A stretch of DNA of 63,974 nt, taken from positions 1 through 63,974 of IMG/VR virus record IMGVR_UViG_3300029319_000033; one strand, given 5' to 3'. Source of the stretch: a virus. Taxonomy: Duplodnaviria; Caudoviricetes. The notes below the pieces were generated by a model. That model was not told where the DNA came from, searched no databases, and saw only the letters and a program-made list of their open reading frames with translations. This document shows positions 1-63,974 of this stretch, piece after piece. Both the position numbers and the translations under genes were made by a program. The first letter of the stretch is position 1; the number at the start of each line of letters is the position of its first letter.

Positions 1-101
1 AACTTAGCTTCTCTATTTTTTCTCCTAGTCTCAGAGGCTTTTCTATAACCTTCTTTTCTTCTAGCATCTTTAGCAGTAGTTTTAATCAATTCGTGTTCGT
101 G
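1..101. repeat. Terminal direct repeat (assembly overlap of a circular or permuted genome), left copy
   Basis: 1-101 matches 63874-63974 at 100/101 positions; the only difference is G99 vs A63972. Confidence 0.97.
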
Positions 102-3100
102 ATTTTCAAGACCCAAATCCCAAGTGCTCCAACCTAAAGTTAATAAAACTCTTTCCCAAGTTTCATAATTTTCTTTTGTTGCAGCTGTTATATTCCTAAT
201 TGTTAGTAATGCTCTATCTGCAGGAATATTAGTAAATGCAGATACACCTTTAGTACCAATTTCATATATAGGGCTATCAAATTTAAACCCTTTTGCTTCT
301 ATAACATCTTTTTCAATTTCACTTGTTTTATAACCACTATAAAGTTTACCAAAAAAAGTTCCTATGGGTGGAGAAATTGAAAGTAAATCATTTTCAATTC
401 TAGCAATGTCTTTAGCAAAAATACTATCACTTTGTTTTTGTTTATAAAGTTCTAGAATAGCATTTTTTAAACCAGCTACAACTGCTCCTGTATAACCAAG
501 ACCACCTCTTAAAAATGAATCTACTATACCATTTGTTGCAAAATCAATTTGTCTTTTTAAAAGCTTTTTTGTTTTCTCTTGTTTTTTTTCATCATCCTCA
601 TCATCACCACCGAGTCCAAGAGTAGCAAATAAAGCAGTTTGCATACCAGTAAAAAGTATGTTTTGTACTACAGCGTAGTAAGCTAATTTAGATAAATTAG
701 TCTTCCTATCGCCTCTATTATTTACAAGATCTAAATATGCTTTTTTAGTTAATCTAGCATACTGCATCGGTGTGTTTGCAAAAGCAAGTAATATTCTACC
801 AAAGTGACTTCTCTGTTGTTGTGATATTTCAGCCGGATCTGAAGACTGCTGAGTTTCTTCAGTTATTTGATCAAAATCTTCAAATGCAGCTTTCTCTGCT
901 TCCTGAACAGTCATCCCCTTCTTTATGTTTGAATTAACTCTATTCCTGTACATAGAAGCTCCTCCAAGAGCTATAGCAAAACTATCAGCTATTTGAGTAA
1001 AGAAAAATCCTTTATTCAATAAAGTTTTTATAACACTTCTAGTTTGATTTACTCCATCTTTCCCTTGAACTGCAGCTGAAATTTCTGCTTCAGCTATATT
1101 TATTTTCGTACCTGCTCTTCTTTGTCTTAACTTATCAGAATTAAACAAAAATGTAAAATCTTTCCAAAATTGTTTTTGATTTGCAAAAGCACGAGCAGCT
1201 TGTACTGGGTTGTTATCACTCCAGTTTAAATAATTAACAGATGAAATAGTTTGTAATATTGCAGATCTTACGTTAAAAAACATAACAGTTGCTGTTGAAT
1301 TATTAAGCCAATCGTACCATTTTTGTTCAACAGATCCCTTTTTTAATGGTCTTCTAAGTACACCACTTTTCATACTGTTTAATGAACCTTCTAAAGCCTC
1401 TCTAAATTTTGGACCATACGTAGCTTCTATTTTATTTAAATTTTCTTCTGAAAAAATTTCATTAGAATTTTCTATAAATTCATTTAAGTATTCTGATCTA
1501 GCATTATCAATGCTATAACTTAAATCACTTACAATAGTGCTACCTTCCCAAAATTCTTGAGGTTCTGGATATTTACCATCAAAACTTTTCATTGTACCTA
1601 AATCATCAGCAAAAGCTAATAATTGTTTGTCACTTTTAACAAACTCCACTAAAGTATCAACTTCTTTTTGAGTTAAATCAAGATCAGAATTTTTAACTCC
1701 TTGCTTGTTCCAAAGATATACTCTTACAGCTGCATCTTTATTAAAATTAGTATTAGGTACATGTTCTCCTGTTAATTTAGATTCAAGTTTAAGTTGATCA
1801 ATATATTTAAAATGTTTCTTTTTTATACCTTTATACTCATCTGTTATTCTTTGCCTTTGAGAATCCATTGCTGAAATACCTCTTTTATAAGGACTCATCA
1901 GGTTATATTCAAAAAAATCTTTATGACGTTCACCCACTTTACCTTTACCTAAAAAAGAATACATGAGACCCATAAAATTATCTGCTGATGGTGGAACAAA
2001 AAACTTATACCTACCCTTTCTTGCACCTTCTCTTGTTGCAGATCTTCTTGAGTATCTTTTAGTGGCTTCAACACCTTGAGATTCTTCTAGTATTTTATTA
2101 AATTCTTCATTAATATTTTTAGAATAATTAACATTTTTTTTGTTGTAATATTTAATATTATCATCTATTGATTTTCCATCCGTAATACTAAGTTTTTTAC
2201 CGCTTGGTTTGCTTTTTGATACAGGTATGGGTTTCCCTGCCTTGGGATCAATTCTTAGCTCCCCCCTTATCCTAAATGTACTTTCTCCAGTTTTAATGTC
2301 ATTTGAATCTTTTATTGCATCAAACTTTGCAGTAACAACAACTTTAACATCTAAATTTTTTTGGTTAATTAATAAAGGAGCATGAAAAATATTTCCTTTA
2401 TCATCATCACCTAAGTAAAAAAGACCAGAATTTGCAACTTCAAGATAGGAATTACCTTTTTCACGATAGTATTTTGCTATTTTACCTAAATTAATATCAT
2501 TACTATTAAATGTTCCACCGATTTTAAAATCTTTTATAACACGATCCATCCAAGCTTCTTTTGTTTTGTCAGAAATACGCTGTTTAAATGCTTTACCATC
2601 TGGACCTTTCTCCTTAATTGTAGATCTTTTAACTGGGTTTCTTCCTAGTGCTATTTCCTGCTTATCTAAAAAATCAAAAAATTTATTTAATTGTGCTGGT
2701 AAAACATTTCTTAAAACTGCTTCAAGAAATTCAAAATTTAATTTTTTATTTGTGAATGTAATTTTCCCCTTACCTTTATTATTTACAAAATCTTCATCCA
2801 CTGATAAAACACTACTACCAAAATCTGCACCAAAATCTTTTTTAACTTCTACACCTACTATAATTGGATCACCTACCTTAATTTCTTCCTTACCTTCAGG
2901 TAATTTTTTATTTAATTCATCTATAGTTTTTCTATCTTTTTCCTGATAAACATGACCCTTATAATGTATTTGAATGTCAGGTCTAGAATCATCATTCATT
3001 GCTGTACCCTTAAGCAATGTTATTTTACCATCTTTAGCGTTGTCTATTCTTATTAAATTAAAAACAGTTATTTCTTGAATAACACCACCAACTCTTTCAT

Positions 3101-6100
3101 TTCTAATTTGATTATATTGTTGTAGTATTTTTAGAATTTTAATAGTTACAGCGTCAGATACCTTCCCTTTTTCTCTTAATTTTTGATATTCTCCTTCTTT
3201 TCCTTCTAAAAGTTCTTGAATTTTTTTTCTAGGATCTTTTTCTTTTTTAACTTTTTTAGTAACTCTTTTTGTAACTTCTAATACTTTATTTAATATATTT
3301 ATTCCATCCCTTTCTTTTAATGTCTGGAATTCTTCATCATTTAAATCAAATTGAATGCCCGGAGCTGTTTCTTTTATTGGGAGAGCAAAATTAACATTAT
3401 TAACATCTCTTTCTATTTCTACGCCCATCTGAGCAATAATACCCTCAGAGACAACTTCATCACTAGCATATTTAGATAAATCAGAATCAGTTAAAACTTT
3501 TGTATAAGCATCAAAAGCTAAAGCAGTACCTATAGAATTAGCTAAAGAATTTTTTCTTTTACCAGAAGCATCTTCAAAAAACTCCAAAAATTGTTTTTCT
3601 GTAGGTGTTTTCTTTTTATATAAATTAGGTGATTGAGTTTCTGTTTTTGCTTTAATAGCACCAATATCTTTTGCTGCTCTAGCTTCTAATGGTGTTAATT
3701 GTTTCTTTATTAGCTCAGTAAATATTGGAGTTTTACTTTTTCTATCAAGAGCAACAAGATCTCTAATAGGTAATTTTTCTACTATATTTACTCTATTTGA
3801 TTTTAAAAAATTAACAAAATTTTCTTTAGCTTTTTTACCTCCAGAAATACCACCACTCATTAGTTTTTTAATATCGACAGAAAATTGAGTTTCAAAGTTT
3901 TTTTGAAGTTTTTTCCAAACACTAGGATTTATTTGACCAGTTGTTTTATTATAATAATTCATAAAATTATCTTCAAAATCTTTAACAACCGAATCAAGTA
4001 TCTTTTTGTAAAGACCAGTTTTTTTGTCGATACCTATACTCTCTCTAAATAATGGCTTTTGTTGTTTAGGTTTTTCCTCTGCAACAACTTCCTCTTCTGC
4101 TACATCAACTCTTTCAGTTAACTCATCTTCAAACTTATCTCTTGTAGCAGCCTCACCTTTTTTATAAACATTTTTTATTTTATTGTCTAGCTGACTATTT
4201 ATCCAACCAGATAAACTATTATTTTTTTCTGGATTAAAATTTCTTATGTGAGGTATTAATTCTTCTGTTGTTGCAGATACAAAATCTTCTTCAGAAAACC
4301 CCGGTTGTCTAAATTTAACTGGAGGTATTTTACTTTTTATTAAACCCTGTAAGTCTTGGTTTGTAAAAATATCACCCAATACTGCATCCCCTTTACCAGC
4401 ATCCCACTCTTGTTTTGTAAGTTTATAGTTTCCATCAATATTTTTTTCACCAACTAAACCATCTATTTTTTCTTGTTTAGATACAACTTCTCTAGAAAAA
4501 TTAATTTGATTTTGAACCTTATTTAGTTGTGATTGAGAGAATGGTTTCTTTTGTTTAAGGAAACTAGATAAGTCTTCTGTAAACTCACCTTTTTCTATAC
4601 TTTTATTATACTCTTTCATGAAGTTATACACTCCCTGACCACTATCAAAAGATATTTTTTTAAAACCTATTGATCTAAGTATTGGTGTAAGTACGTCTCC
4701 TAACTTTGTAAAAATATTTTCTTCAAACTCTATTAAAGATGTACCATCTTCATTTTTAATATTTAAAGCATCAGAAAAATTTGTTAGGTACTCTGTGTAA
4801 TATTGACTAGATCTATTACCTTTAGAATCCACAGAAATATCATAATTTCTTTTTTTCATTAATGTATCAACGATATTCCTTTGTCTTTGAGAAAGCTTTG
4901 ATTGGAATTTTTCTACTAAAATTTTTTGTTTAGCAGCATTCCCAGCATATCTAAAAAGAATACCATGCAATACTTCATGAGAACCCACTGTGTTTTGCAA
5001 ATCAGCAGCCACAGATTTATTAACATAAACTACATTATTTGGTGCATCGTAAAAACCACCAGCGTTTTTTATGTCTGATCTTTCTTGTTTTGAAAGTTTT
5101 ATTTTTTGTTCTTTTGGTAAGGTTTTATTTAATTTATCTAAATCAGCTAATAACTCATCTGCAGTATCAAAAGCCCTAACTTGAGAACCAGACTGTTTAA
5201 TAAATTCAATATCTCTTCTTACTCTTCTTTCTCTAGAAGCCTTTTTAATTGCTGCTCTTTTAGATTTATTATCTTTTACAGCCTTTATTCTTCTGTCAAT
5301 ATCTTTATACTTATCTGTTATTTCTTTTATTTCAGATTTAACTTCTGCTAATTTATTTTTTGAAGATACTGTTTTTTTATTTTCAAGTTTTTTAACTTCT
5401 TTTTCTAATTCAAAAAATCTATCCCTATCTGTCTTATCAATTATCCTATCATCTATCTCTGATTTTATTTCAATATCAGATTGAAGTTCAGATACTCTAG
5501 AGTATAAATCATTATCATTTTTAATTTCAAAGTCTATACTCGCTTTTTCAACATCAGTAATTTTATCAGATTCTAATATTTTTATAATTTCACCTCTAGA
5601 AGCTAATCCACCATTTACTTTATATCTACCTGCTTTAGTGTTTAAAGCACTAAAACCACCCACTACTGCAGTTTTTGGAGCACCTCCTAAACCTGCAATA
5701 CCTTCTATTATTATTTCTTTTGTATCAAGTCCTCTACCTTCTATCGCCTGTGCTCCTGCTTCACCCAAAGATCCCCCCACTCCTTCAACACCAAAAGCGG
5801 CAGCTCCTTTTGCAGCTTTTACACCTATTCTTCCAGTGGCACTAGTTACACCTCTAGTTGCTCTAGCAATAGAGGATATGGCTTTACCACCAACTAAGGT
5901 TGCTGCACCTTCGATAACACCTATAGTTGATCCTGCTGCTATTGACTTCATTTGCACACTTTCAAAAAGATCTTCATCATTTAAAAATTCTTCTATAGTT
6001 TCTGGAGTGACTTCCTTACCGGCATCTCTAATTGCAGCCTGCATATTTTGAGAAAACCTGTTTACAGATTCTGAATAAGCATTAGCTGCAGCAAATCCTC

Positions 6101-6770
6101 CTGAAAGTGCTCCTCCTGCAACAGTCACTGGAGCAAAAATACCTCCTGCGAATCCAGCAGCAGCACCAACACCGGCTCCTCCTGTTGCCGCTGCAAGAGT
6201 TTCAATATTAGATAAACTAGCCACACTTTGAGCCATAACTCCAAGAAATCCATCAGTACCTGTCTCCATTGTAGCTTTGTATGTTGCTTGAATTGCATTA
6301 TCACCTTTTTCTATGTATTTATCATAGGCTTGATTCCACTCTTCCATAGCCTCTATTGGGGCAGCATTATTTATTTTTTGAATAGCTTCAAATGCATTTT
6401 GTATATCTTCTTTAGTAGACTCACCTCCAGACCTCATTATTTGACTAAACTCATCTGTAGTTTCAGCCATTGTTAATCCAACCTTACCTCCTTGTGTGAT
6501 AGCATTAAAAGAGTCAGTAAATTCTGTAAATAAATTAAAACCTTCTTCTTTAGACTTTGATGGTTCAGGTTTTTTTACTTGTTTTTGTGTTTCAGCTATT
6601 TGTAAATCAATAGCTTTCTTCCAAGAAAAAGAATCATCTACAATATTTTTTTCTTGATCTTCGATTTCTTTTTCTTCAATCTCTTGTTCCTGACTGTCTT
6701 GTTCGTAAATTTTTCTTGCTTCAGCTATGGCATTTAACCATGAAGAAGTTTCATCATTTCCATTTGACAT
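1..6770 (-). CDS. Giant putative virion ejection polyprotein, 2287 aa; continues across the join to the stop at 63780. Zincin HExxH, sigma2-like and PD-(D/E)XK modules
   Basis: ATG at 6770 (MSNGNDETSSW...). Hand translation stays open to the window edge and is in frame with the 63780-63962 ORF through the terminal repeat. Motifs: GFYD..HEVLH, NFNPEK..SLSGWI, RPDI..GVEVK. Lies after two other ejection-like genes. Confidence 0.85.
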   Translation of the reverse strand, partial: MSNGNDETSSWLNAIAEARKIYEQDSQEQEIEEKEIEDQEKNIVDDSFSWKKAIDLQIAETQKQVKKPEPSKSKEEGFNLFTEFTDSFNAITQGGKVGLTMAETTDEFSQIMRSGGESTKEDIQNAFEAIQKINNAAPIEAMEEWNQAYDKYIEKGDNAIQATYKATMETGTDGFLGVMAQSVASLSNIETLAAATGGAGVGAAAGFAGGIFAPVTVAGGALSGGFAAANAYSESVNRFSQNMQAAIRDAGKEVTPETIEEFLNDEDLFESVQMKSIAAGSTIGVIEGAATLVGGKAISSIARATRGVTSATGRIGVKAAKGAAAFGVEGVGGSLGEAGAQAIEGRGLDTKEIIIEGIAGLGGAPKTAVVGGFSALNTKAGRYKVNGGLASRGEIIKILESDKITDVEKASIDFEIKNDNDLYSRVSELQSDIEIKSEIDDRIIDKTDRDRFFELEKEVKKLENKKTVSSKNKLAEVKSEIKEITDKYKDIDRRIKAVKDNKSKRAAIKKASRERRVRRDIEFIKQSGSQVRAFDTADELLADLDKLNKTLPKEQKIKLSKQERSDIKNAGGFYDAPNNVVYVNKSVAADLQNTVGSHEVLHGILFRYAGNAAKQKILVEKFQSKLSQRQRNIVDTLMKKRNYDISVDSKGNRSSQYYTEYLTNFSDALNIKNEDGTSLIEFEENIFTKLGDVLTPILRSIGFKKISFDSGQGVYNFMKEYNKSIEKGEFTEDLSSFLKQKKPFSQSQLNKVQNQINFSREVVSKQEKIDGLVGEKNIDGNYKLTKQEWDAGKGDAVLGDIFTNQDLQGLIKSKIPPVKFRQPGFSEEDFVSATTEELIPHIRNFNPEKNNSLSGWINSQLDNKIKNVYKKGEAATRDKFEDELTERVDVAEEEVVAEEKPKQQKPLFRESIGIDKKTGLYKKILDSVVKDFEDNFMNYYNKTTGQINPSVWKKLQKNFETQFSVDIKKLMSGGISGGKKAKENFVNFLKSNRVNIVEKLPIRDLVALDRKSKTPIFTELIKKQLTPLEARAAKDIGAIKAKTETQSPNLYKKKTPTEKQFLEFFEDASGKRKNSLANSIGTALAFDAYTKVLTDSDLSKYASDEVVSEGIIAQMGVEIERDVNNVNFALPIKETAPGIQFDLNDEEFQTLKERDGINILNKVLEVTKRVTKKVKKEKDPRKKIQELLEGKEGEYQKLREKGKVSDAVTIKILKILQQYNQIRNERVGGVIQEITVFNLIRIDNAKDGKITLLKGTAMNDDSRPDIQIHYKGHVYQEKDRKTIDELNKKLPEGKEEIKVGDPIIVGVEVKKDFGADFGSSVLSVDEDFVNNKGKGKITFTNKKLNFEFLEAVLRNVLPAQLNKFFDFLDKQEIALGRNPVKRSTIKEKGPDGKAFKQRISDKTKEAWMDRVIKDFKIGGTFNSNDINLGKIAKYYREKGNSYLEVANSGLFYLGDDDKGNIFHAPLLINQKNLDVKVVVTAKFDAIKDSNDIKTGESTFRIRGELRIDPKAGKPIPVSKSKPSGKKLSITDGKSIDDNIKYYNKKNVNYSKNINEEFNKILEESQGVEATKRYSRRSATREGARKGRYKFFVPPSADNFMGLMYSFLGKGKVGERHKDFFEYNLMSPYKRGISAMDSQRQRITDEYKGIKKKHFKYIDQLKLESKLTGEHVPNTNFNKDAAVRVYLWNKQGVKNSDLDLTQKEVDTLVEFVKSDKQLLAFADDLGTMKSFDGKYPEPQEFWEGSTIVSDLSYSIDNARSEYLNEFIENSNEIFSEENLNKIEATYGPKFREALEGSLNSMKSGVLRRPLKKGSVEQKWYDWLNNSTATVMFFNVRSAILQTISSVNYLNWSDNNPVQAARAFANQKQFWKDFTFLFNSDKLRQRRAGTKINIAEAEISAAVQGKDGVNQTRSVIKTLLNKGFFFTQIADSFAIALGGASMYRNRVNSNIKKGMTVQEAEKAAFEDFDQITEETQQSSDPAEISQQQRSHFGRILLAFANTPMQYARLTKKAYLDLVNNRGDRKTNLSKLAYYAVVQNILFTGMQTALFATLGLGGDDEDDEKKQEKTKKLLKRQIDFATNGIVDSFLRGGLGYTGAVVAGLKNAILELYKQKQSDSIFAKDIARIENDLLSISPPIGTFFGKLYSGYKTSEIEKDVIEAKGFKFDSPIYEIGTKGVSAFTNIPADRALLTIRNITAATKENYETWERVLLTLGWSTWDLGLENHEHELIKTTAKDARRKEGYRKASETRRKNREAK

Positions 6771-6775
6771 AATTG

Positions 6776-8041
6776 TTAATCTATTGGATTAAGATCTACA
6801 TATTTCATTAAAAGAGGTAACTCTTCAAATTTATAATATCTGATAGCTCTCATACCTTCTTTTGCTGCTTGATTTGAAAGTAAAAATGCATCTTGTTTTG
6901 GAACATACTCAACATAATACCCATCATAATATATTTCTTCGTTTAATCTATCACTCAAAGTTTGTTGACCTGTTATGTTTTGCTCTTGTATTTTAGTTTT
7001 TTCTTCATCATCAATATTAGTAAAATCCCGAATAGGATAAAATCTAACTAAATCCTTTTCATTACTTTTCATCCAATTTTGATGTTTACTTGATATTGTA
7101 TTAGGATTTTTTTGATTAAACCCTAAATTAGACTGCTGTATAATGGCTTGTCTATATTTAGCTAATAGTTCATTTTCTAATTCCTCTTTAGCTTGTAAAG
7201 AAATAATTTCATCACTACTATTAATTCTGTTAAATATTTCTTCAGTTCCTTCATATAACGATATGCCTGCAACCAAATCATCTACAGCTAAAGATTTAAG
7301 AACATCTATACCACCTTTTTCTATAGTTTTTTTAATTTGACTCATGGTTAAGTTTACAGTAGCATCACTAAGTTTTTGACCTGAATCAAAAGCTTTCACC
7401 ATTAAACTTTCAACGAACATAGCTTCATCTGCAGCTTTTAGTGAAGGAAGTTTTAAATCTGTCATCTTAAAAAAACCACCTCTACCATCATCAAAAAATA
7501 AATCACCTTGATCGTTTATGATGACATTTAATTTATCTGTAAATAAAGCTCCATTTAAAGCTATATTACCAAGATCATTAGCTTTAGAAAAATTTTTGTT
7601 GGTAAAATTAGTTAAATTATCTTCCTTACTTTGACCAAATAAATTCCATTGAGCTTTTAAATTACTCATTGCTTGTAAGGATTGATTCATTATATTTGTT
7701 TGTTCTTGATATTCATCAGTCCCTGCTTGCATATTTACTCTAGCAGTTACAGCGTCACTATATATTCTTTTTTGTTTAAAAGAAAAGTCTTCTATTGCTG
7801 ATCTGTATATTTCTGGTATATTAGAAATAGCTATACCGGGAGGGAATTGATCTATATATCTAGTTATTTCTCTGTTTATTCTTTCTTCAGTTGCTTTTCT
7901 TTCTAATCTTAGTTTTTCTGCTTCTAATCTTCTTCTTTCAGCAACCTCATTAAAAGGATCAGCTAATTCTTTTCCAAAACTAGGATTTTGATACATCCAA
8001 GCATCTTTTGATGCCCTTATTAAACCTACATCTGCTGCCAT
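6776..8041 (-). CDS. Putative internal virion (ejection) protein, 421 aa
   Basis: Long helical ORF between the pilot-like and giant proteins, as in the usual podovirus three-gene ejection cluster; function inferred from position. Confidence 0.55.
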   Translation of the reverse strand: MAADVGLIRASKDAWMYQNPSFGKELADPFNEVAERRRLEAEKLRLERKATEERINREITRYIDQFPPGIAISNIPEIYRSAIEDFSFKQKRIYSDAVTARVNMQAGTDEYQEQTNIMNQSLQAMSNLKAQWNLFGQSKEDNLTNFTNKNFSKANDLGNIALNGALFTDKLNVIINDQGDLFFDDGRGGFFKMTDLKLPSLKAADEAMFVESLMVKAFDSGQKLSDATVNLTMSQIKKTIEKGGIDVLKSLAVDDLVAGISLYEGTEEIFNRINSSDEIISLQAKEELENELLAKYRQAIIQQSNLGFNQKNPNTISSKHQNWMKSNEKDLVRFYPIRDFTNIDDEEKTKIQEQNITGQQTLSDRLNEEIYYDGYYVEYVPKQDAFLLSNQAAKEGMRAIRYYKFEELPLLMKYVDLNPID

Positions 8042-8076
8042 AATTAAACTCTTTTAAACATTATATTTTTAACTTA

Positions 8077-9015
8077 TTAGACTGGACTTACTGCACCTAG
8101 AATAGTTTTAGCTGCTTCCATACCTGCAGCACCAAATTGACCAACTCCACCTATTATATCTGCTCTACCCAGTGCTCTTGCTTGATCTGCTTGACCCTTC
8201 CTCTGTAAAGATAACCCAAGTAATGTTGCATCTCTATCAAATTCAGCTTGCTGCAGTGCTTGTGCACCTCTAGCCTCAAAAACCTGACCTTGAAAACCCA
8301 TTTCAGCACCAAGTCTTTGATTAGCTTGAGCTTGTTGTGCTGCGAGTAGTTGATTTTGTTGTGCTATATCTACACCAGCCATTTGATTTGAAGCAGCCAT
8401 TTGTGCAGCAAGTATTTGATTTTGTGAACCTTGCTGAATCTCTCTAGCTTGATTTGCCGCTGACTCAGCTGCAGTCATTTGTTGTATTTGTGAGGCTTGT
8501 TGTGCTGCCAGTCTTCTATTTGCTTGTTCTTGTTGACCAATAGAAGCCGCTGCTGCTTGCATGTTTTGACTTTGTTGACCTGCTAATGTCTGTGCTAAAG
8601 CAGCTATACCGCTACTACCTGCTGCACCTCTTGCACCAGCTAAAATATTTGATAACCCTTGTTGTTGTTGTTGAGCTTGAAATTCAGCTGCTCTTTGATC
8701 CACAGTTAAATCTTCAGCTACGTTTTGCATTTGAGATGCAAAATTTTGTGCACCTACTGCTGTATTTTGAAGACCTGCTGCAAAATTAGTTAAATTAGCT
8801 GCTGGATTTGTTAAAGTTGCTGCTGGGGTTGCTAAATTAGCTGCTGGATTTGTAAGATTTGCAAAAGGATTTTGAAACTCAAAACTTTCATACGCCTGCA
8901 TTCTTTGATTAAGAAGATCCGCTGCATCTGATTGTTCTTTTCTTCTTCTTCTACTACCAAAGAGTCCCCCAAGTGTTTGTGCTATTCCTCCGATAAAACT
9001 AGGTCCATTACTCAT
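8077..9015 (-). CDS. Gln/Ala-rich pilot or ejection protein, 312 aa
   Basis: Gly-rich N-terminus (GGIAQTLGGLFG), Q/A coiled coil, 7-aa ANLTNPA repeats. Confidence 0.65.
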   Translation of the reverse strand: MSNGPSFIGGIAQTLGGLFGSRRRRKEQSDAADLLNQRMQAYESFEFQNPFANLTNPAANLATPAATLTNPAANLTNFAAGLQNTAVGAQNFASQMQNVAEDLTVDQRAAEFQAQQQQQGLSNILAGARGAAGSSGIAALAQTLAGQQSQNMQAAAASIGQQEQANRRLAAQQASQIQQMTAAESAANQAREIQQGSQNQILAAQMAASNQMAGVDIAQQNQLLAAQQAQANQRLGAEMGFQGQVFEARGAQALQQAEFDRDATLLGLSLQRKGQADQARALGRADIIGGVGQFGAAGMEAAKTILGAVSPV

Positions 9016-9057
9016 ATTGTTTTTATTTTATTTTTTTATTTTAATTACATATATATT

Positions 9058-9396
9058 TTAAGACTTACTGCTTTCAACTATGTCTGATCCTACTTGATAT
9101 AGCTCTACTTCACTTGTAGATTCATTTTTCATTTCAACTTCAGCATAATAACCTACTAGCGAAGATAAGTTAGCCTTATTGTCTTTACTAAAAAAGAAGA
9201 AATTACTTGTTGTAGGTACATCAGCACTAGAATCTATACTACATGTTACAGTTGTATTTGTTAATGCAGTTACACTACCAACTTCTATAGGAGTGCCAGT
9301 TATATTATTAGTTACTACAGCATAGTGAACCGTATCACCTATTTGTAAAGATTTATTGACTGGGTTTGCAAATGTTAAAATTAATGAAGTTGCCAT
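9058..9396 (-). CDS. Tail-associated protein, possibly the separately encoded C-terminal part of the nozzle
   Basis: Directly follows the nozzle gene; ends GYYAEVEMKN..ELYQVGSDIVESS. Confidence 0.5.
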   Translation of the reverse strand: MATSLILTFANPVNKSLQIGDTVHYAVVTNNITGTPIEVGSVTALTNTTVTCSIDSSADVPTTSNFFFFSKDNKANLSSLVGYYAEVEMKNESTSEVELYQVGSDIVESSKS

Positions 9397-9405
9397 ATTT
9401 AATAT

Positions 9406-12400
9406 TTATAATATATTACTTAATTGAACTTTTATTGTAACTCTAAGTATATCTGTTGAAACCACATCACCATTACATGTTACAGAAAAATCAAAACTAG
9501 CTCTTGTATTTGCAAAACTAGGTAAAAGATCAAAACCAGTTAATTGATTATTAACTTGATCAAATAATTTAACATTACTAATTGTTTGAGCATCAAATCT
9601 TTCACTTGAAGTAATTGATAATGTTACACCATTAACTGTATTACCATCTCCTCTAAAGAAAACGACTCCAGATCCAGATATTATATCATCATCTTCAGCC
9701 CCATTACCAGAACCAATTGTAACAGCCTTCTTAACTCTAACAAAACCACCAGAATTTGAACTTGTAGAATCATACAATCCACTAAGTGTTAAAGAAGTGT
9801 TTGCAGGAACTGAAGGTGCATCAGCCGATGCTATAGAACGTAAAAATAAACTTAATCCTATTTCAGATGTTAAACTTTTAGTACCAAATCTTAAAACATT
9901 TAAAATACCTGTTATGGTATAAGTTTGTGGTGCAAATTTTGTAAATGTTAAAGCGACATCATCAGCAATAGTTTGTGAAGATGACATTACTAAATTTTGT
10001 TGATCAGTTACTGTTATAACACTAACTAATCCTACAATACCTTCACCTGTAATAACATCACCAACTGCAATAGTTCCAGAATTATTATCAACAACTAGGG
10101 CTGTAGATCCAGTAATAGCACCATTTTTATCTGCTGTTCTTGTAGCTGAAACTTCTTTACTTAAAACACCTTTTAAATTAGAATATTCAATTATCCAACT
10201 ATTAGGTGCTGAAAATGTTAAAATATCACCAACTGAAACATTATTTGCTGCTAAAAATATACCTGTTTGATCTCCGTTATTATTTAAACTTATATCAAAA
10301 CTACCTCCAGCATTTTTTATTGCTATTGTAGTCCCTGACGGTAAAGTCCCTCCAGAAACTATACTTGAAGTTCCTCCAGATGCTGCTGTTTGTATAGAAA
10401 AAACTCTAACGCTTTCATTAAATGTTAAAGCACTTGTACTTCCATTACCTGCAACAGAAACCTCTCTTTCAACTGTTGAATAACCAAAATCTTCATCCAA
10501 TATATCTCTAGAAGTAGTTAAATATTGACCACTAGCAGCTGTAATTGTAAATGAAAAATTAACTAAGGCAGACTTTGTTAATTCTTTTGGTTCACTAAAA
10601 GATGTGCCAGTTATAGTAAGATCACTTGTAGAAGTTGGATTTGTACCTGTTATACTAACATTAGGAGATATTGTCCAAGTAACTTCAGCAGTTTGATTAA
10701 TAGATACAGGATTTGTACCATTAAAATCTGTGGCTAAAGCAGTATCTTCTTGAGCCTCAACTTCATAATTAAATGTTCTAAATACAGATGTTGAAGCATA
10801 TTCTACTGGTATAGAATACACACCTGTAGATGGTATAGTTTGTATTAATGGAGAAGTTAATGTTCCAAAAGCACTAAAATTACTACCATCCCAAAATTCT
10901 GAAAAAGTTAGTTCTGTATCATCTGCTATCGTAGTAGAAGATGAAGCTGTGATTGTATTTGTTGAAACACTACTTACTCTTAAACCAGATTGAACATTAC
11001 CGCCTTCAATTCTCATACCTGATAAAACAGCAGCATTTGTGTTGTCTAAAGTTATACTAGCAGAACCACTAACAGCACCATTGACAGTATCCGTAGTAAA
11101 TCTTTTTAGTCTAAACTTAGCTCCTGATCTACCAAATATTCTTATAAATCTAGTTTCTCCTCTAGCACTTACAGGTTTTGTTGACATCTCCATGCCTGTA
11201 ATTTCATCGGCAGCGTCTAAAAATGTTTTTTCTGCTTTAGCTGTTAATAATATCTTGTCTTCTGTAGGGTTGTTTGTACTAAATACATAGTAAACTTTTA
11301 ATGTAACTGATGCAGGGAAAAAAGATAAAGTTGTATTAATAGGTATTGTAGCTGCAGTGGATAAAGTTAAAGTTGTACTACTTATTCCTGATACTGTAGT
11401 AAAAGATGATATTCCTGTTCCACTGACAACCATTCCTGTTGATATTAAAGAGTTAGAAGCACTAAGTGATACTGTTACAGAATTATCTACATCTGCCGCA
11501 ACAGAAGAAGTGGTAGAAACAAAATCATTGCTACTAGTGTATTCACTAAACGTACTTTCATCTTCCTCCAAAACATCTAATGTTGGTGCGGATCTAAACT
11601 CAAAACCAGTATCTGCTGTAAATGTTCTAGATATTATTTCTGTACCAAATCTTAATATAGTGTCATCAGGTATTGTAGCATTTAAATCAGCACCTGTACC
11701 ATCTTTAATATTCAAAGCAGTGCCATTTATTGATTTTACAAGTGCATTATCAGGAACGCCTGACCCTATAATAGCCATATTTTGAAATATTTTATTAGAT
11801 GAAATGATTATTGTAGAATTATCACTTAAACTTTGTGCACTTGATAAAGTTCCTATAAATTGATCACCATCATTAGTTGTAGCAAGTTGACTAGTTTTAT
11901 CAGTTATTTTTGGAGTAAAAGTTAAGTCTGTGTTATCAGATAATGTTACACTTTCAGACAGTGTAAGTTGAGTAACTGAAGCTACATTTGTAACTGTTAT
12001 AAACTTAGATATTCCATCGCCAGTAACAACTGAACCAACAAATATTTCTGACGATCTATTGTCATAATTTACAGTTGTAGAATTATTAACATTTCCATTG
12101 ACTTTAGCTGTAACTATAGCAACATCATTTCCAGTGATTGAATCATCTATAGAAATAATTTGATTATTAGATATATTATCTATATTTAAAGTTGTGCTTG
12201 AACTAGTAGCACCTCGGACTAATGCTGTCTTTTCAGGATGTAAAACTGGTGAGTTATCTGTACTTAATCCATTAACTTTTGCATTTAAATAATAATGCCC
12301 AACACCACTATAACCAACATTTGAAACGGAAGAAGTAGTTGTATTTTTTTCATCTGTACTAAATGTACCTGTTACTGCATACTTTGCTGGCTTTGCTGTT

Positions 12401-15400
12401 GCTGAAATATTAATGTCTTTAGTTAAATCAGATACCATATTAATAGTAGAATCTATGTCTATAGTTACTGTAACAGTATTATTCAAACTTCCCTGTCCAC
12501 CTACTGCATCTGTATTTTGTATTGTTCTACTACCAGCAGCAGTACCAGCAGCTACATCAATTGCAGATATTACAAATCCAGTATTTGGAGTTATAGTAAA
12601 AACAGCATCACTAAGATTAGCACCAACTTGTGCATTATCTGCCAATTCAGTATAAGTAACAGTAGTAGGATTTACCGTAGCATTATCTATTATATTATTA
12701 GATCCAGTATCTACAGTAAGAGTACGAGTTACTCCTCCACTTTGACTTATTGAAGATGGGAATCCTAATCCTTGTACAGAAAATTCTTTTGTATCTAAAT
12801 TAGATGATGTAGTATCATCCCCTAATATTTGATTAAACTTAAAGTTTTCTTTTTCTTTAAAAAATCTAACACTACCAGTTTGTTGATCTGTAGTTATAGA
12901 ATCAGCAAACCATCCTTTTGTTTCTGTTTCTGGTAATGCAGCTATACTAGCAGGAGAAAGACCTGCTTTTTTAAGAACTTCTAAAGTTGTTCCTGCTCCA
13001 TAAACAGGTGTAAATGTTAAAGTAACATCATTACTTATGCTTTGAGCTGAAGATAATACTAAATTATTTTGATCAGTAACAGTGGTAACGGTTACGGTTC
13101 CTGATATCCCAGAGCCAGTTACTACATCCCCCACAACAATGGTTCCAGAATTACCATCAACAACTAAAGCTGTTGAACTACTTATTGTACCATTTACTAC
13201 AGCTGTACTAGTTGTGCCTCCGTATGTGTATTTTCTAGAATCACTACCCTCGTAATTTAATGTTTTAAAACTTTTTACACTTTGAGGAAAATCATTAAAT
13301 ATAAACTTTACAGAAGATGCACTTGCTGTTCCGTAAAAAGTGTTTCTTACTGTATTATCATGAGAATATAAATCTCCATCTTTATAAGTATAATAAATAT
13401 TATTTAATGAAAATCCATTTTCAGGTATAAAAGATTTAAAGCTAGTCCATCCATCAACTCTTTCATCAAAACTTAATGTTTGATTATTTAAAGTTATATT
13501 ATATGATCCTTTATCATCATCATAACTACCAAGTATTGTTGTAGATAAAGGTAAGTTATCTCCAAAAAAATCAGTCATACCTTTTTCAGATATCTCAGTT
13601 AATCCATCTCTAGATAATCTTAAAACTGCACCTCTAGCTTTATCTGCAAAATATATTCTAAAAGCATGCGAAGCAAAAGATTCTGGATTTTTAGATATAC
13701 CATACTCACCAACATAAGGTATTGCTTGACCTAAAACTCTATTTGTTGCTGTTAAATTAGCATTTCCATCAGCATTAAACAAAGCATCTTTATTTGCTAA
13801 TACTTTTAATATTTTATCCTCACAAAAAGTAATTAAATCTGCATCTCTAGCATATATTCTTTGTATAGTCCCGTATTCAGGATTTATATCTTTTGTTATA
13901 GGTAATGCTAATAAAAATTGATTAAGTTCATTAACACCTGATGTAGAGTTGAATATTCCTGAAAATATAAATGTATTAGTTTTATGTTCTTCTTTGTAAT
14001 CTTCATTTAAAGTTGTGGATACTATAGGACCTTTATCAATAAAAGGTGTATTAAAATCATCTCTTATCCTATTAGATTCTACTCCATTACCAAAAGAAAA
14101 AACATTATACCAATCTAAAGAATTTATTTGACCATGAACTTGATTTTCTGCTAATACAACAGATTTAGCTGTGGCAACATCTCCACTAGTGGTTACCGTA
14201 AAACTGTATATATTATCTTGATCAGTAAAAGTTAATACAGTTCCACTAGACATAGTGCCATTTGTATTATTTAATAATTCTATATTACTACCATCTACAA
14301 CTGAACTAACAATATTAGAATTACCAGATCCCACATTTGTACCAGTAACAGTCATACCTGCTTTTATAATAGGTAAAGCATTACTTGCTTCATGGTAAAT
14401 ATCTAATCCTTCTTTTGTTTTTGGTTCTGTTTCAAATATTGCAGGATTGTTAGAACTTATTTTTTCATCATCTACTTGTATGTTTTTCTTTACTAAAGAT
14501 ATTTTACTTATTCTCCCAAGAAGAGTTGAGCTTGCAGTAGACGGATTAAACGAATCATCGTATAGCTCCCCTGTTTCTTGGTTTCTTATAAATACTTTAT
14601 ATAATCTTCTTTTACCACTTATCCATGTTCTTTTTGTAGTATCATTAGTTCTAAATTCAGACTTTACACTACTACCTGTAACTTCATATACCGAACCTTT
14701 GTCTCCAAAATCATTACTAAATTGTATTAAAGCTCCCGGCTTGGTTATTTCTGTTATCAGTGGATTTACATTTATACTTATATCATCTTCTTCAACACCA
14801 TACTGACCTATATCTATACCTCCAAAATAAAATTCAAAAAACTCAGAACCTTTTTTTGGATGTGTATTTGTTGAATTTAAAGGATTAGTTGCACTACCAA
14901 AATCCTCATCACCCCAAGCAAAATCTCTTTTTGGTTTTTCAGAGTCTTCATCTTTATTTGAAAAATCATTTAATAAGTTTAAATTAATAGTTTCACTTTT
15001 TACTATATCAAATCTAGACTTTACTGAAGGAAATGCCTCTATTATGTTTTTATCTAAAACTGTGTCTCTAGATACTTTAACAAAAAATCTACCAAAAAAC
15101 TCATCTTTTGGTTCTATAGTTTTTCTGAATATGTTTACACTAATATCTGATCCTTCAGAAACTAAAGTTGATGCGAACACGTCTTCATCACTTTCATGTA
15201 TTGGTTCTTTTAGAGTTACATCGTAAACAGTTCCACTGCTAGATAGTCCACCACTTTGTATTTTGTATTTTCTAGATCTTTTAGCAGGAGCAGGTATGAA
15301 ATTTAAATCAGTATTATCACTTATTGTTTGTACAGAAGATAATACTAAATTATTTTGATCAATTATTGTTTTAACAGTAGCATCTCCTGATATTCCAGTT

Positions 15401-18042
15401 CCAACAACTCTATCTCCTACTCTAATAATACCAACATTATTATCTATGGCTAAAGATGTAGAATCAGAAGTAGCACCATTTACTTTTGCTGTAGGGGAAT
15501 CATTTGTTGGTATATCTGTAGATATTTGTATTTCACTTTCAGTTCTAAATGCAGAAGAAAATGAAGGATTTGAAGATGCTTCAGGTCCATTAAATTGAAA
15601 AAATGTAGATCCAACTGATGGCTGATTTACTGATAATGTTGAACAGTTAGCTTTACCTGAAGAAATTAATTTTTGAGATATAAAAGCTGGTGCTTCATTA
15701 GATATATCTAAAACTCTGTATCTAGCTTTTTCCGATACAAAATTATCATTATCGTGTTGTTTCTTAAGTATTAAATAAGTTTCTTCATCTACTTTATTTC
15801 TCTCAGCTGAAGGAAATGATAACCAAATATTACCATCTTCTGCAAAATAAAACTTATCAAGAGCTAAGTTATAATATTCACTTGAAGTTTCTTTTACAAA
15901 AAACTTATAATGCGTTGCCCAGTCAGGAGCATTATTTTGTAACTGTACGTTTATCCTATTTTTTGTTACACCAAAAGATTTAGGTAATTTAATAGATGAT
16001 TTTTTTGAAGAAAAAACCGGGGTCTCTCTTCCATATCTATCAGAATAAGTTGTACCTATTTGATAAGTTCTTAAAGATTTAACTGATTTTTCAGGTATTT
16101 TCTTTTTAGTAAATGTTAAAACAGTATTTTCCTCCACATACACCTCCCAACTATTAGGTGTATATGTAGTTGTAACTCTAGATATATCACTAAATTTTTT
16201 TGTTTCTGCAGATATTGTTAATATGGTACCAGATATATTTTTAACAAAAGTGTGAGCAGGTATTCCTTCACCTGTTATTAACATACCTACTTCAATTAAA
16301 GAATTAGATGAAGATAAAATAATTTTATTACTTTCACCTTTATTAGATGTAGATACAGTAGCCGTAGTTTTTAAATTAGAAGCACTCTGTTCTACAGTTA
16401 CATCAATATCAGGAGTATTTTGTTTTAATAAATTATATCCTTGATAATAATTTGCAAATATAAGTCTATTAGCTATTATTTCTTGAGCTTTTGCTTTTTT
16501 AGGTACATTATCAAAAGGTCTTAATATTTGATTTGATTCTACTAATGCACCAAAACTTTCAGACAAAACAGAATATGATGTTTCTCTATTTTTTAAAACA
16601 TCTACTACATATACAGCATTACTAACTGAATCTTTAACTAATATTTCAACTAATTCAACATCTTCTGGCTGAGTATCAAAACCACTTAAAGATAATGTTC
16701 TTAATGAATTTTGCATACCTATATTGTGACTTTCATCACTTTCATACAAAAATTCACTAGGTAAAAAAGCTACTTCAGAAAAAGGTGAAAATGTAGAATA
16801 TTGACCTTCTTTATATTTATATCTGTAAGCAAACCTTACAAAAGTATCTTCAAATAAAGGATCTTTTTCTTTTAGTGTAGCAGTCCAAGTAACAGCACCT
16901 AAATCTGGTAGGTTTGTGTTTATCGTTTGAATAATACATGTTGCTGAATATGTATTTGAATCAGGGAATCCTTCAGTAATAATTTCAGAATTTATTAAAC
17001 CTAGTATTTTTACAGTTATTGTATGTTTAGTTTCAGTTACATTATCTATTTCAATATGTTCTAATATTATAATGTCATCTTTTATAAAATTAGCTTGAGG
17101 ACTAAATGTTATATCAAAGCTAGATCCTGAAGTTAAAACAGAACCTCCACTGTAAAAGTCTTTTTTTATAAAAACAGGAGTTCCACCTTCTACACCAAAA
17201 CTACTTTGAGTTCTTTCAGTAGAGGACATTGTTAATGTTGGTGCATTTAATGGAGATTGCTTAATTACAGTAATATCTTTTTCTGTAAAATCTGCATTAT
17301 TAATTTGAGTGTGGTAGTTAAAAGTGCTAGAACCAGCTTTAAATTTAGATATTTTTATTAATTTAGGTTCAGTTTGATTATCTGTCCAAGAAAGCAATCC
17401 ACTAATAACATTTGCCCCTGTTATCAAATATTCATCACTATATTTTAATATGTCATTTTTATCAACTAGAACTGGTGATATTTCCCCTGTAGTGCTATCA
17501 AACTCTGCAATACAACTAATTTTAGATTTAAATGTTAATAATGCACCATCTTCAAGAGTAAGTGTTTTAGATAAAATAATACTATTTGAAGTTAAAACCG
17601 TTGTTACTGTCACTTCGTCAAATATTCCTTTACCACTAACAGTCATACCCTCAACTATAGTCCCAGAGTTTTTCTCTATTAAAAAACTAGTATCTGTTCT
17701 TTCACTAGTAACTTGTGCTCTAACGGTGCTGCCTGAAGATATAAACCAATATACTTTATCATTTTGAGGGTCTACAACATATCCTATGCATTTAGGATTT
17801 GTTAAGTCTTTTATTGAAGATGAGTTACTGCCCCAATTAGTTAGTATGCCTGTGCTATTGTCAAAGTTTCTACCATCTTTTAATGTATTACCTAAAACAT
17901 TTTGAATAGACCCAACATTAGATCCTTCAGAAGTAATTATTTCAATATTCTGAGCATCTCTATATTCACCATTAGGTACTAGTCTTTCATCCAGATCTTT
18001 ATTCATTCGACCTGCACGAAAGTGATGTTTTATGTCTGCCAT
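9406..18042 (-). CDS. Tail nozzle / stabilization protein (P22 gp10-like, crAss muzzle-like) carrying about 12 inserted beta-rich domains, 2878 aa
   Basis: N-terminal MNKDLDERLVPNGEYRDAQN; core FGNGVESNRIRDDFN..GEYGISKNPESFA..DKARGAVLRLSRDGLTEIS..WTSFKSF. Confidence 0.8.
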   Translation of the reverse strand: MADIKHHFRAGRMNKDLDERLVPNGEYRDAQNIEIITSEGSNVGSIQNVLGNTLKDGRNFDNSTGILTNWGSNSSSIKDLTNPKCIGYVVDPQNDKVYWFISSGSTVRAQVTSERTDTSFLIEKNSGTIVEGMTVSGKGIFDEVTVTTVLTSNSIILSKTLTLEDGALLTFKSKISCIAEFDSTTGEISPVLVDKNDILKYSDEYLITGANVISGLLSWTDNQTEPKLIKISKFKAGSSTFNYHTQINNADFTEKDITVIKQSPLNAPTLTMSSTERTQSSFGVEGGTPVFIKKDFYSGGSVLTSGSSFDITFSPQANFIKDDIIILEHIEIDNVTETKHTITVKILGLINSEIITEGFPDSNTYSATCIIQTINTNLPDLGAVTWTATLKEKDPLFEDTFVRFAYRYKYKEGQYSTFSPFSEVAFLPSEFLYESDESHNIGMQNSLRTLSLSGFDTQPEDVELVEILVKDSVSNAVYVVDVLKNRETSYSVLSESFGALVESNQILRPFDNVPKKAKAQEIIANRLIFANYYQGYNLLKQNTPDIDVTVEQSASNLKTTATVSTSNKGESNKIILSSSNSLIEVGMLITGEGIPAHTFVKNISGTILTISAETKKFSDISRVTTTYTPNSWEVYVEENTVLTFTKKKIPEKSVKSLRTYQIGTTYSDRYGRETPVFSSKKSSIKLPKSFGVTKNRINVQLQNNAPDWATHYKFFVKETSSEYYNLALDKFYFAEDGNIWLSFPSAERNKVDEETYLILKKQHDNDNFVSEKARYRVLDISNEAPAFISQKLISSGKANCSTLSVNQPSVGSTFFQFNGPEASSNPSFSSAFRTESEIQISTDIPTNDSPTAKVNGATSDSTSLAIDNNVGIIRVGDRVVGTGISGDATVKTIIDQNNLVLSSVQTISDNTDLNFIPAPAKRSRKYKIQSGGLSSSGTVYDVTLKEPIHESDEDVFASTLVSEGSDISVNIFRKTIEPKDEFFGRFFVKVSRDTVLDKNIIEAFPSVKSRFDIVKSETINLNLLNDFSNKDEDSEKPKRDFAWGDEDFGSATNPLNSTNTHPKKGSEFFEFYFGGIDIGQYGVEEDDISINVNPLITEITKPGALIQFSNDFGDKGSVYEVTGSSVKSEFRTNDTTKRTWISGKRRLYKVFIRNQETGELYDDSFNPSTASSTLLGRISKISLVKKNIQVDDEKISSNNPAIFETEPKTKEGLDIYHEASNALPIIKAGMTVTGTNVGSGNSNIVSSVVDGSNIELLNNTNGTMSSGTVLTFTDQDNIYSFTVTTSGDVATAKSVVLAENQVHGQINSLDWYNVFSFGNGVESNRIRDDFNTPFIDKGPIVSTTLNEDYKEEHKTNTFIFSGIFNSTSGVNELNQFLLALPITKDINPEYGTIQRIYARDADLITFCEDKILKVLANKDALFNADGNANLTATNRVLGQAIPYVGEYGISKNPESFASHAFRIYFADKARGAVLRLSRDGLTEISEKGMTDFFGDNLPLSTTILGSYDDDKGSYNITLNNQTLSFDERVDGWTSFKSFIPENGFSLNNIYYTYKDGDLYSHDNTVRNTFYGTASASSVKFIFNDFPQSVKSFKTLNYEGSDSRKYTYGGTTSTAVVNGTISSSTALVVDGNSGTIVVGDVVTGSGISGTVTVTTVTDQNNLVLSSAQSISNDVTLTFTPVYGAGTTLEVLKKAGLSPASIAALPETETKGWFADSITTDQQTGSVRFFKEKENFKFNQILGDDTTSSNLDTKEFSVQGLGFPSSISQSGGVTRTLTVDTGSNNIIDNATVNPTTVTYTELADNAQVGANLSDAVFTITPNTGFVISAIDVAAGTAAGSRTIQNTDAVGGQGSLNNTVTVTIDIDSTINMVSDLTKDINISATAKPAKYAVTGTFSTDEKNTTTSSVSNVGYSGVGHYYLNAKVNGLSTDNSPVLHPEKTALVRGATSSSTTLNIDNISNNQIISIDDSITGNDVAIVTAKVNGNVNNSTTVNYDNRSSEIFVGSVVTGDGISKFITVTNVASVTQLTLSESVTLSDNTDLTFTPKITDKTSQLATTNDGDQFIGTLSSAQSLSDNSTIIISSNKIFQNMAIIGSGVPDNALVKSINGTALNIKDGTGADLNATIPDDTILRFGTEIISRTFTADTGFEFRSAPTLDVLEEDESTFSEYTSSNDFVSTTSSVAADVDNSVTVSLSASNSLISTGMVVSGTGISSFTTVSGISSTTLTLSTAATIPINTTLSFFPASVTLKVYYVFSTNNPTEDKILLTAKAEKTFLDAADEITGMEMSTKPVSARGETRFIRIFGRSGAKFRLKRFTTDTVNGAVSGSASITLDNTNAAVLSGMRIEGGNVQSGLRVSSVSTNTITASSSTTIADDTELTFSEFWDGSNFSAFGTLTSPLIQTIPSTGVYSIPVEYASTSVFRTFNYEVEAQEDTALATDFNGTNPVSINQTAEVTWTISPNVSITGTNPTSTSDLTITGTSFSEPKELTKSALVNFSFTITAASGQYLTTSRDILDEDFGYSTVEREVSVAGNGSTSALTFNESVRVFSIQTAASGGTSSIVSGGTLPSGTTIAIKNAGGSFDISLNNNGDQTGIFLAANNVSVGDILTFSAPNSWIIEYSNLKGVLSKEVSATRTADKNGAITGSTALVVDNNSGTIAVGDVITGEGIVGLVSVITVTDQQNLVMSSSQTIADDVALTFTKFAPQTYTITGILNVLRFGTKSLTSEIGLSLFLRSIASADAPSVPANTSLTLSGLYDSTSSNSGGFVRVKKAVTIGSGNGAEDDDIISGSGVVFFRGDGNTVNGVTLSITSSERFDAQTISNVKLFDQVNNQLTGFDLLPSFANTRASFDFSVTCNGDVVSTDILRVTIKVQLSNIL

Positions 18043-18045
18043 ATT

Positions 18046-19146
18046 TTAATGTTTAATTCTCTTAGACTTATTTCTCATTATCTGAGCAATCTCCTCAGAT
18101 TTAAGATTAGACAATCTTAATTTAGCAGTTCTTATAGCAGCAAACCTTTCTCTTTTAAATCTATTTACAATGTATTCAGGAACATTTGCTTTAGTTGCTA
18201 ATATAGCATGAGCTAAATATTTGTACATAGCTTCTTCTATAAATTTATGCACAACCATTTCACCATCTGTAGCTAAACCATCACTAATGTAATCTAATAT
18301 AATAGTTTTTCCTGCAACGGAAGAGCTAAAATGTATATTACCTCTAAGTTGATCTATATAGTAAGTACCATTTATTTGAGCAGATTCTGGAGTTAATCCA
18401 TATCTACCACCCAAAAGTAATTTTGTTCTTTCATCTAATGTATTTTCTGATGTTATATTTGAATCTGATTGACTATTACTTTTAGATCTTGACCAAGATT
18501 CTGAATCATTTGACTCTAGTAAATCTCCAGTAGTAGCATCAAATAAAAAATTATAGTCTGAATCTTGCAGTATTGATCTAGGATTGCTAAGTGATCTAGT
18601 GGGGTATAGTGGTCTTTTAATACCTGTTTCAGCCTCTACAAAAGATATTTTAACATAATTAACATAATCTTGAGGTAATGGTATTAATAAACTTAAAGGA
18701 ACTTCTAGCTCAAAAGATTTTTTAGATTCTAAAGTATCGTAACTAAACTCTTGCAATGCTCTTTGAGCATGAAAAGCAACATCTGCTCTTCTGACTCTAT
18801 TTATTATTTTTTCACTACCTACATAAGCAACCATAAAATTACTTATAATGTCATCCAAACTTATTCTTTGATAATTACCAAAAGTTTCTGCTGATGTATT
18901 TTCTTTAACTAATATAACTTCACCTGCAGTTCTTCCTGATGAAAAATCTAAATTAGGTGAACTATAACTATAAAGTGAACTTGATAGTTGCACTCCATCA
19001 GCAAAAACATCAAATTGAGTTTCAGCTGTAGGTAAAGTTGGGAAAAAACTTGTTGTTAATACAAATCTTGTTTGACTAGCTGTAGCAGTAAAACTCTGAC
19101 TTTGACTATAATAGCTTTGTTCAGTTGTTGTTCCTAATAATCCCAT
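18046..19146 (-). CDS. Tail ring / head-tail adaptor protein, 366 aa
   Basis: AFHAQRALQEFSYD..LPQDYVNYVKIS; lies between capsid and nozzle genes. Confidence 0.65.
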   Translation of the reverse strand: MGLLGTTTEQSYYSQSQSFTATASQTRFVLTTSFFPTLPTAETQFDVFADGVQLSSSLYSYSSPNLDFSSGRTAGEVILVKENTSAETFGNYQRISLDDIISNFMVAYVGSEKIINRVRRADVAFHAQRALQEFSYDTLESKKSFELEVPLSLLIPLPQDYVNYVKISFVEAETGIKRPLYPTRSLSNPRSILQDSDYNFLFDATTGDLLESNDSESWSRSKSNSQSDSNITSENTLDERTKLLLGGRYGLTPESAQINGTYYIDQLRGNIHFSSSVAGKTIILDYISDGLATDGEMVVHKFIEEAMYKYLAHAILATKANVPEYIVNRFKRERFAAIRTAKLRLSNLKSEEIAQIMRNKSKRIKH

Positions 19147-19149
19147 CTA

Positions 19150-20067
19150 TTATACTTTTTCTTGTTGTAATTTTTTAACTTCTTGTTGAGTTGCAGCTTG
19201 ATATAGTTGAGGGTCTTCTATAGATATGCCTGCTAATTCTAATATTTTTAATACAAGTTCTGTTTCTTCAGATTCGTGTAGTTCAAAATCTACAGAGTTT
19301 GTAGAATTGAATAAAGCTTCTCCATTGACTATAGTATAATCAAAAGAAGCATCTGTTGGTTTGTCTACATAATTACACTTAACACTAGGTGTAAATGTTA
19401 AAGTTACACCATCACTTATACTTTGACTAGAAGATAAAACTAAATTGTTTTGATCTGTTAAACTAGCTACTGTGACAGTTCCAGAAATTCCTGTTCCTGT
19501 TACAGTATCTCCAACTGCAATATTTCTATTTGTAGACTGACCATCTACGACCAAAGCTGTAGTGCTACTTATTGACCCATTTACATCAGCAGTAGATGAA
19601 GCTAAAGATAAAGGATATAATTTTATTGTTGTTTTATTTTGTCTGGTAAAATAAGGTCTATTTAAAGTTGCTCTGGTTAAAGGAGATTTTTCTAAATCTA
19701 AAACATCATTTTGTGAAACCTCATCTAGTTCAATAGGGTATGTTCCGCCTGAATACATGACAGTGCCTAACCTATAAACATCAGTTGGTAATGTACCTAT
19801 TCCTGATGAATCTATAGTAGATATAGTTTGTTGATACTTTTGAAATATAGCTACCTTTTCATTTAATAAATCAATCATATTAGAATACTCTGTGTCATTT
19901 CCGGGTACTCTATTAAATTGATTTATGTCGTAAAAATATTGTTCAAATATATCTAGTTGAGCTTGATTGGCGAATAAGTTAAACTCTTGAGGAGTTATAT
20001 ATCCTCTTTGTTCTTTATTAGCAATCGCTAAAACTCTTTGATATACTGTATCTACACTTACTGACAT
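19150..20067 (-). CDS. Tail ring / adaptor protein with one inserted domain (19387-19593), 305 aa
   Basis: NKEQRGYITPQEFNLFANQAQ N-terminus, FELHESEE C-terminus; position in the tail module. Confidence 0.7.
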   Translation of the reverse strand: MSVSVDTVYQRVLAIANKEQRGYITPQEFNLFANQAQLDIFEQYFYDINQFNRVPGNDTEYSNMIDLLNEKVAIFQKYQQTISTIDSSGIGTLPTDVYRLGTVMYSGGTYPIELDEVSQNDVLDLEKSPLTRATLNRPYFTRQNKTTIKLYPLSLASSTADVNGSISSTTALVVDGQSTNRNIAVGDTVTGTGISGTVTVASLTDQNNLVLSSSQSISDGVTLTFTPSVKCNYVDKPTDASFDYTIVNGEALFNSTNSVDFELHESEETELVLKILELAGISIEDPQLYQAATQQEVKKLQQEKV

Positions 20068-20081
20068 ATTTTTATTTTTAA

Positions 20082-20121
20082 AATAATAGTGTGACTACAT
20101 ATATATAATCACACTATTATT
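20082..20121. terminator. 13-bp perfect inverted repeat (terminator or processing hairpin)
   Basis: AATAATAGTGTGA-N14-TCACACTATTATT in the intergenic gap. Confidence 0.5.
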
Positions 20122-20128
20122 GTACTTT

Positions 20129-20968
20129 TTACTTTAATTGTTTTTCAATATTTGAATAAACTTCCATTCCTTCATCAGTCTTAAACCAAGATGCTAAAGC
20201 TGAATATGGATGTTCATCAAATGGTACAGTCATTAATTTACGACCATTAGATCCCCATAAAAAATTTCTTTGATCTGATGATAATTTTATAATACCAATT
20301 TCAGTAGCTTTTATACCAAAATTTCTTAGTTGCACATTGTCATCATTAACAAGTTCTAAGAAGAGATCTGGGTTTCTTTTAGCATATATTAATAAATCTC
20401 TTTTAAGTTCCTTAGAACTCATCTCTGATACCTTAGATCCAATTTCTACCCTCATTACAGCTTCTGCAATATCTATGTCTAAATTTTTAGCTGCATTTAA
20501 AGCTTCTATTTCCATTTCTAGACTTTCTATTTCATTCTCTGCTTCTTTTACTTTTTCAAATTCTTTATAAACAAGATTTTTATGAGGATGGTACAGTGAT
20601 AGTAGTTTTTGTAGCGTTTGCTTTTCTCTAGGAACTACTAAATATCCATTCCTAAATATGATATGAGATAATCTTTGATCACCTTTCATTTCATCTACAA
20701 AAACAGTTCTTTGATTTTCTGTATATTTTAATTCTCTTTCATAACCTTTTTCTTCATCAAAATAATATATTCCTGAAGATTTTATAGATCTTGATAAGGG
20801 AGTTTTGTTGTTTACAAGATAATAAGTTCTGTCTTTTATTTCCCAATTATCAGTTTTTGTATTTTTTTGTTTTGTAGGTTTTTCTTGAACCATTGGTTCA
20901 TCCATAACCATACTATCTGTATTTTGAACTGCTTTTCTATTAGCAGATCTTGTTTGTTTCTTAGCCAT
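20129..20968 (-). CDS. Conserved capsid-adjacent protein, 279 aa
   Basis: Long ORF immediately after the capsid gene with a (TTATA)n leader; function unknown. Confidence 0.6.
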   Translation of the reverse strand: MAKKQTRSANRKAVQNTDSMVMDEPMVQEKPTKQKNTKTDNWEIKDRTYYLVNNKTPLSRSIKSSGIYYFDEEKGYERELKYTENQRTVFVDEMKGDQRLSHIIFRNGYLVVPREKQTLQKLLSLYHPHKNLVYKEFEKVKEAENEIESLEMEIEALNAAKNLDIDIAEAVMRVEIGSKVSEMSSKELKRDLLIYAKRNPDLFLELVNDDNVQLRNFGIKATEIGIIKLSSDQRNFLWGSNGRKLMTVPFDEHPYSALASWFKTDEGMEVYSNIEKQLK

Positions 20969-20991
20969 AATATAATATAATATAAGTTAAT

Positions 20992-21034
20992 AAAAAATAA
21001 AAAGTAAGGTGTAGAAATAAACTACACCCTACTT
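20992..21034 (-). terminator. Rho-independent terminator after the major capsid gene
   Basis: Minus strand AAGTAGGGTGTAG-N7-CTACACCTTACTT (13 bp, one G.U) followed by TTTATTTTT. Confidence 0.8.
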
Positions 21035-21045
21035 GTAAGTAATAA

Positions 21046-22539
21046 TTACTTCATTAACATGAAGTTATTTGCACCTTGAACAACTAAACATCTTTCAGAT
21101 AAATAGTTGATCTGCATTGCATCCAAATCAGATGTAACTGCTCCAACAGATCCAGTTACAAAAGTTTTCATTTTTCTATCATCAGTTTGAGATGCTCTAT
21201 ATCGAACATGTAAAAATGGTCGTTTTAGATTTTTACCTAACTGTTGATCGTAAACAGAAGATACTCCAGCTGGAACAATTACACCACGAATAGCGTCAGT
21301 TGTTGCTCTGTCATTAATTCCACCTCTTGTAGCTTTGTCATTTAAATATTTAAAATCAGACTTATAAAAATCGTAAGATCCTCTTCTAAATCCTGTAAAT
21401 CCTAAATTCAACGCCATCTCTTCATCGTTACTGAATACTCCATAAGAAGTACCACCAGCACCATAAGAGTTCATTGAAGCAAGCATGTCATCAATAGCAA
21501 GAGATGTGCCTCTATTTACAAATAACATATTTTCTTCAATTGCACCTTGTTTGTCAAATTCTGCTAAAATAGCATCAAACTCAGATAAATCTGTTGAAGC
21601 ATTAACTCCAGTCACACCACTAGTAAGATTACCCCTATCTTCGATAGCAGCAAACAAACCTTCAGTACCAGAATTACTACCTAACGCAGCATACTCAGTG
21701 TCATTAGTACCTCCAGCATCAACAACATGTGAATTAGAATTTGTTTTTTGTGATTCTAAACAAATCATTTCTAAATAATCAGAGAAACGAGCACGAGTAT
21801 CACCTTCAGCTTTTAAATACCAAAGATATCCACTCTGTCCTTCTTCTCCACTAATTTCAACCCAACCTATTTGTGATGAGTCAGATCCTGAAATTTCATA
21901 GTAATCTTTTATAATAACTGGTTTGTTAGTAAAAGACTTATGAGTTGGCTTTGAAGTTTTAGAACTACCAGTTCCAGAACCATAAGATCCTTGACCTGTA
22001 ACACCTTTTGTAAATTCAGAACCAATAACTAACAAAGTAGCATCGCCATCTGCAGTACCAGAAATATCATCCATGTTTTCAGCTTCAAATGGTTGTGCTG
22101 TAATGGCTGAACCATTAACCTTTGTTACATGACATGGGAAAGCAAATCCTGCTATAGCTACTAAAACTACATCATTTAGTCTAACTCCATGATCAGCAAC
22201 TGTAAATCCGTCACCAGATACATTACCATCAATGTCTGTTACTACTGTAAAAATAGACTCAGATACATCAACTGTACCTTTTACTGAAATATGTAATCTA
22301 CCCTGCTCAGACCAAATAACTTGATCAGACGTCATAGATTCCTCTGCTCCTATTTGAGATAAAAAACCAGATATAGTCCTAGTTCCAAATACTTCAGCTT
22401 CTTGTTCCAACAAGTCTGGTACATACTGCTGTGCCCATCCAGCTGTTCCAGAAGCTGTAAAATCAATGTAATTTGAACTTAATGTTTGCTTCTGTGAAGA
22501 AGGCACGCTATTCAAATTACTTCCTGCTGTAATTGCCAT
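21046..22539 (-). CDS. Major capsid protein, 497 aa
   Basis: Follows the scaffold gene and precedes a strong terminator; WSEQGRLH, GSEFTKG, GTEGLFAAIEDRGN, GFTGFRRG, LSERCLVVQGANNF. Confidence 0.85.
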   Translation of the reverse strand: MAITAGSNLNSVPSSQKQTLSSNYIDFTASGTAGWAQQYVPDLLEQEAEVFGTRTISGFLSQIGAEESMTSDQVIWSEQGRLHISVKGTVDVSESIFTVVTDIDGNVSGDGFTVADHGVRLNDVVLVAIAGFAFPCHVTKVNGSAITAQPFEAENMDDISGTADGDATLLVIGSEFTKGVTGQGSYGSGTGSSKTSKPTHKSFTNKPVIIKDYYEISGSDSSQIGWVEISGEEGQSGYLWYLKAEGDTRARFSDYLEMICLESQKTNSNSHVVDAGGTNDTEYAALGSNSGTEGLFAAIEDRGNLTSGVTGVNASTDLSEFDAILAEFDKQGAIEENMLFVNRGTSLAIDDMLASMNSYGAGGTSYGVFSNDEEMALNLGFTGFRRGSYDFYKSDFKYLNDKATRGGINDRATTDAIRGVIVPAGVSSVYDQQLGKNLKRPFLHVRYRASQTDDRKMKTFVTGSVGAVTSDLDAMQINYLSERCLVVQGANNFMLMK

Positions 22540-22567
22540 AATTTTTAATTTTTATTTATGTTTAAAT

Positions 22568-23845
22568 TTATTTTTTATTTTTAAGTTTAAATTTAAAATT
22601 AGCAGAATCATCACTTAACACTTTAACTTTTATACCTCCAGCTTCAACCTCACTATGAGACTGTCTAGAACCCATGTCTATATTTTTAGACTTAGTAACA
22701 CTATCCTTGATAGCATCAGCTTTACCTTGTTCATAGAAATGTTTAGCAACAGCGTCAGGATTCATTGCTGTAAATAAAGATTTATGATAACTCTTAGCAT
22801 CTGACATTTCATTATTTTTATTTAGAAACTTTCTAACAAAATTGTTAATGTCACTTTGAGTTTCTTTTACTTTATTTGCTTCCTTAATATTAAACCTATA
22901 CCTCTTGTCTCCAACATCATATTCAAAACCTTTGAACTGATCACTAAAGACTTCATTAGTTTTATTTAAGAAAACTGTTTTTTGCTTCTCTGCTAATTTT
23001 TGAGACTCTTCAGTCTCTTTGTTATAACGATTAAAAAAATCAATAGCTTTTTGCTGTTCAGGTGCTAACTTAGAACCCATTTTGATTTCTTCATAATATT
23101 TAGACTTTAATCCGTCTAAGTAAACTTTAGCGTTAGCAACTTGCTCTTTAAACGCCAATTTTTTTCTTTTAATATCTTTCTCTTCATCTACTTCTTCATC
23201 GTAAGAAAAAGAGTCTTCCATTAAAAAATTAATTTCTTCACCATTTAGATGTGGCTTTGTTTGTTTGTAATATTCTAATAACAAAAACTTATCATCTAAA
23301 TTGCTGTAATCTTGATTTAGTCTAACATAATCTTCTAGACTTCCTCCAGTTTCTTTCATAAAGTCAACTACCTTTTGTATGTTTTCAGGTAATTCAACTC
23401 CTGTTTCTTTTTGTTCTTGTACAGCTTCTTTAACTTCTTCAGTTAGTTGCTGTGTTTCTTGCTTAACTTCCTCCTCTTTCTTTTCTTCCTCTTCTTCCTT
23501 TATTTCTTCAAGTACAGGTTGTTCTTCTGCCTTCTCTTCTACTTTTTCTTCTTTTTCTTGTCCGGCAGACTCTTCATTTGTTTCTTTGTTGTTTTCTTCT
23601 TGTACCTCTGAAATAGTTTCGGATTCGTTGCTGCTAGAAACCTCATCTGTGCTTTGCTCTTGAACGGCATCTTCTTCTTTTTTGTTTTCTTGTCCTTCTT
23701 CTTCTTTTTGTACAGGCTTGGATAGGTCTATTTTAATAACCTCGTCTTGTATTTTTCTTTTTACAGATTTAGGACGTCTTTTAACTTTTATTTTTTCTTG
23801 AGGTTTTTTCTCAAGAACTTCTTCTTGTATTGTGTTCTCTTCCAT
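22568..23845 (-). CDS. Capsid scaffolding protein, 425 aa
   Basis: Very Glu-rich N-terminal half, helical C-terminal half (HFYEQGKADA); directly upstream of the capsid gene. Confidence 0.75.
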   Translation of the reverse strand: MEENTIQEEVLEKKPQEKIKVKRRPKSVKRKIQDEVIKIDLSKPVQKEEEGQENKKEEDAVQEQSTDEVSSSNESETISEVQEENNKETNEESAGQEKEEKVEEKAEEQPVLEEIKEEEEEKKEEEVKQETQQLTEEVKEAVQEQKETGVELPENIQKVVDFMKETGGSLEDYVRLNQDYSNLDDKFLLLEYYKQTKPHLNGEEINFLMEDSFSYDEEVDEEKDIKRKKLAFKEQVANAKVYLDGLKSKYYEEIKMGSKLAPEQQKAIDFFNRYNKETEESQKLAEKQKTVFLNKTNEVFSDQFKGFEYDVGDKRYRFNIKEANKVKETQSDINNFVRKFLNKNNEMSDAKSYHKSLFTAMNPDAVAKHFYEQGKADAIKDSVTKSKNIDMGSRQSHSEVEAGGIKVKVLSDDSANFKFKLKNKK

Positions 23846-23875
23846 AATATAATATAATATAAATTAAAAAATTGT
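23843..23875. repeat. 33-bp direct repeat, copy 1 (scaffold leader)
   Basis: CATAATATAATATAATATAAATTAAAAAATTGT; 32/33 identical to 25351-25383. Confidence 0.9.
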
Positions 23876-23876
23876 T

Positions 23877-25331
23877 TTATTTTTCTTCTAAGCTTTTTAC
23901 TCTTGCTTCTAAATCTTGAATAGCTTTAGTTAAAACAGGTACTAATTTAGCATATTCTAAAGTAAGTTTATTTTCACTATCTGAACCAACAACTTCAGGA
24001 ACTTCTTTTTGAACTTCCTGTGCAATAAATCCTATCTCTTTTTGAGATCCAAAATTAATTTTATCTTTCCAGTTAAAAGTAATTGGGTTAAGATTTAAAA
24101 CAGAATCTAAACCATAAGGTATTGGTTCTTTATTTTCTTTTAAGCTTTCATCTGAGCTTGAGTTTGTTAAAGTTCCGTTTGCTGTAGAAAATACTGCTCT
24201 ATTCCCACTTCCAGAAAGGCTTTGAATTCTTCCATCACCAACCACATTTAAATTATCCAAACACCTTACTTCAGATGTTGTATTTCCAATCGCAATTAAA
24301 GTCCCAGCAGAGTTTGCAACTTTTAAGTCTATATAATAAGAAGATGCAGGAATTGTTGGATAATTAACAGCGAATCTACTTTTAGTTTGTATGTTAGCAA
24401 CACCTGCATCAATTGTTACTTTAGATGTACCAGGTGCTGTATTACATATAAGTTTTATTCCATCTATTGCTGAAGAATCAGACTGATATTCGGCAGATGA
24501 GTTAAGGATTATTTGCCCATATTTATGTGCTTGAGCAATGGTTAAAAGTCCTTGAGAACTAGCGGTACCTGATGTAATTGTTATATCATCAGTGGCATCT
24601 ACTGTTATGTTATCTGTAGAATTAATATCAAGTAAATTTGTATTTATCTCTACTTCATTTGAACCTCCGTTAATTGTTACCCCACCAGCAACGGTTAATG
24701 ATGCAGAAGCTAGAGTAAGTAAATCAGTGTCAGAAGTACAACCGATTGTGCCAGAGTCTGGTATTTCAATTCCAGAACCAGTTATTGTTAATTCTAAAGT
24801 ATCAGCAACTCCAAAACGCATTTTTTCACCTGCAGAAGTGTGTAGATAAGTTATGAAACCACTAGTGTCATTAGTGGTGTCAGCAAAATAAATATTACCT
24901 CTACTGTCATTACTACTACCTCCACTAGCTGAAACTATTGATATACCAGTATTATTAGAACTAGTGCTACCAAGCACTAAATCATTTCCTGCAGAAGAAT
25001 AACTACCTACAGCAAGTCCTCCAAGACCTAGACTACCTGCAACGGTTAAAACACCATCAGCTAAAGTTAACAAATCATTATCACTAGTATGACCTATTGT
25101 TGTACCATTTACTATAACATTATCTACTGTTAGTGTCGTAAGTGTTCCTAATGATGTGATATTACTTTGTGCTGCACCAGTTACTGTAGCTGCTGTTCCA
25201 GATACGTTACCTGTAACATTACCTGTAAGATTACCAGTTATAGTATTTATAAACGCTGTATTCCAACGCTTTCCTGTTACACCAATTCCACCTTCTCCAT
25301 TGTCGTTAGGTACTATATTTTTTGTTGCCAT
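23877..25331 (-). CDS. Tail fibre/spike with C-terminal peptidase S74 chaperone domain, 484 aa
   Basis: SSDESLKENKEPI..LNPITFNWK..IGFIAQEV..LEYAKLVPVLTKAIQDL. Confidence 0.85.
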   Translation of the reverse strand: MATKNIVPNDNGEGGIGVTGKRWNTAFINTITGNLTGNVTGNVSGTAATVTGAAQSNITSLGTLTTLTVDNVIVNGTTIGHTSDNDLLTLADGVLTVAGSLGLGGLAVGSYSSAGNDLVLGSTSSNNTGISIVSASGGSSNDSRGNIYFADTTNDTSGFITYLHTSAGEKMRFGVADTLELTITGSGIEIPDSGTIGCTSDTDLLTLASASLTVAGGVTINGGSNEVEINTNLLDINSTDNITVDATDDITITSGTASSQGLLTIAQAHKYGQIILNSSAEYQSDSSAIDGIKLICNTAPGTSKVTIDAGVANIQTKSRFAVNYPTIPASSYYIDLKVANSAGTLIAIGNTTSEVRCLDNLNVVGDGRIQSLSGSGNRAVFSTANGTLTNSSSDESLKENKEPIPYGLDSVLNLNPITFNWKDKINFGSQKEIGFIAQEVQKEVPEVVGSDSENKLTLEYAKLVPVLTKAIQDLEARVKSLEEK

Positions 25332-25350
25332 GTTTTATTTTTTTTTATTT

Positions 25351-25383
25351 CATGATATAATATAATATAAATTAAAAAATTGT
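25351..25383. repeat. 33-bp direct repeat, copy 2
   Basis: CATGATATAATATAATATAAATTAAAAAATTGT; on the minus strand its ATG is followed by AAA TAA. Confidence 0.9.
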
Positions 25384-25389
25384 AATCTC

Positions 25390-25674
25390 TTATTGAGCTT
25401 CCTTAAAAGTCTTGTATGCGGTCTTTACATCATCTGTCCATACAACATTTGCTATTGCTTGTACATTAGCTGCTTCACCTGAAATATCAGTGGCTGTATG
25501 CGTCCAACTGTTGTCTTCTGCTTTAGATGAACTAAACGGAACTAATACATGCCTATGAAAAGATCTTGTTAATTCAACGCCATCTTCTTTAACAATAGTA
25601 GCTGTTCTTACTTGAATATTCCAATCTTGAACTACTTCTATTTTATCTACTTTTACTTCTTTTGTTATTGCCAT
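25390..25674 (-). CDS. Tail fibre assembly / accessory protein, 94 aa
   Basis: VDKIEVV..IQVRTATIVKEDGVELTRSFHRHV, a family I recognise as commonly following DDYEEG-type fibre genes. Confidence 0.6.
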   Translation of the reverse strand: MAITKEVKVDKIEVVQDWNIQVRTATIVKEDGVELTRSFHRHVLVPFSSSKAEDNSWTHTATDISGEAANVQAIANVVWTDDVKTAYKTFKEAQ

Positions 25675-25720
25675 AATTTATTTATTTATTTGTCCGCACC
25701 TAGAACCCACTAGATGTATT

Positions 25721-27157
25721 TTAACTTGTTGTAATATACGTTCCTCCTATCATTACAAATGTATCTCCTGATGCTACCCAATTTACATAATTGGTAGTAT
25801 TATCTTGAACAAGACCAACTGAACTTGATCCAGAGGAGATAAATCCATTATTAACTGCTGCACTAAAATTTACACTATGTGAAACTGTTATTACTCCTGT
25901 ATGCCCTGAAGCACTAGCAAAAGGTAGTCCACCTATTGCAGCACTGGATCCACCATTAAGATTTGATATATTTATTTCACCACTGTTATATTGGATATGC
26001 ACCATTTGACCTATTTTAACATATTGTCCGGTAACATTTTCAGGTGCACTTGAACCTGCACCAGTAACAGTTGGATTACTTCCAGTTAAATTTAAAATAG
26101 TAGCTGTAAAAGTACCTTCTTCGTAATCGTCTAAAATAGTATTTGCTGAACCACTTCCACTTGGTGATTCAGCAGCAAAATCAATACCATGCCCTGCTGT
26201 ACCTATTACTAAGTTACCGTCTGCTATCTCTGCATCACCACCAGCTTTAACTTCAAATCTAGTTGCTCCATTTACATAAACTTCGAACGCAGAGTCGCTA
26301 GCACCTGAACCACGATCTAACTGAATAAAATGTGTGCCTGAAACATTAGTACCTGCAAATGATATTCTTGGATTAGTGCTAGATCCAGTGGTTATTGTTA
26401 ATAAACCATATTCTGCAATAGTTAATGCACTCCCTGCATTAGCAGTACCAAAACGCATTGCATCGGTGCTGTGATTATATTCAACATAACCAATACTAGC
26501 ATTATCTGCATCTCCAAATCTTAAACTTGCTGCTGCTGTAGATACAATAGTAATACCACTTTCACTCGCGCCTTTGTCAATAACTATATCATCAGCGTTT
26601 GTTGCAGGTGTTACTGTTGCTGAACTACCAACTTTAACATTTCCTGCAAAAGTTGCATCTTGACTAGTGTCTAAAGTTAATGCTAAATTACCACCACCTG
26701 TTGTAAATTTAACAGCACCAGATTCAGATCTCATTATAAAATCAGTATTAGCTGCACCACTCAATAAAGAAGTACCATTACCTATATAACCTGCAACTGT
26801 ACTAGTATTATAAGCAAACTCAGTGTAACCAGAAGTTGCATTTGTAGTAGCAAAAGTAGTAATATCAGAAGATGAAGATGTTATTGTTGATGTTACATTA
26901 CTTACAGTAAAATTACCATCTACAACAAATCCAACATTAGCTGCTGCTGCAGCTGCATCTACAGTTGTAATTGTAAAAGCTCCATTAGCGGCTGCTGCAA
27001 GAGTAATAGTGTCACTTGCAGATGGCGTAAATACTAAATTAGCTGCTGCATCATTGCCAATATTTAATCCATCTAAATAAGCTGAAGACCAAAATTTACT
27101 TGATGTTCCTAATTGACCTTCACTGTCGGCATTAGGTACTATGTTTTTAGTTGCCAT
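25721..27157 (-). CDS. Tail fibre protein, 478 aa
   Basis: Gly/Ser/Thr beta repeats; GIDF..LDDYEEGTFT..GQYVKIGQMVH C-terminal domain; shares the MATKNIVPN start with 23877-25331. Confidence 0.8.
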   Translation of the reverse strand: MATKNIVPNADSEGQLGTSSKFWSSAYLDGLNIGNDAAANLVFTPSASDTITLAAAANGAFTITTVDAAAAAANVGFVVDGNFTVSNVTSTITSSSSDITTFATTNATSGYTEFAYNTSTVAGYIGNGTSLLSGAANTDFIMRSESGAVKFTTGGGNLALTLDTSQDATFAGNVKVGSSATVTPATNADDIVIDKGASESGITIVSTAAASLRFGDADNASIGYVEYNHSTDAMRFGTANAGSALTIAEYGLLTITTGSSTNPRISFAGTNVSGTHFIQLDRGSGASDSAFEVYVNGATRFEVKAGGDAEIADGNLVIGTAGHGIDFAAESPSGSGSANTILDDYEEGTFTATILNLTGSNPTVTGAGSSAPENVTGQYVKIGQMVHIQYNSGEINISNLNGGSSAAIGGLPFASASGHTGVITVSHSVNFSAAVNNGFISSGSSSVGLVQDNTTNYVNWVASGDTFVMIGGTYITTS

Positions 27158-27167
27158 ATTTTATTTT

Positions 27168-27500
27168 TTATTCACCGATATATTTTCTAACAACAGTTGG
27201 TGTTGCTTTTTCTTGTATTACTTCTTCAATTACACTTTTATAGTGATTTATTTGATCTGTACCAAGATAAGTTTCAACCCAACCAATTACATCAGATTCT
27301 TTCAAAACTGCAAACTCTGTAAAACTAGAAAGATCTGAAGTATCTATTTCTGCAACACCAGTTGTTACTGATGAGTTTTTTTCTGCTGTATCATCTACAC
27401 CTTCTAGCTTCCAATAAACTTTAAATATTACATCTGATTTACCACTTTTTGTTGGGTAGGTATCTACAGTTTTTGTATCCCATGTATATGTTATTGCCAT
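27168..27500 (-). CDS. Tail accessory protein, paralog A, 110 aa
   Basis: ITYTW..SDVI..GVDDT..DTSDLSSF.EF..ES.V..WVE; paralog of 27510-27842. Confidence 0.6.
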   Translation of the reverse strand: MAITYTWDTKTVDTYPTKSGKSDVIFKVYWKLEGVDDTAEKNSSVTTGVAEIDTSDLSSFTEFAVLKESDVIGWVETYLGTDQINHYKSVIEEVIQEKATPTVVRKYIGE

Positions 27501-27509
27501 TTTTTATTT

Positions 27510-27842
27510 TTAATTAGAAAGTTGTTTATTAACTAGTTTAGGAGTTACTTTTTCCTGTATTAATTTTTCTATATCTTGTTTCCATTCATTAAGTCTATCC
27601 GTACCAATCGTACTTTCAACCCAACTAAATACATTTGATTCTGTTACATCTGAAAATTCAATAAAACTAGAAAGATCTGAAGTGTCAAACCCCACTCGGT
27701 GGTAAGATGAAACAGTATTTTGATCTTCAGTATCATCAACTCCTTTTAAATATATATCAACATATTTAATCACATCTGATTTATCATCTTTTGTTGAGAG
27801 TGAACCAACTTTATCTATTTTCCAACTATATGTTATTGACAT
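27510..27842 (-). CDS. Tail accessory protein, paralog B, 110 aa
   Basis: Same length and motifs as 27168-27500; shared DNA AAAACTAGAAAGATCTGAAGT. Confidence 0.6.
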   Translation of the reverse strand: MSITYSWKIDKVGSLSTKDDKSDVIKYVDIYLKGVDDTEDQNTVSSYHRVGFDTSDLSSFIEFSDVTESNVFSWVESTIGTDRLNEWKQDIEKLIQEKVTPKLVNKQLSN

Positions 27843-27870
27843 TGTTTTATTGTTTTATGTTTTATATTTT

Positions 27871-28098
27871 TTATTTAGGTGTTAAATCTCCATTTGAATC
27901 TACATTCCAATAACCTTCTTCACTAGGTGACTCTGCAGGTGTTAGTTCTGTACTAGTTACATCCCAAGAATCACTAAAATCATAAGCAATACCGTCTCTA
28001 GGTGTCAAATCACCACTAACAACATCCCAAACATAATCTTCTATTGCCACTGCAGCAGCACGTGGGAAAGAAGTTAAACTTATTCCTATGCCCGGCAT
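27871..28098 (-). CDS. Small acidic protein with three W-[DN]-V..[DE]LTP repeats, 75 aa
   Basis: WDVVSGDLTP, WDVTSTELTP, WNVDSNGDLTP. Confidence 0.6.
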   Translation of the reverse strand: MPGIGISLTSFPRAAAVAIEDYVWDVVSGDLTPRDGIAYDFSDSWDVTSTELTPAESPSEEGYWNVDSNGDLTPK

Positions 28099-28730
28099 CA
28101 GTATCCAAAGTAACAGATTACACCACCATCAGCATCTGCTTCAGGAGTTATAGTTGTATATCTACCAACTATAGTTAATCCTTTCGGATAAGTTATTCCT
28201 GTAGCATCATTACCACCAGCACCATTGTAGTTATCTAAAAAAACTAAACTTTGACTTGATGGAGTTATTTGAGCACTAAGTTGTAAGGATGTAGTTGTAT
28301 TTGCATAAGCAGTTACAAAAACTCCTTGATTACTGGGTCCACCATATATAGGTATTGGAGTCTCTGAATCAACAGTTATTCCATTATCAATAGTGTCTCC
28401 TTGAGCTATAAGTAAAACATATTGTCCTACCTTAATTTTAGTATCAGCAGAAGCTATGGTTATATTTGCTCCAGCAGCGTATGTTCCATTAGTAACATTA
28501 ACTTCTGTTACTCCATTATAATTAACATGATCTGCTGCTTCTGTTGAAAAAAAGTTTGGTCCTGTAACTCCTAAGTTTTCACTTTTTAAAACAGTAGGAG
28601 TATTATCTGCTAAAAATTGAATTGCAGTTATTACCATACCTTGTGGTGGAACTACAGGTGTTGCTGTTTGACAAGTAACACTACCTAGTTGTCCAAAGTT
28701 ATAAGATGTTCCGGTTGAATTTATACCCAT
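28098..28730 (-). CDS. Putative virion decoration protein, 210 aa
   Basis: Beta-rich ORF after the portal (YNFGQLGS..ITAIQFL..YPKGLTIVGRY..ICYFG). Confidence 0.5.
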   Translation of the reverse strand: MGINSTGTSYNFGQLGSVTCQTATPVVPPQGMVITAIQFLADNTPTVLKSENLGVTGPNFFSTEAADHVNYNGVTEVNVTNGTYAAGANITIASADTKIKVGQYVLLIAQGDTIDNGITVDSETPIPIYGGPSNQGVFVTAYANTTTSLQLSAQITPSSQSLVFLDNYNGAGGNDATGITYPKGLTIVGRYTTITPEADADGGVICYFGY

Positions 28731-28747
28731 TTTATTTTTGTTTTTAT

Positions 28748-31165
28748 TTATTGATTAAAACCACCTAAATTAACATTATTACCAATCATATCTTGATCAA
28801 GTGATTCAAAATTTTTAGGTGGTTTATTTTTCTTTCTCTGATCAATTAATTCAGACTGTTGACTTGCTTGAATTTTAGTTCTTTCATCTTTACGATCTTC
28901 CTTTTGCTTTTCTCTAGAACTTAACCCAGCTGTTTCTAATTGTTTTAACTGTAAATCATATTGAAACTTTAATTGCATTAGTTCTTTTTTTGCAAATGTT
29001 TCTTGTTCCATTTTTTGAGCATCTAATTGAGCTCTTAATTGTTCAAGTTGAGCATTAATTTGAACAAGAGATTGTTGTTTTTGAACCTCCGCTTGTGCTG
29101 CAACTTGTTGTGCTTGAGCGTTTGCATTTGCTTGTGCTTGTATGTTTTGTTGTTGAGCGATTTGATCTCTTTCAAACTTTTTCCTTCTTTTAATTTTTAA
29201 AAGTTGATTAGCAAGTTTTACATTTTTTATTTGTCTCAAATCTATTGCATCTTCTAAATCTATGCCTTGTTGTGCAACTGCTGCTTGAATATTATTCTCA
29301 AGTCTTTGTTTTTCTTCTTCATCTGGTTCAATTTCTAAAAATATCCCAAAATCATGTAAATGTAAATTTTGCAATTCATCTAAAGTAGCGACATTATGTA
29401 CACCTATGCTTTGTATAAAAGCATCTCTTGTTGGTGAATATTCAAGCACATCCGATATTCTAAGAGATAAACATTCAGCAGTTTCTGTTGTTAAAAATAA
29501 TCCTGACTGTAATATATGTCTTGTAGCAGTATTTGAATTTGCTGCAGCTATTTTTTGCAATCCTACTAAAGCATTTTTGTCAGGAGTGCTACCATCTCTA
29601 GCTTCATTTAGCCCTGTTACATCTCTAATCATCTGCAAGTAATAATTATAATTACCTATTAGTGACTGCATTTTAGCTCCACCACTGCCACTTGCTATTT
29701 CTTGTATAGGCACCTTACCCGGATTCATATCTCCGTCAGATGTCATTGATCTACCTATTACACTACCAGTTTGAAAAAACATATTTAGTGCCTCTTGCGG
29801 ATTGTAATTGGTTCCATTACCAAGATCAATTTCAGCTATACCATCAGCATCAAGATAAACTCCATCAGGTATTAGTCTTGACATAACCTGTTGAATTTTA
29901 AGGTGAGTTAGTTGGATCATATCAGCAAACCCTGTAATTCTACCAACTAAAGACTCTACACGACCTCTATACATTCTTGGGGCAACAATAGCATAGTTCA
30001 TTTTAACCTTACTATTATCACTTTTAGGTCTCATCATATTAGTGGCTAACTGCCATTTCAATAACTTATCAGTGCCTAAAATCAAAACACCTTCATAAAG
30101 CACTTCAATAGATCTAGATATTTTTTCAAAATTAGAATCTAAAACTTCTACTGGAGGATCAAATGTGTCATCTTTAATTAATACTTTAGATGATCCTGTT
30201 GCTGTTGTTTTTATTTTATAAACTTCATTCATATATGTTTTGTAATTAAAATACAAAACATCTATTTGATTATTGTCAGTTTTATCGTAAGAAGACCTAT
30301 TATTAGGCATTGCGTAACTAGTTGGCTGTCTTTCTATTTCTTCTAAATCTTCTTGAGATAAATTTGGAAATTCTTTTTTTAATTCGTTTATAGGTATTGT
30401 TTTTATTTCTCCTACATAATAAATATCTTCAAAGTAAGGTGACTCAGTATAAGAATAAACTAAGTTAGCAGGATCTACATAATCTACTTTTATTCCTTCA
30501 GAATTATTAAATGTATTTTTAACACAACCTATGCCTAATACAGTAAGATCATAATAAAACCTTTTCTTTGTAAGTTCATATTTATTGGCTTCAAATAAAA
30601 CATTTATAGCTTGTTCTTCTGCTGTTTCTATAGCTTGTTTATATGTCAACTGCATGTGTAACTCAAGCTCTTCTTGAGAATCAGGTAATTTCTCTTCTGG
30701 AAAGTTAGCAATGTCAATACCAAAGGCTTGTTTTGTGAAAACATTTAGTTCTTTAGTTCTCATGTCATCTAGTAAACTTTCCATGTATTCAGTTCTTTTA
30801 CTAACCCCATAAGGATCTTGAGAAAAAGCCTTTACATCATAAGTTCTTTCAGCAATACCATTAACAACAATATCCACAAACTTTGGGATTATAGGTACAG
30901 GTCTCCAGTCTAAGTTAAGATAAGACAAATCACCATTAATTGATAATTCATCTTTATATTTTTGAACAGACTGCTCTCCTCTAGCATACAATCTTAGTCT
31001 GTGGTAATTATCAAAATTAGTTCTAAATCTTTGAGTACCATAATCTCCATAAAACCATTCACTTTCAATGGCTTTAGCTACTTTAAGACCATATTCTGAA
31101 CTTATTTTTTCAAGATCACTTGCTACTTGACTAGGAAAATAATTCTTAATATATGAATCAGCCAT
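28748..31165 (-). CDS. Portal protein, 805 aa
   Basis: Directly after TerL; LRLYARGEQ, LDWRPVPIIPKFVDIVVNG, IRDVTGLNEARDG, Q-rich C-terminal coiled coil typical of podovirus portals. Confidence 0.9.
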   Translation of the reverse strand: MADSYIKNYFPSQVASDLEKISSEYGLKVAKAIESEWFYGDYGTQRFRTNFDNYHRLRLYARGEQSVQKYKDELSINGDLSYLNLDWRPVPIIPKFVDIVVNGIAERTYDVKAFSQDPYGVSKRTEYMESLLDDMRTKELNVFTKQAFGIDIANFPEEKLPDSQEELELHMQLTYKQAIETAEEQAINVLFEANKYELTKKRFYYDLTVLGIGCVKNTFNNSEGIKVDYVDPANLVYSYTESPYFEDIYYVGEIKTIPINELKKEFPNLSQEDLEEIERQPTSYAMPNNRSSYDKTDNNQIDVLYFNYKTYMNEVYKIKTTATGSSKVLIKDDTFDPPVEVLDSNFEKISRSIEVLYEGVLILGTDKLLKWQLATNMMRPKSDNSKVKMNYAIVAPRMYRGRVESLVGRITGFADMIQLTHLKIQQVMSRLIPDGVYLDADGIAEIDLGNGTNYNPQEALNMFFQTGSVIGRSMTSDGDMNPGKVPIQEIASGSGGAKMQSLIGNYNYYLQMIRDVTGLNEARDGSTPDKNALVGLQKIAAANSNTATRHILQSGLFLTTETAECLSLRISDVLEYSPTRDAFIQSIGVHNVATLDELQNLHLHDFGIFLEIEPDEEEKQRLENNIQAAVAQQGIDLEDAIDLRQIKNVKLANQLLKIKRRKKFERDQIAQQQNIQAQANANAQAQQVAAQAEVQKQQSLVQINAQLEQLRAQLDAQKMEQETFAKKELMQLKFQYDLQLKQLETAGLSSREKQKEDRKDERTKIQASQQSELIDQRKKNKPPKNFESLDQDMIGNNVNLGGFNQ

Positions 31166-33380
31166 ATTCTTCTTTTATTATTTTAGATGACATGCCTATA
31201 TTTTTATATCTAGCAAATCCAATGTTTATTTTTTGTTTTTCTTTTTTTACAACAGGTGTATATAGATTTCTATTACAAGCCATTATAGCTAAACCACTAC
31301 TTATAGATGCATCAAATTTAGTTCTATTATTTATATCAAACTTAGACCAATCATTCAATGTTTTGTTAAAGAACATATCTCCATAACTACCATTTGGTGT
31401 TGCACCAACATAATTTTGTATGTACATTTCAATCGCTGCAGCATGTGCTTGTTTCATATCTTCACTAGAGTTTGGTATACCACCTATTTCTTTTTCAGTT
31501 ATAGATAATTTATTCCATATTCTATCCGGTCTATTCATGGAATAGCTTCTATACCCTCTTCTTTTTAAATAATAAAGAAGCCTTGGTTTATTGTTTTCTG
31601 CAAGTATAGGCATCCCATAAAAAACTAATGCCATTAATACATCTTCAAAAAATATTTCTGATGTTTGAGGTCTAGCAATATATTCTAAAAAAAACTTATT
31701 TGGTGGAGCATCCTCCATAGAAAATTTTGTTAATCCATGTAAAGCTCCTTTAGAACCTTGACCGTCAACAGTACCAGATATATCATAACTATCACATCCA
31801 AAAGCACCTATATGTTCGTTACCGGGTTTTTTACCGTTGTTAGTTTGTATTACTTTATTTTGCAAATGACTTTGTGGTATCCAACTAATATTAAATCTAC
31901 CTTTTGGATCTGGATAAAATATTACTTTAGAGTCTTTAATTCCATTAATCCACTGAAAATTACCTGTAGTTATGGAAGCATTATTTTCCATAACTTCATT
32001 ATAGTCTATTTGCTCGTATATTTTAGTTAAATTAAATATACTGTTTTTAGTTTCATCTCTAAAGGCATGTTCTTCTGTTCTAGGAAATTGTCTGTAAAAT
32101 TCATTTAATGCATCAGGATCATTTTTTAATCCATCAACTTCATTTTGCCAGTGTTCTAATATACCTATGTCTATGTAATCCCCATAAGGTCCTTTAACTT
32201 CTTTTTCAGGTGTATCAAATACTGGCTGACCGTATTCATCAATAAACCCTTCGTAATTCCATTCCATAGGAATAAAAAGGCTATAAAGCCCAGAACTAGT
32301 CTGCCCATTTCTATTTCTTTTGGTGACATCAGAATCTCTGTATAATTTTTTAAAATTACCACCACCTTTATCTGATGAGTTACATGTACTACCCATCATA
32401 CATTTACCTATAACTCTACTACCTAATCTTAAGGTTGTTTTTGTGACTCTCCAGTTGTGGAGGATGTTGTTTGGTTTCTCCCACTTTCCGGATTCATCAT
32501 GTACCAATAACTTGATTTTTTCTCCATCGTAGGAGTTATCTCCTGTATTTTTCCAGTCGATTGTGGTGTCCAAGCCCTGTAAATCCTCTGTCCTGTCGGT
32601 GCTCGTAATACTCCGTCTTGTAAGTTTTGATGCTGGAACTCTAAAAGCGAGTTCTGTTTTTGGTCTATCCATGCCGTCTTGTATTGGTTTGAAGAAGAAC
32701 GGATAGTTGACGGATATAGGCACCACTTTGTCGGTGAACATTTTCTTCGCATCGGGACCGGACTTGGACAGTATTCCGTACCTCGCATCACTGGATATGG
32801 TTGCAAGGTTGACAACTTCACCAGACGCCATGAATGAGAAGCCGGATCGTCTGTTCTTAAGATAACACATCCCGTAAGATCGAAAGTCGGCTTTACAGGC
32901 TTCCCAAAAGATGTAGAATAATCTATTGGCTTCACGATAATCTGGTTTTCCAACGTCAATTTTACTCCATTGCAAGTACATGTAATGAGTGCCAGTAATA
33001 TAAGTAGGAACACCCCTATTATAGTACCATAAACCCTCTTCTCTAATTTTGAACTCATTCTCTATGTATTCTATATATTTTTCTTTAAAATCATTAGAGT
33101 ATGTTTTCCAATCAAAGATTGTTTTTATTTTACTAAGTTCTTTAGGGTATTCAGTGTACTCCCATTTGTTACTTTTAAATTTAACAACATTACTTTGTTT
33201 AGGTAAGGCTATCTTAAGATTTTGTATCTCATATATATCCCCAATCTGACCGGTCTTACTAATTACAACAACATCGTGTTCTTTGTTATAACCATACTCC
33301 CATTTCTTAGACTTGTTAAGTCTTGATATTGTATTTAATTTAATTGGAGTTACAACCTTATATAAGGTTTGTTTATACAT
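31158..33380 (-). CDS. terL: Terminase large subunit, 740 aa
   Basis: ATPase motifs LKNRRSGFS and LLVHDESGKW; nuclease motifs GCDSYD, LAENNKP, KFDASISSGLA. Confidence 0.92.
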   Translation of the reverse strand: MYKQTLYKVVTPIKLNTISRLNKSKKWEYGYNKEHDVVVISKTGQIGDIYEIQNLKIALPKQSNVVKFKSNKWEYTEYPKELSKIKTIFDWKTYSNDFKEKYIEYIENEFKIREEGLWYYNRGVPTYITGTHYMYLQWSKIDVGKPDYREANRLFYIFWEACKADFRSYGMCYLKNRRSGFSFMASGEVVNLATISSDARYGILSKSGPDAKKMFTDKVVPISVNYPFFFKPIQDGMDRPKTELAFRVPASKLTRRSITSTDRTEDLQGLDTTIDWKNTGDNSYDGEKIKLLVHDESGKWEKPNNILHNWRVTKTTLRLGSRVIGKCMMGSTCNSSDKGGGNFKKLYRDSDVTKRNRNGQTSSGLYSLFIPMEWNYEGFIDEYGQPVFDTPEKEVKGPYGDYIDIGILEHWQNEVDGLKNDPDALNEFYRQFPRTEEHAFRDETKNSIFNLTKIYEQIDYNEVMENNASITTGNFQWINGIKDSKVIFYPDPKGRFNISWIPQSHLQNKVIQTNNGKKPGNEHIGAFGCDSYDISGTVDGQGSKGALHGLTKFSMEDAPPNKFFLEYIARPQTSEIFFEDVLMALVFYGMPILAENNKPRLLYYLKRRGYRSYSMNRPDRIWNKLSITEKEIGGIPNSSEDMKQAHAAAIEMYIQNYVGATPNGSYGDMFFNKTLNDWSKFDINNRTKFDASISSGLAIMACNRNLYTPVVKKEKQKINIGFARYKNIGMSSKIIKEEYG
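32429..33058 (-). CDS. Candidate overprinted (+1 frame) gene inside terL, 209 aa, possible lipoprotein
   Basis: 209 stop-free codons on the same strand; local shift of TerL to C-ending codons; N-terminus basic + hydrophobic + Cys. Confidence 0.35.
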   Translation of the reverse strand: MSSKLEKRVYGTIIGVFLLILLALITCTCNGVKLTLENQIIVKPIDYSTSFGKPVKPTFDLTGCVILRTDDPASHSWRLVKLSTLQPYPVMRGTEYCPSPVPMRRKCSPTKWCLYPSTIRSSSNQYKTAWIDQKQNSLLEFQHQNLQDGVLRAPTGQRIYRAWTPQSTGKIQEITPTMEKKSSYWYMMNPESGRNQTTSSTTGESQKQP

Positions 33381-33383
33381 ATA

Positions 33384-33776
33384 TTATCCTTTTGTAAAGA
33401 AAGCATATTCAGCAACTATTGTATTTGCAGAAGCCTCTAATTGTACCGCAACTGAACCACTATTTTGACCTATTGGAACAAACATAAATTCACCTGCACT
33501 TAATTCTCCAAAAGATTTTCCATTTTCTATTTCAACTTCTAATGTTGATGTTACTGCAGAATCACTTGCATCAACTCCGGTGTGCTTTAAATACAAATAT
33601 CTAATACTAGAATGTGATGCCAATATTATTGTTTCATTGCCTGTAGTTGTAGCTGCTACTTTACTTAATCCTATTATGGGATCTGTTACTGTTAAAGAAT
33701 CTGTTACAGATAAACTTAAAGCATCTGAAGTAATGTCTGTACTTGCTAATGTTAATGTTGCTGTTAATGTTGCCAT
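33384..33776 (-). CDS. Putative virion protein, 130 aa
   Basis: Thr/Ser-rich beta protein (YLYLKHTG..LSAGEFMFVP) between TerS and TerL. Confidence 0.5.
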   Translation of the reverse strand: MATLTATLTLASTDITSDALSLSVTDSLTVTDPIIGLSKVAATTTGNETIILASHSSIRYLYLKHTGVDASDSAVTSTLEVEIENGKSFGELSAGEFMFVPIGQNSGSVAVQLEASANTIVAEYAFFTKG

Positions 33777-33782
33777 ATTTTT

Positions 33783-34061
33783 TTATTTAGACTTTCTTTC
33801 TGCAAAACCACTAAATGATATACTTTGATTTGTATCAAGTGATATTTTATTTTCTAATATATTTTCTTCTTCTTCTATTCTATTGAGTATTTCAAACGCA
33901 TCAAAGATAGCAAGTTTTTTTGTTGCAGCAGCATTTTTTAATCTATCTGCCGATATATCATCATCAGAATCTACAATAGCTTCTTTTGCTACTTTAATTA
34001 ATTCCTCAACTGCTACTTGCCCAGCTTGGATTATATTCTTCTTCGTTTCCTTGATATTCAT
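33783..34061 (-). CDS. Terminase small subunit (probable), 92 aa
   Basis: Helical (ADRLKNAAATKKLAIFDAFEIL..GFAER); just upstream of terL. Confidence 0.55.
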   Translation of the reverse strand: MNIKETKKNIIQAGQVAVEELIKVAKEAIVDSDDDISADRLKNAAATKKLAIFDAFEILNRIEEEENILENKISLDTNQSISFSGFAERKSK

Positions 34062-34611
34062 ATTTAATTGTAATTTGACTAGTTAAAACTCTATATAGTC
34101 TTTCACCGTCAATAATAAATTCATAAGTGCTAACAGGTGTAAATCCAACTAAGTCACCTTCTTCTAACCCAAACTCATTAAGAGTTTTATTACTTTTTTT
34201 TAGAACACCTATACATTCTCTTTCTTTATCTAAAGAATATTTATCTATAGATTTTATTGGCTTTACAAAACAAAAACCATCTGTAGCTACCCACTTATTG
34301 TCTCTTTTGTATGAAAATATTTGATCTTCTTTTACACAATAAGTGTTTTCATTTATATAACTCCTACTATTTTTTTCTTTAGAATCAACATTATACCATC
34401 TTCTAAACACATTATGATGTACTATAATATTATCACCTACTTTTATTTTAGTATTAATTGCTATGGGTGTTGATTTAACTACAGCCTCCCTGCTAACATA
34501 CTGATGATTATATATTTCTGTATTAAGAATAAGATCTTTATCATCAACTTTTTTAGTATTATTATAACGAGATGACTTAGGTGATATTATAAAGTCATAT
34601 ATACTCCTCAT
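34006..34611 (-). CDS. Tandem GroES-like protein (two cpn10-like halves), 201 aa
   Basis: Half 1 FIISP..AVV..IKVGDNIIVHH..VKEDQI; half 2 CFVKP..GVL..LEEGDLVGF..YEFIIDGERLYRV..QI. Confidence 0.55.
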   Translation of the reverse strand: MRSIYDFIISPKSSRYNNTKKVDDKDLILNTEIYNHQYVSREAVVKSTPIAINTKIKVGDNIIVHHNVFRRWYNVDSKEKNSRSYINENTYCVKEDQIFSYKRDNKWVATDGFCFVKPIKSIDKYSLDKERECIGVLKKSNKTLNEFGLEEGDLVGFTPVSTYEFIIDGERLYRVLTSQITIKYEYQGNEEEYNPSWASSS

Positions 34612-34832
34612 TAATATTCTAGATTATACTCTACAGATATAGCCATGTTTTTGTTGAAGTTTTTCCAAATAATTACATCATTATTTTTTTTAATGTAAAT
34701 ATCAAAACCTTCATCTTCTTCAATTATATCACAAATCCTATGCCCTCCATAAACCTCTTGACCTACGGAGTAATGCATAGATTCATTTTTATAATCTTTA
34801 CCAACACTAATTTTACGTATTAGCTTACTCAC
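34611..34832 (-). CDS. Conserved hypothetical protein, 73 aa
   Basis: IRKISVGKDYKNESMHYSVGQEVYGGH; coupled to its neighbours. Confidence 0.6.
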   Translation of the reverse strand: MSKLIRKISVGKDYKNESMHYSVGQEVYGGHRICDIIEEDEGFDIYIKKNNDVIIWKNFNKNMAISVEYNLEY

Positions 34833-35227
34833 TTTTTTGCTTCTTCAAACTCGTAATCCTTACCTATTTCTCCCTCTCCTTCAAGCTCTTTAATTCCTTC
34901 TAGATTTGGTTTTTTGTTAAAGATTTCACCACCACCTTCAAATTCTGTTTTAACAGTTCTATCTTCTTTGTTTTCACCAGTAGCTAACTCACTTAATTCT
35001 TGTTTGGTTATAGTACCATCAACAATACTTATAGAAACTTTGCCATACTCTTTTTCTAATTCATCTTGAGTATTCTTTAAAGTTTTTTGTACCTCTGCTA
35101 CTTGGTGTAACAAAACATGCTTTTGTGTTTCAATATGACCAATTTGATTTTGACCATTTTGAATTTGTTTAACTAGTGTTTGTAATAACTCTAACTGTTC
35201 TTTTTTTATTTTTTCTACTTTACTCAT
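34829..35227 (-). CDS. Coiled-coil protein, 132 aa
   Basis: Heptad-rich, ELEKEYGKVSISIVDGTI; first gene after a late promoter motif. Confidence 0.6.
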   Translation of the reverse strand: MSKVEKIKKEQLELLQTLVKQIQNGQNQIGHIETQKHVLLHQVAEVQKTLKNTQDELEKEYGKVSISIVDGTITKQELSELATGENKEDRTVKTEFEGGGEIFNKKPNLEGIKELEGEGEIGKDYEFEEAKK

Positions 35228-35262
35228 TTTAAATTTAATTTAATTATACTTATTGATATTAC

Positions 35263-35288
35263 TATTACATATATAGTTATTTTTTTAA
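35263..35288 (-). promoter_or_regulatory. Putative late promoter TTAAAAAA-N12-GTAATA
   Basis: Same two-part spacing as 43011-43036 and 63754-63779. Confidence 0.55.
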
Positions 35289-35291
35289 CTT

Positions 35292-36812
35292 TTAAGTATG
35301 TGTACCATCACCGTCTGTAATTGTCCAACCTCTACTAACTAATGTTGCTCTAGCATTTTGACCTGCAGTATCTGTTAAACGAGCAATGTCAAAGTGTGCT
35401 GTTACATTACTTTGTGTTGATTGTGCCGCCCAACCTATAATTGTAGCTTTATAATTAGCGTCAGATAAAGAACCAGCACCATTAAACATATCTGTCATAT
35501 TTGTTACATTACTTATATCCCAACTAGCAAGGTTTTGATTAAAAACCATACCTAACTCTCCACCCTTAAACATATTACTCATGTTTGTAACACTACTTGT
35601 ATCCCAACCACTAATATCTTGATTAAAACTTTCAGCACCTTCAAACATACGATGCATATTAGTAACACTGCTTACATTCCAACTACTAATATTCTGATTA
35701 AAAGATTGTGCATTTTCAAACATTTCAGACATATCGGTAACACTACTGACATTCCAACTAGTAATGTTTCCATTAAAAGCAGTGGCTCCTTCAAACATTG
35801 CACTCATATTTGTAACGCTACTTACGTCCCAAGAATTTAGATCTTGATTAAAAGATGTAGCATTATTAAACATCGCTGTCATGTTTGTAACATTACCTGT
35901 ATTCCAAGAATTACAAGTTTGATTAAAAGAAGTAGCTCCTCTAAACATATTTACCATACTAGTAACATCTGCAGTATCCCAAGAATTAATACTTTGATTA
36001 AAAGATGTAGCATTCATGAATATTTGTAGGAAATTAGTGGCACTTCCTGTATTCCAACCACCTATATTTTGATTAAAAGCAGAAGCACTAGAAAACATAC
36101 TATTAAAATCTTGCACATTGCTAACATCCCAACTAGTAACATTACTATCATTAAAATTTGTTAGACCTTGAAAACAACTACTTAAATCTGTACACCTTGA
36201 AAGATCTGGTGTGTCGCTAGCACTTATATTTAAACTTGTACTTGCACCTTGTAATGTTAACTTTCTCCATTTTATATTACCCCAAGCAGATATATCAGTT
36301 ACATTAAAAGTAGTTAAACTCCATTCTGGAAATGATAGAACTGTATCTGCTATTATGGTAGCATTATAAGAGCTTGTTGATCCCCCTCCACTATTATCTA
36401 AATAAGTTTTGTTAAGTTGACCAGCATCAAGTGTAAAGGTAAGTATATTAATAAAAGTTGTAATACCATCACCCCAAGCAATAGCAGCACCGTATTCACT
36501 AGAAGTACCATTTAAAGTTATTCTTCCATTATAATTTTGACCTGCAGGGAACGTTGTAGTGAATGCAAAAGCTGTTGAGGCTACTGATGCTGGATATCCT
36601 CTGTATTGATTGGCGTTAGTTACATTACTTAAACTACCACTTAAATCTCCAGAGAAAGTTGTATCAAATAAAGAAACATTAGATGCAGCTATTAAATCGT
36701 TTAAATTATCAACACTAGCTACAGATCCACCACCTTCAGTTATAGCACCTTGTATTGTAGTGTTATCGCTATTACCAAACATACTAAAACTACCGCTAGT
36801 AGGTACACCCAT
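35292..36812 (-). CDS. BspA/DUF285-repeat surface protein, probably a virion adhesin, 506 aa
   Basis: About nine 25-aa FNQxIxSWDVSxVTNMxxMF repeats (~35480-36200); follows an S74 fibre gene. Confidence 0.85.
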
Positions 36813-36813
36813 A

Positions 36814-37356
36814 TTACTTAATTTTTTCCTCTATTGCTACTAATTTTTCTTCTAATTCAAGTATCGCTTTATGCATGTGAGCTAAGACGCTTCTATCACT
36901 CATAGACAGGTATCCATCATTATTTTCATATACTGCATGAGGTATTACTTCTTTAACTTCTTGAGCTATAAAACCTGATTCTTTTTCACCACCTTTAATA
37001 TAGCTGTAAGAAGAAAACTTTTTTATAACTTCAATACCTTCTTTAATGGGTTGTATTTCAGATTTTAATCTTTCATCTGAAGTTGTTACAAAGTTAGCGG
37101 CTGTTAAAGCTCCACTACTAGAATTAAAAGTTAAGTTAGTACCAGTTTTAGGTGCCAGAGTTCCTGTTGCTGAAGTAGAAAAAAGTGGGAAACAAGTTGT
37201 GTCACTGGATTCATCCACAACTGTATTAGCATATACAAACTCTCTTAAAGATTGTACGCTAAAATTCTTTGTAGTACCATCACTTGAATCTGTACCTACT
37301 AGTTTGTCAGAGTTATTGATAGTACCATCTAAATCAAAAGTTGATATTCTTGGCAT
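36814..37356 (-). CDS. Short fibre with peptidase S74 chaperone domain, 180 aa
   Basis: [24 protein letters not shown]. Confidence 0.8.
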
Positions 37357-37362
37357 GAATTT

Positions 37363-37818
37363 TTATTTTTTAGAGCTTGTACCGTAGTAGTATGCAAATA
37401 TGTTAGATATAACAACACCTTCAACCATACCCATAAGATGTACAAACAAATCATTATCTGTGACAGTAGGTACATATACTACAGCATATATTATAAAAGC
37501 AAATGACAATAAACCAACTATGCCGGTTAATGTCATCATAAAATCTTTTTTACCAGTTTTAGCAACTTCTATCTCTCTATTTCTAGCAGAATCTCTGTCA
37601 GCAACTTCTATCTTATAAAGTTCTTTTTGATGTTGTTGCAACATCTTCTTGTCCTCTGGAGATATGTCTGGATCTGCATCAATCATCTTACTTACCATGC
37701 TAAGAACTCCAGCATCAGGTAAAAATTCACCAGCAACATTTAAAATCTTAGGTGCTATCTTTGATAGTAATCCACCTAATTTAGTATCTTTAAATTTTTT
37801 CTTTTTATCACCACTCAT
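37363..37818 (-). CDS. Holin-like membrane protein, 151 aa
   Basis: EVADRDSARNRE, two C-terminal transmembrane helices, AYYYGTS end. Confidence 0.6.
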   Translation of the reverse strand: MSGDKKKKFKDTKLGGLLSKIAPKILNVAGEFLPDAGVLSMVSKMIDADPDISPEDKKMLQQHQKELYKIEVADRDSARNREIEVAKTGKKDFMMTLTGIVGLLSFAFIIYAVVYVPTVTDNDLFVHLMGMVEGVVISNIFAYYYGTSSKK

Positions 37819-38168
37819 TATCTCCTCCTTTTACCATTTCTATATTTACGTCTAGTTTTTTCGTAAGCTTCTTTTTCCCAAGGCAAATCACTACTACCTT
37901 CTTTCATTTGACTTCTAGGATAGGTTTTACCTTTCCAGTACACATTTTTATCATCATAATCGAGATCACCTCTTTTCATTTGATTCATGTGAACTTTCTC
38001 ATGTTCAATTGCTTCTTCAGCTAACTTACTACCTTTTTTAACATCTTTATCCAAAAATATTGTCCCATCCCTGTTAGCTTCTGCCACTATATTTTTACCT
38101 AGGTTTTTATGAAAAATAGGTGTACCAGATTCGTTAAAACCCGGTAACCCTTTCATTTTAAATGCCAT
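37818..38168 (-). CDS. Small zincin-like metallopeptidase, 116 aa
   Basis: HEKVH with downstream PWEKEAY glutamate. Confidence 0.7.
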   Translation of the reverse strand: MAFKMKGLPGFNESGTPIFHKNLGKNIVAEANRDGTIFLDKDVKKGSKLAEEAIEHEKVHMNQMKRGDLDYDDKNVYWKGKTYPRSQMKEGSSDLPWEKEAYEKTRRKYRNGKRRR

Positions 38169-38170
38169 GT

Positions 38171-39331
38171 TTACTTTTTCTTTTTCATCATCTTCATTGA
38201 AGAATTTTTTTTCTTCATTAATGGCATAGGTGATTTTTTCTTCATTATTTTCATTGAAGAATCCTTTTTCATTAATTTTTTTGGTGAATCTTTTTTCATC
38301 AACATATTAGGTGATTTCTTTTTCATCATCTTCATACCACCTTTATGTATTTTTTTTGTTGGACTTTTTTTCATCATTTTACTTTTATTTTTAGTTTTTA
38401 TTAATTTTCCCGGACTCCCTCCACCTGCAAAGATTACATTATTATTATTTTCTTCTTTCTTCTTTTTTTCTTTTTCTTTTTCTCTTTCTCTTTTATTTAT
38501 AAAATCTTGTTTTTGTTTAGCACTAGTAAAAGATTTACCTGTTTCTGGATTAATTCCAAGTTTACTTACTTTTCCTCCTAATCCTTCTTCTTTAAGTGTT
38601 CTTTTAGCTGTTCTTGTTTGTTTTCTAATTTGAGCCTTTCTACCTCCTCTATCTATGGCTGCTGTAAGTCTATCTTGTATGGCATCTATAGGTAATCTTT
38701 TACCAGAAGTAGGTGAAGTCCTATCTTTTGTTGCATTTGTTTTTGGATCTTTAACTTCAGATGTGCTAACTGGTCTCGCAAGCACACCAAAATTTTTAGG
38801 TACATCTCTAGTAAGAGGATCTTTTTTTATAATCTCTTTTAATCCTTTACTTACTTCTATATTTTTTACTTTTGCTTCATTAAGTCTTCTGTTAAGACTT
38901 TCAAACTCCTCACTTCTTGATTTAGGCTTTTCATCAGTTTTTTTTGTTGATTTTTTTTCTGAATCTCTTAACGATGGTTGCAAAATTATTGTATTTTTTC
39001 TTCTTAATCTAAACTCTGCATCAGCTTTACGTCTTTCCTCTTGTTTTACCCTTGCATTTGCTGCTTGTTGTGGAGTTAAACCAAAAGTTATTTGTGCTTT
39101 TTCTATATCTTCTCTAGTTATTTCAGCGTCTTCTTCTGGTCCATTACTTTTAACTGGACTATTTTTTTTCAATTTATTAGGACTTTTGACTTTTGTTCCA
39201 TCAGGATTGATAACTCCTCTACCAATCAATACATCTTTTTGTGTAACCTTTCCATCCCCAGATAGGTCTTTTAGTTTCTTCATTGCAGAAGTAGACACTT
39301 TATTAAAGGGGCTCATCATTTTAAATGGCAT
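38171..39331 (-). CDS. Very basic protein with M/K/SP repeats, putative internal DNA-binding protein, 386 aa
   Basis: DLSGDGKVTQKD motif; C-terminal MMKKKSP-type repeats. Confidence 0.6.
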   Translation of the reverse strand: MPFKMMSPFNKVSTSAMKKLKDLSGDGKVTQKDVLIGRGVINPDGTKVKSPNKLKKNSPVKSNGPEEDAEITREDIEKAQITFGLTPQQAANARVKQEERRKADAEFRLRRKNTIILQPSLRDSEKKSTKKTDEKPKSRSEEFESLNRRLNEAKVKNIEVSKGLKEIIKKDPLTRDVPKNFGVLARPVSTSEVKDPKTNATKDRTSPTSGKRLPIDAIQDRLTAAIDRGGRKAQIRKQTRTAKRTLKEEGLGGKVSKLGINPETGKSFTSAKQKQDFINKREREKEKEKKKKEENNNNVIFAGGGSPGKLIKTKNKSKMMKKSPTKKIHKGGMKMMKKKSPNMLMKKDSPKKLMKKDSSMKIMKKKSPMPLMKKKNSSMKMMKKKK

Positions 39332-39349
39332 AATTTTTTTTGTTTAATT

Positions 39350-39790
39350 TTATCTATCTTTATCTTTTATCATATCATCTAAAGCTTTATTCATAACCTT
39401 ATCTGTGTATGATTTATTTTTATAAAAAACATTTCTTTCTGTAAATGGTGGATCTTCCTCACCTAATAATATTCTATATATCCTACTAATTACTTGACTG
39501 CATTTAAAAGATGTTTTAAAGATACTATATTTTATAGTTGTTCTATTACGATGTCTCCAAACTTCTATCCACCCTTCTCTTTTCAACCTCTCCCACCTAT
39601 GTTTATCCCAAGAGTATGTATATACTCCTTCAATAAATTCATTTCTTGTAAATCTACCTTTACAATCTAAGTATATTAATAATTCTAAGTCAGCATCATT
39701 TAATCCATAAGTTTTACAGACCCACTTACGTGTGAGCCTGTAATACTTAAGGATGTTAAGATCACGAAGATCTTGTGCTGTTAATCTCAT
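39350..39790 (-). CDS. Winged-helix-like protein, 146 aa
   Basis: YGLNDADLELLIYL..RLKREGWIEV, a MarR-like pattern. Confidence 0.5.
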   Translation of the reverse strand: MRLTAQDLRDLNILKYYRLTRKWVCKTYGLNDADLELLIYLDCKGRFTRNEFIEGVYTYSWDKHRWERLKREGWIEVWRHRNRTTIKYSIFKTSFKCSQVISRIYRILLGEEDPPFTERNVFYKNKSYTDKVMNKALDDMIKDKDR

Positions 39791-39793
39791 TTA

Positions 39794-40201
39794 TTAACTA
39801 AGAGCAGCTGCAATTGATATAGCTCCACAAGATGTAATATCTCCTGAAACATATACTGCTGCTTTTGTTGTTCCTAAAAAGTCAGTTGTAGCATCATCTG
39901 CCACTGTAATAAAACCATCGCTATGAGGTCCACCATTAATTGCACTGACTATATCTTGCATAACTTCAGTTGCTTTACCTTGATTAATATTTAATACAAT
40001 ACTATCATTATTCACAACATTTCCATCTTGGGCATCACTACCATTCCTGATTTGAGGTTGAAAAAATAAAGTTAAAGCTGTATCACTTGTAGGGTGCACT
40101 CCTTTAAATGAACTTACTGGATATAAAGCTGATCTTGCAGAATCATCATCATCATCTTCATCTGCTTCTGTACGAAAATATAAGTATTTTTCTTGTAACA
40201 T
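39794..40201 (-). CDS. Acidic hypothetical protein, probably virion-associated, 135 aa
   Basis: Clean ORF with A-rich leader. Confidence 0.55.
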   Translation of the reverse strand: MLQEKYLYFRTEADEDDDDDSARSALYPVSSFKGVHPTSDTALTLFFQPQIRNGSDAQDGNVVNNDSIVLNINQGKATEVMQDIVSAINGGPHSDGFITVADDATTDFLGTTKAAVYVSGDITSCGAISIAAALS

Positions 40202-40299
40202 AATTATTATTTGTTTTGAGTTTTAAAATTAATTTACCGTTTGTGGTTATAGGATTGTGGATTTAGGTTTCTGGTTTATTCTATATTAATAGAATATCT

Positions 40300-40557
40300 T
40301 TATTCAACAAGAACTACATCTTGTGATTTAATAATTTTATAAAGGGTGTCTTCATAGCTGATACCATGTCCTGCATGCTTGTCATAGTATACTATGTCTT
40401 TATCTTTGACACCCTCGACCTTACTGCCGCAGCTGATAACCCTTGCTCTAATGTAACGATTATCTAGGTCTGTCTTTTCTGTGAAAATAAGTCCAGCAAT
40501 CTTTTTCTGTTCTTCTTTGATATCACTTACTATCAAATAAAAATTAATTGCCTTCAT
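40300..40557 (-). CDS. groES: Co-chaperonin GroES (cpn10), 85 aa
   Basis: GLIF..ARVISCGSKVEGVKDKDIVYYDKHAG..IIKSQDVV; overlaps the groEL stop. Confidence 0.85.
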   Translation of the reverse strand: MKAINFYLIVSDIKEEQKKIAGLIFTEKTDLDNRYIRARVISCGSKVEGVKDKDIVYYDKHAGHGISYEDTLYKIIKSQDVVLVE

Positions 40558-42109
40558 TAGTCCTCATATTAGATATTACACAATCTGCAGATATAATGGT
40601 GGATACCACACTCACTGCATTTTTTAAAGCTGTTTTAGTTACAAGGACAGGATCTATAATTCCACCCTTGATCATATTTACATGCTCACCAGATACTACA
40701 TCAAATCCCCAGCCTTCCCTTAAAGGCTCAACTGAATCTTCAATGCTTGCATTTTCTAATATAGTTTGATATGGTGCACGAATAGCACTTAACAAAATAT
40801 TTTCACAGTCGTTAGAAGGGAGTATTTTTTGTGAAGCATTTAACAGTGCAATACCTCCACCAGAAATAATACCTTCTTTTAATGCTGCTTTAACAGCGTA
40901 TATTGCATCTTCAATGCGATCTTTCTTTTCTTTTAGTTCAACTTTAGAATCAGCACCTACTTTTACAATACCGACAGAACCAGATAACATACTAAGTCTA
41001 TCTTGTAATTTTCTTTTTAAGAAAGGATTTTTTTCTTTTTCTATTTTTTTATTAATTTCATCAACCCTTTCTGTAGTATCTTCTTTTAACTCTTTAATGG
41101 TTAATACTGTGTTTTTGTTGTCTGTTACAGACATTAAAACTTCACCTAAATGTTCAGGCTGTATTAAATCTAAATCATCACCAAGTTCTTCACTTATAAC
41201 TTTAGCTCCTGTTAAAAAAGCTAAATCTTCTATAGTATCATTTTTATAAGGTCCAAATCCGGGAGTATCAATAATATTAACATTAATGTTTCCCTTCACC
41301 TTATTCATCATTAAAGCTGTTTGTACTTGTTGTGCAACTGGTGCTACAATAAGTAAAGCTCTTTTATTTTTTATAACATGTTCTAGTATAGATTGTATCT
41401 TCCTAATACTTGTTATCTCTGAAGATACTATTAATACTAGTGGGTTTTCTAAAACTGCAGTCTCTCTATCTTTGTCTGTAACAAAGTAAGATGATTTTAA
41501 AGCACAATCTATTTGTACACCATCAACTGTTTCTACATAAGTTTCATTAGTTTCTGACTCCTCCATTAATACCACCCCATTCTTACCTACGATGTTGTAA
41601 GCCTCTGCTATCGTTTTACCAAGAGTGGTGTCGTTATTACAAGATATGGAGGCTACACTATCCAGCATGTCTCCTTTTACTTGTATGCTTTTTTTATCAA
41701 GGTAATCATTAACCTTTTTAAGTGCTGAATCTATACCTTGTTTTATTTGTCTTACAGTCTTAACTGTTTTAGCACAGTTAGCTTCTTTTATAAGGGATTC
41801 GGCAAGTACGATAGCTGTTGTAGTACCGTCACCTGCCTCCCTCACTGTATTTCTAGAAGCCTCTTTTATAAGAGTTGCTCCTATGTTCTCCACTGGATCA
41901 AACAAGACAACCGATTCCGCTACGGTTACTCCGTCTTTTGTGATCACTGGTTTTCCTCTAGCATCTTCATAAATTACACATTTACCAGATGCACCTAGAG
42001 TAGATTTAACTGCTTTAGCAAGTTTATCTACCCCAGCTGATATTCTGCCATTAGCTGAATCACCAAAGTTTAAATCTTTGACAATCTCACTAGGTTGATT
42101 GTATTCCAT
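40544..42109 (-). CDS. groEL: Chaperonin GroEL (cpn60), 521 aa
   Basis: ITKDGVTVA, AGDGTTTA, EGIISGGGIAL, GIIDPVLVTKTALKNAVS. Confidence 0.97.
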   Translation of the reverse strand: MEYNQPSEIVKDLNFGDSANGRISAGVDKLAKAVKSTLGASGKCVIYEDARGKPVITKDGVTVAESVVLFDPVENIGATLIKEASRNTVREAGDGTTTAIVLAESLIKEANCAKTVKTVRQIKQGIDSALKKVNDYLDKKSIQVKGDMLDSVASISCNNDTTLGKTIAEAYNIVGKNGVVLMEESETNETYVETVDGVQIDCALKSSYFVTDKDRETAVLENPLVLIVSSEITSIRKIQSILEHVIKNKRALLIVAPVAQQVQTALMMNKVKGNINVNIIDTPGFGPYKNDTIEDLAFLTGAKVISEELGDDLDLIQPEHLGEVLMSVTDNKNTVLTIKELKEDTTERVDEINKKIEKEKNPFLKRKLQDRLSMLSGSVGIVKVGADSKVELKEKKDRIEDAIYAVKAALKEGIISGGGIALLNASQKILPSNDCENILLSAIRAPYQTILENASIEDSVEPLREGWGFDVVSGEHVNMIKGGIIDPVLVTKTALKNAVSVVSTIISADCVISNMRTNEGN

Positions 42110-42144
42110 TAAATTAAATTAAATTAAATTGATTATATATATTA

Positions 42145-42273
42145 TTATTGAAATTTAGAAGATTTAGACATTTTGTTTTTACTGCCTGTTTTCTTCTTTT
42201 TCATTAAAGTCATAGGTGATTTTTTCTTTTTCATCATCATCACTGGTGACTTCTTTTTTTTCATTCCGGGCAT
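42145..42273 (-). CDS. 42-aa Met/Lys-rich basic micro-protein (not in ORF track)
   Basis: Hand translation: MPGMKKKKSPVMMMKKKKSPMTLMKKKKTGSKNKMSKSSKFQ. Confidence 0.6.
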   Translation of the reverse strand: MPGMKKKKSPVMMMKKKKSPMTLMKKKKTGSKNKMSKSSKFQ

Positions 42274-42292
42274 AACTTTAATATTTAAATAT

Positions 42293-42583
42293 TTAAAATG
42301 TTTTTACAACTTTAGGACCTTTTAAAGCCTCAAGTTTCTTGTTGTAATGTTCGATACTACCATCGATAGCTGCTTCTGCACCATCTAAGGTCTCTCTCCT
42401 TGTAACGTCATACCAAACATCTTCATTTTCGATGTCTCGGTGCTCGGTTTGATAAAATCCATTAGGTAATTGTGTGATTCTCCAGTTGCTTTTTAGGGCA
42501 ACATGCTTGAGTTTCTCAATTATTTCTGGATTTACTTGTGTTTGGTTGTTCACTGTGTTTGAACGGTAATAAAAATATGTCAT
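42293..42583 (-). CDS. Conserved hypothetical protein (likely start MTYFYY at 42583)
   Basis: WRITQLPNGFYQTE..DVTRRETLDGAEAAIDGS; A-rich leader before this ATG. Confidence 0.6.
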   Translation of the reverse strand: MTYFYYRSNTVNNQTQVNPEIIEKLKHVALKSNWRITQLPNGFYQTEHRDIENEDVWYDVTRRETLDGAEAAIDGSIEHYNKKLEALKGPKVVKTF

Positions 42584-42607
42584 GGTTTTTAAATTTACAT
42601 GGTTAAA

Positions 42608-42621
42608 CCGCAATATTGCGG
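42608..42621. promoter_or_regulatory. 14-bp perfect palindrome CCGCAATATTGCGG
   Basis: GC-rich palindrome in an AT-rich leader upstream of the groEL operon. Confidence 0.4.
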
Positions 42622-42747
42622 GTATCTTTAGGTTTTTTACCTTATTTTTTCTTATATAAACACTTTTTTATGGTGTAAGCTACCACTGTTAGTGATATTA
42701 ACACTAAATTAATTAAAACTATAAAAAAAGTAGCCTCATTATCCACT

Positions 42748-43002
42748 TTATTTGTAGTATTTATGCTGATAACTACTTTTACCCTCTTTTTTTGTTCCTT
42801 CGCCCTCGTTTCCTCTGTTAGATCTAACAGAAACAAACTTTCCTCGCTTATGATCAAAGTCTTTACCTGCAGCATCACTAGGATTTGCCCTAGCCTCACG
42901 TTGAGCATGTGCTTTTTTAGCTCTTCTTTCAGGAGATTTAGCAAAAGCCAAGTCTCTAGCAGCCTTATCTCTACGTGCTTGTGCAGATAGTCGTTGTTTC
43001 AT
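42748..43002 (-). CDS. Basic protein with degenerate HNH-like motif, first late gene, 84 aa
   Basis: GKDFDHK..SVRSNRGN. Confidence 0.55.
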   Translation of the reverse strand: MKQRLSAQARRDKAARDLAFAKSPERRAKKAHAQREARANPSDAAGKDFDHKRGKFVSVRSNRGNEGEGTKKEGKSSYQHKYYK

Positions 43003-43010
43003 ATTAATAC

Positions 43011-43036
43011 TATTACATGTAAAAAATATTTTTTAA
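43011..43036 (-). promoter_or_regulatory. Putative late promoter TTAAAAAA-N12-GTAATA
   Basis: Directly upstream of the first minus-strand gene; same spacing as the two other copies. Confidence 0.55.
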
Positions 43037-43039
43037 AAT

Positions 43040-43090
43040 AGTGTAACAATAGGGTGTTATTCTTTATATCTTATACCCTAAAGTTACACT
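43040..43090. promoter_or_regulatory. 51-bp imperfect palindromic operator/origin element, copy A
   Basis: AGTGTAAC..TAGGGT / ACCCTA..GTTACACT arms; reverse complement is 43/51 identical to 52429-52479. Confidence 0.75.
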
Positions 43091-43285
43091 TTTTGTGTAA
43101 TGTTAGATATGTGGGGATTTTGGGTTGCAAATACTGTGCCAACTTTTGTTGCAAAACAAAAACCAAATTTTTTTCACCCAGTCCCCCACCTTTTTTATTA
43201 AAATTTTCGCAATTTTTTAGTTTTTTTATGGGATATATCACAATATTTTTACCTTTTTTTTAACATTTTTTTAATACTATCTGAC

Positions 43286-43375
43286 TGTGTATTTGCCTAT
43301 GCGATTATGCGGTTTAAGCGTTGGGGTGTGGGGGGGCGTGTATAGCATTTGCGTAATCGGGTAAGCGAATATGCA
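43286..43375 (+). ncRNA. Candidate structured RNA or ssDNA hairpin
   Basis: 27-position stem with 18 Watson-Crick and 7 G.U pairs around a G-rich loop, in non-coding DNA. Confidence 0.45.
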
Positions 43376-43409
43376 ACTCCCCAAACTCTGTTAGTATATT
43401 CGTGTAGCC

Positions 43410-43447
43410 AACTCACCGGTTAAATAATTTTTTGTATAGATAATATA
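43410..43447 (+). promoter_or_regulatory. Early promoter motif, copy 1
   Basis: AACTCACCNNTTAAATAATTT-N7-AGATAATATA; 29/38 positions invariant across three copies. Confidence 0.75.
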
Positions 43448-43494
43448 GGTGTAACAAATAAAAAAAATAAATAAATTTTAAAACTAAACTAACT

Positions 43495-43532
43495 AACTCA
43501 CCCATTAAATAATTTTATAATCAGATAATATA
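43495..43532 (+). promoter_or_regulatory. Early promoter motif, copy 2
   Basis: Same motif, 15 nt upstream of ATG 43548. Confidence 0.75.
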
Positions 43533-43547
43533 TATAAATAAAAAGAT

Positions 43548-43676
43548 ATGGAAAACTTAAGAGAATTATTTGAAAGCATGAACCCAAACTCAATCTTAGC
43601 TATGGAAAAAGCATGTGAAATAATAATTAAAAAAAGACAAGCAAAGCATAAGATACAGGATAAGACCCCTAACTAA
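43548..43676 (+). CDS. Early micro-protein, 42 aa (not in ORF track)
   Basis: MENLRELFESMNPNS...; N-terminus shared with 45026-45208. Confidence 0.55.
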   Translation: MENLRELFESMNPNSILAMEKACEIIIKKRQAKHKIQDKTPN

Positions 43677-43708
43677 TTTTAAACAACAAAACAAAACGTA
43701 CACTTTTA

Positions 43709-43746
43709 AACTCACCTATTAAATAATTTATAATAAAGATAATATA
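43709..43746 (+). promoter_or_regulatory. Early promoter motif, copy 3
   Basis: Same motif, 21 nt upstream of ATG 43768. Confidence 0.75.
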
Positions 43747-43767
43747 ATTAAACAAACAGATAATAAA

Positions 43768-44007
43768 ATGAAAAGATTCGACAGACATACCAACACATTA
43801 CAAAGAGACGGTGACGATATCATATCATATCGCACAAGGGTTGCAACCATCATAGGCGATGAACTCCACGTTCATGGCAAGTATTCACCGACCACATCGA
43901 GACATATCAACTATGTTGCAGATGAATTGAACTTAACTAAGGTTAAATCTAGCGAATACACCGAGTCACCTAATTTTTACAAACTTGATAACTGGAAACA
44001 AATATGA
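43768..44007 (+). CDS. Early hypothetical protein, 79 aa
   Basis: ISYRTRVA..YSPTTSRHIN; A-rich leader. Confidence 0.65.
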   Translation: MKRFDRHTNTLQRDGDDIISYRTRVATIIGDELHVHGKYSPTTSRHINYVADELNLTKVKSSEYTESPNFYKLDNWKQI

Positions 44008-44174
44008 TATATATACACGAAGAGAATATCCCAATAAATGTAAAAAAATCGAAGTATATGAATGAGCAAGAATATATCGAAGAAGTATTATTATGCAACT
44101 ACCCTCACCTATCGATACAAGAAATCCAAGAGATGGATGAAGATGAGAAAAGAATGCTAATGGGGTGGGACTAA
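44004..44174 (+). CDS. Early hypothetical protein, 56 aa
   Basis: ATGA-coupled to the upstream gene; hand translated. Confidence 0.45.
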   Translation: MIYIHEENIPINVKKSKYMNEQEYIEEVLLCNYPHLSIQEIQEMDEDEKRMLMGWD

Positions 44175-44203
44175 ATAAAACAATAACAACTAAATAAACA
44201 AAC

Positions 44204-44527
44204 ATGAAAACAAGAACATACATAACAGAATTTGAAGACAATATGGCATGGGGCAAAGCCCCCTTCTATAAGAACCTCGCGAAAGGTGAAACAATGATGA
44301 TGAACAACACACCAATATTTAAAGAAGAATATAATCTAATGATAAGTAAAAGAGACTTCGGTTTGTTTGCGATGGGATTAAAACCGCATAGATATTGGAG
44401 TTTTAACGAGACTAAAAAATACTATGGTCTCAAAGGTAACAAAACAAAAGTAGCTGAAGATATCAAACAACTTTGTGAGGATTGGAAAGAATTTAAAAAG
44501 AAACATGTATCTTACTCGGAAGGGTAA
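44204..44527 (+). CDS. Early hypothetical protein, 107 aa
   Basis: Clean ORF with A-rich leader. Confidence 0.65.
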   Translation: MKTRTYITEFEDNMAWGKAPFYKNLAKGETMMMNNTPIFKEEYNLMISKRDFGLFAMGLKPHRYWSFNETKKYYGLKGNKTKVAEDIKQLCEDWKEFKKKHVSYSEG

Positions 44528-44553
44528 GATACTACAAACAAAACGACAAAATT

Positions 44554-44676
44554 ATGAAAAAAGTAAGATGTAATAATTGTATGAAAATATATACAGAAGA
44601 TACAGAAAACTATGAATATATTTATAAATGTATTAAGTGTAATACAGAAGAATATTTAATGGATATTAACAACTAA
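44554..44676 (+). CDS. Zinc-ribbon micro-protein, 40 aa
   Basis: CNNC..CIKC; hand translated. Confidence 0.55.
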   Translation: MKKVRCNNCMKIYTEDTENYEYIYKCIKCNTEEYLMDINN

Positions 44677-44686
44677 ACAAATAAAC

Positions 44687-44875
44687 ATGGAAACAATGAC
44701 AATTAGAGAACACGCAAAAAGATTCTGTTACGTTGTAATTAAGTGGCAAATCAATGGAAGAGAATGGACTACTCATGGACAATTTACTAGCAGAGATAAT
44801 GCTGAAAAATTTATTAAGGAAGAAAATATAAGTCAACTATCGCCTAACGTAACTTATGAAATAGTAGATATATGA
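44687..44875 (+). CDS. Early hypothetical protein, 62 aa
   Basis: ORF with A-rich leader. Confidence 0.6.
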   Translation: METMTIREHAKRFCYVVIKWQINGREWTTHGQFTSRDNAEKFIKEENISQLSPNVTYEIVDI

Positions 44876-44988
44876 GATATAGAGAAATAGATGACATGTA
44901 TTATGTTGGGGACATGGTAGATGTAGACGGAAACGGATGGGTAGATAAAGAAACTTTTAAACTTATCTGTTTGGAATTGATTAAATAA
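44872..44988 (+). CDS. Micro-protein with EF-hand-like loop, 38 aa
   Basis: DVDGNGWVDKETF; ATGA overlap with the upstream gene. Confidence 0.45.
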   Translation: MRYREIDDMYYVGDMVDVDGNGWVDKETFKLICLELIK

Positions 44989-45025
44989 ATTATTATATTA
45001 CATAACACCAAAAACAAATACCATT

Positions 45026-45208
45026 ATGAAAGACCTTAAAGAACTATTCACTAGCATGAATCCGACTCCCTCGGATATCTTCCCAGAAGATACAAGGTGC
45101 TATACATGTAACAACTTTATCACAGATCTTGACCGACAAATTGCAAACGGTAACACAGATCAATGCACAGAATGTTTTATTGAAGAACTAATTGAATCAA
45201 AGAGATGA
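45026..45208 (+). CDS. Zinc-finger protein, 60 aa
   Basis: CYTC..CTEC. Confidence 0.6.
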   Translation: MKDLKELFTSMNPTPSDIFPEDTRCYTCNNFITDLDRQIANGNTDQCTECFIEELIESKR

Positions 45209-45310
45209 AAAGAACAACAGTAAGAGAAATATGTCAATACTACGGTCAGCACTATGACAATGTAAAACACATGAAAGAATTTATTAAACAACTTAAAAAA
45301 CGATACAAAG

Positions 45311-45595
45311 ATGAACAGTAAATATAACAAACTAATTGACCTATTAAAGTACCATGATTGGACATACGAATATTCAGATGACAACCGAGCGTATGAGTGG
45401 GGGTACAATAACAAAATAGAAATTGATAGGGAACTTGAAAGACTAGGTAGGGATGATCAAAGCCTCAAGATATACGAGGATGCTAAACCCGACTATCTTA
45501 AGACTAGTGAGTTCATTGATAGTGGTAGTCAACACCTACCAATGTCAAGTGAGGATAATGATTGGGATAATAAATTTGAATGGAAAATTAAATAA
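45311..45595 (+). CDS. Early hypothetical protein, 94 aa
   Basis: HDWTYEYSDDNRAY motif. Confidence 0.65.
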   Translation: MNSKYNKLIDLLKYHDWTYEYSDDNRAYEWGYNNKIEIDRELERLGRDDQSLKIYEDAKPDYLKTSEFIDSGSQHLPMSSEDNDWDNKFEWKIK

Positions 45596-45601
45596 TAAAC
45601 T

Positions 45602-45766
45602 ATGAATTGGCTTTGGGATGATCAAAAGAAAAAATCAAATATGGTTATAACTTACGAAGGTAAAATTGTACAATTTATAACTCCAATACATTGTTATGAA
45701 GTAATTGGAGTACAAACCAAATCTGAAGATAAACAAAATGCACAAATAAAATTTATATATGAATAA
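45602..45766 (+). CDS. Early micro-protein, 54 aa, paralog of 47335-47505
   Basis: KKSNMVIT..YEVIGVQT..IKF. Confidence 0.6.
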   Translation: MNWLWDDQKKKSNMVITYEGKIVQFITPIHCYEVIGVQTKSEDKQNAQIKFIYE

Positions 45767-46004
45767 TAAAACTATGACAATATACGATATAAAAAGAATG
45801 AGTGAGGACAAGGCTCCTTACTTCTTCGAGCGAAAGACATTAAAGTTTTTCAACCAAACATTAAAAGACTTTTCAGTCAAGAAACTAAATGAAGAAAGGT
45901 ACTATATTTCTGCACCCATGAGGGACTCGAGAGGTCACCAAGTGGGGGTAACTAAAAGAGTATTTGATGTAAGGACTAGAGAACTATTAAACACAGAACT
46001 ATGA
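45759..46004 (+). CDS. Early hypothetical protein, 81 aa
   Basis: YFFERKTLKFFNQ motif. Confidence 0.6.
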   Translation: MNNKTMTIYDIKRMSEDKAPYFFERKTLKFFNQTLKDFSVKKLNEERYYISAPMRDSRGHQVGVTKRVFDVRTRELLNTEL

Positions 46005-46297
46005 TAGATAAGATATATGTAATAGCGACTACTTGGCGTGGTATTATTCAAGCAGATATGGAACATTTCTATACATCTGATGAAGCATTGGAAAGAATAA
46101 GTGAAATAGCAATTGAAAATGGTTTCACAAAACCAGACCCTGAAGATGACCCCAAAAGATATTTGTATGATTATAACGATTATTTAATTGAAAATGATAT
46201 TTGTCCTAAAATTGATGTATCATTACACACAATTAATTTAGGAGAGGAGTTATCCATGGATAGAACTTACTACCAACAAAGTTACAAAAGTATATGA
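46001..46297 (+). CDS. Hypothetical protein, 98 aa
   Basis: Translationally coupled ORF. Confidence 0.55.
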   Translation: MIDKIYVIATTWRGIIQADMEHFYTSDEALERISEIAIENGFTKPDPEDDPKRYLYDYNDYLIENDICPKIDVSLHTINLGEELSMDRTYYQQSYKSI

Positions 46298-46527
46298 GTG
46301 ATATTAGAGAAATATTATGGGACAAGCAAACCCAAATCAAAGACATAAAAAGTCAAATAAAATACAACAATGAACATAACAAACGACTGATGAAAAAGTG
46401 GGAGGAACATTACAATAGCATGACTAACTATATGATAGGTAATGAAGAGTATGTTCTAAGCAAGATAGATTTTAGTTATATTCTTGAAATCATGAAAAAT
46501 AATAGACCATGTCCAAAGATAGATTAG
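46294..46527 (+). CDS. Hypothetical protein, 77 aa
   Basis: Translationally coupled ORF. Confidence 0.5.
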   Translation: MSDIREILWDKQTQIKDIKSQIKYNNEHNKRLMKKWEEHYNSMTNYMIGNEEYVLSKIDFSYILEIMKNNRPCPKID

Positions 46528-46653
46528 TAGTAAATAAGATAGGGTCATTAGTTCATGTAATCTTTGAGGATAACTTTCCAAGATATAGACTACTTGTAAA
46601 AGGAGTAAAGACTAACAAAAGTCTAGTAAACAAAGAAATAAGATGGTGGTACT

Positions 46654-47046
46654 ATGGGTAAGTCAATAACTATAATATGTGTAGGTCTTTTATTGATCTA
46701 CTACATCATCTCAAGTAGAGATACAAGAGTAACAAGAGTTATAGATGGTGATACATTTATAACAAACAAAGGGGACAGGGTGCGACTCATTGGAGTTGAT
46801 GCACCCGAACTCCCAAGTTTAAGAGGTATTGAATCTAAGATGTATCTACACCAATTAATAGATAACAAGGTGGTGATACTTGAAAGAGATGGGATATCAG
46901 ACAACAAGGACAAGTATGGTAGATTACTCAGGTATGTGTATTTAAACAAAAAAGATGTTAACTTACAGATGTTAAAGAGTGGATATGCAAAACCATACTT
47001 ATATTTTAATTTTGAAAAACTAAACCAATATAAATACTATGATTAA
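46654..47046 (+). CDS. Thermonuclease (SNase family) with N-terminal membrane/signal segment, 130 aa
   Basis: RVIDGDT, VRLIGVDAPE, DKYGRLLRYV, GYA. Confidence 0.92.
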   Translation: MGKSITIICVGLLLIYYIISSRDTRVTRVIDGDTFITNKGDRVRLIGVDAPELPSLRGIESKMYLHQLIDNKVVILERDGISDNKDKYGRLLRYVYLNKKDVNLQMLKSGYAKPYLYFNFEKLNQYKYYD

Positions 47047-47317
47047 AAATTTACTAATCGGGGCGATGCTATACACGTCCCCGAGCGATTCAGACAAAAT
47101 AACAAATTACGAATATAAAATAAATGAAATGATATTAACAATCGAAGACTTGCATGAGTGGATCCGCAATGACGTTGACAACGGATCTTTAGATCCAAGA
47201 CTTGGAGAGATCTACCAAGAGAACTACGAGCGACTGATCAAAGATCTCAACGAACTCAAAGTAGTGCAGTACCCTTCGGACTTCATTCCATTGAGAGCAA
47301 AAGCATTAAGTAAATAA
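47039..47317 (+). CDS. Hypothetical protein, 92 aa
   Basis: Overlaps the SNase stop. Confidence 0.55.
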   Translation: MIKNLLIGAMLYTSPSDSDKITNYEYKINEMILTIEDLHEWIRNDVDNGSLDPRLGEIYQENYERLIKDLNELKVVQYPSDFIPLRAKALSK

Positions 47318-47529
47318 ACTAAAACCAAAAACCAATGAAACATAAAAAATCAAATATTTTTATAACTAATAGGGGTGTACTTGGGACATTTCTAAACGAT
47401 GGGTACTACTATGAAGTAGTAGGTGTGCAAACATACTACCCATACCCAAAACCATCTAAGCATCAAAACAAGTACAACTCAGAAATTAAATTTAAATATA
47501 GATAACTAAAACCAAAAACCAATGAAACA
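47317..47529 (+). repeat. 26-bp exact direct repeat (47317-47342 and 47504-47529) flanking a small gene
   Basis: AACTAAAACCAAAAACCAATGAAACA twice, each copy containing a start codon. Confidence 0.9.
47335..47505 (+). CDS. Micro-protein, 56 aa, paralog of 45602-45766
   Basis: KKSNIFIT..YEVVGVQT..IKF. Confidence 0.6.
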   Translation: MKHKKSNIFITNRGVLGTFLNDGYYYEVVGVQTYYPYPKPSKHQNKYNSEIKFKYR

Positions 47530-47725
47530 ATTAAACAAAGTAACTAAGAAAGAAGTCATGGCTGCAATACAGTATTTGCATACTGAGGGATTTATAGATA
47601 ATATGAGAAGTGATGAAGCGCACTACACTAAAATTTTACTTAGGAAAGTAGCTAATGACTTCAATGTAAGATTAGTGGTAAATGTTCCTCATAAAAAACA
47701 TAAAGGATTAACAATCCCCTTGTAA
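47522..47725 (+). CDS. Hypothetical protein, 67 aa
   Basis: Starts inside the repeated leader. Confidence 0.6.
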   Translation: MKQLNKVTKKEVMAAIQYLHTEGFIDNMRSDEAHYTKILLRKVANDFNVRLVVNVPHKKHKGLTIPL

Positions 47726-48312
47726 TGGAAATAAGTATAGATAGTTTATTAAAGAGTTGCCACAAGTGTGGAGACCTTTTAAGTGGCACTAAATCATTAA
47801 CCAATGGAGTAACCAATACTTTTAGAGAATTGTCTTTACAAGAAATTTTTGAAACAATGCATGGTTATTGTGGAGATACCGATTGGGACTATAGTGGAGA
47901 AATCATAAGACTAAAGACTAAATTTAAATTAGAAGGTATAGATGATCGTAGACCTTTCTGTTATAGATGTCTTAAAGAAGAAGATATTCACGAAGGTCCT
48001 CTTCATGAAGATCCTGAGGAGTATTTACTCTTTATTGAAAACGAAATTAAGGAAATTGAGACATTTAAATTATGTGATATAGATCCAATGAATATTAAAA
48101 AGTTGAGTGATTTAAAAGATATCAGGGATGAATTAAAAGTCATTGTATTTCCTGAAGTTCCATCTGTTACTGAGTATGGTATGTATTTAAGAGAAAAACA
48201 TGATGAAGTAAAGTATCAAGAGTTTTTATGTAAAGAAAAAGATGATGAACATAAATACAGAATGGAAGAAATTGAAAAGCTAATAGAAAATGAGGCTACT
48301 AAAAAATGTTAG
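47725..48312 (+). CDS. Zinc-binding hypothetical protein, 195 aa
   Basis: CHKC..CYRC. Confidence 0.6.
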   Translation: MEISIDSLLKSCHKCGDLLSGTKSLTNGVTNTFRELSLQEIFETMHGYCGDTDWDYSGEIIRLKTKFKLEGIDDRRPFCYRCLKEEDIHEGPLHEDPEEYLLFIENEIKEIETFKLCDIDPMNIKKLSDLKDIRDELKVIVFPEVPSVTEYGMYLREKHDEVKYQEFLCKEKDDEHKYRMEEIEKLIENEATKKC

Positions 48313-48378
48313 AAATCATAATAACACTAATATTATTTGCAGTTATATTTTTTGGAATATTTAAAATTATGAATGTAG

Positions 48379-48585
48379 ATGACTGACAGAAAAGCACCTA
48401 AATACACTGATTTATCAGATCTCCAAGAATCAACAAAAAGAGGGATACTGATTGATCATGGATATAGTTTTGTATTCTCCACCGACATGAGAGATTGGAT
48501 AATGCAAAAGAAAAGAAGACAAGAATTAGAATCACGAGAACGAATAAGAAATGGAAAAGAAAGAAGACCTTATAAAAAAAGATAA
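48379..48585 (+). CDS. Hypothetical protein, 68 aa
   Basis: ORF within the operon. Confidence 0.5.
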   Translation: MTDRKAPKYTDLSDLQESTKRGILIDHGYSFVFSTDMRDWIMQKKRRQELESRERIRNGKERRPYKKR

Positions 48586-48838
48586 ACAGAAATTTGAAAA
48601 TAACAAATGGGGTTTGTACGCTGAAATATTTACAGAACTCAGACACAAGAAGGATGAGGTCAATATGATTAAAGATCTACTTGAGAGACTATCTGAGAAC
48701 AAAGCAATAACAACCACAGATATTAACTTGATTAATAAAGTTATGAATGGTAGTTTAGCTTTAAGGTTGCAGAGGATCTCAACAAGTGATAGATATTTGA
48801 AAGCAATGAGTAAAAAACGTAAACAAAAACAACTATGA
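48551..48838 (+). CDS. Hypothetical protein, 95 aa
   Basis: ORF within the operon. Confidence 0.55.
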   Translation: MEKKEDLIKKDKQKFENNKWGLYAEIFTELRHKKDEVNMIKDLLERLSENKAITTTDINLINKVMNGSLALRLQRISTSDRYLKAMSKKRKQKQL

Positions 48839-49107
48839 GTGATTTTGTAATTTCTAGCGATGACTTAATCAATAAAGAAGACCCTGACATAAGGGATGCA
48901 ATAGCATGGTTTAGATTGCATGACGTGGAAGCATACACAGATGAGTATGGTGGATTCTACGTAGTAATATCTAGGGTGTTGCATGTGCAACTAAATGATG
49001 ATGACATACACGTATTGATATCTCCATCTGAAGTATCTTACAGAGCAGATTTATGGAGGGAGTTTAAAGGTAAGGATAAAAAATCTAGAAAAAATGGGAA
49101 AGTTTAA
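48835..49107 (+). CDS. Hypothetical protein, 90 aa
   Basis: ATGA-coupled ORF. Confidence 0.55.
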   Translation: MSDFVISSDDLINKEDPDIRDAIAWFRLHDVEAYTDEYGGFYVVISRVLHVQLNDDDIHVLISPSEVSYRADLWREFKGKDKKSRKNGKV

Positions 49108-49627
49108 AGATGATTTGAACATAGGTCAGAAGTATGAGGATATCATACTTAAGAGGGCAAAGAAAACTTATCCTCTAGCCTACATACAAAAGGGTAAGTT
49201 TAAGTATTGGGATATCAATATCCCAGAAGTAAATATATCTCTGGAGGTAAAGTATGATGAAAGGAATCAAACATCAGGCAACATACTTATAGAGTTTGAG
49301 TGTAATGATAAACCTTCAGGTATTACTACAAGTAAAGCAGACTTTTGGATCTTGTTTGATAAACCTGATGGAGACCCTATATGGTTTTTAACTGAAGGTA
49401 TTCGAAGGTGTATTTATGAAAATAGTTTTAAAACAAAAATAATTAAAGGGGATAAGGTAGGAGATCCGTATGATAAAAAAGTATACCTAATTAAAAAAGA
49501 GATATTATACAAATATAAAATGCCTAAGAATGCATGGATTGAAAAGGTAAAGCAGAACAACGGTACAACACCTTATGCTTCTTACGGATCTAAATCACCA
49601 AATCAAATACATGAGTTTTATGACTAA
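49094..49627 (+). CDS. PD-(D/E)XK family nuclease, 177 aa
   Basis: GQKYE..WDI..LEVKYD..SGNILIE..PSGITTSKADFW. Confidence 0.8.
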   Translation: MGKFKDDLNIGQKYEDIILKRAKKTYPLAYIQKGKFKYWDINIPEVNISLEVKYDERNQTSGNILIEFECNDKPSGITTSKADFWILFDKPDGDPIWFLTEGIRRCIYENSFKTKIIKGDKVGDPYDKKVYLIKKEILYKYKMPKNAWIEKVKQNNGTTPYASYGSKSPNQIHEFYD

Positions 49628-49791
49628 TAGAAACGTAATATTCTTGATCATACTAAATAAAGCACTTGACTTATCTTCACGTCTATTAAACAAGATCTTA
49701 AGGAGGAGATGGTTTAAGTTAGCTAACAAATTAGTTATTCTTAGGAAAAAGTATGTAATAAGTAATATGTTAAAACTAAACAAAAAAGAAA

Positions 49792-49929
49792 ATGATAAAA
49801 CCTGAATGGACTTTTATGCTTGATAAACAATTTATTGCATGGCAATGTGTGTGTGGTGGGCTAAACTCTATGTCAAGAGAAAAATGTGGTAAGTGTGGTA
49901 AAATTAAAGAAGTAAAAAAATATTATTAA
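49792..49929 (+). CDS. RanBP2-like zinc-finger micro-protein, 45 aa
   Basis: WQCVCGGLNSMSREKCGKCG; hand translated. Confidence 0.55.
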   Translation: MIKPEWTFMLDKQFIAWQCVCGGLNSMSREKCGKCGKIKEVKKYY

Positions 49930-49930
49930 T

Positions 49931-50104
49931 ATGGAAACACAATTATTTATATACGGAATATGTTTGATAGGTGTATTTAGTATGCTAAGTTTGCAATCTT
50001 ATAAAGAATGGTTAGACAAAAAAGATAACATAGTCAGCTTCATAATTTACATGATTATAAATATTATTACTATCGTAGCTTTCATAGCACAGTTTAGTAA
50101 TTAA
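49931..50104 (+). CDS. Small two-helix membrane protein, 57 aa
   Basis: Two hydrophobic stretches; hand translated. Confidence 0.45.
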   Translation: METQLFIYGICLIGVFSMLSLQSYKEWLDKKDNIVSFIIYMIINIITIVAFIAQFSN

Positions 50105-50189
50105 AGACACTACATAGTGTAGTTTTTTCATAGTGTTGTTTAGTTGAACAAGTGTTTGCAGATTCACTTTAAAAAAAAAATCTGCACAC

Positions 50190-50277
50190 TGTAAGGTGGT
50201 GGAACAGGAAGACACGCCATCCTATCTCGATGGTGACAATTTCGGTTGTCGTGGAGGTTCGAACCCTCCCCTTACAG
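50190..50277 (+). tRNA. Atypical tRNA: class II body, anticodon AUC (nominally Asp), no encoded CCA
   Basis: Acceptor TGTAAGG/CCTTACA, D-arm GTG..CAC, anticodon stem CCATC/GATGG with loop CTATCTC, variable arm GACAA/TTGTC, T-arm GGAGG-TTCGAAC-CCTCC, G73. Confidence 0.85.
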
Positions 50278-50310
50278 CTATTAAATTAAACCAAAAACCT
50301 GTAATTATAT

Positions 50311-50730
50311 ATGGAAGATCAAGATAGAATAAACTTCGTTTTAGACCACTACAAAACGGAGATATGTAAAGACCAAAGTTCATTTGGCAAATGCGATTTC
50401 CAAATCTATTCGGACTATACCTCCGATGGATACAAACTCACAGTCGCAAAATACAATGAAAATATTTTAAGTAAGGATGGAGGCATACCAACTATTCTTA
50501 AGGATCCGGAAGGATCTTCAGGTAAAGTATTCCTTAATGAGCATGTGTTTCACAACAATTACGATTTATCCTTAGTGTTTATTCAAGAACTCAGGAAGGG
50601 TGATCTATCAATTTATATTGATGAAGAGATATATGAGGATGCAATGATAGATAGCTATTTGGAGCAAGAGTATGAGCGTATTATAGAACTTCAAGAAAAA
50701 GATGATAAACTATATGATAATTTTATATGA
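50311..50730 (+). CDS. Acidic hypothetical protein, 139 aa
   Basis: ORF after the tRNA. Confidence 0.6.
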   Translation: MEDQDRINFVLDHYKTEICKDQSSFGKCDFQIYSDYTSDGYKLTVAKYNENILSKDGGIPTILKDPEGSSGKVFLNEHVFHNNYDLSLVFIQELRKGDLSIYIDEEIYEDAMIDSYLEQEYERIIELQEKDDKLYDNFI

Positions 50731-51020
50731 CTGATAAGGAAAAAAATGAGATTGCTGACATGGTAATAAGGAAGATGTTGGAAGCTAAAGCAAAGATGGA
50801 GGCTGACCTTTTTAACGTCAACGATGTACTATTTACTTTACTCAACGCAAGACTTACAGAAGAAGAATTGTTGGTGGGTGAACTAGCAAGGCTCATGACT
50901 TTATTAAACACATACGAGGATAAGGAAGAGTATGAGAAAGCAGCAATAATAAAAAATAAAATAGACAAAATTAATAATAAGTTAGATCAAATTGATAATC
51001 AAAAAAGAGGAGAATTATGA
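50727..51020 (+). CDS. UVR (UvrB/UvrC motif) domain protein, 97 aa
   Basis: EDKEEYEKAAIIKNKI. Confidence 0.7.
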   Translation: MTDKEKNEIADMVIRKMLEAKAKMEADLFNVNDVLFTLLNARLTEEELLVGELARLMTLLNTYEDKEEYEKAAIIKNKIDKINNKLDQIDNQKRGEL

Positions 51021-51352
51021 TTAAATTATTAGGTGCAATTTTGGTAACTGCAACAGTATATAATGCAGTGCCAGAGCAAACCGACTCAACACCATTCATC
51101 ACCGCATCAGGATCCATTATAAACCCTGATTGTCCGGAGGTACACCGTTGGGTTGCAGTATCACAAGATATGTTAAAAGAAGGTTGGGAGTTTGGTGAAT
51201 GTATAGAGGTAAGAGGTGCAGGGAATCTGGATGGTGTCTGGCAGATACAAGATGTAATGAATAGACGTTATAAAAAATCGATTGACTTTCTTGTAGAGAA
51301 TACGAGGAGATTGGGGAAATGGAGAGGTGTTAGAATTAAACTCGTTAGCTAA
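51017..51352 (+). CDS. 3D-domain (MltA-like) putative cell-wall enzyme, 111 aa
   Basis: TATVYNA..QTDSTPFITASG..VAVSQD..IQDVM..IDFL. Confidence 0.75.
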   Translation: MIKLLGAILVTATVYNAVPEQTDSTPFITASGSIINPDCPEVHRWVAVSQDMLKEGWEFGECIEVRGAGNLDGVWQIQDVMNRRYKKSIDFLVENTRRLGKWRGVRIKLVS

Positions 51353-52435
51353 ATGGAAACAGAAGAATTAAATAATTTCTTTTATTATTCTAATAGCTTA
51401 CCAAAAATTTTAAAAAAATTAAATGGTTCTTTAGTATTTAGTACCTATCAAGCAAATAGATTAATATTTTTAAGTTCTCCGGACGGTGAAAAACTAATTA
51501 AATATGCTAAAAGTTTTGATAAACCTATGGGTATTGCATTTGATGAAAAAAAATCAAAGATTGCATTAGCTAGTAAGACATGTATAGACGTTTTTACGAG
51601 TAGTGAAGCACTAGCAAAAAATTACCCTGAGAAAAAAAATAAATTCGATTATTTATTTATACCTCAAGTAAAATACCAAACCGGATATTTAGACACTCAT
51701 GAAATGGAGTATGGATCTGACGGTGAATTATATTTTGTTAACACTATGTTTTCTTGTATTAGCAAACTTAGTGCTGAAAAACATTTTGAATTTTATTGGA
51801 AACCATATTTTATAAAAGAGTTAACTCCTACAGATCAATGTCATTTAAATGGAATGGCAATGAAAGATGGTAAACCTTCCTATGTAACTATTTTTGAAAG
51901 AAAGACAAGTACATTTGGTTGGAAAAAATCAAAGGGAGATGGGGGATTATTGATGGATGTTAATTCTAATAAGGTAATTTTAGATAATTTACAGATGCCA
52001 CATTCTCCTGTTTATTTTGATAACAAAATTTATTTTTTATCCTCTGGTAGTGGAACAGTAAATTGTTATGATATCAAAACAAAAGAAACAAAATTAATTT
52101 GTAGAATGAATACATTTGTTAGGGGGTTACAAGTCATTGACGATTATTTAATCGTAGCCGCATCTAAAATGAGGGAAGGAATTAAAGAAACATTACAACA
52201 TTTAAATTACAAATCTAAAGATACTTATTGTGGTATTTATATTATTGATAGATTTAGTGGTAAAAAAATTGGTGGAATATCTTATGTTGATTTGGTATCA
52301 GAAATTTTTGACGTTAAATTATTAAACAATATAAAAGTACCAGCAATATTAAATGATAATGACACATTATCTGATAAAAATATTATGGCAGATCCAAATT
52401 TAAATTTTTGGATTAAGAAAAAGAACAAAGTGTAA
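51353..52435 (+). CDS. TIGR03032/DUF4915-family beta-propeller protein, 360 aa
   Basis: STYQANRL, FDKPMG, DTHE, FVNTMFSC, WKPYFI..DQCHLNGMA, MPHSP, FVRGL. Confidence 0.8.
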   Translation: METEELNNFFYYSNSLPKILKKLNGSLVFSTYQANRLIFLSSPDGEKLIKYAKSFDKPMGIAFDEKKSKIALASKTCIDVFTSSEALAKNYPEKKNKFDYLFIPQVKYQTGYLDTHEMEYGSDGELYFVNTMFSCISKLSAEKHFEFYWKPYFIKELTPTDQCHLNGMAMKDGKPSYVTIFERKTSTFGWKKSKGDGGLLMDVNSNKVILDNLQMPHSPVYFDNKIYFLSSGSGTVNCYDIKTKETKLICRMNTFVRGLQVIDDYLIVAASKMREGIKETLQHLNYKSKDTYCGIYIIDRFSGKKIGGISYVDLVSEIFDVKLLNNIKVPAILNDNDTLSDKNIMADPNLNFWIKKKNKV

Positions 52436-52479
52436 CATTAGGGTATAAGATATATAGAATAAGAGGCTAATGTTACATA
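52429..52479. promoter_or_regulatory. 51-bp operator/origin element, copy B, overlapping the start codon of the HTH gene
   Basis: Perfect arms TGTAACATTAG-N25-CTAATGTTACA; ATG 52470 lies inside the right arm. Confidence 0.8.
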
Positions 52480-53099
52480 AAACTTTAAATAGAAATTTAG
52501 ATTATTTGCATCGAAAAAGGTTTAAATATAAAAAAGAACCTACTACAGATGTTCCAACTAAAAAGTATTATTGGGGGTCTTATTATAAAAATGGTACATA
52601 TCAGGATTATAATTTATTTTATGGTAATGCTAAGATAACCACATTTAAAGCATTAGTATGGCATATTGAAGTTTTAAGGTATATAAATTTAGATTGGGAT
52701 AAAGATGACTTTAGGAAAATAATTTACTTTATAGCTGAAATTAAAAATGGTTTTGTTACCTTTGAAATTAACACAAGTTATTTAGATAGATATATAGACA
52801 ATGCGTTGTCTAATGATTTTTCTTACAAACCTATAAACAGAAAAAAAATAATAGTATTTAAAGATGGAACCGGTCTGTCTAGAAAAGAAAAATTAAAAAT
52901 AGTTGGTGAGGTAGTAGGTAGATCTAAGATTGTTGATAATGAAATCATTTATGAATGCATGTTAGAAATCAACAAAGACAAAAGAAAGATAACCATATCT
53001 AATATAGCTAAAATATTAAATTGTTCTAGAATGTCCATATACAGGAATATGGATACTGAGTTGAAGGTTGAGAGGGATATGCTTAATGAAAAAGTATAA
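52470..53099 (+). CDS. HTH DNA-binding protein (regulator or replication initiator), 209 aa
   Basis: C-terminal ITISNIAKILNCSRMSIYRNM helix-turn-helix. Confidence 0.7.
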   Translation: MLHKTLNRNLDYLHRKRFKYKKEPTTDVPTKKYYWGSYYKNGTYQDYNLFYGNAKITTFKALVWHIEVLRYINLDWDKDDFRKIIYFIAEIKNGFVTFEINTSYLDRYIDNALSNDFSYKPINRKKIIVFKDGTGLSRKEKLKIVGEVVGRSKIVDNEIIYECMLEINKDKRKITISNIAKILNCSRMSIYRNMDTELKVERDMLNEKV

Positions 53100-53844
53100 C
53101 GCAAATACATATAGAATATACAAAGAGGACTTAAGTAATAATGTTAGTAGAGTAGACTTTGAAAAGACATACGATGAACTTACAAAAGATGAATTGATAG
53201 TAAGGTTTTTACCTTTAGTTGAAAATATAGCGAAGAAATTTTCAACTGCATCTCAGGCTTCAGGTGTTATGGATATACTAGATCTTATACAGGAGGGTAG
53301 TGTAGGACTTATAAAAGCAATAGAAAGGATAGATTGGAACATATTTAATAAATCTAAGTATAAGGAAAATACCATGAGATCTTTTCTTACAAAAAGAATT
53401 AGAGGTGCAATAAGGAGGGCAATAGATATTAATAGAGCAGACATGAGGATCCCAGAGCATAAGTTGCAAGAGATCCGAAAGAACTTTGGTAAAGATGAGA
53501 AAATGGTGGCTATGTTTTTCAACTCCATATTTTTATCAGTTGATGAATATGAAGATAAAGAAGACATATCTTTAGAGGTAGAGGATAAATCAGAGCCAAA
53601 GAATATGGATTTGTTAAATGTTTACTTATCAGGTTTGTTAAGGAAGCATTTAAACAGTAAAGAATATCAAGTGTTGAGGTTGAGTTATGGTCTTGATTGT
53701 AATAAGCATTCAGCACAAGAGATAGCAGAGGCATTAAATTTGAAAGGATCTAGTGCTTATGTTAAAGTTTCTAAGTTAAAGAAACAAGCGGTTGAAAAGC
53801 TAATACAAAATGTAGATCCTTCACAAGTTCTAGATTACACTTGA
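53068..53844 (+). CDS. Sigma70-family RNA polymerase sigma factor, 258 aa
   Basis: Region 2 FLPLVENIAKKF..DLIQEGSVGLIKAI..IRGAIRRAI..RIPEH; region 4 LNSKEYQVLRLSYGL..QEIAEAL..AVEKL. Confidence 0.9.
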   Translation: MRGICLMKKYNANTYRIYKEDLSNNVSRVDFEKTYDELTKDELIVRFLPLVENIAKKFSTASQASGVMDILDLIQEGSVGLIKAIERIDWNIFNKSKYKENTMRSFLTKRIRGAIRRAIDINRADMRIPEHKLQEIRKNFGKDEKMVAMFFNSIFLSVDEYEDKEDISLEVEDKSEPKNMDLLNVYLSGLLRKHLNSKEYQVLRLSYGLDCNKHSAQEIAEALNLKGSSAYVKVSKLKKQAVEKLIQNVDPSQVLDYT

Positions 53845-53878
53845 TACTTTAACAATTGTTTAATTTAAATTTAATTTT

Positions 53879-54319
53879 ATGAATACCAGAAATAAAACCG
53901 ATATGTTAAATGACTTATACAAGAAGTATGAGTTACACAAGAGTGACACATTTAAGTCTCCACAAGGATGGACTATAATTACTCGTAGTGGAATTGATAA
54001 AATCCAAGCAGTAGCCAATATAGATATTGAATACGAAATGGTGGAGTATACACCTGCCGAATCAGCCGCTGTTAAAGCTACAGCTAATTGGAATGATAGG
54101 ACACTATCCACATTTGGTGAGGCTAATCCTAAAAACTGCAGACAAAGCTATGTACTTGCTATGGCAGAGAAGAGGGCAATGTCAAGGATAGTTTTAAAGT
54201 TGACCGGATTCTATGCACTAGGAGCATTTGGTGAGGATGAATCTGAAGATTTTAAGAAGCCAAGAGCAAATACAAATCACGTATCTAGGGTTGATGAACT
54301 AATTAAGTCTTCATTATAA
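53879..54319 (+). CDS. Putative single-strand annealing / recombination protein, 146 aa
   Basis: TFGEA..AMAEKRAMSRIVLKL..FGEDE; upstream of the RecE-like nuclease. Confidence 0.55.
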   Translation: MNTRNKTDMLNDLYKKYELHKSDTFKSPQGWTIITRSGIDKIQAVANIDIEYEMVEYTPAESAAVKATANWNDRTLSTFGEANPKNCRQSYVLAMAEKRAMSRIVLKLTGFYALGAFGEDESEDFKKPRANTNHVSRVDELIKSSL

Positions 54320-54320
54320 G

Positions 54321-55052
54321 ATGACTGAAAAGGATGTACTTGAAAAGCTCAAGGATGATGAGCATTACTATGGGGAGTTTGGTAAGAAATATCTTAGCAA
54401 CTCCGACATAGCAGTTCTACTTACAAATCCTATGGGTTTACACAAGTCATTTCAAAAGACTGTCCCACTTATTGTAGGTGGATATTTCCATACTGCAATA
54501 CTTGAGCCTGATAAGCTTAAGAAGTATAAGATAGTCAAGTCATCAACTAGGAACACCAAGATTTATAAGGAAACATCAGGGGGTGAAATATGCTTGTTGC
54601 AACATGAGGTTGATATGATTGAATTAATGACAGATAAAATTTTAACTAATGATGTCTGTAGAGGTTTGATCCAAGATCCTAGTAACGAGTATGAAGTCCC
54701 CGGTATTTCCAATATTGAAGGTCGTATGTGGAAAGGTAAAGCGGACATATTAAACTTAAATGAAAAATTAATTGTAGATCTTAAAACCACAAACGATATA
54801 AATAAGTTTGAATACTCTGCAAAGAAGTACAACTACGACAGTCAAGCGTACATATACAAGAAAATATTTGGTTACGACTTTTTGTTTTTAGTAATAGACA
54901 AGAACACTAATCAAATAGGTATCTATGATTGTTCTGATAATTTTTATAGGTCAGGACTTGATAAGGTACAAAGAGCGATTGAAGCCTATGAATTATTTTA
55001 TAATTCAGAAGACTTTGATCCAAGTCAATTTTTTATAAATAAAACTCTATAA
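54321..55052 (+). CDS. Exonuclease VIII (RecE)-like PD-(D/E)XK nuclease, 243 aa
   Basis: LSNSD, GGYFHTAILEP, KGKADI..IVDLKTT..YDSQAYIY. Confidence 0.85.
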   Translation: MTEKDVLEKLKDDEHYYGEFGKKYLSNSDIAVLLTNPMGLHKSFQKTVPLIVGGYFHTAILEPDKLKKYKIVKSSTRNTKIYKETSGGEICLLQHEVDMIELMTDKILTNDVCRGLIQDPSNEYEVPGISNIEGRMWKGKADILNLNEKLIVDLKTTNDINKFEYSAKKYNYDSQAYIYKKIFGYDFLFLVIDKNTNQIGIYDCSDNFYRSGLDKVQRAIEAYELFYNSEDFDPSQFFINKTL

Positions 55053-55054
55053 TT

Positions 55055-55363
55055 ATGGCAGGAATAATAACCGGTAGTATAAACCTAAGTAACATACCAA
55101 AAGATAAGATTATCGATGGTAAGAAAGGTAAATACTTACCCATATCAATATCAATAAATGATGAACTTGATCAATTCGGTAATCAAGGACCAATAATGGT
55201 TAGTCAAACCAAGGAAGAAAGGGAGTCGAAGACTGCTAAAACTTATCTTGGTAATGTTAAGGTTGTTTGGGGGAATGGTGTAATGCCTGACCCTGCACCA
55301 CGTGATGGTGAAAGACAAGCAAAACCTGAACCGATGGTTGAATCCAATGACTTACCATTTTAG
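55055..55363 (+). CDS. Single-stranded DNA-binding protein (probable), 102 aa
   Basis: Beta-rich core, acidic DLPF C-terminal tip; upstream of primase-helicase. Confidence 0.65.
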   Translation: MAGIITGSINLSNIPKDKIIDGKKGKYLPISISINDELDQFGNQGPIMVSQTKEERESKTAKTYLGNVKVVWGNGVMPDPAPRDGERQAKPEPMVESNDLPF

Positions 55364-55366
55364 ATT

Positions 55367-57079
55367 ATGAATGTTGAAACCGTTGAGATTAATGGTTTTA
55401 TTATTGATACATTTAATCAGTATAGTTTAGAGGAAGGTAAAGCACAGGGGATTTGTCCCTTGTGTTCTTCCACTAGAAAACCAGAAAATCGTAAAACCAA
55501 ATGTGCAAGTTATGACTGGGAGAGAGGTCTTGGAACTTGTCACAACTGTAATACCACATTCCAACTTCACACATATCAGCGTAAGGGGGCAAGTGAAAAA
55601 GAATATGTGAGACCGGGAGTTGATACCATTATGAAAGTTAACTCTAAAGTTGAAGAGTGGTTCAAGTCTAGAGGTATATCTAAACAGACACTTAAAGATC
55701 TTAGGGTTAGTGAAGGTAAGGAGTGGATGCCGCATAGCGGCAAAAGTGAGAATACCATTAAGTTTAATTATTTTATGGGTGATCAGTTGATCAACATAAA
55801 GTATAGGGATGCTAGGAAGAACTTCAAGTTAGTTAAAAATGCAGAGAAAATATTCTACAACATAAATTCAGTTGTAGGTTATGATAGCTGTATTATAGTG
55901 GAGGGTGAGATGGATGTACTAGCACTACATGAAGCTGGTATTAAGAATGCAATATCAGTTCCTAACGGTGCCACACTAAACTCTAATAACCTAGACTATT
56001 TAGATAACTGTATAGACTATCTTGAAGATAAAACAAAGATTATACTAGCAGTTGATGCTGATGAAGCTGGTCAGGCTTTACGTCAAGAGTTTATACGTAG
56101 ACTAGGTGCAGAGGTTTGCTACCTTGTTGACTTTAATGGATGCAAGGATGCTAATGAATATTTGTTGAACTTTGGAGCAAAAAAGTTAAACAAAGTTATA
56201 GATCTAGCAGTACAAGTTCCATTAGAAGGTGTATCAACATTAAAAGATGTTGAAGAAGATCTTAAGGATTTTGTTCTGAATGGTGCTAAACCCGGTTATC
56301 AAATCGGCATAGAAAACTTTGACAAGATATTCTCCACATACACATCACAATTTATAACTGTAACAGGGATACCAAGTAGTGGTAAGAGTGATTTTGTTGA
56401 CCAAATGGTGGTTGGGTATAACAAAAAATATCAATGGAAGACTGCATTCGCATCACCTGAAAATCACCCTATACACATGCATGCACATAAATTAATGCGT
56501 AAGATATGGGGAACCATGCCACCTCCTTCTGAGATAGGTAGTAACAAGTGGAATCAAGTAACAGAACATGTCAATGATAACTTTTTCTTTATCGACATGG
56601 ATACTTACAATTTAGAATCTGTATTAAAAAAGGGTGCTGAACTTGTAAAACGTAAGGGGATTAAGTGTTTAGTTATAGATCCTTTTAATAAAATTAGAAG
56701 TTCAGATGGTTCAGGTGATGTAAATGTATATACAATGGACTATCTTAGCAAAATTGAAATATTTGCTAGAAAGTATGATGTACTTGTTATCGTAGTAGCA
56801 CATCCAACCAAGATGTATAAAGACAAGGATGGTAAGATTGAAGAGCCAACCATGTACAACATTAAAGGTGGTGGTGAATGGTACGATGCTAGTTATCATG
56901 GGTTGTTAGTACATAGAGATTATGAAGCAAAGACCACAAAAGTAAAAGTGTTAAAAGTTAAATTTCAAAACCTAGGCGAAAACGGTGCAGAAGCTCACTT
57001 TACATGGGAGCGAAATTCCGGAAGCTACATACCATTAGTTGTAGATGACGGAGATCCACTGCCTTGGGAAGAAAAGTAG
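55367..57079 (+). CDS. Twinkle/T7 gp4-like DNA primase-helicase, 570 aa
   Basis: Zn finger CPLC..CHNC; TOPRIM VEGEMD, DADEAG, KDANE; SF4 helicase TGIPSSGKS, VIDPFN, VAHP. Confidence 0.93.
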   Translation: MNVETVEINGFIIDTFNQYSLEEGKAQGICPLCSSTRKPENRKTKCASYDWERGLGTCHNCNTTFQLHTYQRKGASEKEYVRPGVDTIMKVNSKVEEWFKSRGISKQTLKDLRVSEGKEWMPHSGKSENTIKFNYFMGDQLINIKYRDARKNFKLVKNAEKIFYNINSVVGYDSCIIVEGEMDVLALHEAGIKNAISVPNGATLNSNNLDYLDNCIDYLEDKTKIILAVDADEAGQALRQEFIRRLGAEVCYLVDFNGCKDANEYLLNFGAKKLNKVIDLAVQVPLEGVSTLKDVEEDLKDFVLNGAKPGYQIGIENFDKIFSTYTSQFITVTGIPSSGKSDFVDQMVVGYNKKYQWKTAFASPENHPIHMHAHKLMRKIWGTMPPPSEIGSNKWNQVTEHVNDNFFFIDMDTYNLESVLKKGAELVKRKGIKCLVIDPFNKIRSSDGSGDVNVYTMDYLSKIEIFARKYDVLVIVVAHPTKMYKDKDGKIEEPTMYNIKGGGEWYDASYHGLLVHRDYEAKTTKVKVLKVKFQNLGENGAEAHFTWERNSGSYIPLVVDDGDPLPWEEK

Positions 57080-57312
57080 AATACATGGGAACTTACAATC
57101 CAACAACACAAGATCTTGATATAAGATTGTGGTGTCATAGGAATCATATACTTATAACTCCGGTGGAGATAGGTTATAGGAAAAAGAAGTGGTATGTTGA
57201 AATAGACATAAACGGTAAAATATACAAGTCACCAGAAACCTATACTCCAACTACAATTTGGGAAAAAATATTTGAATATAGAAGATACTATTATGAAAAA
57301 TACAAAAAATAA
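57064..57312 (+). CDS. Hypothetical protein (start may be ATG 57085)
   Basis: ORF within the operon. Confidence 0.5.
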   Translation: MGRKVEYMGTYNPTTQDLDIRLWCHRNHILITPVEIGYRKKKWYVEIDINGKIYKSPETYTPTTIWEKIFEYRRYYYEKYKK

Positions 57313-57592
57313 TATTAAATTAAATGTTGAAGATCCTGTAGTAGAAAAAGTTATAAGGAGGTATGCAGAGAGAAGTGAAGTGGGTATGAAAAAATATGGG
57401 AGGTCTTTGCATGAAGAAAGAATCTCAGGAATGAAAAGTTTAGCAGGTTACTTAAAAGATGTTCAAGAAGAGTTAATGGATGCAGTTGTTTATATTGAAA
57501 CTGCCAGAGATGAACTTAAACATCTTGCTTTAGTAGAGCAAGAAAAAGCTGAGTTTTTAATGAGGAAAGATAGTTATGAACAGGGTCTTTAA
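57272..57592 (+). CDS. All-helical protein, possibly NTP-pyrophosphatase-like, 106 aa
   Basis: RSEVGMKKYG..QEELMDAVVY. Confidence 0.5.
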   Translation: MNIEDTIMKNTKNNIKLNVEDPVVEKVIRRYAERSEVGMKKYGRSLHEERISGMKSLAGYLKDVQEELMDAVVYIETARDELKHLALVEQEKAEFLMRKDSYEQGL

Positions 57593-58040
57593 ATATAAAA
57601 GAAAAAAAGGTCCGGTTGTATCTAAGAAAATAACTTATGATGGTATTGATTTTGCATCAGGGTTAGAAAAATATATGTACATAGCTTTGAAAAAAGCAAA
57701 AATAAAATTTGAATATGAAGGAGAAAATTTTACACTTATTGAATCGTTTAAATTTAACAGTCAAGCTCATGAAAGACAGAATAATGGAAAAGGTGAGTAT
57801 ATTAATAGAGGAGATAAAAAAGTTTTAGGGATTAGATATACCCCTGATTTTGTAGGTGAAGATTTTATAATAGAAACTAAGGGTAGGGCAAATGAGTCTT
57901 TCCCTATGAGGTGGAAGTTGTTTAAAAAACACATGCAAGAGATAGGGGATAACAGAAACCTATACAAACCACAAACCAATAAGGAGTGTGATAAAACAAT
58001 TTATTTAATTTTAAAAAACAGAAAGAATGGGATTATTTGA
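57576..58040 (+). CDS. Endonuclease I-like (T7 gp3) Holliday junction resolvase, 154 aa
   Basis: FASGLE..FEYE..YTPDF..IETKG. Confidence 0.85.
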   Translation: MNRVFKYKRKKGPVVSKKITYDGIDFASGLEKYMYIALKKAKIKFEYEGENFTLIESFKFNSQAHERQNNGKGEYINRGDKKVLGIRYTPDFVGEDFIIETKGRANESFPMRWKLFKKHMQEIGDNRNLYKPQTNKECDKTIYLILKNRKNGII

Positions 58041-58998
58041 TAATAGAGTAGAGTATAAACCATTTGAGTACCCTGAGTATTATACCGAAGGGTGGTTGAA
58101 ACAAGCTCAAGCATTTTGGTTACACACTGAAATACCAATGTCAGGGGATGTTAAGGATTGGAATGAAAACTTAACACCAGAAGAAAAGAATCTGGTAGGG
58201 AATATTCTACTAGGTTTTGCACAAACCGAGTGTGCAGTATCAGACTATTGGACACAAAAGGTTGTGGGGTGGTTTCCTAAACACGAGATACAACAGATGG
58301 CTATGATGTTTGGGTCTCAGGAAACAATACATGCAGTAGCCTATAGTTATTTAAATGAAACATTAGGACTTGATAATTTTGAAGCGTTTTTACACGAACC
58401 TGCGACAGCTAATAGATTCGATAATCTTGTCGGATACACCGGCACCTCCAAGTTGGGGATCGCTAGATCTCTTGCAGTCTTTTCCGCTTTTGCCGAGGGT
58501 GTTAGCCTTTATAGTGCTTTTGCTGTGTTATATTCTTTCCAACTTCGTAACTTACTTAAGGGAATTGGTCAGCAAATGAAATGGAGTGTAAGAGATGAAA
58601 GTCTGCATAGTAAGATGGGGTGTCAACTATTTAACCACATGTGTGAGGAAGATCCTACATTAAGGATGTCTTGCAAAGACAATATTAAAGAAGCGGCTGA
58701 AACTATGGTGGAGTTAGAGGAGAAATACATTGATAAGATGTTTGAGATGGGTGATATAGAAGGTATTAAATCTTATGACCTTAAACAGTTCATCAGGAAG
58801 CGGTGTAATGAGAAGTTAAGGGAACTTGGTTATGATGAGGTCACATCTCGAATGTTTGTATACGACAAAGAGGCATCAGATAATTTAGATTGGTTTTATC
58901 ATCTGACCGGAGGTCATACACATACAGACTTTTTCTCTATGAGACCAACAGACTATAGCAAAGCAAATGAAGGAGAAGATTTCGAAGATATTTGGTAA
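58027..58998 (+). CDS. nrdB: Class I ribonucleotide reductase beta subunit, 323 aa
   Basis: FWLHTEI, QETIHAVAYS, EGVSLYSAF, RDESLH, HTDFF. Confidence 0.95.
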   Translation: MGLFDNRVEYKPFEYPEYYTEGWLKQAQAFWLHTEIPMSGDVKDWNENLTPEEKNLVGNILLGFAQTECAVSDYWTQKVVGWFPKHEIQQMAMMFGSQETIHAVAYSYLNETLGLDNFEAFLHEPATANRFDNLVGYTGTSKLGIARSLAVFSAFAEGVSLYSAFAVLYSFQLRNLLKGIGQQMKWSVRDESLHSKMGCQLFNHMCEEDPTLRMSCKDNIKEAAETMVELEEKYIDKMFEMGDIEGIKSYDLKQFIRKRCNEKLRELGYDEVTSRMFVYDKEASDNLDWFYHLTGGHTHTDFFSMRPTDYSKANEGEDFEDIW

Positions 58999-59233
58999 TA
59001 TAGAAAAACAACTCGTTAGGAGGAGGAGTCTCTCCCCTTGGGAGAAAATGTATGAAAGAATAGGTTATATGGGTAGTGGTTTTTTAATTGCTGCACAATG
59101 GACTATATCAGCTGAACTTTATGTAGTAGGATTTATACTTGTAATGATTCAGACAGCGTCTAGAAGACAATGGAACTTAGTAATATTAAACTTAAACGGA
59201 TTAACCGCATGGTTAATACATCTATTAAAATAA
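58967..59233 (+). CDS. Small membrane protein between the RNR subunits, 88 aa
   Basis: Two to three hydrophobic helices. Confidence 0.5.
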   Translation: MKEKISKIFGNIEKQLVRRRSLSPWEKMYERIGYMGSGFLIAAQWTISAELYVVGFILVMIQTASRRQWNLVILNLNGLTAWLIHLLK

Positions 59234-60934
59234 ATGACAAGTAGTAACAGATGGATAAAGGGTCAGGATTACCCTTCTTGGGCAGACAGTGATGTATACA
59301 AGAAAACAATTCAAGGAGGATATTTACTATCCGGTGAAACACCAAAAGAAGCTTACACAAGAGTAGCAAAGACTGTCTCTAGGCGTTTAAATAAGCCTGA
59401 GATGGAAGAAAGATTCTTCGAATACATTTGGAACGGTTGGCTATGTTTAGCCTCTCCTGTGCTCTCTAATACAGGCACAGACAGAGGTTTACCAATCAGT
59501 TGTTTTGGTATTGACGTAGCCGACTCTATATATGATATAGGATCTAAAAATTTAGAGATGATGCTACTTGCAAAACATGGTGGTGGTGTTGGTATTGGTA
59601 TTAATCAAATCAGACCTGCTGGTGCTAACATAACTAACAATGGTACATCAGATGGTGTTGTACCCTTCTGTAAAGTATACGACTCCACTATCCTTGCAAC
59701 TAATCAAGGATCAGTAAGGAGAGGGGCAGCAAGTGTTAATTTAAATATTGAACACGCAGACTTTGAAGATTGGTTAGAGATTAGAGAACCAAAGGGTGAT
59801 GTAAACAGACAATCACTTAACATGCATCAATGTGCAGTTGTTGGTGATAAGTTTATGAGGAAGTTAACTGCAGGAGATAAAGTAGCTAGGAGGAAGTGGG
59901 GTAAGTTATTACAGAAAAGAAAAGCTACAGGAGAGCCTTATGTAATGTTTAAAGGTAATGTCAATAAAGCAAATCCACCTGCATACAAAGACAATGCTTT
60001 GAAAGTATTTATGACAAATATATGTTCAGAGATTACCTTACATACAGATGAGAATCACAGCTTTGTTTGTTGTCTCTCTAGTTTAAACCTAGCAAAATAC
60101 CACGAATGGAAAGATACCAACTTAATATATGATAGCACGTTCTTTTTAGATGGTGTTATGGAAGAGTTTATACAAAGAGCAAAAGGTTTGAAGGGATTTG
60201 AAAACTCTGTAAGATCTGCCGAGAAAGGTAGGGCAGTAGGTTTAGGTGTATTAGGTTGGCATACATATTTACAAGAGAAGGGATTACCCTTCGAAGGATT
60301 ATTAGCACAACATGAAACAAGAAGGATATTTAGCCAAATTAAAATCGAAAGTGAACGAGCTAGTATGGCTCTTGCTGATAAGTACGGAGAACCGTTATGG
60401 TGCGTTGGTACAGGGTTTAGGAATACTCATCTTAGAGCTATTGCTCCTACAGTTAGTAATAGTAAGCTTAGTGGTAATATTAGTCCCGGCATTGAGCCTT
60501 GGGCTGCTAATGTATTTACTGAACAAAGTGCAAAAGGTACTTTTATACGCAAGAACCCTACTTTGGAAAAAGTTTTAGAAGAACAAAATATGAACACCAG
60601 CGAAGTTTGGGATAAAATTTTAGCTGACGGAGGATCCGTACAAGGGTTGGATTTTTTAAGTGAACATCATAAAGATGTGTTTAAAACCTTTAAGGAAATA
60701 AATCAATTAGAATTAATCAATCAGGCAGGGATTAGACAGCAGTATATAGATCAGGGGGTGAGTTTAAATTTAGCGTTCCCATCTCAAGTGGATCCTAAGT
60801 TTGTAAACAAGGTTCATCTTGAAGCTTGGAAGAAAGGAATTAAGACTTTATATTATACTAGAACGGAATCTGTTCTTAGGGGAGATATAGCTGATAAAGC
60901 TATGGATGAGAATTGTATAAGTTGTGATGGGTAA
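59234..60934 (+). CDS. nrdA: Class I ribonucleotide reductase alpha subunit (short, no obvious ATP cone), 566 aa
   Basis: ASPVLSN, PISCF, RRGA, TNICSEI, AIAPTVS, YIDQGVS, KTLYY, C-terminal CISC. Confidence 0.95.
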   Translation: MTSSNRWIKGQDYPSWADSDVYKKTIQGGYLLSGETPKEAYTRVAKTVSRRLNKPEMEERFFEYIWNGWLCLASPVLSNTGTDRGLPISCFGIDVADSIYDIGSKNLEMMLLAKHGGGVGIGINQIRPAGANITNNGTSDGVVPFCKVYDSTILATNQGSVRRGAASVNLNIEHADFEDWLEIREPKGDVNRQSLNMHQCAVVGDKFMRKLTAGDKVARRKWGKLLQKRKATGEPYVMFKGNVNKANPPAYKDNALKVFMTNICSEITLHTDENHSFVCCLSSLNLAKYHEWKDTNLIYDSTFFLDGVMEEFIQRAKGLKGFENSVRSAEKGRAVGLGVLGWHTYLQEKGLPFEGLLAQHETRRIFSQIKIESERASMALADKYGEPLWCVGTGFRNTHLRAIAPTVSNSKLSGNISPGIEPWAANVFTEQSAKGTFIRKNPTLEKVLEEQNMNTSEVWDKILADGGSVQGLDFLSEHHKDVFKTFKEINQLELINQAGIRQQYIDQGVSLNLAFPSQVDPKFVNKVHLEAWKKGIKTLYYTRTESVLRGDIADKAMDENCISCDG

Positions 60935-60948
60935 TAATGCTATACACA

Positions 60949-61221
60949 TTACTTTCTTCTAAGACCTTTTACTCTTCTGGGGCTTCCTGCTGGTTGTCCC
61001 AGACTCTTTTTCTCTCTAATCTTTTTTGCTTTCTCTGCAGCTGACATCTCACCTGATGTCTTCGGAGTTTTACTGGAGACTCTCTTACTTGGTCGGCAAT
61101 AAGGCGTACCCCTACCTTCACCTTTCTTTCTACCGCAAGGTTTGCCAGTTCTAACATCTACCCATTTTTCTTTGAACCATCTTTTTAAAGCTAATCCTTC
61201 TTTTGTTTTCCTTACTGCCAT
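60949..61221 (-). CDS. Small basic Cys-containing protein, 90 aa
   Basis: LKRWFKEKWVD..PCGR..PYCRP. Confidence 0.65.
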   Translation of the reverse strand: MAVRKTKEGLALKRWFKEKWVDVRTGKPCGRKKGEGRGTPYCRPSKRVSSKTPKTSGEMSAAEKAKKIREKKSLGQPAGSPRRVKGLRRK

Positions 61222-61769
61222 TATATTTTGTCTTTTATATGCTCATACATAGAAGTGCCAAGTTGCTCACCGAATTTAGAGTCAGATTTGTAATGTGCTT
61301 TGGCTACGTTTCTACTATAAGATATATCTTTAGCTTCTTTCATAAAATCTTTTGAAGCCTCCGGATATTTATCTGCTAATACTTTACCAATTAAAAAACC
61401 TTGTGCTGAATGACCTGATGGATATGATGGAGTTTTCATAGTTTTAAGTTCTATATCATCAAGTTCCACTCCAAGTTCTTCAGCAACAATTTTAGGTCTA
61501 GGTCTTTTATAGAAATTTTTAAGATCCATTATTGGTTTATCACTTTCATTAATTAGTGTTTTTACAAGTTTACTAGGATATTCTATATTGTTTTTTTCTG
61601 CAACAGACTTAAACGCAGTAAACACATCATCTTTATCCTCTACAAACTTTCTATCACTTTTTATTTTTTTAAGTTCTTTTATTTCTTTAAAAGTACCTAA
61701 TGATTTATTTCCGGGAGGTTTCTTTTTTTTAAACTTACTTATATTAAAATCTTTAAATAAATCTTTCAT
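61221..61769 (-). CDS. PAP2-superfamily phosphatase, 182 aa
   Basis: KxxxxRPRP, PSYPSGH, SRxxxxxHYxSD. Confidence 0.88.
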   Translation of the reverse strand: MKDLFKDFNISKFKKKKPPGNKSLGTFKEIKELKKIKSDRKFVEDKDDVFTAFKSVAEKNNIEYPSKLVKTLINESDKPIMDLKNFYKRPRPKIVAEELGVELDDIELKTMKTPSYPSGHSAQGFLIGKVLADKYPEASKDFMKEAKDISYSRNVAKAHYKSDSKFGEQLGTSMYEHIKDKI

Positions 61770-61770
61770 C

Positions 61771-61926
61771 TTACCTTCTGTACTTAGGACTTTTTACTTT
61801 TCTACCTTTATTCTTATCACTAGTTCTAGGGATTAAACCTCTAGCTTTAGCTTGAGCTTTTTCACTAAATCCTAATTTTTTACCAGATTTAATTTTTTTC
61901 TTTATTGTTTCAACTTTTGCGACCAT
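61771..61926 (-). CDS. Small basic protein, 51 aa (not in ORF track)
   Basis: MVAKVETIKKKIKSGKKLGFSEKAQAKARGLIPR...; hand translated. Confidence 0.55.
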   Translation of the reverse strand: MVAKVETIKKKIKSGKKLGFSEKAQAKARGLIPRTSDKNKGRKVKSPKYRR

Positions 61927-62194
61927 GCTTTCTCCTTATAGCTTCTTTACCTCTTTTAGCTATTGCAGCCTGTTGTGGTTTTTTAGCGAACCTAGCTCTT
62001 TGCTCCATTACAGTTAATATCTGTATCTTTCTAGCAAAAGGTTTATTTATTTTTTTAACTTTAGCAACTGTAGCTCTAGCGTCTGCAGGAGTTGCATACT
62101 TTATTCTGACGGTATCTTTAGGATTTTCATCAGTATACAATCTTCTACCAGAGCCTTTAGGTTTTTTACCAGTACCAATTTTAGGATCTGCCAT
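61910..62194 (-). CDS. Small basic protein, 94 aa
   Basis: GTGKKPKGSGRRLYTDENPKDTV..LTVMEQRA. Confidence 0.65.
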   Translation of the reverse strand: MADPKIGTGKKPKGSGRRLYTDENPKDTVRIKYATPADARATVAKVKKINKPFARKIQILTVMEQRARFAKKPQQAAIAKRGKEAIRRKHGRKS

Positions 62195-62195
62195 T

Positions 62196-62315
62196 TTATT
62201 TTTTCTTAGAGTTCATAGACTTTAAAATCTTATCAATCTTATTAGCTTGAGCTTTATGAATCCTAGATGAAGATTTTAATTGTTTTGATATCTCTCTTAA
62301 TTTTTTAGAGTCCAT
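62196..62315 (-). CDS. Small basic protein, 39 aa (not in ORF track)
   Basis: MDSKKLREISKQLKSSSRIHKAQANKIDKIL... Confidence 0.5.
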   Translation of the reverse strand: MDSKKLREISKQLKSSSRIHKAQANKIDKILKSMNSKKK

Positions 62316-62317
62316 AA

Positions 62318-62488
62318 TTATTTTTTCTTTTTAGATGACTTACCATAATTAGCAGCACCCACTTTTCTACATTTAGCAATAGCACCACTAGCATAAGCTG
62401 ATGGGAATACTCTATACCTAGCTTTCACCTTGTGGTAGCATGCATCCTTTAGTTTAAAAGGTGATTCTTCTTCTTTATTTTCCTTCAT
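62318..62488 (-). CDS. Small basic Cys-containing protein, 56 aa (not in ORF track)
   Basis: KDACYHKVKARYRVFPSAYASGAIAKCRKVGAANYG. Confidence 0.65.
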   Translation of the reverse strand: MKENKEEESPFKLKDACYHKVKARYRVFPSAYASGAIAKCRKVGAANYGKSSKKKK

Positions 62489-62649
62489 TTCTTTTTATTT
62501 TTATATGGAAATAATATGTTTAATGCATCCCTTCTACCCTCACATCCACAAGGTATATTTAATCCTTCAGATACTCTATCTACCATACTCTTAATACCAG
62601 TGGCTTTTGTAAATTTTTCTATACTATCTCCTAATCCTCTTGATTTCAT
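62485..62649 (-). CDS. Small protein with CGC motif (likely start MKSRGLGD)
   Basis: GLGDSIEKFTKATGIK..PCGCEGRRDALN. Confidence 0.65.
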   Translation of the reverse strand: MKSRGLGDSIEKFTKATGIKSMVDRVSEGLNIPCGCEGRRDALNILFPYKNKKK

Positions 62650-62653
62650 AATA

Positions 62654-62938
62654 TTAACATTTCCACCTACGCCTTGCAGCACAGATTCTTTTTTCTGGTG
62701 TTTTTGAACAATTTATTCTATGCATTTTCATTTGACCTCTTGACCTAGCACAAAAAGATTTTTTTCTTTTACCACCTTGAGGTTGTGGTGGTTTTAAATT
62801 ACCACCTGTTTCTCTATTGTACGCAGCCCTACCTGCAGCTGTCATTCCGGCACCTTCTTTTGCTGTAAGGAAGTGTCGACCCTTGCCTTTGGTAGTCTTC
62901 CTTAATTTAGTAAATGGTGAGCTTGTTTGAATATACAT
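62654..62938 (-). CDS. Small basic protein, 94 aa
   Basis: GMTAAGRAAYNRETGGNLKPP..RKKSFCAR..RRRWKC. Confidence 0.65.
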   Translation of the reverse strand: MYIQTSSPFTKLRKTTKGKGRHFLTAKEGAGMTAAGRAAYNRETGGNLKPPQPQGGKRKKSFCARSRGQMKMHRINCSKTPEKRICAARRRWKC

Positions 62939-62940
62939 AA

Positions 62941-63414
62941 TTATTGTTTACATGTGCAGTTACATTCAGTACAACAATCTGTTACACTAATATTTATAAT
63001 ATCAGCTTCACACATCTTTTGGTATAATCTTTTAAATGCTGGTGTTGAACTACTTAAATTGTTATTTTGATCAAATCTATTAGATTTAACGGAATCGGCT
63101 ACAAGTAAGCAACCATCAGTATGATCGTCATCATTTCCTATGTGAATGTAAACATACTGAAAATTAGGGACATCATGAAGCATGAAATGATAGTCGAACC
63201 AAGGGTATTTGTTTCTATACTTCTTTGTTAACTCACTAAGCACTTCACGCTTTGCTACTTTATAAGTGCCTTCAGGTATCCTAGTTTCACCTTTCACCTT
63301 TTCTTCTCTATATTCATCCTCCAGTGTAAAACATTCAAACTCTCCGTCAACAAATAATAAACCTAGAGTAGTATCACTCTGGCTACTAAATCTTTTTAAT
63401 TCTAGTTTCATCAC
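62941..63414 (-). CDS. DUF5675-like protein (candidate endolysin or transpeptidase-fold enzyme), 157 aa
   Basis: CFTLED..GETRIPEGTY..IHIGN..HTDGCLLV. Confidence 0.7.
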   Translation of the reverse strand: MMKLELKRFSSQSDTTLGLLFVDGEFECFTLEDEYREEKVKGETRIPEGTYKVAKREVLSELTKKYRNKYPWFDYHFMLHDVPNFQYVYIHIGNDDDHTDGCLLVADSVKSNRFDQNNNLSSSTPAFKRLYQKMCEADIINISVTDCCTECNCTCKQ

Positions 63415-63728
63415 CTATCTTTTTTATTGTAAAGATCTTTTTGTAAATCTTCAATATGTTTCCTGAGATCTTTAACATCTTCCTCTAAATCACTAACATG
63501 ATCTAGCATCCAAGCATGATTTAAATCATACTCTTTCCTCTCTATTGCAGCTGGTGGCAATAGCTTTGCCTCTTCGATGTCATTTTGTAATTTAAAATAC
63601 ATGCCACCCAATGTAAATATTGCTGCAACGATTAAACCTATAGATTTTAGTGTTAAATGAAAATCAGGCTTACCATCACCATCCACATCAACTCCCATAT
63701 TTGTACCACTCCCTAGTTCTTGTGCCAT
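63411..63728 (-). CDS. Single-pass membrane coiled-coil protein (lysis-associated or spanin candidate), 105 aa
   Basis: Transmembrane segment IGLIVAAIFTLGGMYF plus coiled coil; coupled to the DUF5675-like gene. Confidence 0.5.
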   Translation of the reverse strand: MAQELGSGTNMGVDVDGDGKPDFHLTLKSIGLIVAAIFTLGGMYFKLQNDIEEAKLLPPAAIERKEYDLNHAWMLDHVSDLEEDVKDLRKHIEDLQKDLYNKKDR

Positions 63729-63753
63729 ATTTTATATTGTTTTATATCTTTAG

Positions 63754-63779
63754 TATTACTTATTTTTATGTTTTTTTAA
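63754..63779 (-). promoter_or_regulatory. Putative late promoter TTAAAAAA-N12-GTAATA
   Basis: Same spacing as the other two copies; upstream of the lysis/basic-protein operon. Confidence 0.5.
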
Positions 63780-63974
63780 TTATCTTCTTCTTCTTCTTTT
63801 ATCTTGATCAGAAGATCCTCTTCTTCTATCACCTTTATCCTTATCTTCATCTAATCCTCTTCTCCTATCTTGCAACTTAGCTTCTCTATTTTTTCTCCTA
63901 GTCTCAGAGGCTTTTCTATAACCTTCTTTTCTTCTAGCATCTTTAGCAGTAGTTTTAATCAATTCGTGTTCATG
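63780..63974 (-). CDS. C-terminal end of the giant ejection polyprotein (continuation of 1-6770)
   Basis: In frame through the terminal repeat: ..HEHELIKTTAKDARRKEG..DKRRRRR stop. Confidence 0.88.
   Translation of the reverse strand, partial: HEHELIKTTAKDARRKEGYRKASETRRKNREAKLQDRRRGLDEDKDKGDRRRGSSDQDKRRRRR
63874..63974. repeat. Terminal direct repeat, right copy
   Basis: 100/101 identical to 1-101. Confidence 0.97.

Follow-up and report, generated by a model that had tools for sequence, protein, structure and literature searches.

Introduction

Giant multidomain phage proteins in which a zincin-like HExxH...E peptidase is joined to unrelated enzymatic domains are known as polyvalent proteins, a class also encoded by conjugative elements, and the idea that they are delivered on entry and processed by their own peptidase is already in print (Iyer et al. 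2017, PMC5512222). The phi14:2 proteins gp65 (a zincin), gp66 (the virion RNA polymerase), and gp67 are fused into a polyprotein in some crAss-like phages, and the authors of that study expected this polyprotein to be cleaved into its components (bioRxiv 10.1101/2020.03.07.982082). The virion RNA polymerase of phage N4, gp50, is a giant protein that is ejected. Its N-terminal part was reconstituted in membrane nanodiscs; a central payload and an HExxH subdomain follow, and the C-terminal end is a large helical subdomain that has no known structural relatives (PMC13434306). Whether, where, and by what giant polyvalent proteins and crAss-type polyproteins are cut has been a matter of prediction since 2017-2020.

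This study describes a 2287-aa protein encoded by a marine phage genome (IMG/VR record IMGVR_UViG_3300029319_000033; the window is the whole 63,974-nt stretch of DNA that was analyzed). Several domains of unrelated effector type and a metallopeptidase, namely zincin, sigma-2-like, and payload domains, lie in one chain. The family of this protein offers a concrete, testable answer: a five-residue junction motif that brackets the modules, varies in concert within a protein, and shares its chain with a conserved zincin.

Results

The gene is a minus-strand ORF that extends from the ATG at 6770, through a terminal overlap of 101 nt, as far as its stop at 63780 and encodes 2287 aa; the ORF call in the window was minus strand 3..6770, with 2256 aa and open at the window start. 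Window bases 1-101 were repeated at 63874-63974 with one mismatch (position 99), so one unit comprises 63,873 bp. The length of 2287 aa refers to the join read with the overlap removed, a naive end-to-start join yielding 2261 aa, and no internal stop or frameshift was found in the ORF read across this overlap-aware join. The original prediction of a hidden ORF of this length and extent was thus borne out, and every motif that it had placed along the chain was found in its place (Table 1).

Table 1. Features of the 2287-aa ORF and their positions in the window
Feature	Position	Strand	Remarks
Main body of the ORF (aa 1-2256 + two bases of codon 2257)	1..6770	-	start ATG 6770-6768
ORF end across the circular join (aa 2257-2287, Arg-rich)	63780..63873	-	stop 63780-63782
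Gly/Ala-rich hydrophobic region (aa ~170-400), candidate membrane-inserting part	5571..6263	-	matches PHROG 32588 (unknown function)
Zincin-like metallopeptidase domain (aa 520-755)	4506..5213	-	HEVLH 4965-4979; third ligand E660 4791-4793
Junction 1, INFSR (aa 756-760)	4491..4505	-	edge of low-confidence linker aa 763-781
Sigma-factor region-2-like domain (aa ~769-881)	4128..4466	-	Pfam, PDB, TIGR02937, and fold matches
Helical domain, function unknown (aa ~909-1124)	3399..4046	-	absent from close relatives P0002, P0003, P0009, P0024
Junction 2, VNFAL (aa 1126-1130)	3381..3395	-	low-confidence segment; aligns with family R-[DG]-x-x-[IV]-K-F-S-K at core end
Variable payload, here putative PD-(D/E)XK nuclease-like module (aa 1131-1545)	2136..3380	-	PD 2976-2981; EVK 2841-2849
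Junction 3, VNYSK (aa 1547-1551)	2118..2132	-	C-module start in homologues
Conserved all-helical C-module (aa 1552-2230)	81..2117	-	41-48% identity across family

The phage is a podophage of ~63.9 kb, kin to the flavobacterial Elemovirus/Callevirus phages, and the 2287-aa gene is the last large gene of its structural operon. This operon runs leftward in the order GroES, terminase, portal, virion proteins, a 2878-aa protein matching the crAss muzzle (PF25729, E 8.3e-8), three small genes, and the 2287-aa gene; only the 2287-aa protein, the muzzle-like protein, the portal, and the terminase exceed 700 aa among the window ORFs. The operon order is the same in Cellulophaga phage phi38:1 and Flavobacterium phage elemoA, the syntenic giants of which were labelled 'structural protein' by their depositors, and the crAss-like phage phi14:2 carries g067-g066-g065 at the corresponding place, with virion MS/MS detection according to its record. 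Because the profiles of the core and the C-module matched none of the syntenic giants of phi38:1, elemoA, MW202828.1, and phi14:2, synteny is the sole basis of the label 'virion protein'. The virion RNA polymerase signature D[FYLIVM]DxD was absent from the 2287-aa ORF, and among window ORFs of at least 150 aa the DxDxD motif occurred only in one of 162 aa; these sequence results are consistent with the original view that the phage carries no virion RNA polymerase. Elsewhere in the window, three near-identical 45-bp elements, AACTCACC-N2-TTAAATAATTT-N8-9-AGATAATATA, head the rightward gene block (43410-43760).

Homologues were found in at least 425 IMG/VR loci (425 of 595 candidate stretches encode a relative), and 1219 proteins reached E 1e-20 or better among 8000 candidates scored; the core profile matched 162 of 174 collected sequences. 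The family occurs in phages kin to those of marine and freshwater Flavobacteriia, and no homologue was found in any cultured phage. Its members share a variable Gly/Ala-rich hydrophobic N-part, a conserved core of ~600 aa consisting of the gluzincin and the sigma-region-2-like domain, a variable payload slot, and a conserved all-helical C-module of ~700 aa. In the 2287-aa protein, the region at aa ~170-400 contains 18% Gly and 18% Ala, with hydrophobic peaks at 197-229 and 276-295, and the C-terminal tail (aa 2230-2287) contains 29% Arg.

The zincin site and the downstream Glu were confirmed. Within HEVLH (aa 598-602), the Glu and the second His were invariant and the first His was at least 90% conserved in 66 sequences, which renders HExxH plus E near-invariant; the third zinc ligand, E660 (YYTEY), likewise at least 90% conserved in these sequences, is part of a predicted helix, 58 residues beyond the second His. 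The fold search matched the domain weakly to anthrax lethal factor and PPEP-2. No curated peptidase family matched significantly; the best was DUF6782, 'putative metallopeptidase', with E 0.05-0.1 and 12 bits against a cut-off of 27, in three of seven members. At the sequence level, the assignment of aa 520-755 as a gluzincin is supported.

The sigma2-like module of the original prediction was retained in part. In a fold search, sigma domain 2 filled almost all of the top 22 ranks, and 7d7d, a gp45-dependent transcription activation complex, was among the matches; T4 gp55 is a minimal sigma factor consisting of region 2 only. Sequence matches lay below the curated cut-offs (PF04542, 14.8-17.2 bits against 24; TIGR02937, E 7.2e-6 and 25.7 bits against 42.9). 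These findings moderately support a sigma-region-2-like domain at aa ~769-881, but a weak TIGR02937 match (E 0.1 or better) was obtained in only 6 of 66 family members, and sigma region 4 was found neither by Pfam nor in any fold-search row for aa 909-1124, these rows coming from a larger model.

The next module of the original prediction was the PD-(D/E)XK module. E1233, P1264-D1265, and E1308-V1309-K1310 were invariant across seven sequences, and in the model of the payload PD opens the strand at 141-146 and EVK closes the strand at 179-184. However, no profile or fold match confirmed the assignment: VIA, Pfam, and PDB sequence searches gave no nuclease match for the payload, the model had a pLDDT below 50 around the motifs, the sole Foldseek candidate was HhaI endonuclease at a probability of 0.15, and R.HinP1I (0.90) was an Atlas lead. 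A PD-(D/E)XK nuclease is thus weakly supported.

In the 121 proteins holding both the core and the C-module, the payload length ranged from -16 to 1227 aa. The slot is occupied in most relatives by a HAD-like phosphatase, sometimes with a P-loop kinase; HAD motif I (hDhDxT) was present in 62 of the 121 proteins, and one homologue payload matched the AAA_33 kinase (E 5.8e-12). The relatives P0002, P0003, and P0009, all without the helical domain, carry a motif at the new junction; in P0024, which also lacks this domain, the closest motif (VKYAK 913) is ~27 aa into the nuclease module. The homologue comparison supports payload swapping at the junctions, a point raised by the original prediction.

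That prediction had also named three repeated [IV]N[FY][SA] junctions, QINFS (aa 755-759), NVNFA (aa 1125-1129), and NVNYS (aa 1546-1550). The results revealed that they lie at module boundaries, in low-confidence linkers, and that [IV]N[FY][SA] is the local form of a conserved, family-wide junction motif, phi-x-[FY]-[SA]-[KR], represented here by INFSR, VNFAL, and VNYSK. Each motif lies in or beside a model segment with a pLDDT below 50 (aa 763-781, 1125-1136, and 1545-1550), the last segment (model 420-425) including the first four residues of junction 3. The pattern [IVLM]N[FY][SA] occurred three times in 2287 aa; the remaining window ORFs of at least 100 aa, 16,445 aa in total, also contained three copies, and these are small numbers. 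The weight of the motif comes from the homologues, in which the corresponding module boundaries carry motifs of the same kind. A motif was found no more than 6 aa from the start of the C-module in 74 of 119 proteins, at the core end in 72, and at both sites in 57; by the pattern used, it was missing from these sites in 45 and 47 proteins, respectively, and 44 of 78 proteins had no strict-motif copy whatever. The motif density was 0.76 per 1000 aa in 69 giants versus 0.29 in other ORFs of the same loci, and in 30 of 62 proteins a motif lay 5-90 aa ahead of the HAD module, versus 18% in shuffles. The pattern alone is not specific: folded, conserved regions also contain similar strings, such as TNFSD (zincin), NTPMQYARL and INFSDNNP (C-module), and FDFSE (HAD module).

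The two junctions vary together. The position-2 residue was the same at both in 41 of 57 proteins, versus 24.2 expected, and none of 10,000 shuffled pairings reached 41. Shared descent can inflate such co-variation. After dereplication at 60% identity, 23 of 29 pairs were identical versus 12.2 expected (0/10,000 shuffles); clustering at 55% left only 10 groups, of which 8 were identical versus 4.4 expected, a value reached by 33 of 10,000 shuffles. Rare variants were also paired inside one protein (VKFAK/VKFAK, VKFSQ/VKFSQ, VMFSK/VMFSK, and VDFSE/VDYSE).

Discussion

The reading that we favor, and hold with evenly balanced confidence, is that of a polyvalent cargo protein packed and delivered with the DNA and cut at the junction motifs by its own zincin. 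Its expression would be late, as part of the structural operon; packaging into the virion and delivery into the next host together with the DNA are both probable. A fixed scaffold, comprising the hydrophobic N-part, the gluzincin, the sigma-2-like domain, and the helical C-module with its Arg-rich tail, would provide a slot for exchangeable enzymes. The phi-x-[FY]-[SA]-[KR] motif in the flexible linkers would be the recognition site of the zincin, and the cuts, made either within the head or once the host has been entered, would separate the modules. At P1', zincins of the thermolysin and lethal-factor types favor a hydrophobic residue; the likeliest scissile bond would therefore be on the N-terminal side of the aromatic residue of the motif.

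The chain may instead stay intact. The motif would then serve as a linker or for docking, such as a short strand binding to repeated capsid or portal sites or packing onto neighboring domains, and the zincin would act on host targets or structurally. The virion RNA polymerase of N4 was reported to be packaged unprocessed although it contains an HExxH domain (PMC5512222), and its C-terminal part, an HExxH subdomain plus a large helical one (PMC13434306), resembles the zincin plus the helical C-module. DSSP assigned two junction 1 residues to a strand or bridge, and the co-variation of the motif fits any single binding partner equally well. However, the catalytic residues are kept throughout a very divergent family, the motif lies in low-confidence, variable-length linkers exactly at the points of module exchange, and docking leaves the bracketing of each exchangeable enzyme unexplained. 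We regard an intact chain as unlikely.

A bolder form of self-cleavage, which we consider decidedly improbable, is that the core brings in a minimal sigma factor that takes the place of a virion RNA polymerase. The module freed by the zincin would bind the host RNA polymerase core and start transcription at the three 45-bp elements, the released payload (a nuclease in this phage and a HAD phosphatase or kinase in others) would disarm the host, and the cut sites would co-evolve with the protease, giving each lineage its own motif 'dialect'. If true, a protein-delivered sigma-like domain would add a third way of starting early transcription to the two that use host-only promoters or a virion RNA polymerase.

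It is very unlikely that another protease, of phage or host, cuts the motifs. The 2878-aa neighbor weakly matches trypsin at aa 2464-2567 (2f91_A, E 0.05), and no zincin column tracked the motif dialect, the mean mutual information being 0.20 for the zincin and equally for the remainder of the core. The trypsin match nevertheless lacks significance, a scan of structural-module ORFs found no prohead protease family, and the zincin is the only enzyme conserved throughout the family, always in the same chain as the motifs. A purely structural part of an inner core or ejection channel, with chance resemblances of helical or mixed folds behind the sigma-like and nuclease readings, is likewise very unlikely, against a sigma signal from three sources (Pfam/PDB sequence, TIGR02937, and fold matches) and homologue payloads that include clear enzymes.

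The exchange slot provides a ready inventory of enzymes that may enter the host together with phage DNA. The described systems differ from the 2287-aa protein in distinct respects. The layout of N4 gp50 resembles that of the 2287-aa protein, but the N4 payload is a T7-like polymerase and the N4 protein was reported unprocessed; the searches gave neither a sequence match nor a fold match to N4. T4 gp55 is a free middle/late product, whereas the sigma-like domain here is embedded in a 2287-aa late protein, its polymerase binding being putative. The phi14:2 block occupies the same place, past the muzzle-like tail gene where the structural operon ends, and a zincin is found in both; the richest 200 aa reach 26% Gly/Ala in g067 and 36% in the 2287-aa protein. 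The crAss phages have a DFDxD two-barrel polymerase where this protein has a sigma-like domain and an enzyme slot, the domain order differs, and no significant homology to gp65, gp66, or gp67 was found (core and C-module profiles, E 0.015 or worse; best BLASTP, E 0.012 over 77 residues).

A tentative link to the polyvalent proteins comes from weak homologue matches to two Pfam domains of the 'large polyvalent protein-associated' (LPD) type. A Pfam search found no LPD domain in the 2287-aa query; LPD23 in homologue L044 (E 5.8e-5, 23.2 bits) and LPD14 in homologue L028 (E 9.3e-6, 26.1 bits) fell below the gathering cut-off of 27, and LPD39 and LPD38 were Atlas leads only. A whole-word search of the main text of PMC5512222 did not return 'sigma', and the available text names no cleavage motif, whereas the family described here has a fixed scaffold, one exchange slot, and a repeated junction motif. 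We read the 2287-aa protein as a variant of the polyvalent kind, in which the concept is known and the motif and the family are new.

Reading frame and genomic context of the giant protein

Bases 1-101 of the window are repeated at 63874-63974; the two copies differ at a single position, 99, which lies 3 bases from the window's end. Given this 101-nt terminal overlap, the contig is circularly closed, with a unit of 63,873 bp and a G+C content of 32%. The minus-strand ORF beginning at ATG 6770 is open as far as base 3 (2256 aa) within the window and, when the overlap is taken into account at the join, reaches a stop at 63780 after 2287 aa; joining the ends without removing the overlap yields only 2261 aa. 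The overlap-aware reading confirmed the original prediction of a concealed ORF running through the join to this stop, and the motif coordinates proposed with it were all correct: the zincin site HEVLH occupies aa 598-602, and INFS, VNFA, and VNYS begin at aa 756, 1126, and 1547, respectively. In the N-terminal region, Gly and Ala each make up 18% of aa 170-400, and hydrophobicity peaks at aa 197-229 and 276-295; Arg accounts for 29% of the final 58 residues.

Features of the circular contig discussed in the text
Feature	Coordinates	Strand	Remarks
GroEL-like chaperonin	40544-42109	-	Cpn60_TCP1, E 1.2e-49
DUF285-repeat protein		-	Leftward operon, listed between the GroEL-like and GroES-like genes
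GroES-like co-chaperonin	34006-34611	-	PHROG 13932
Large terminase	31158-33380	-	
Portal	28748-31165	-	
Two tandem 110-aa paralogues	27168-27500 and 27510-27842	-	Both PHROG 7802 (unknown function); between the portal and tail-fibre-like genes
Tail-fibre-like and 'virion structural' PHROG families		-	Leftward operon, after the portal in listed order
2878-aa muzzle-like protein	9406-18042	-	PF25729 (crAss muzzle C-terminal domain), E 8.3e-8, above cut-off, aa 1565-1603
Three small genes			Leftward operon, between the 2878-aa protein and the 2287-aa ORF
2287-aa ORF	6770 through the join to 63780	-	Final gene of the leftward operon
Three near-identical elements of ~45 bp	43410-43760	+	Starts 43410, 43495, 43709
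Phage sigma factor	53068-53844	+	Sigma70_r2, E 2.5e-8; region 4, E 8e-4

The 2878-aa neighbour also belongs with PHROG 14478, annotated 'virion structural protein' (E 1.2e-130), and its aa 2464-2567 bear a weak resemblance to trypsin (PDB 2f91_A, E 0.05). GroEL-like and GroES-like genes occur also in Cellulophaga and Flavobacterium relatives. In the rightward block, the sigma gene is adjoined by genes for an HTH protein and a PDDEXK-like DUF3799 protein, and the block further holds a primase-helicase and a ribonucleotide reductase.

The nearest record by portal and terminase is the uncultured 60.9-kb podovirus MW202828.1 (53% and 62.5% identity, respectively); other near records are Maribacter phage Panino, 68 Flavobacterium elemo phages, and 15 Cellulophaga phages. 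The host probably belongs to the Flavobacteriia. The gene order is identical in phi38:1 (Pervagoviridae) and elemoA, whose final giants (1691 and 3694 aa) are labelled 'structural protein' in their records. At the same place, the crAss-like phage phi14:2 carries g067, g066, and g065, of which g066 is the virion RNA polymerase; virion MS/MS is the basis of all three annotations. A 3859-aa giant with HExxH sites at aa 1615 and 2500 is encoded at this place in MW202828.1 (locus L090, 741-12320, minus strand); it gave no match to the query-family profiles, and none of the syntenic giants of phi38:1, elemoA, MW202828.1, and phi14:2 matched the core or C-module profiles. Judging from these comparisons, the locus seems to hold giants without detectable sequence similarity among related phages. 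No cultured relative was found when 50,697 phage records were searched by tblastn with the full-length protein and with its core and C-module separately. Since neither the syntenic giants nor the cultured phage records matched the query, we infer from its position, and not from homology, that it is a virion protein. A crAss-type virion RNA polymerase was ruled out, as the protein has no DFDxD motif and no homology to such enzymes.

A conserved scaffold with a variable payload slot

The first scan of IMG/VR returned 9 loci, and a scan with the C-module alignment returned 425 relatives among 595 candidate stretches, 80 of which were kept. Complete ORFs were present in 72 of these 80 loci; their lengths range from 777 to 4044 aa, and almost all exceed 2100 aa. 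In an exhaustive HMMER search with aa 757-1546, 83 cluster representatives reached E 0.001 or better; almost all of them cover only the first ~370 residues of this segment and lie inside proteins of 2000-3000 aa. The nuclease part was matched by only one of these representatives and by 3 proteins in a word-based search, and a related-locus search of viral contigs that used only this module found no relative.

The architecture of the family was derived from mapping the whole query on its homologues and from iterated profiles. The core profile matched 162 of 174 sequences, and the conserved core corresponds to query aa 520-1124. It is preceded by a variable N-part (median 689 aa). The payload that follows it is likewise variable, with a median length of 569 aa and values from -16 to 1227, and after the payload the onset of the C-module is sharp (query aa 1544-1555). 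The HAD-like module of the homologous locus L002 is common to 70 of 119 payloads, and its hDhDxT motif was found in 62 of 121 proteins, mostly 161-165 aa (up to 181) ahead of the C-module; another payload module is common to 12 proteins, and the nuclease-like module is common to the query and 5 relatives. In the 4044-aa homologue of locus L021 (6320-10000, plus strand), the HAD-like module is preceded by a P-loop kinase (AAA_33, E 5.8e-12; Zeta_toxin, E 3.1e-8), a pairing reminiscent of polynucleotide kinase-phosphatase. The same Pfam pair recurs in several shorter database entries. Weak matches in homologues to two 'large polyvalent protein-associated' domains, LPD23 (E 5.8e-5) and LPD14 (E 9.3e-6), each just below the cut-off, suggest a link between the family and the polyvalent proteins described by Iyer et al.

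The split ORF of locus L024 was considered as a gene boundary at a junction and rejected; the frameshift lies inside the HAD module instead. The two frames overlap by ~50 nt (L024:9557-9609, plus strand), which may reflect an assembly error or a real break. Stand-alone C-module genes beginning at the motif were also looked for; most of the shorter forms proved to be gene calls truncated by the end of a contig or lying on short contigs, and several of the fragments had adapter-derived ends.

A conserved motif at the module junctions

The motif at the module junctions is the main new result of this analysis. The original prediction described repeated [IV]N[FY][SA] junctions in the query. Motifs of this type do mark module boundaries in homologues, but the narrow form belongs to the query clade: as a family rule it was rejected, since of the 9 IMG/VR homologues L002 alone repeats it at a junction, and across all compared proteins the N or S form is kept only by P0002-P0004, which are close to the query. 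For the family as a whole, the consensus reads phi-[K/Q/N/M/D]-[FY]-[SA]-[KR]. Directly ahead of the C-module start, most homologues carry IKFSK, VKFSK, IQFSK, LQFAR, VNFSN, VMFSK, or the like, regardless of payload. The core ends in R-[DG]-[PV]-x-[IV]-K-F-S-K in many lineages (RDVNNVNFA in the query), and the variable-length linker after the zincin contains x-[FY]-S-[KR] in many sequences. Additional copies lie between payload modules and ahead of the HAD module.

The strict pattern [IVLM][KR][FY][SA][KRQ] occurred 48 times in 78 proteins against 13.4 expected, with zero copies in 44 of the 78. A looser pattern marked the core end of 72 of 119 proteins and the C-module start of 74; 57 of the 119 had it in both places. 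Motif density was 0.76 per 1000 aa in 69 giants compared with 0.29 in other ORFs of at least 300 aa from the same loci, and a motif preceded HAD motif I by 5-90 aa in 30 of 62 proteins, compared with 18% in shuffles.

The copies within a protein appear to share a 'dialect'. The supporting counts are inflated by shared descent and are therefore suggestive, with no probability attached: the second residue agreed between the two main junctions of 41 of 57 proteins, compared with 24.2 when the pairings were shuffled (0 of 10,000 shuffles reached 41); the corresponding figures were 23 of 29 against 12.2 with one representative per 60%-identity cluster (0 of 10,000) and 8 of 10 against 4.4 with 55% clusters (33 of 10,000). 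Rare variants affecting other positions of the motif likewise recur within one protein (VKFAK/VKFAK, VKFSQ/VKFSQ, AKFSG/VKFSG, and VDFSE/VDYSE).

The query's own motifs lie in or beside segments of pLDDT <50 in both models (aa 763-781 just after junction 1, 1125-1136 at junction 2, and 1545-1550 at junction 3). At a given junction, ~40% of the proteins have no motif by the looser pattern, and motif-like strings (TNFSD, NTPMQYARL, INFSDNNP, and FDFSE) occur also within conserved folded parts.

Domains of the query and candidate early promoters

The sigma-like domain matched Pfam Sigma70_r2 (E 0.025 with the whole protein, 0.0046 with the segment), the SigE N-terminal domain in the PDB (E 0.15), and NCBIfam TIGR02937 (sigma70-ECF; E 7.2e-6, 25.7 bits against a cut-off of 42.9). 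TIGR02937 was the commonest family of the NCBIfam scan, matched by 6 of 66 members at E 0.1 or better. Aligning the core with the phage's own sigma factor by hhalign gave a probability of 0.16. The helical domain that follows (aa 909-1124) had no informative match and is missing from the homologues P0002, P0003, P0009, and P0024.

Three ~45-bp elements reading AACTCACC-N2-TTAAATAATTT-N8-9-AGATAATATA lie within and just past a 540-bp divergent intergenic region, at the head of the rightward block. Each is located 40-60 nt upstream of the first rightward ORFs, shortly before an ATG. Where 0.07 copies of their 21-nt core would be expected, the window contains 3, all of them in these elements. The elements look like candidate early promoters and may offer a lead for the idea that the sigma-like module acts in transcription.

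The payload of the query had been predicted to be a PD-(D/E)XK module. The signature residues E1233, P1264-D1265, and E1308-V1309-K1310 are indeed invariant across seven sequences, but searches by fold, by Pfam profile, and by PDB sequence gave no match for the module. The second model covers aa 1126-2256 (pLDDT 72.3); in it, PD starts one strand and EVK ends the next, with local pLDDT <50; this modelled placement would be the geometry expected of a PD-(D/E)XK nuclease. Only two leads were obtained, both to GCGC-type restriction enzymes: Foldseek listed HhaI with a probability of 0.15, and an Atlas cluster included R.HinP1I (0.90). We consider the chances that the payload is a nuclease to be evenly balanced.

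The C-module is all-helical in the model and 41-48% identical across the family. A PDB-sequence profile search and a VIA-wide fold search found no known relative of it, and the language-model leads LPD38 and LPD39 received no Pfam confirmation. Foldseek returned no PDB match at E 0.001 or better for either model, and profile searches of alignments A1, A2, and A4 against PDB sequences yielded nothing significant. The VIA-wide search with the 1131-residue model, a multi-domain query, produced only generic helical and roadblock-like rows.

Discussion

The conserved parts of the protein are enzymes and a transcription-factor-like domain, and the gene is placed in the structural operon. Most likely, these parts make sense only inside a cell, though the gene is expressed with the structural genes. 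On the basis of this combination, we propose that the virion would pack the protein, which would enter together with the DNA. In this scheme, the N-part, hydrophobic and rich in Gly and Ala, and the helical C-module would have a role in passage or anchoring, and the zincin would sever the chain at the linker motifs, releasing modules for early action. Thermolysin- and lethal-factor-type zincins favour a hydrophobic P1' residue. With this preference, the cut would fall before F/Y, which would make the hydrophobic residue P2 and the co-varying residue P1.

Three rival readings were weighed against this proposal. According to the first, the giant chain stays uncut and the motif is a docking element. 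According to the second, another protease cuts at the motif. The zincin is part of the conserved core, and a search for zincin columns tracking the motif dialect gave no signal, mean mutual information being 0.20 in the zincin and 0.20 elsewhere. The third gives the protein a purely structural role.

No candidate virion RNA polymerase was found in the genome, and this lack, together with the phage's own sigma gene, fits reliance on the host polymerase.

The main texts of the open-access literature yielded no paper on the query family, the junction motif, or a virion-borne sigma-like domain, and the main text of PMC5512222 nowhere uses the whole word 'sigma'. The query family, its scaffold-plus-slot organisation, and the conserved, co-varying junction motif were not found in print in this literature. 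The concept of polyvalent proteins processed by zincin-like peptidases is set out in the main text of PMC5512222, and passages of a preprint describe polyproteins at the same locus in crAss-like phages as 'likely cleaved' (bioRxiv 10.1101/2020.03.07.982082). N4 gp50, the crAss gp65-67 block, and the polyvalent proteins follow the same logic as the protein described here, combining the timing of structural genes with intracellular domains.

What the first reader, a model, noticed from the sequence alone, without database searches (positions are those of the whole stretch)
2136..3383. Restriction-endonuclease-like domain carried inside a virion protein
Seen by hand translation: GGVIQE .. SRPDIQI (PD at 2976-2981) .. 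VGVEVKK (EVK at 2841-2849) .. ADFGS .. IAKYYREKGNSYLEVANSGLFYLG. The E..PD..ExK order is the PD-(D/E)XK catalytic signature. Inference: an injected nuclease that attacks host DNA (feeding the phage RNR) or co-infecting phages. No methyltransferase is visible, so self-protection would need site avoidance (see the CCWGG finding).
Basis: partly seen in the sequence, partly recalled or inferred. Interest (0 to 1): 0.75.

Follow-up and report, generated by a model that had tools for sequence, protein, structure and literature searches.

The report
Nuclease-like module in giant phage protein
A 2,287-residue late-gene protein of an uncultured marine phage carries a conserved internal module that looks, by sequence, like a restriction-endonuclease-type nuclease, but neither the fold nor delivery by the virion has been shown.

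Summary
The motifs are at the stated coordinates. They lie in ORF 6770..3 (-), which wraps round the circular record to a stop at 63780-63782, giving 2,287 aa.

The loose E..PD..ExK pattern alone is not beyond chance: 63.5% of shuffles of this protein show it. However, E1233, D1265, E1308 and K1310 are invariant in 15 of 15 aligned homologues, down to 27% identity.

Sequence evidence is weak but consistent with the restriction-endonuclease-like (PD-(D/E)XK) superfamily:
- sub-threshold TnsA-like, NOV_C and YraN matches;
- hhalign scores of 23.1 and 18.1 against a control maximum of 15.9;
- nearest named ESM clusters.

Structure gave no support. The AlphaFold models are poor in the core, and no nuclease was found by fold search.

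The phage is related to Pervagoviridae, not crAss-like. The module is an optional cassette: seven more distant giant homologues lack it.

Packaging, injection and attack on host DNA are all inferred. Precedent exists in crAss-like phages (PMC7886860).

Verdict: a probable new nuclease-like domain family, of moderate interest.

The parts
3..6770 (-). Giant ORF, aa 1-2256 of a 2,287-aa protein. It is the last large gene of the structural/late block and starts 5 nt after the stop of the upstream gene (6776..8041).
   Evidence: full-length homologues of 2,035-2,204 aa
63783..63875 (-). Last 31 codons of the same ORF, after wrap-around. Window 3-101 is repeated at 63876-63974. The stop codon is at 63780-63782.
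2214..3104 (-). Nuclease-like module, aa 1223-1519. It comprises the E-helix, the PD strand, the EVK strand, and a second conserved half ending in long beta-hairpins.
   Evidence: alignment A2; AlphaFold secondary structure
3105..3353 (-). Helical lead, aa 1140-1222, conserved together with the module.
   Evidence: alignment A1; model 1 helices 6-79
3072..3074 (-). E1233, an invariant glutamate on the helix before the sheet. It is the candidate first acidic residue of the active site.
2976..2981 (-). P1264-D1265, the invariant PD at the start of a predicted strand.
   Evidence: aligned to the PD of TnsA-like proteins
2841..2849 (-). E1308-V1309-K1310, the invariant ExK in the next predicted strand.
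   Evidence: aligned to the EVK of TnsA-like and YraN proteins
2874..2951 (-). Insertion of about 25 aa between PD and EVK (predicted helix). It is present in the window and L002 and absent in L003, L005-L012, L014 and L016, where the D-to-E spacing is 20-23 aa.
   Evidence: columns 170-192
2409..2480 (-). Second conserved block (IAKYYREKGNSYLEVANSGLFYLG), part of the half that matches phrog_26930 (function unknown).
4965..4979 (-). HEVLH (aa 598-602), an HExxH zincin-like motif. It is conserved in close homologues and in 4 of 7 distant ones.
   Evidence: Pfam DUF6782 only at E = 0.1
5886..6182 (-). Gly/Ala-rich hydrophobic segments (aa 197-229 and 276-295) inside the N-terminal region that matches phrog_32588.

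Best explanation
Residues about 1223-1519 of a 2,287-aa late-gene protein form a previously unannotated, very divergent domain of the restriction-endonuclease-like (PD-(D/E)XK) superfamily. Its metal-binding and catalytic set is intact: E1233 on a helix, D1265 at the start of one strand, and E1308-x-K1310 in the next.

The host protein is the last giant gene of the structural block of a marine podophage related to Pervagoviridae. By its position it is most likely an internal virion (ejection or cargo) protein. If so, the module would reach the cell together with the genome and act as a Mg2+-dependent endonuclease on DNA that is not the phage's own, whether host or competitor.

Status of each step:
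- Shown: the motifs, their invariance, the secondary-structure order, the weak profile similarities, and the cassette-like distribution.
- Inferred: the fold, catalysis, packaging, ejection and the target.
For: Motifs and invariance:
- The motifs are at the stated places.
- E1233, D1265, E1308 and K1310 are invariant in 15 of 15 sequences, down to 27% identity.
- The D-to-E spacing is 20-23 aa in homologues without the insertion.

Secondary structure:
- AlphaFold model 1 gives the order helix(E)-strand-strand-strand(PD)-strand(EVK).

Weak family matches:
- Pfam Tn7_TnsA-like_N matches exactly the PD..EVK stretch in 2 of 15 members (E = 0.045 and 0.056). NOV_C matches 1 of 15.
- NCBIfam YraN matches 3 of 15 (best E = 0.06).

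Profile-profile comparison (hhalign):
- Core profile A3 against 7 TnsA-like sequences scores 23.1 (P = 0.003), with PD on PD and EVK on EVK. None of 150 column shuffles reach it (mean 9.8, maximum 16.8).
- Against YraN the score is 18.1, with 2 of 100 shuffles reaching it.
- Fourteen unrelated comparisons score 9.0-15.9.
- Six pairs of true clan families score 12.4-29.9.

Protein language model:
- In the ESM Atlas, 9 of the 10 best named clusters share a family or clan with the first, Tox-REase-7. The named rows shown include R-HINP1I, Mrr_cat, Mrr_cat_2, MspI, AccI, MunI and PDDEXK_14.

Context:
- The gene order GroES-terminase-portal-capsid-structural genes-giant genes is the same as in Cellulophaga phage Calle_1. 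There, the gene in this position is annotated as a structural protein.

Precedent:
- A PDDEXK domain inside large proteins of some crAss-like phages is reported in PMC7886860 (passages read).
Against: Family and sequence searches:
- No family model reaches its cut-off. The window's own copy gets no Pfam or NCBIfam hit at all. The best member reaches 14.7 bits against a cut-off of 26.5.
- hhalign probability is only 10%, and the aligned stretch covers 34 columns.
- Mrr_cat (12.7) and Hjc (13.7; 6 of 100 shuffles reach it) are in the noise.
- The TnsA-like family was chosen for the hhalign test after its weak hits had been seen.
- ESM scores are 0.81-0.82, which the tool itself rates as a lead only.

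Structure:
- Both AlphaFold models are poor (mean pLDDT 65 and 55), with pLDDT below 50 on the PD and EVK strands.
- Foldseek against PDB found nothing at E <= 0.001.
- The clustering of the four residues in space could not be examined.

Packaging:
- No sequence similarity to Calle_1 gp001 was found (best E = 0.027). The two fall in different PHROG families: phrog_32588 against phrog_22602.
- Nothing in the data bears on the substrate.
Confidence: 0.5

Rival explanations
1. The module does have a PD-(D/E)XK fold, but it works on the phage's own DNA. It might hold or process a genome end during ejection, or act as a structure-specific nuclease or resolvase for replication, recombination or maturation. 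It would not attack host DNA.
For: The nearest above-noise families are not classical restriction enzymes: TnsA-like (transposon end cleavage) and YraN (related to Holliday-junction resolvases, from my own knowledge). No methyltransferase partner was found. An unspecific host-killing nuclease delivered together with an unmodified genome would endanger that genome.
Against: Seven more distant homologous giant proteins lack the module altogether. That fits an accessory function better than a core step of ejection or replication. No data on substrate exist.
Confidence: 0.2
2. The module is not a nuclease. It would be a new alpha/beta domain of an internal virion protein, whose conserved acidic and basic residues serve folding, metal or partner binding. 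The resemblance to PD...ExK would then be convergent.
Against: All four motif residues are invariant across 15 of 15 sequences at 27-64% identity. The register matches TnsA-like and YraN profiles above all 14 controls and above all (TnsA-like, 0 of 150) or nearly all (YraN, 2 of 100) shuffles. The nearest named ESM clusters are restriction-endonuclease families.
Confidence: 0.25
3. The giant protein is not packaged. It would be a late, non-structural factor, for example in assembly, DNA maturation or takeover late in infection. Any nuclease activity would then act inside the producing cell, not after injection.
For: No homology to a proteomically supported structural protein was found. tblastn against 50,697 phage records found nothing. 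PHROG 32588 has no assigned function.
Against: The gene lies on the same strand, 5 nt after the preceding structural-block gene, and occupies the position of the Calle_1 'structural protein' gp001. Gly/Ala-rich hydrophobic segments and its great length are typical of ejected internal proteins (typicality is from my own knowledge).
Confidence: 0.2

Closest known systems
Tn7 TnsA-like N-terminal endonuclease domain (Pfam PF08722, restriction-endonuclease-like clan)
   Same: An acidic residue on a helix, then two strands, then 'x-P-D-h-x-h' and 'h-E-V-K' on successive strands. hhalign puts PD on PD and EVK on EVK with score 23.1, above 150 of 150 shuffles and all controls.
   Different: The match is below the family cut-off: 14.7 bits against 26.5, in only 2 of 15 members, and not in the window's own copy. 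There is no TnsA C-terminal domain and no transposon context. The domain is embedded in a 2,287-aa phage protein. About 130 further conserved residues follow it, which match phrog_26930.
PDDEXK domain inside large 'transcription block' proteins of some crAss-like phages (Yutin et al. 2021, PMC7886860; passages read, figures not held)
   Same: A restriction-endonuclease-like domain carried inside a giant phage protein encoded next to the structural genes. In crAss-like phages these giant proteins are regarded as packaged cargo (review PMC10136315, passages read).
   Different: This phage is not crAss-like. Its relatives are Cellulophaga and Flavobacterium podophages of or near Pervagoviridae. 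Neither giant protein has the DxDxD polymerase motif. Sequence relatedness to the crAss domains could not be tested, because I could not obtain those sequences. tblastn of the module against 50,697 phage records found nothing.
Ejection / internal virion proteins of podoviruses that carry an enzyme domain, e.g. T7 gp16 with its transglycosylase (review PMC8954989, passages read)
   Same: A large protein encoded at the end of the structural block, carrying an enzymatic module in a long scaffold that is delivered with the DNA (delivery inferred here).
   Different: The review text has no occurrence of 'nuclease'. There is no sequence similarity, and packaging is not shown here.
Virion-carried effectors such as MuF-fused polymorphic toxins and P1 DarB
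   Same: An exchangeable effector domain fused to a head-packaged protein. The best-scoring named ESM cluster is a polymorphic-toxin nuclease family, Tox-REase-7 (lead only).
   Different: The module is internal, not C-terminal. No homology was tested.

Membership tests
PD-(D/E)XK (restriction-endonuclease-like) superfamily | Acidic residue on helix 1, D at the start of one core strand, and (D/E)xK in the next strand, all conserved | tested here: met
   E1233, D1265 and E1308-V-K1310 are invariant in 15 of 15 sequences. Predicted order is helix-strand-strand-strand(PD)-strand(EVK).
PD-(D/E)XK (restriction-endonuclease-like) superfamily | Alpha-beta-beta-beta-alpha-beta core fold with the four residues meeting at one metal site | tested here: inconclusive
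   AlphaFold pLDDT is below 50 on the PD and EVK strands in both models. No nuclease appeared among the Foldseek or VIA-align matches.
PD-(D/E)XK (restriction-endonuclease-like) superfamily | Statistically supported profile similarity to member families | tested here: inconclusive
   hhalign scores are 23.1 (TnsA-like) and 18.1 (YraN), against 14 unrelated comparisons at 9.0-15.9 and true clan pairs at 12.4-29.9. However, hhalign probability is 10% or less, and Mrr_cat and Hjc are in the noise.
PD-(D/E)XK (restriction-endonuclease-like) superfamily | Divalent-metal-dependent phosphodiester cleavage | not testable with these tools
   Needs a biochemical assay.
Tn7_TnsA-like_N (PF08722) | Score over Pfam's gathering threshold (26.5 bits) | tested here: not met
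   The best scores are 14.7 and 14.4 bits, in 2 of 15 members. The window's copy has no hit.
Type II restriction-modification system | A cognate DNA methyltransferase encoded with the nuclease | tested here: not met
   PF00145, PF01555 and PF02086 have no match at E <= 0.1 in the 63,974-base record. The controls matched in 10, 14 and 11 of 14 genomes respectively. Other methyltransferase families were not searched.
crAss-like giant 'transcription block' proteins with a PDDEXK domain | Phage of the crAss-like assemblage, with a giant DxDxD polymerase next to the gene | tested here: not met
   There is no DxDxD in either giant protein. The nearest isolates are Pervagoviridae and Flavobacterium phages.
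Podovirus internal virion / ejection proteins | Encoded in the structural block after the portal, capsid and tail genes | tested here: met
   Order and strand are as in Calle_1. The gap to the upstream gene is 5 nt.
Podovirus internal virion / ejection proteins | Homology to a protein found in virions, or direct detection in particles | tested here: inconclusive
   BLASTP against Calle_1 gp001 gives a best E of 0.027, and the two fall in different PHROGs.

The most novel reading that the evidence does not exclude
The giant protein may be a conserved delivery scaffold with an exchangeable middle cassette. In one clade of marine phages that cassette would be a sequence-specific endonuclease, packaged in the head and ejected with the genome. 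It would cut host or rival DNA at the very start of infection.

The phage's own unmethylated genome would be spared because it lacks the site. GGCC, CATATG and AGTACT occur 0 times, and CCWGG essentially never.

This would amount to a virion-borne 'restriction enzyme without a methylase', and a phage counterpart of polymorphic toxin delivery.
Probability: 0.12. Interest if true: 0.8.

Novelty: new variant of a known kind. Interest (0 to 1): 0.45.

Why it matters
If the module is an active nuclease and the protein is ejected, this phage group would bring a DNA-cutting enzyme into the cell before any gene is expressed. That would be a route to host takeover or exclusion of competitors, and canonical accounts of podovirus ejection proteins do not describe it: the review PMC8954989 has no mention of nucleases.

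The family is restricted to giant proteins of uncultured marine phages and is invisible to Pfam, PHROGs and NCBIfam, so it would add a new branch to the restriction-endonuclease-like superfamily. Related scaffolds carry a different middle segment. That points to modular, swappable payloads in giant virion proteins, a question that could be tested with cultured Cellulophaga or Flavobacterium phages.

Tried and rejected
Family libraries
- Pfam, PHROGs and NCBIfam on the whole protein, the module and 15 members gave nothing over any cut-off.

Searches of solved structures by sequence
- phmmer, and profiles A1 and A3, gave only chance rows: FKBP5, a designed repeat protein, BMP10.

Fold searches
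- Foldseek against PDB: 0 matches at E <= 0.001.
- BFVD: one match at E = 6.2e-4, to an uncharacterised 259-aa phage protein whose sequence I could not fetch.

Homologue searches
- No stand-alone homologues of 199-706 aa among the 8,000 best-ranked candidates that were scored.
- 0 of 32 pattern stretches in 185,579 species genomes were confirmed.
- tblastn of the whole protein, its N-terminal part, its C-terminal part and the module against 50,697 phage records all returned 'No match'.
- megablast returned none.

Profile-profile comparisons in the noise
- hhalign against Mrr_cat (29 of 30 loci used; L070 left out because its match is cut off at the end of its contig) scored 12.7.
- hhalign against Hjc (30 of 30 loci) scored 13.7.

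Readings rejected
- The crAss-like reading, which was my first guess, is rejected.
- Calle_1 gp001 as a homologue is not supported.

Other
- The alternative middle segments of seven distant homologues have no Pfam family over cut-off and no PD..ExK pattern.
- The plus-strand ORF 2566..2946 inside the module was not examined further. The minus frame is the one conserved as protein in 17 loci.
- Supplements and figures of PMC7886860, which show which crAss-like phages carry the domain, could not be seen.
Full report
**What is there**

The range 2136-3383 lies inside one minus-strand ORF, 6770..3, which runs off the window start. The window is a whole virus record of 63,974 bases, rated 100% complete. 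Bases 3-101 are repeated at 63876-63974, so the ORF wraps round and ends at a stop codon at 63780-63782. The protein therefore has 2,256 + 31 = 2,287 residues.

**Is it more than chance?**

Taken alone, no. The loose order E..PD..ExK turns up at least once in 63.5% of 2,000 shuffles of this lysine- and glutamate-rich protein. A stricter strand-context form turns up in 2.2%.

The weight comes from relatives. Homologues exist only in giant proteins from marine metagenomes and viromes:
- 3 proteins among 4,832 candidates in the 1,240-3,948 aa length class;
- 3 hits in a library of 1.84 billion representatives;
- 1 hit in the 707-2,015 aa class;
- 1 locus in viral contigs, from 58 pattern stretches;
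- 16 loci in metagenome contigs, from 343 pattern stretches.

None was found among the 8,000 scored candidates of 199-706 aa, and none among 32 pattern stretches in 185,579 species genomes.

In an alignment of the window with 14 of the 17 loci (three near-duplicates left out), identity to the window is 27-64%. Fifteen columns are invariant, and they include E1233, D1260, P1264-D1265-I-Q and E1308-V-K1310. The window and one close relative carry an extra ~25 residues between PD and EVK. In most of the other loci the D-to-E spacing is 20-23 residues, which is usual for this kind of active site ('usual' is from my own knowledge).

**Is it a restriction-endonuclease-like domain?**

The sequence evidence is weak but points one way.

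- Family libraries. No model reaches its cut-off, and the window's own copy gets no hit. The only recurring hits to families of known type are Tn7_TnsA-like_N, NOV_C and YraN. Tn7_TnsA-like_N matched 2 of 15 members (E = 0.045 and 0.056), covering exactly the PD..EVK stretch. NOV_C matched 1 of 15, and YraN matched 3 of 15 (best E = 0.06). That all three belong to the restriction-endonuclease-like clan is from my own knowledge.
- Profile-profile test. I built small family alignments from genomes and compared profiles with hhalign. Against 7 TnsA-like sequences the score is 23.1 (P = 0.003), with PD on PD and EVK on EVK. None of 150 column shuffles reach it (mean 9.8, maximum 16.8).
- Other families. 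Against 30 YraN sequences the score is 18.1, and 2 of 100 shuffles reach it. Against 29 Mrr_cat sequences it is 12.7, and against 30 Hjc sequences 13.7. Both are noise.
- Calibration. Fourteen unrelated comparisons score 9.0-15.9: a thioredoxin profile and two other parts of this same protein, run against the four clan families and against each other, plus the core profile against thioredoxin. Six pairs of true clan families score 12.4-29.9 in the same set-up. The new family thus resembles two clan families about as much as clan families resemble each other. The hhalign probabilities stay at 10% or less, and I chose the TnsA-like family after seeing its weak hits.
- Language model. In the ESM Atlas, 9 of the 10 best named clusters share a family or clan with the top one, Tox-REase-7. 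The named rows shown include R-HINP1I, Mrr_cat, MspI, AccI, MunI and PDDEXK_14. The scores of 0.81-0.82 are, by the tool's own note, a lead only.

**Structure gave no support**

Two AlphaFold runs, with 6 and 15 sequences, reached mean pLDDT 65 and 55. The PD and EVK strands were below 50 in both. The secondary-structure order in model 1 fits the fold: helix with E1233, two strands, strand starting at PD, inserted helix, strand with EVK.

The fold searches returned no nuclease:
- Foldseek against PDB found nothing at E <= 0.001.
- The best BFVD hit is an uncharacterised 259-aa phage protein (E = 6.2e-4).

Whether the four residues meet in space could not be examined.

**Context**

The phage is not crAss-like, which was my first guess.

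- Relatives. The 2,878-aa neighbour (9406..18042) matches 'virion structural protein' genes of Cellulophaga phages (Calle_1, phi38:1, phi13:2 and others) and of 68 Flavobacterium phage records.
- Gene order. The order GroES, large terminase, portal, capsid-type and structural genes, then giant genes is the same as in Calle_1, family Pervagoviridae. Pervagoviridae phages are podovirus-like, about 73 kb (PMC8776804, passages read).
- No polymerase motif. Neither giant protein has a DxDxD motif.
- Position. The gene studied here sits where Calle_1 has gp001, annotated 'structural protein'. The two show no significant similarity (best E = 0.027) and fall in different PHROGs.
- Other features. It starts 5 nt after the preceding gene on the same strand. 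It has Gly/Ala-rich hydrophobic segments near the N-terminus and a conserved HExxH motif at residue 598.

Packaging is therefore a reasonable inference from position and build. It is not a result.

**The module is optional**

Seven more distant giant homologues have a C-terminal third that is 41-44% identical in six cases and 25% in one. In these:
- hmmsearch with the module profiles finds no match at E <= 10.
- BLAST leaves a gap exactly at residues ~1100-1527 of the window protein.
- The segments in its place have no PD..ExK pattern and are related to each other in four of the seven.
- Those segments have no Pfam family over cut-off.

The nuclease-like module thus behaves as a clade-specific cassette in a conserved scaffold.

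No DNA methyltransferase of three Pfam families is encoded; other families were not searched.

The genome strongly avoids several palindromes (observed against expected):
- GGCC, 0 against 16.4
- CATATG, 0 against 11.1
- AGTACT, 0 against 10.9
- GGTACC, 2 against 14.0
- GCGC, 2 against 12.8
- CCAGG and CCTGG, a both-strand count of 1 each against 37.6

This is compatible with self-protection from a site-specific nuclease. It is explained just as well by avoidance of host restriction enzymes. Nothing bears on the substrate, on injection, or on a link to the ribonucleotide reductase.

**Comparison with what is known**

Yutin et al. [quoted passage not shown] A review repeats this and treats such giant proteins as ejected cargo (PMC10136315, passages read). 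The general idea is therefore in print as a bioinformatic annotation.

What differs here is the phage lineage, the scaffold protein, the absence of any family-level match, and the cassette-like distribution. A review of podovirus ejection proteins has no mention of nucleases (PMC8954989, term search). A full-text search for the combination of terms returned no paper describing a nuclease in an ejection protein among the 15 of 70 listed.

**Verdict**

The nuclease reading is probable, about 0.7 for the fold in my estimate, but not shown. The virion delivery and the host-DNA target are inference. This is a new, divergent variant of a known kind, and of moderate interest.

Noticed in passing
window 1-101 and 63876-63974: The record closes on itself: bases 3-101 are identical to 63876-63974. 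The database classes the record as 'linear', but it is rated 100% complete. The assembly is therefore circular or terminally overlapping, and the giant ORF spans the junction.
   Followed up: yes
whole window: Strong avoidance of several short palindromes. GGCC 0 (16.4 expected), CATATG 0 (11.1), AGTACT 0 (10.9), GGTACC 2 (14.0), GCGC 2 (12.8). CCAGG and CCTGG each have a both-strand count of 1 against 37.6 expected. CCGG and TGATCA are over-represented.
   Followed up: partly
window 4965-4979 (-), aa 598-602: An HExxH (HEVLH) zincin-like motif, conserved in close homologues and in 4 of 7 distant giant homologues. Pfam gives only DUF6782 (putative metallopeptidase) at E = 0.1. This may be a second enzymatic module in the same protein.
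   Followed up: partly
window 9406-18042 (-): A second giant protein of 2,878 aa. Only its first ~1,600 residues match the ~1,300-aa virion structural protein of Pervagoviridae and Flavobacterium phages. The remaining ~1,270 residues have no match.
   Followed up: partly
window 40544-42109 (-) and 34006-34611 (-): A phage-encoded GroEL-type chaperonin (Cpn60_TCP1, E = 1.2e-49) together with a GroES-like co-chaperonin (phrog_13932).
   Followed up: no
L021-L034 (genome contigs): Contigs encoding a ribonucleotide reductase 81-88% identical to the phage's (window 59234-60934) sit in genome bins labelled as very different organisms: Aliivibrio, Vibrio, Nitrospirae, Woesearchaeota, Desulfobacteraceae, Flavobacteriales. 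These are probably phage contigs mis-binned into those genomes.
   Followed up: no
window 2214-2700 (-), aa ~1400-1460 of the protein: The second half of the module matches phrog_26930 (698 positions, function unknown) in 9 of 15 members (best E = 2.9e-4). Part of the module therefore occurs in another, unnamed phage protein family.
   Followed up: no
L102-L108, middle of the giant ORFs: Distant homologues of the giant protein carry a different middle segment of 400-1,000 aa in place of the nuclease-like module. It is related among L102, L104, L105 and L107 and has no Pfam family.
   Followed up: partly
window 35292-36812 (-) and 51353-52435 (+): A DUF285 repeat protein (E = 8.6e-98) lies among the tail-fibre genes, and a DUF4915 protein (E = 5.5e-96) lies in the replication half.
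   Followed up: no

What the first reader, a model, noticed from the sequence alone, without database searches (positions are those of the whole stretch)
4158..4388. Sigma-factor region-2-like domain embedded in the ejected protein
Seen: DAVLGDIFTNQDLQGLIKSKI..GFSEEDFVSATTEELIPHIRNFNPEKNNSLSGWINSQLDNKIKNVYKK. By eye this matches sigma70/ECF region 2 (L..LV..IA....EDL.Q....L......FDP.KG..F.TW.......I). Inference: a virion-delivered sigma that redirects host core RNA polymerase to the early promoters, which lack the Bacteroidota TAnnTTTG consensus. That would explain how the separately encoded sigma (53068-53844) first gets expressed. I could not see a clear region-4 HTH, so the domain could instead be an RNA polymerase decoy.
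Basis: inference. Interest (0 to 1): 0.88.

Follow-up and report, generated by a model that had tools for sequence, protein, structure and literature searches.

The report
Sigma-like domain in giant phage protein
A 2,287-residue protein that this uncultured marine phage probably carries in its particle contains a real but divergent copy of the part of bacterial sigma factors that grips RNA polymerase, so the phage may seize the host's transcription enzyme as it enters, though packaging, binding and promoter reading are all untested.

Summary
The quoted peptide is real. It lies on the minus strand, window 4158-4388, and is aa 795-871 of a giant ORF. That ORF runs 6770 to 3 and continues at 63875-63780 through a 101-bp terminal repeat, giving 2287 aa.

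It is a divergent sigma-70 domain-2 (sigma2) homologue:
- Pfam Sigma70_r2 matches below threshold, 20.3 bits against a cut-off of 24. It is one of only two places in the genome that match.
- 20 of 40 family members hit the same model.
- A family profile ranks sigma factors top in the PDB.
- Two template-free models, built from different homologue sets, each put about the first 22 structural matches on sigma entries, with Z up to 7.7.
- A complex prediction docks it on the beta-prime clamp-helix region, 0.82 against a best control of 0.00.

No sigma3 or sigma4 was detected.

The domain sits about 230 aa after a conserved HExxH site. It lies in a roughly 370-aa module bounded by conserved junction motifs. 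The protein has no cysteine and is encoded at the end of the tail block.

Delivery in the virion, release, RNA polymerase binding and use of the three unique promoter-like repeats at 43410-43746 are inferred.

My four literature searches found no description of this. This scan has noted the same kind of domain before in several other genomes.

The parts
4155..4415 (-). Sigma2-like domain core, aa 786-872. It has four helices (aa 786-803, 808-812, 827-843, 853-871+). The finding's 4158-4388 is aa 795-871.
   Evidence: AF2 model: pLDDT 88, pTM 0.74. PF04542 matches aa 826-871. Structural matches are sigma entries.
4416..4481 (-). N-terminal lead of the domain, aa 764-785: a short helix and a hairpin. 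It is conserved in most homologues (KQExID..G.Y..TK.EWD).
   Evidence: Alignment A1. The model has helix 2-10 and two short strands.
4167..4238 (-). Most conserved stretch, aa 845-868 (FNPEKNNSLSGWINSQLDNKIKNV). By alignment it corresponds to sigma regions 2.3-2.4. It lies outside the predicted beta-prime interface.
   Evidence: Mean top-residue frequency is 0.73 here, against 0.46 for interface residues and 0.47 for the rest. None of the 26 interface residues lies in it.
4059..4154 (-). Acidic, poorly conserved linker, aa 873-904.
   Evidence: pLDDT is below 50 for model residues 110-141. The region is gappy in A2.
3417..4049 (-). Helical domain of unknown fold, aa 908-1118, the second half of the module. 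No sigma3 or sigma4 likeness was detected.
   Evidence: AF2 block pLDDT is 47-92 over these residues, lowest around model 261-290. Only generic helical matches appear, Z <= 5.2. No Pfam HTH, r3 or r4 hit in 13 of 13 members.
4494..4505 (-). Junction motif INFS, aa 756-759, the upstream border of the sigma-like module.
   Evidence: It is one of exactly three matches to [IVL][NK][FY][SA] in the 2256 aa. It lies where conservation rises.
3384..3395 (-). Junction motif VNFA, aa 1126-1129, the downstream border of the module. The homologues carry 'RDPxVKFSK' here.
   Evidence: 54 of 92 homologues have such a motif 260-370 aa after the sigma2 anchor.
2121..2132 (-). Third junction motif VNYS, aa 1547-1550, at the start of the conserved C-terminal module.
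   Evidence: Coverage jumps from 33 to 95 of 99 homologues at aa about 1550.
4965..4979 (-). HEVLH zincin-type site, aa 598-602.
   Evidence: It is the only HExxH in the protein. 78 of 90 homologues have HExxH 100-450 aa before the sigma2 anchor, and most lie at 195-260 aa. The Pfam DUF6782 metallopeptidase match is weak, E 0.1.
3..6770 (-). Giant ORF, aa 1-2256. It has no cysteine and is the last gene of the minus-strand virion/tail block.
   Evidence: The neighbouring ORF 9406-18042 is a crAss-type muzzle protein (PF25729 E 8e-8).
63780..63875 (-). The last 31 codons and the stop of the giant ORF, reached through the 101-bp terminal repeat. The tail is very basic.
43410..43746 (+). Three promoter-like repeats, AACTCACC-N2-TTAAATAATTT-N7-AGATAATATA, at 43410, 43495 and 43709. 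They are the candidate target. The link to the domain is inferred only.
   Evidence: There are 3 exact copies, and 0 of 100 shuffles reach 3. No further copy appears even with 3 mismatches.
53068..53844 (+). Stand-alone phage sigma factor gene, given for comparison. It is not a recent duplicate of the domain.
   Evidence: Sigma70_r2 E 2.5e-8 and r4 E 8e-4. hhalign of its family against A1 or A2 gives probability 0.1.

Best explanation
Aa about 786-872 of the 2287-aa giant protein are a true but divergent homologue of domain 2 of sigma-70-family factors. That domain covers regions 1.2/2.1-2.4, the part that grips the beta-prime clamp helices and reads the -10 element.

The domain is the first half of a roughly 370-aa module (aa about 760-1129). 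The module lies about 230 aa after a conserved HExxH site and between conserved junction motifs. The protein has the build of the 'polyvalent' proteins that phages pack into the particle.

I infer the following chain:
1. The protein is packed and ejected with the DNA.
2. The module is cut free at the junction motifs.
3. Its sigma2 domain docks on the clamp helices of the host (probably Flavobacteriia) core RNA polymerase.
4. The polymerase is thereby captured at entry. The most likely purpose is to start transcription at the three unique promoter-like repeats that head the plus-strand block, in the manner of the sigma2-only factor gp55 of T4.

My odds for each step: sigma2 homology 0.85-0.9; packaging and ejection 0.7; beta-prime binding 0.6; promoter-specific initiation 0.3. 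The confidence given below is for the chain up to 'captures host polymerase on entry'.
For: Shown here by sequence:
- PF04542 matches at only two places in the genome, and this is one of them.
- 20 of 40 members and 7 of 13 members of a second set hit Sigma70_r2. No other family comes close.
- The A1 profile against the PDB gives 7 hits at E <= 1. The top three are sigma factors: 8b3z_A E 0.0036, 6pfv_A 0.15, 6pfj_A 0.17.

Shown here by fold:
- The AF2 model has pLDDT 88.
- VIA-align against 48,161 chains: the first 23 rows are all sigma entries by title, Z 7.1-5.3. Examples are 9m84_F (rmsd 3.9 A over 96 residues) and 8b3z_A (Z 6.2, rmsd 3.5 A over 80).
- A second model from 12 other homologues puts the first 22 rows on sigma entries. 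All of them align to model residues 1-111 except rank 6 (9m84_F, range 8-341, rmsd 8.1 A). The best is 7d7d_F, Z 7.7, rmsd 3.3 A over 93 residues.
- Foldseek against the PDB: 43 of the 44 rows shown are sigma entries.
- BFVD: 22 of 33 named rows are phage sigma factors.

Binding, predicted only. With F. johnsoniae beta-prime 1-450 the score is 0.82, and the best of 3 controls is 0.00. That mark was reached by 58 of 80 solved complexes and by 2 of 110 mismatched pairs. The runs agree in at least 56% of contacts, and the partner's pLDDT is at least 74. The interface joins beta-prime 273-319 to aa 795-803, 818-840 and 873-882.

Context:
- HExxH is conserved in 78 of 90 homologues.
- The three junction motifs fall on the borders of the conservation blocks.
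- There are 0 Cys in 2256 aa, against 0.56% in 19 other ORFs.
- The gene follows the muzzle and tail genes.
- The most conserved stretch, aa 845-868, is the counterpart of regions 2.3-2.4 and lies outside the predicted beta-prime interface. This suggests a second constrained surface, as on a DNA-reading sigma.
- T4 gp55 shows that a sigma2-only factor can bind the clamp helices and read a -10-like element (PMC7892883, passages read).
Against: - The Pfam score of this copy is below the gathering cut-off (14.8-20.3 bits against 24).
- No Foldseek match reaches E 0.001.
- All VIA Z values are below 8. The tool warns that helical models can reach such values by chance.
- hhalign against the phage's own sigma family finds nothing, probability 0.1. 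That profile is very narrow, Neff 1.7.
- The predicted beta-prime-contacting residues are no more conserved than the rest, 0.46 against 0.47.
- The complex pass may come from the model's memory of solved sigma/beta-prime complexes. It also used a stand-in host.
- No sigma4, or any substitute for it, was recognised.
- Nothing shows that the protein is in the particle, that it is cleaved, or that the 43410-43746 repeats are promoters at all.
- The three nearest complete or cultured relatives by TerL (MW202828, elemoE, phi38:1) have neither this domain nor any sigma match. The strategy, if real, is therefore lineage-specific.
Confidence: 0.42

Rival explanations
1. RNA polymerase decoy or host shut-off module. 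The delivered sigma2-like domain occupies the beta-prime clamp helices and keeps host sigma factors off core enzyme. It may also hold the polymerase at the entry site. It does not itself direct initiation. Phage genes would then be read by another route, for example residual holoenzyme followed by the phage's own sigma.
For: The docking prediction is the same as for the main reading. No sigma4-like DNA-binding part was found. A sigma2 domain alone is usually not enough for promoter-specific initiation; this is established knowledge of sigma-70 factors, recalled.
Against: The strongest conservation lies on the stretch that corresponds to the DNA-reading regions 2.3-2.4 and not on the predicted polymerase-contacting face. 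A pure blocker would not need that. T4 gp55 shows that sigma2-only factors can initiate. A second conserved domain of about 210 aa always follows in the homologues that cover the region.
Confidence: 0.23
2. Fold likeness without a polymerase role. The segment is an old, drifted sigma2-derived or merely sigma2-like helical bundle. It now serves as a structural or packing element of the giant protein, or binds some other partner.
For: All sequence scores are sub-threshold for this copy. Z values are below 8. Interface residues are not specially conserved. Complex predictors can pass by likeness alone (caveat).
Against: In two independent models the unbiased search of 48,161 chains returns sigma factors and essentially nothing else at the top. 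Sequence and fold evidence point to the same family. The motif PHIRNFNPE.N.SLSGWINSQL.NK is nearly invariant across 291 clusters at 50% identity. That argues for a specific, constrained function.
Confidence: 0.15
3. The giant protein is not packaged. It would be a late intracellular polyprotein whose sigma-like module acts during the late phase, for example as a late sigma like gp55, and is not delivered at entry.
For: No proteomic evidence for packaging exists. The gene is transcribed with the late structural block (position).
Against: Several features fit proteins that travel through the tail:
- its position directly after the muzzle and tail genes;
- its giant size;
- the conserved zincin site typical of packaged polyvalent proteins (PMC5512222, passages read);
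- the total lack of cysteine;
- the hydrophobic conserved C-terminal module.

In addition, the three repeats that look like its possible targets head the non-structural block, not the late block.
Confidence: 0.15

Closest known systems
Sigma-70 family domain sigma2 (regions 1.2/2.1-2.4; Pfam PF04542), as in ECF and group-3 factors (SigE N-terminal domain 8b3z, ShbA 9m84, SigH, SigW, sigma28)
   Same: The order of helices is the same. The sequence pattern is the same: E-D-F-V..T..ELI..I..FNPE....SLSGWI..Q..NK against ED-L-VQE.f..a...FDp..g.sF.tWl.rIa.N (the sigma consensus is recalled). The Pfam match covers profile positions 21-67. Structural superposition gives Z 5.3-7.7. Docking on the beta-prime clamp-helix region is predicted.
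   Different: It is embedded at aa about 786-872 of a 2287-aa protein instead of opening a free 20-70 kDa factor. It scores below Pfam's cut-off. No sigma3 or sigma4 follows; instead there is an acidic linker and an unrecognised helical domain of about 210 aa.
Bacteriophage T4 gp55 (late promoter specificity factor; PDB 7D7C/7D7D)
   Same: gp55 is a phage factor that consists essentially of a sigmaR2 homology domain without sigma4. It binds the clamp helices through acidic residues on one helix and reads a -10-like element (PMC7892883, passages). That chain F is gp55 is my inference from the entry title and the chain's size. The helix aa 827-843 also carries acidic residues (E827, E828, D829, E836, E837) in the predicted interface.
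   Different: gp55 is a free 185-aa protein (length recalled) made after infection. It works with gp33 and the gp45 sliding clamp. Here the domain is part of a giant, probably packaged protein. No helix-loop-helix or clamp-binding motif was looked for, and no sequence kinship to gp55 was tested.
Polyvalent proteins and virion RNA polymerases of N4-like and crAss-like phages (Iyer et al. 2017, PMC5512222; N4 gp50; phi14:2 gp66, recalled)
   Same: These are giant multidomain proteins encoded with the virion genes. They carry a zincin-like metallopeptidase thought to process the polypeptide and to be delivered with the DNA to 'jump-start transcription' (abstract and passages). The neighbour here is a crAss-type muzzle protein. 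The C-terminal module lies near Atlas clusters carrying LPD39 (28% of members) or LPD38; this is a lead only.
   Different: Those proteins bring a complete RNA polymerase. This one brings only a sigma-type polymerase-binding domain, so it would have to use the host's core enzyme. The word 'sigma' does not occur in the main text of the 2017 survey. Its supplementary domain tables could not be seen.
Free phage-encoded sigma factors (phiEco32 gp36, SPO1 gp28/gp34, and the window's own gene at 53068-53844)
   Same: They redirect host core RNA polymerase to phage promoters.
   Different: They are synthesised after entry and have both sigma2 and sigma4. For SU10, a phiEco32 relative, the sigma factor gave one peptide in a PEG-precipitated, unpurified phage preparation. 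That is not evidence of packaging (PMC4281155, passages).

Membership tests
Sigma-70 family, domain sigma2 (Pfam PF04542 Sigma70_r2) | Sequence match to the family model at or above the curated cut-off (24 bits) | tested here: not met
   This copy gives 14.8 bits in the whole protein and 20.3 bits as a fragment or in the six-frame scan. 20 of 40 and 7 of 13 relatives match at E <= 0.1, best 1.2e-5 to 1.3e-5. The bit scores of those relatives were not shown.
Sigma-70 family, domain sigma2 (Pfam PF04542 Sigma70_r2) | The sigma2 helical fold (helices of regions 1.2/2.1, 2.2, 2.3-2.4 in order) | tested here: met
   Two template-free models were made (pLDDT 88; domain blocks 55-90 in the second). 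The first 23 and the first 22 rows of a search over 48,161 chains are sigma entries, Z 5.3-7.7. Each Z alone is below the tool's caution line of 8.
Sigma-70 family, domain sigma2 (Pfam PF04542 Sigma70_r2) | Binding of the beta-prime clamp helices of core RNA polymerase | tested here: inconclusive
   Prediction only. The score is 0.82 against a best control of 0.00; the mark was reached by 58 of 80 solved and 2 of 110 mismatched pairs. Contacts agree in at least 56% between runs, and partner pLDDT is at least 74. The pass may reflect likeness to solved complexes, and the beta-prime came from a stand-in host.
Sigma-70 family, domain sigma2 (Pfam PF04542 Sigma70_r2) | Recognition and melting of a -10 promoter element | not testable with these tools
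   Only indirect evidence exists. The counterpart of regions 2.3-2.4 (aa 845-868) is the most conserved stretch (0.73) and is free of predicted beta-prime contacts.
ECF (group 4) sigma factors | Two-domain build: sigma2 plus sigma4 (HTH reading the -35 element) | tested here: inconclusive
   No Sigma70_r4, r4_2 or other HTH family matched in the whole protein at E <= 1 or in any of 13 module sequences. Structural rows for aa 908-1118 are generic helical proteins, Z <= 5.2. A very divergent sigma4 cannot be excluded.
T4 gp55-type sigma2-only factors | A sigmaR2 homology domain acting without sigma4, plus a helix-loop-helix and a sliding-clamp-binding motif | tested here: inconclusive
   The fold match to 7d7d_F is Z 7.7 and 6.2. 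The helix-loop-helix, the clamp-binding motif and sequence kinship were not examined. I treat it as 'works like', not as a member.
Phage polyvalent (packaged multidomain) proteins, Iyer et al. 2017 | Giant multidomain polypeptide with a zincin-like metallopeptidase and exchangeable effector domains | tested here: met
   The protein has 2287 aa. HExxH is conserved in 78 of 90 homologues. A variable block at aa about 1130-1546 lies between conserved blocks. Some homologues carry other precomputed Pfam domains (PF06414/PF13671 in P0080, PF19067 in P0074 and P0087). The metallopeptidase fold itself was not tested; the only hit is DUF6782 at E 0.1.
Phage polyvalent (packaged multidomain) proteins, Iyer et al. 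2017 | Packaging in the particle and delivery into the host | not testable with these tools
   This is inferred from gene position after the muzzle and tail genes, from 0 Cys in 2256 aa and from the hydrophobic conserved C-terminal module.

The most novel reading that the evidence does not exclude
This lineage of marine Flavobacteriia podophages has replaced the injected RNA polymerase of N4-type and crAss-type phages with an injected minimal sigma factor.

On this reading a roughly 370-aa module is cut out of the ejected polyvalent protein by its own zincin. The module consists of a gp55-like sigma2 domain plus a new helical domain that stands in for sigma4. It loads onto host core RNA polymerase and fires the three dedicated immediate-early promoters at 43410-43746 before any phage gene is expressed.
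Probability: 0.25. Interest if true: 0.9.

Novelty: new variant of a known kind. Interest (0 to 1): 0.7.

Why it matters
Phages are known to take over transcription in two ways. They inject a whole RNA polymerase (N4-like and crAss-like phages), or they make sigma factors and modifiers after entry.

A sigma-type polymerase-binding domain that travels inside the particle would be a third route. It would solve the problem of how first transcription starts for promoters that the host holoenzyme does not read.

The family is large: 291 clusters at 50% identity, almost all in giant proteins. It belongs to abundant marine phages: more than 8000 relatives of the phage's own sigma gene were scored. 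It would also add a sigma2 domain to the catalogue of polyvalent-protein modules, and it would give a compact, conserved ligand of the beta-prime clamp helices for study.

Tried and rejected
- Recent copy of the phage's own sigma: rejected. hhalign of A1 or A2 against the own-sigma family A3 gives probability 0.1. A3 is a narrow profile, Neff 1.7, so this is no test of sigma kinship in general.
- Sigma3 or sigma4 after the domain: not found. This holds for Pfam on the whole protein, Pfam on 13 module sequences, a PDB profile search with A2, which gave only dynamin and BAR hits at E 0.18-0.33, Foldseek and VIA-align. Foldseek did align full-length SigH, WhiG and FliA over 243-310 columns, but with TM 0.15-0.31 and probability <= 0.54. 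I count that as nothing.
- Presence in cultured phages: none. tblastn of the domain and of the C-terminal module against 50,697 phage records gave no match, nor did megablast of the gene. A profile search of MW202828, elemoE and phi38:1 found 0 of 3.
- Presence in cellular genomes: a close-relative scan of genome contigs gave 265 pattern hits, none confirmed.
- Stand-alone forms of the module: I read 6 of the shorter proteins. All look cut off or chimeric at an end, so no free form was seen. The 'shorter' option of the search for homologous proteins was not run.
- The promoter repeats in other phages: the 21-base pattern has one exact match in IMG/VR, on a 5-kb contig. The 28-base pattern gave six single matches on contigs I did not examine further and take for chance. 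So no covariation test between the domain and the promoters was possible.
- My first wrap-around join ignored the 101-bp terminal repeat and gave a false stop 5 codons on. Searches corrected it.
- My first promoter pattern used N3 instead of N2 and found nothing relevant.
- Co-occurrence with a stand-alone sigma in relatives: of 5 IMG/VR contigs carrying the giant gene (39-86% complete), 1 shows a separate sigma frame, 1 shows a weak hit inside the giant frame, and 3 show nothing. The contigs are too fragmentary to use.
Full report
WHAT IS THERE

The finding's coordinates are right, but the gene is on the minus strand.
- Window 4158-4388(-) translates to the quoted 77 residues. The plus strand has stops.
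- They are aa 795-871 of the ORF 3..6770(-), 2256 aa, open at the window edge.
- The window is a whole IMG/VR record of 63,974 bases. Its first 101 bases recur at its end with one mismatch.
- The genome is therefore circular or terminally redundant. The ORF runs on at 63875-63780 for 31 more, very basic, residues, giving 2287 aa.
- My first naive join was wrong because it ignored this repeat.

THE PHAGE

- The minus-strand block holds TerL (phrog_6681, E 2e-166), the portal (phrog_6547, E 5e-157), virion proteins, a tail fibre and a 2878-aa protein. That protein carries the crAss muzzle C-terminal domain (PF25729, E 8e-8; phrog_14478, E 1e-130). The giant ORF is the last gene of this block.
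- The plus-strand block holds a primase-helicase, both ribonucleotide reductase subunits, a PD-(D/E)XK-like protein and a stand-alone sigma factor at 53068-53844 (Sigma70_r2 E 2.5e-8, r4 E 8e-4, phrog_351 E 2.6e-23).
- TerL finds 87 phage records: Flavobacterium 68, Cellulophaga 15, Tenacibaculum 2, Maribacter 1 and one uncultured. The best cultured match has 44.7% identity. The host is therefore probably a marine member of the Flavobacteriia.

IS THE SEGMENT A SIGMA DOMAIN? SEQUENCE

- Pfam Sigma70_r2 matches aa 826-871 to profile positions 22-67 of 71. The whole protein scores 14.8 bits (E 0.025) and the fragment 20.3 bits (E 4.7e-4). Both are below the cut-off of 24.
- A six-frame scan of the record with the same model rings at only two places: the real sigma gene and this segment (20.3 bits, E 2.7e-5 per genome).
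- A search with aa 700-1130 found 99 relatives at E <= 0.001 among 6572 candidates. All are proteins of 1434-3384 aa from metagenomes.
- In 92 of them the motif (P)GFS.EDFV..T..ELIPHIRNFNPE.N.SLSGWINSQL.NK.GNVFKKGEA.T is nearly invariant.
- From 40 diverse members I built A1. 20 of the 40 hit Sigma70_r2 at E <= 0.1, best 1.3e-5. The next family is hit by 3.
- The A1 profile against all PDB sequences gives 7 hits at E <= 1. The first three are sigma factors: 8b3z_A, the SigE N-terminal domain, E 0.0036, and two WhiG entries at 0.15 and 0.17. The other four are unrelated.
- The single sequence also has 8b3z_A as its best hit, at E 0.15.
- Against this, hhalign of A1 with the family of the phage's own sigma finds nothing (probability 0.1). 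That profile is narrow (Neff 1.7), and the own sigma has an unusual region 2. This shows only that the domain is not a recent copy of that gene.

IS THE SEGMENT A SIGMA DOMAIN? FOLD

- AlphaFold2 on A1, without templates, gives a confident model: pLDDT 88, pTM 0.74. Its helices are at aa 765-773, 786-803, 808-812, 827-843 and 853-887.
- Foldseek against the PDB has no match at E <= 0.001; the best is 0.097. But 43 of the 44 rows shown are sigma factors or initiation complexes matched through their sigma chain. I judge that by the entry titles. The exception is pyocin S5 at rank 32.
- VIA-align does not lean on Foldseek. Over 48,161 representative chains it puts sigma entries in all of the first 23 rows. 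These include ShbA (Z 7.1), ECF RpoE (6.6), SigI6, SigB, SigE, the T4 late complex 7d7d_F (6.2), SigH, SigW, SigK, sigma28, sigma32, BldN, sigmaE region 2, RpoS, SigR, pro-sigmaK, CnrH, SigA domain 2 and sigma70. The first unrelated row is rank 24.
- A second model came from a different alignment, A2: aa 764-1135 with 12 other homologues (pLDDT 72). It gives sigma entries in the first 22 rows. All align to model residues 1-111 except rank 6 (9m84_F, range 8-341, rmsd 8.1 A). The best is 7d7d_F, Z 7.7, rmsd 3.3 A over 93 residues.
- In the viral library, 22 of the 33 named rows among the top 50 are phage sigma factors, one of them a gp55.
- Each single Z is below the tool's caution line of 8. 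The weight lies in the uniformity of the lists and in their agreement with the sequence signal.
- I put sigma2 homology at 0.85-0.9.

WHAT SURROUNDS THE DOMAIN

- The coverage map of the 99 relatives shows conserved blocks at aa about 550-1100 and about 1550-2230, with a variable block between them.
- The pattern [IVL][NK][FY][SA] occurs exactly three times in the protein, at aa 756 (INFS), 1126 (VNFA) and 1547 (VNYS). Those are the borders of the blocks.
  - The count alone is not significant: shuffles give a mean of 0.88, and 6.7% of 1000 reach 3.
  - The placement is what counts. 54 of 92 homologues have such a motif 260-370 aa after the sigma2 anchor, where A2 shows a conserved 'RDPxVKFSK'.
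- An HExxH site (HEVLH, aa 598-602) is the only one in the protein. 78 of 90 homologues have one 100-450 aa before the anchor, mostly at 195-260 aa; 2 N-truncated homologues were skipped.
- This fits the 'polyvalent proteins' of phages. For those, processing by zincin-like peptidases and a role in jump-starting transcription have been proposed, and N4-type virion RNA polymerases are always fused to such a peptidase (PMC5512222, abstract and passages).
- After the sigma2 domain come an acidic, disordered linker (aa 873-904) and a helical domain (aa 908-1118). That domain matches nothing specific: Z <= 5.2, no Pfam family in 13 of 13 members, and no PDB profile hit of use. No sigma3 or sigma4 was seen.
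- The protein has no cysteine in 2256 aa, nor have the two ORFs before it. The 19 other ORFs pool to 0.56%.
- The C-terminal module is hydrophobic in places. It lies near Atlas clusters of which 28% carry LPD39; this is a lead only.

DOES IT BIND RNA POLYMERASE?

- One complex job was run: A1 against residues 1-450 of Flavobacterium johnsoniae beta-prime. It scored 0.82 (runs 0.82, 0.83, 0.76). The best of three controls was 0.00.
- The mark was reached by 58 of 80 solved complexes and by 2 of 110 mismatched pairs. The runs agree in at least 56% of contacts, and the partner's pLDDT is at least 74.
- The interface joins beta-prime 273-319 with aa 795-803, 818-840 and 873-882. By position, beta-prime 273-319 is the clamp-helix region; the E. 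coli numbering of about 260-309 is recalled.
- The helix aa 827-843 carries E828, D829 and E836 in the interface. This recalls gp55, in which three acidic residues of one helix meet the basic groove of the clamp helices (PMC7892883, passages).
- Because sigma/beta-prime complexes are solved in numbers, the pass may show likeness only. The beta-prime also came from a stand-in host.
- The contacting residues are no better conserved than the rest (0.46 against 0.47). The counterpart of regions 2.3-2.4 (aa 845-868) is the most conserved stretch (0.73) and holds none of the 26 interface residues.
- I read this as a second constrained surface, which a DNA-reading sigma would have and a mere blocker would not need. 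This is inference.

POSSIBLE TARGET

- At the strand switch, three repeats AACTCACC-N2-TTAAATAATTT-N7-AGATAATATA stand at 43410, 43495 and 43709 on the plus strand.
- There are three exact copies, and none of 100 shuffles reaches three. No fourth copy exists in the genome even with 3 mismatches.
- They do not contain the Bacteroidota -7 motif as I recall it. That is my reading against a recalled consensus.
- That they are promoters, and that the module reads them, is unproven.
- I could not test covariation. The pattern has one exact match elsewhere in IMG/VR, and a shorter one has only scattered single matches.

SPREAD

- The A1 profile finds 291 clusters at 50% identity at E <= 0.001, of which 186 are at <= 1e-10. 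In the 150 listed, the domain sits at about aa 600-1900 of proteins mostly 2000-3600 aa long.
- The shorter proteins that I read, 6 of them, look truncated or chimeric.
- No cultured phage record has the domain. The close-relative scan found no cellular genome that has it.
- The three nearest records by TerL have no sigma match at all.

IN PRINT

- Four searches gave no paper that describes a sigma-type domain in a virion or ejected protein.
- The 2017 polyvalent-protein survey does not use the word sigma in its main text.
- The 2021 jumbo-phage survey treats sigma factors and polyvalent proteins separately (passages).
- The SU10 paper reports one peptide of a free sigma factor in an unpurified preparation.

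THIS SCAN

The same kind of domain has been noted and followed up before in other genomes, with the same verdict: domain real, function unproven. For one related case a later check put the bold reading at 10 in 100.

VERDICT

The best reading is a sigma2-type polymerase-binding module of a packaged polyvalent protein that captures host core enzyme on entry. A gp55-like promoter-reading role is the more interesting and less certain half. It is a new variant of known kinds (phage sigma factors and injected polyvalent proteins).

Noticed in passing
window 1-101 and 63874-63974: A 101-bp direct terminal repeat with one mismatch. The record, classed 'linear', is therefore circular or terminally redundant, and genes cross the join.
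   Followed up: yes
window 2121-2132, 3384-3395, 4494-4505 (-): Three [IVL][NK][FY][SA] motifs fall exactly on the borders of the conserved and variable blocks of the giant protein. They are candidate protease cleavage sites, and homologues keep 'RDPxVKFSK' at the second.
   Followed up: partly
window 3-9015 (-): The giant protein (2256 aa) and the two ORFs before it (421 and 312 aa) have no cysteine at all. The non-structural proteins have 0.8-1.8%.
   Followed up: partly
window 2133-3383 (-), aa about 1130-1546: A variable block lies between the conserved modules. Only 7-16 of 99 homologues align here. I did not test that.
   Followed up: no
window 3-2120 and 63780-63875 (-): The conserved C-terminal module of about 740 aa has hydrophobic stretches and an Arg-rich tail. 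Its nearest Atlas clusters are unnamed viral ones. The nearest named ones carry LPD39 (28% of members) or LPD38.
   Followed up: partly
homologues P0080, P0074, P0087: Some giant homologues carry other precomputed Pfam domains (PF06414 and PF13671 kinase-like; PF19067). This fits exchangeable effector modules.
   Followed up: no
P0235, P0327: Two short database 'homologues' end in peptides that look like translated sequencing-adapter read-through (pattern recalled). These gene calls are assembly artefacts, not free forms of the module.
   Followed up: no
window 53068-53844 (+): The stand-alone sigma factor has more than 8000 scored relatives. The best 120 are 71-98% identical (P0176, a 211-aa fragment, is the 98% one) and mostly 250-252 aa long. 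This marks a very abundant marine phage group. The real start is probably a few codons after the TTG at 53068.
   Followed up: partly
window 40544-42109 (-) and 51353-52435 (+): There is a phage-encoded GroEL (phrog_5725, E 1e-132) and a DUF4915 protein (E 5.5e-96).
   Followed up: no
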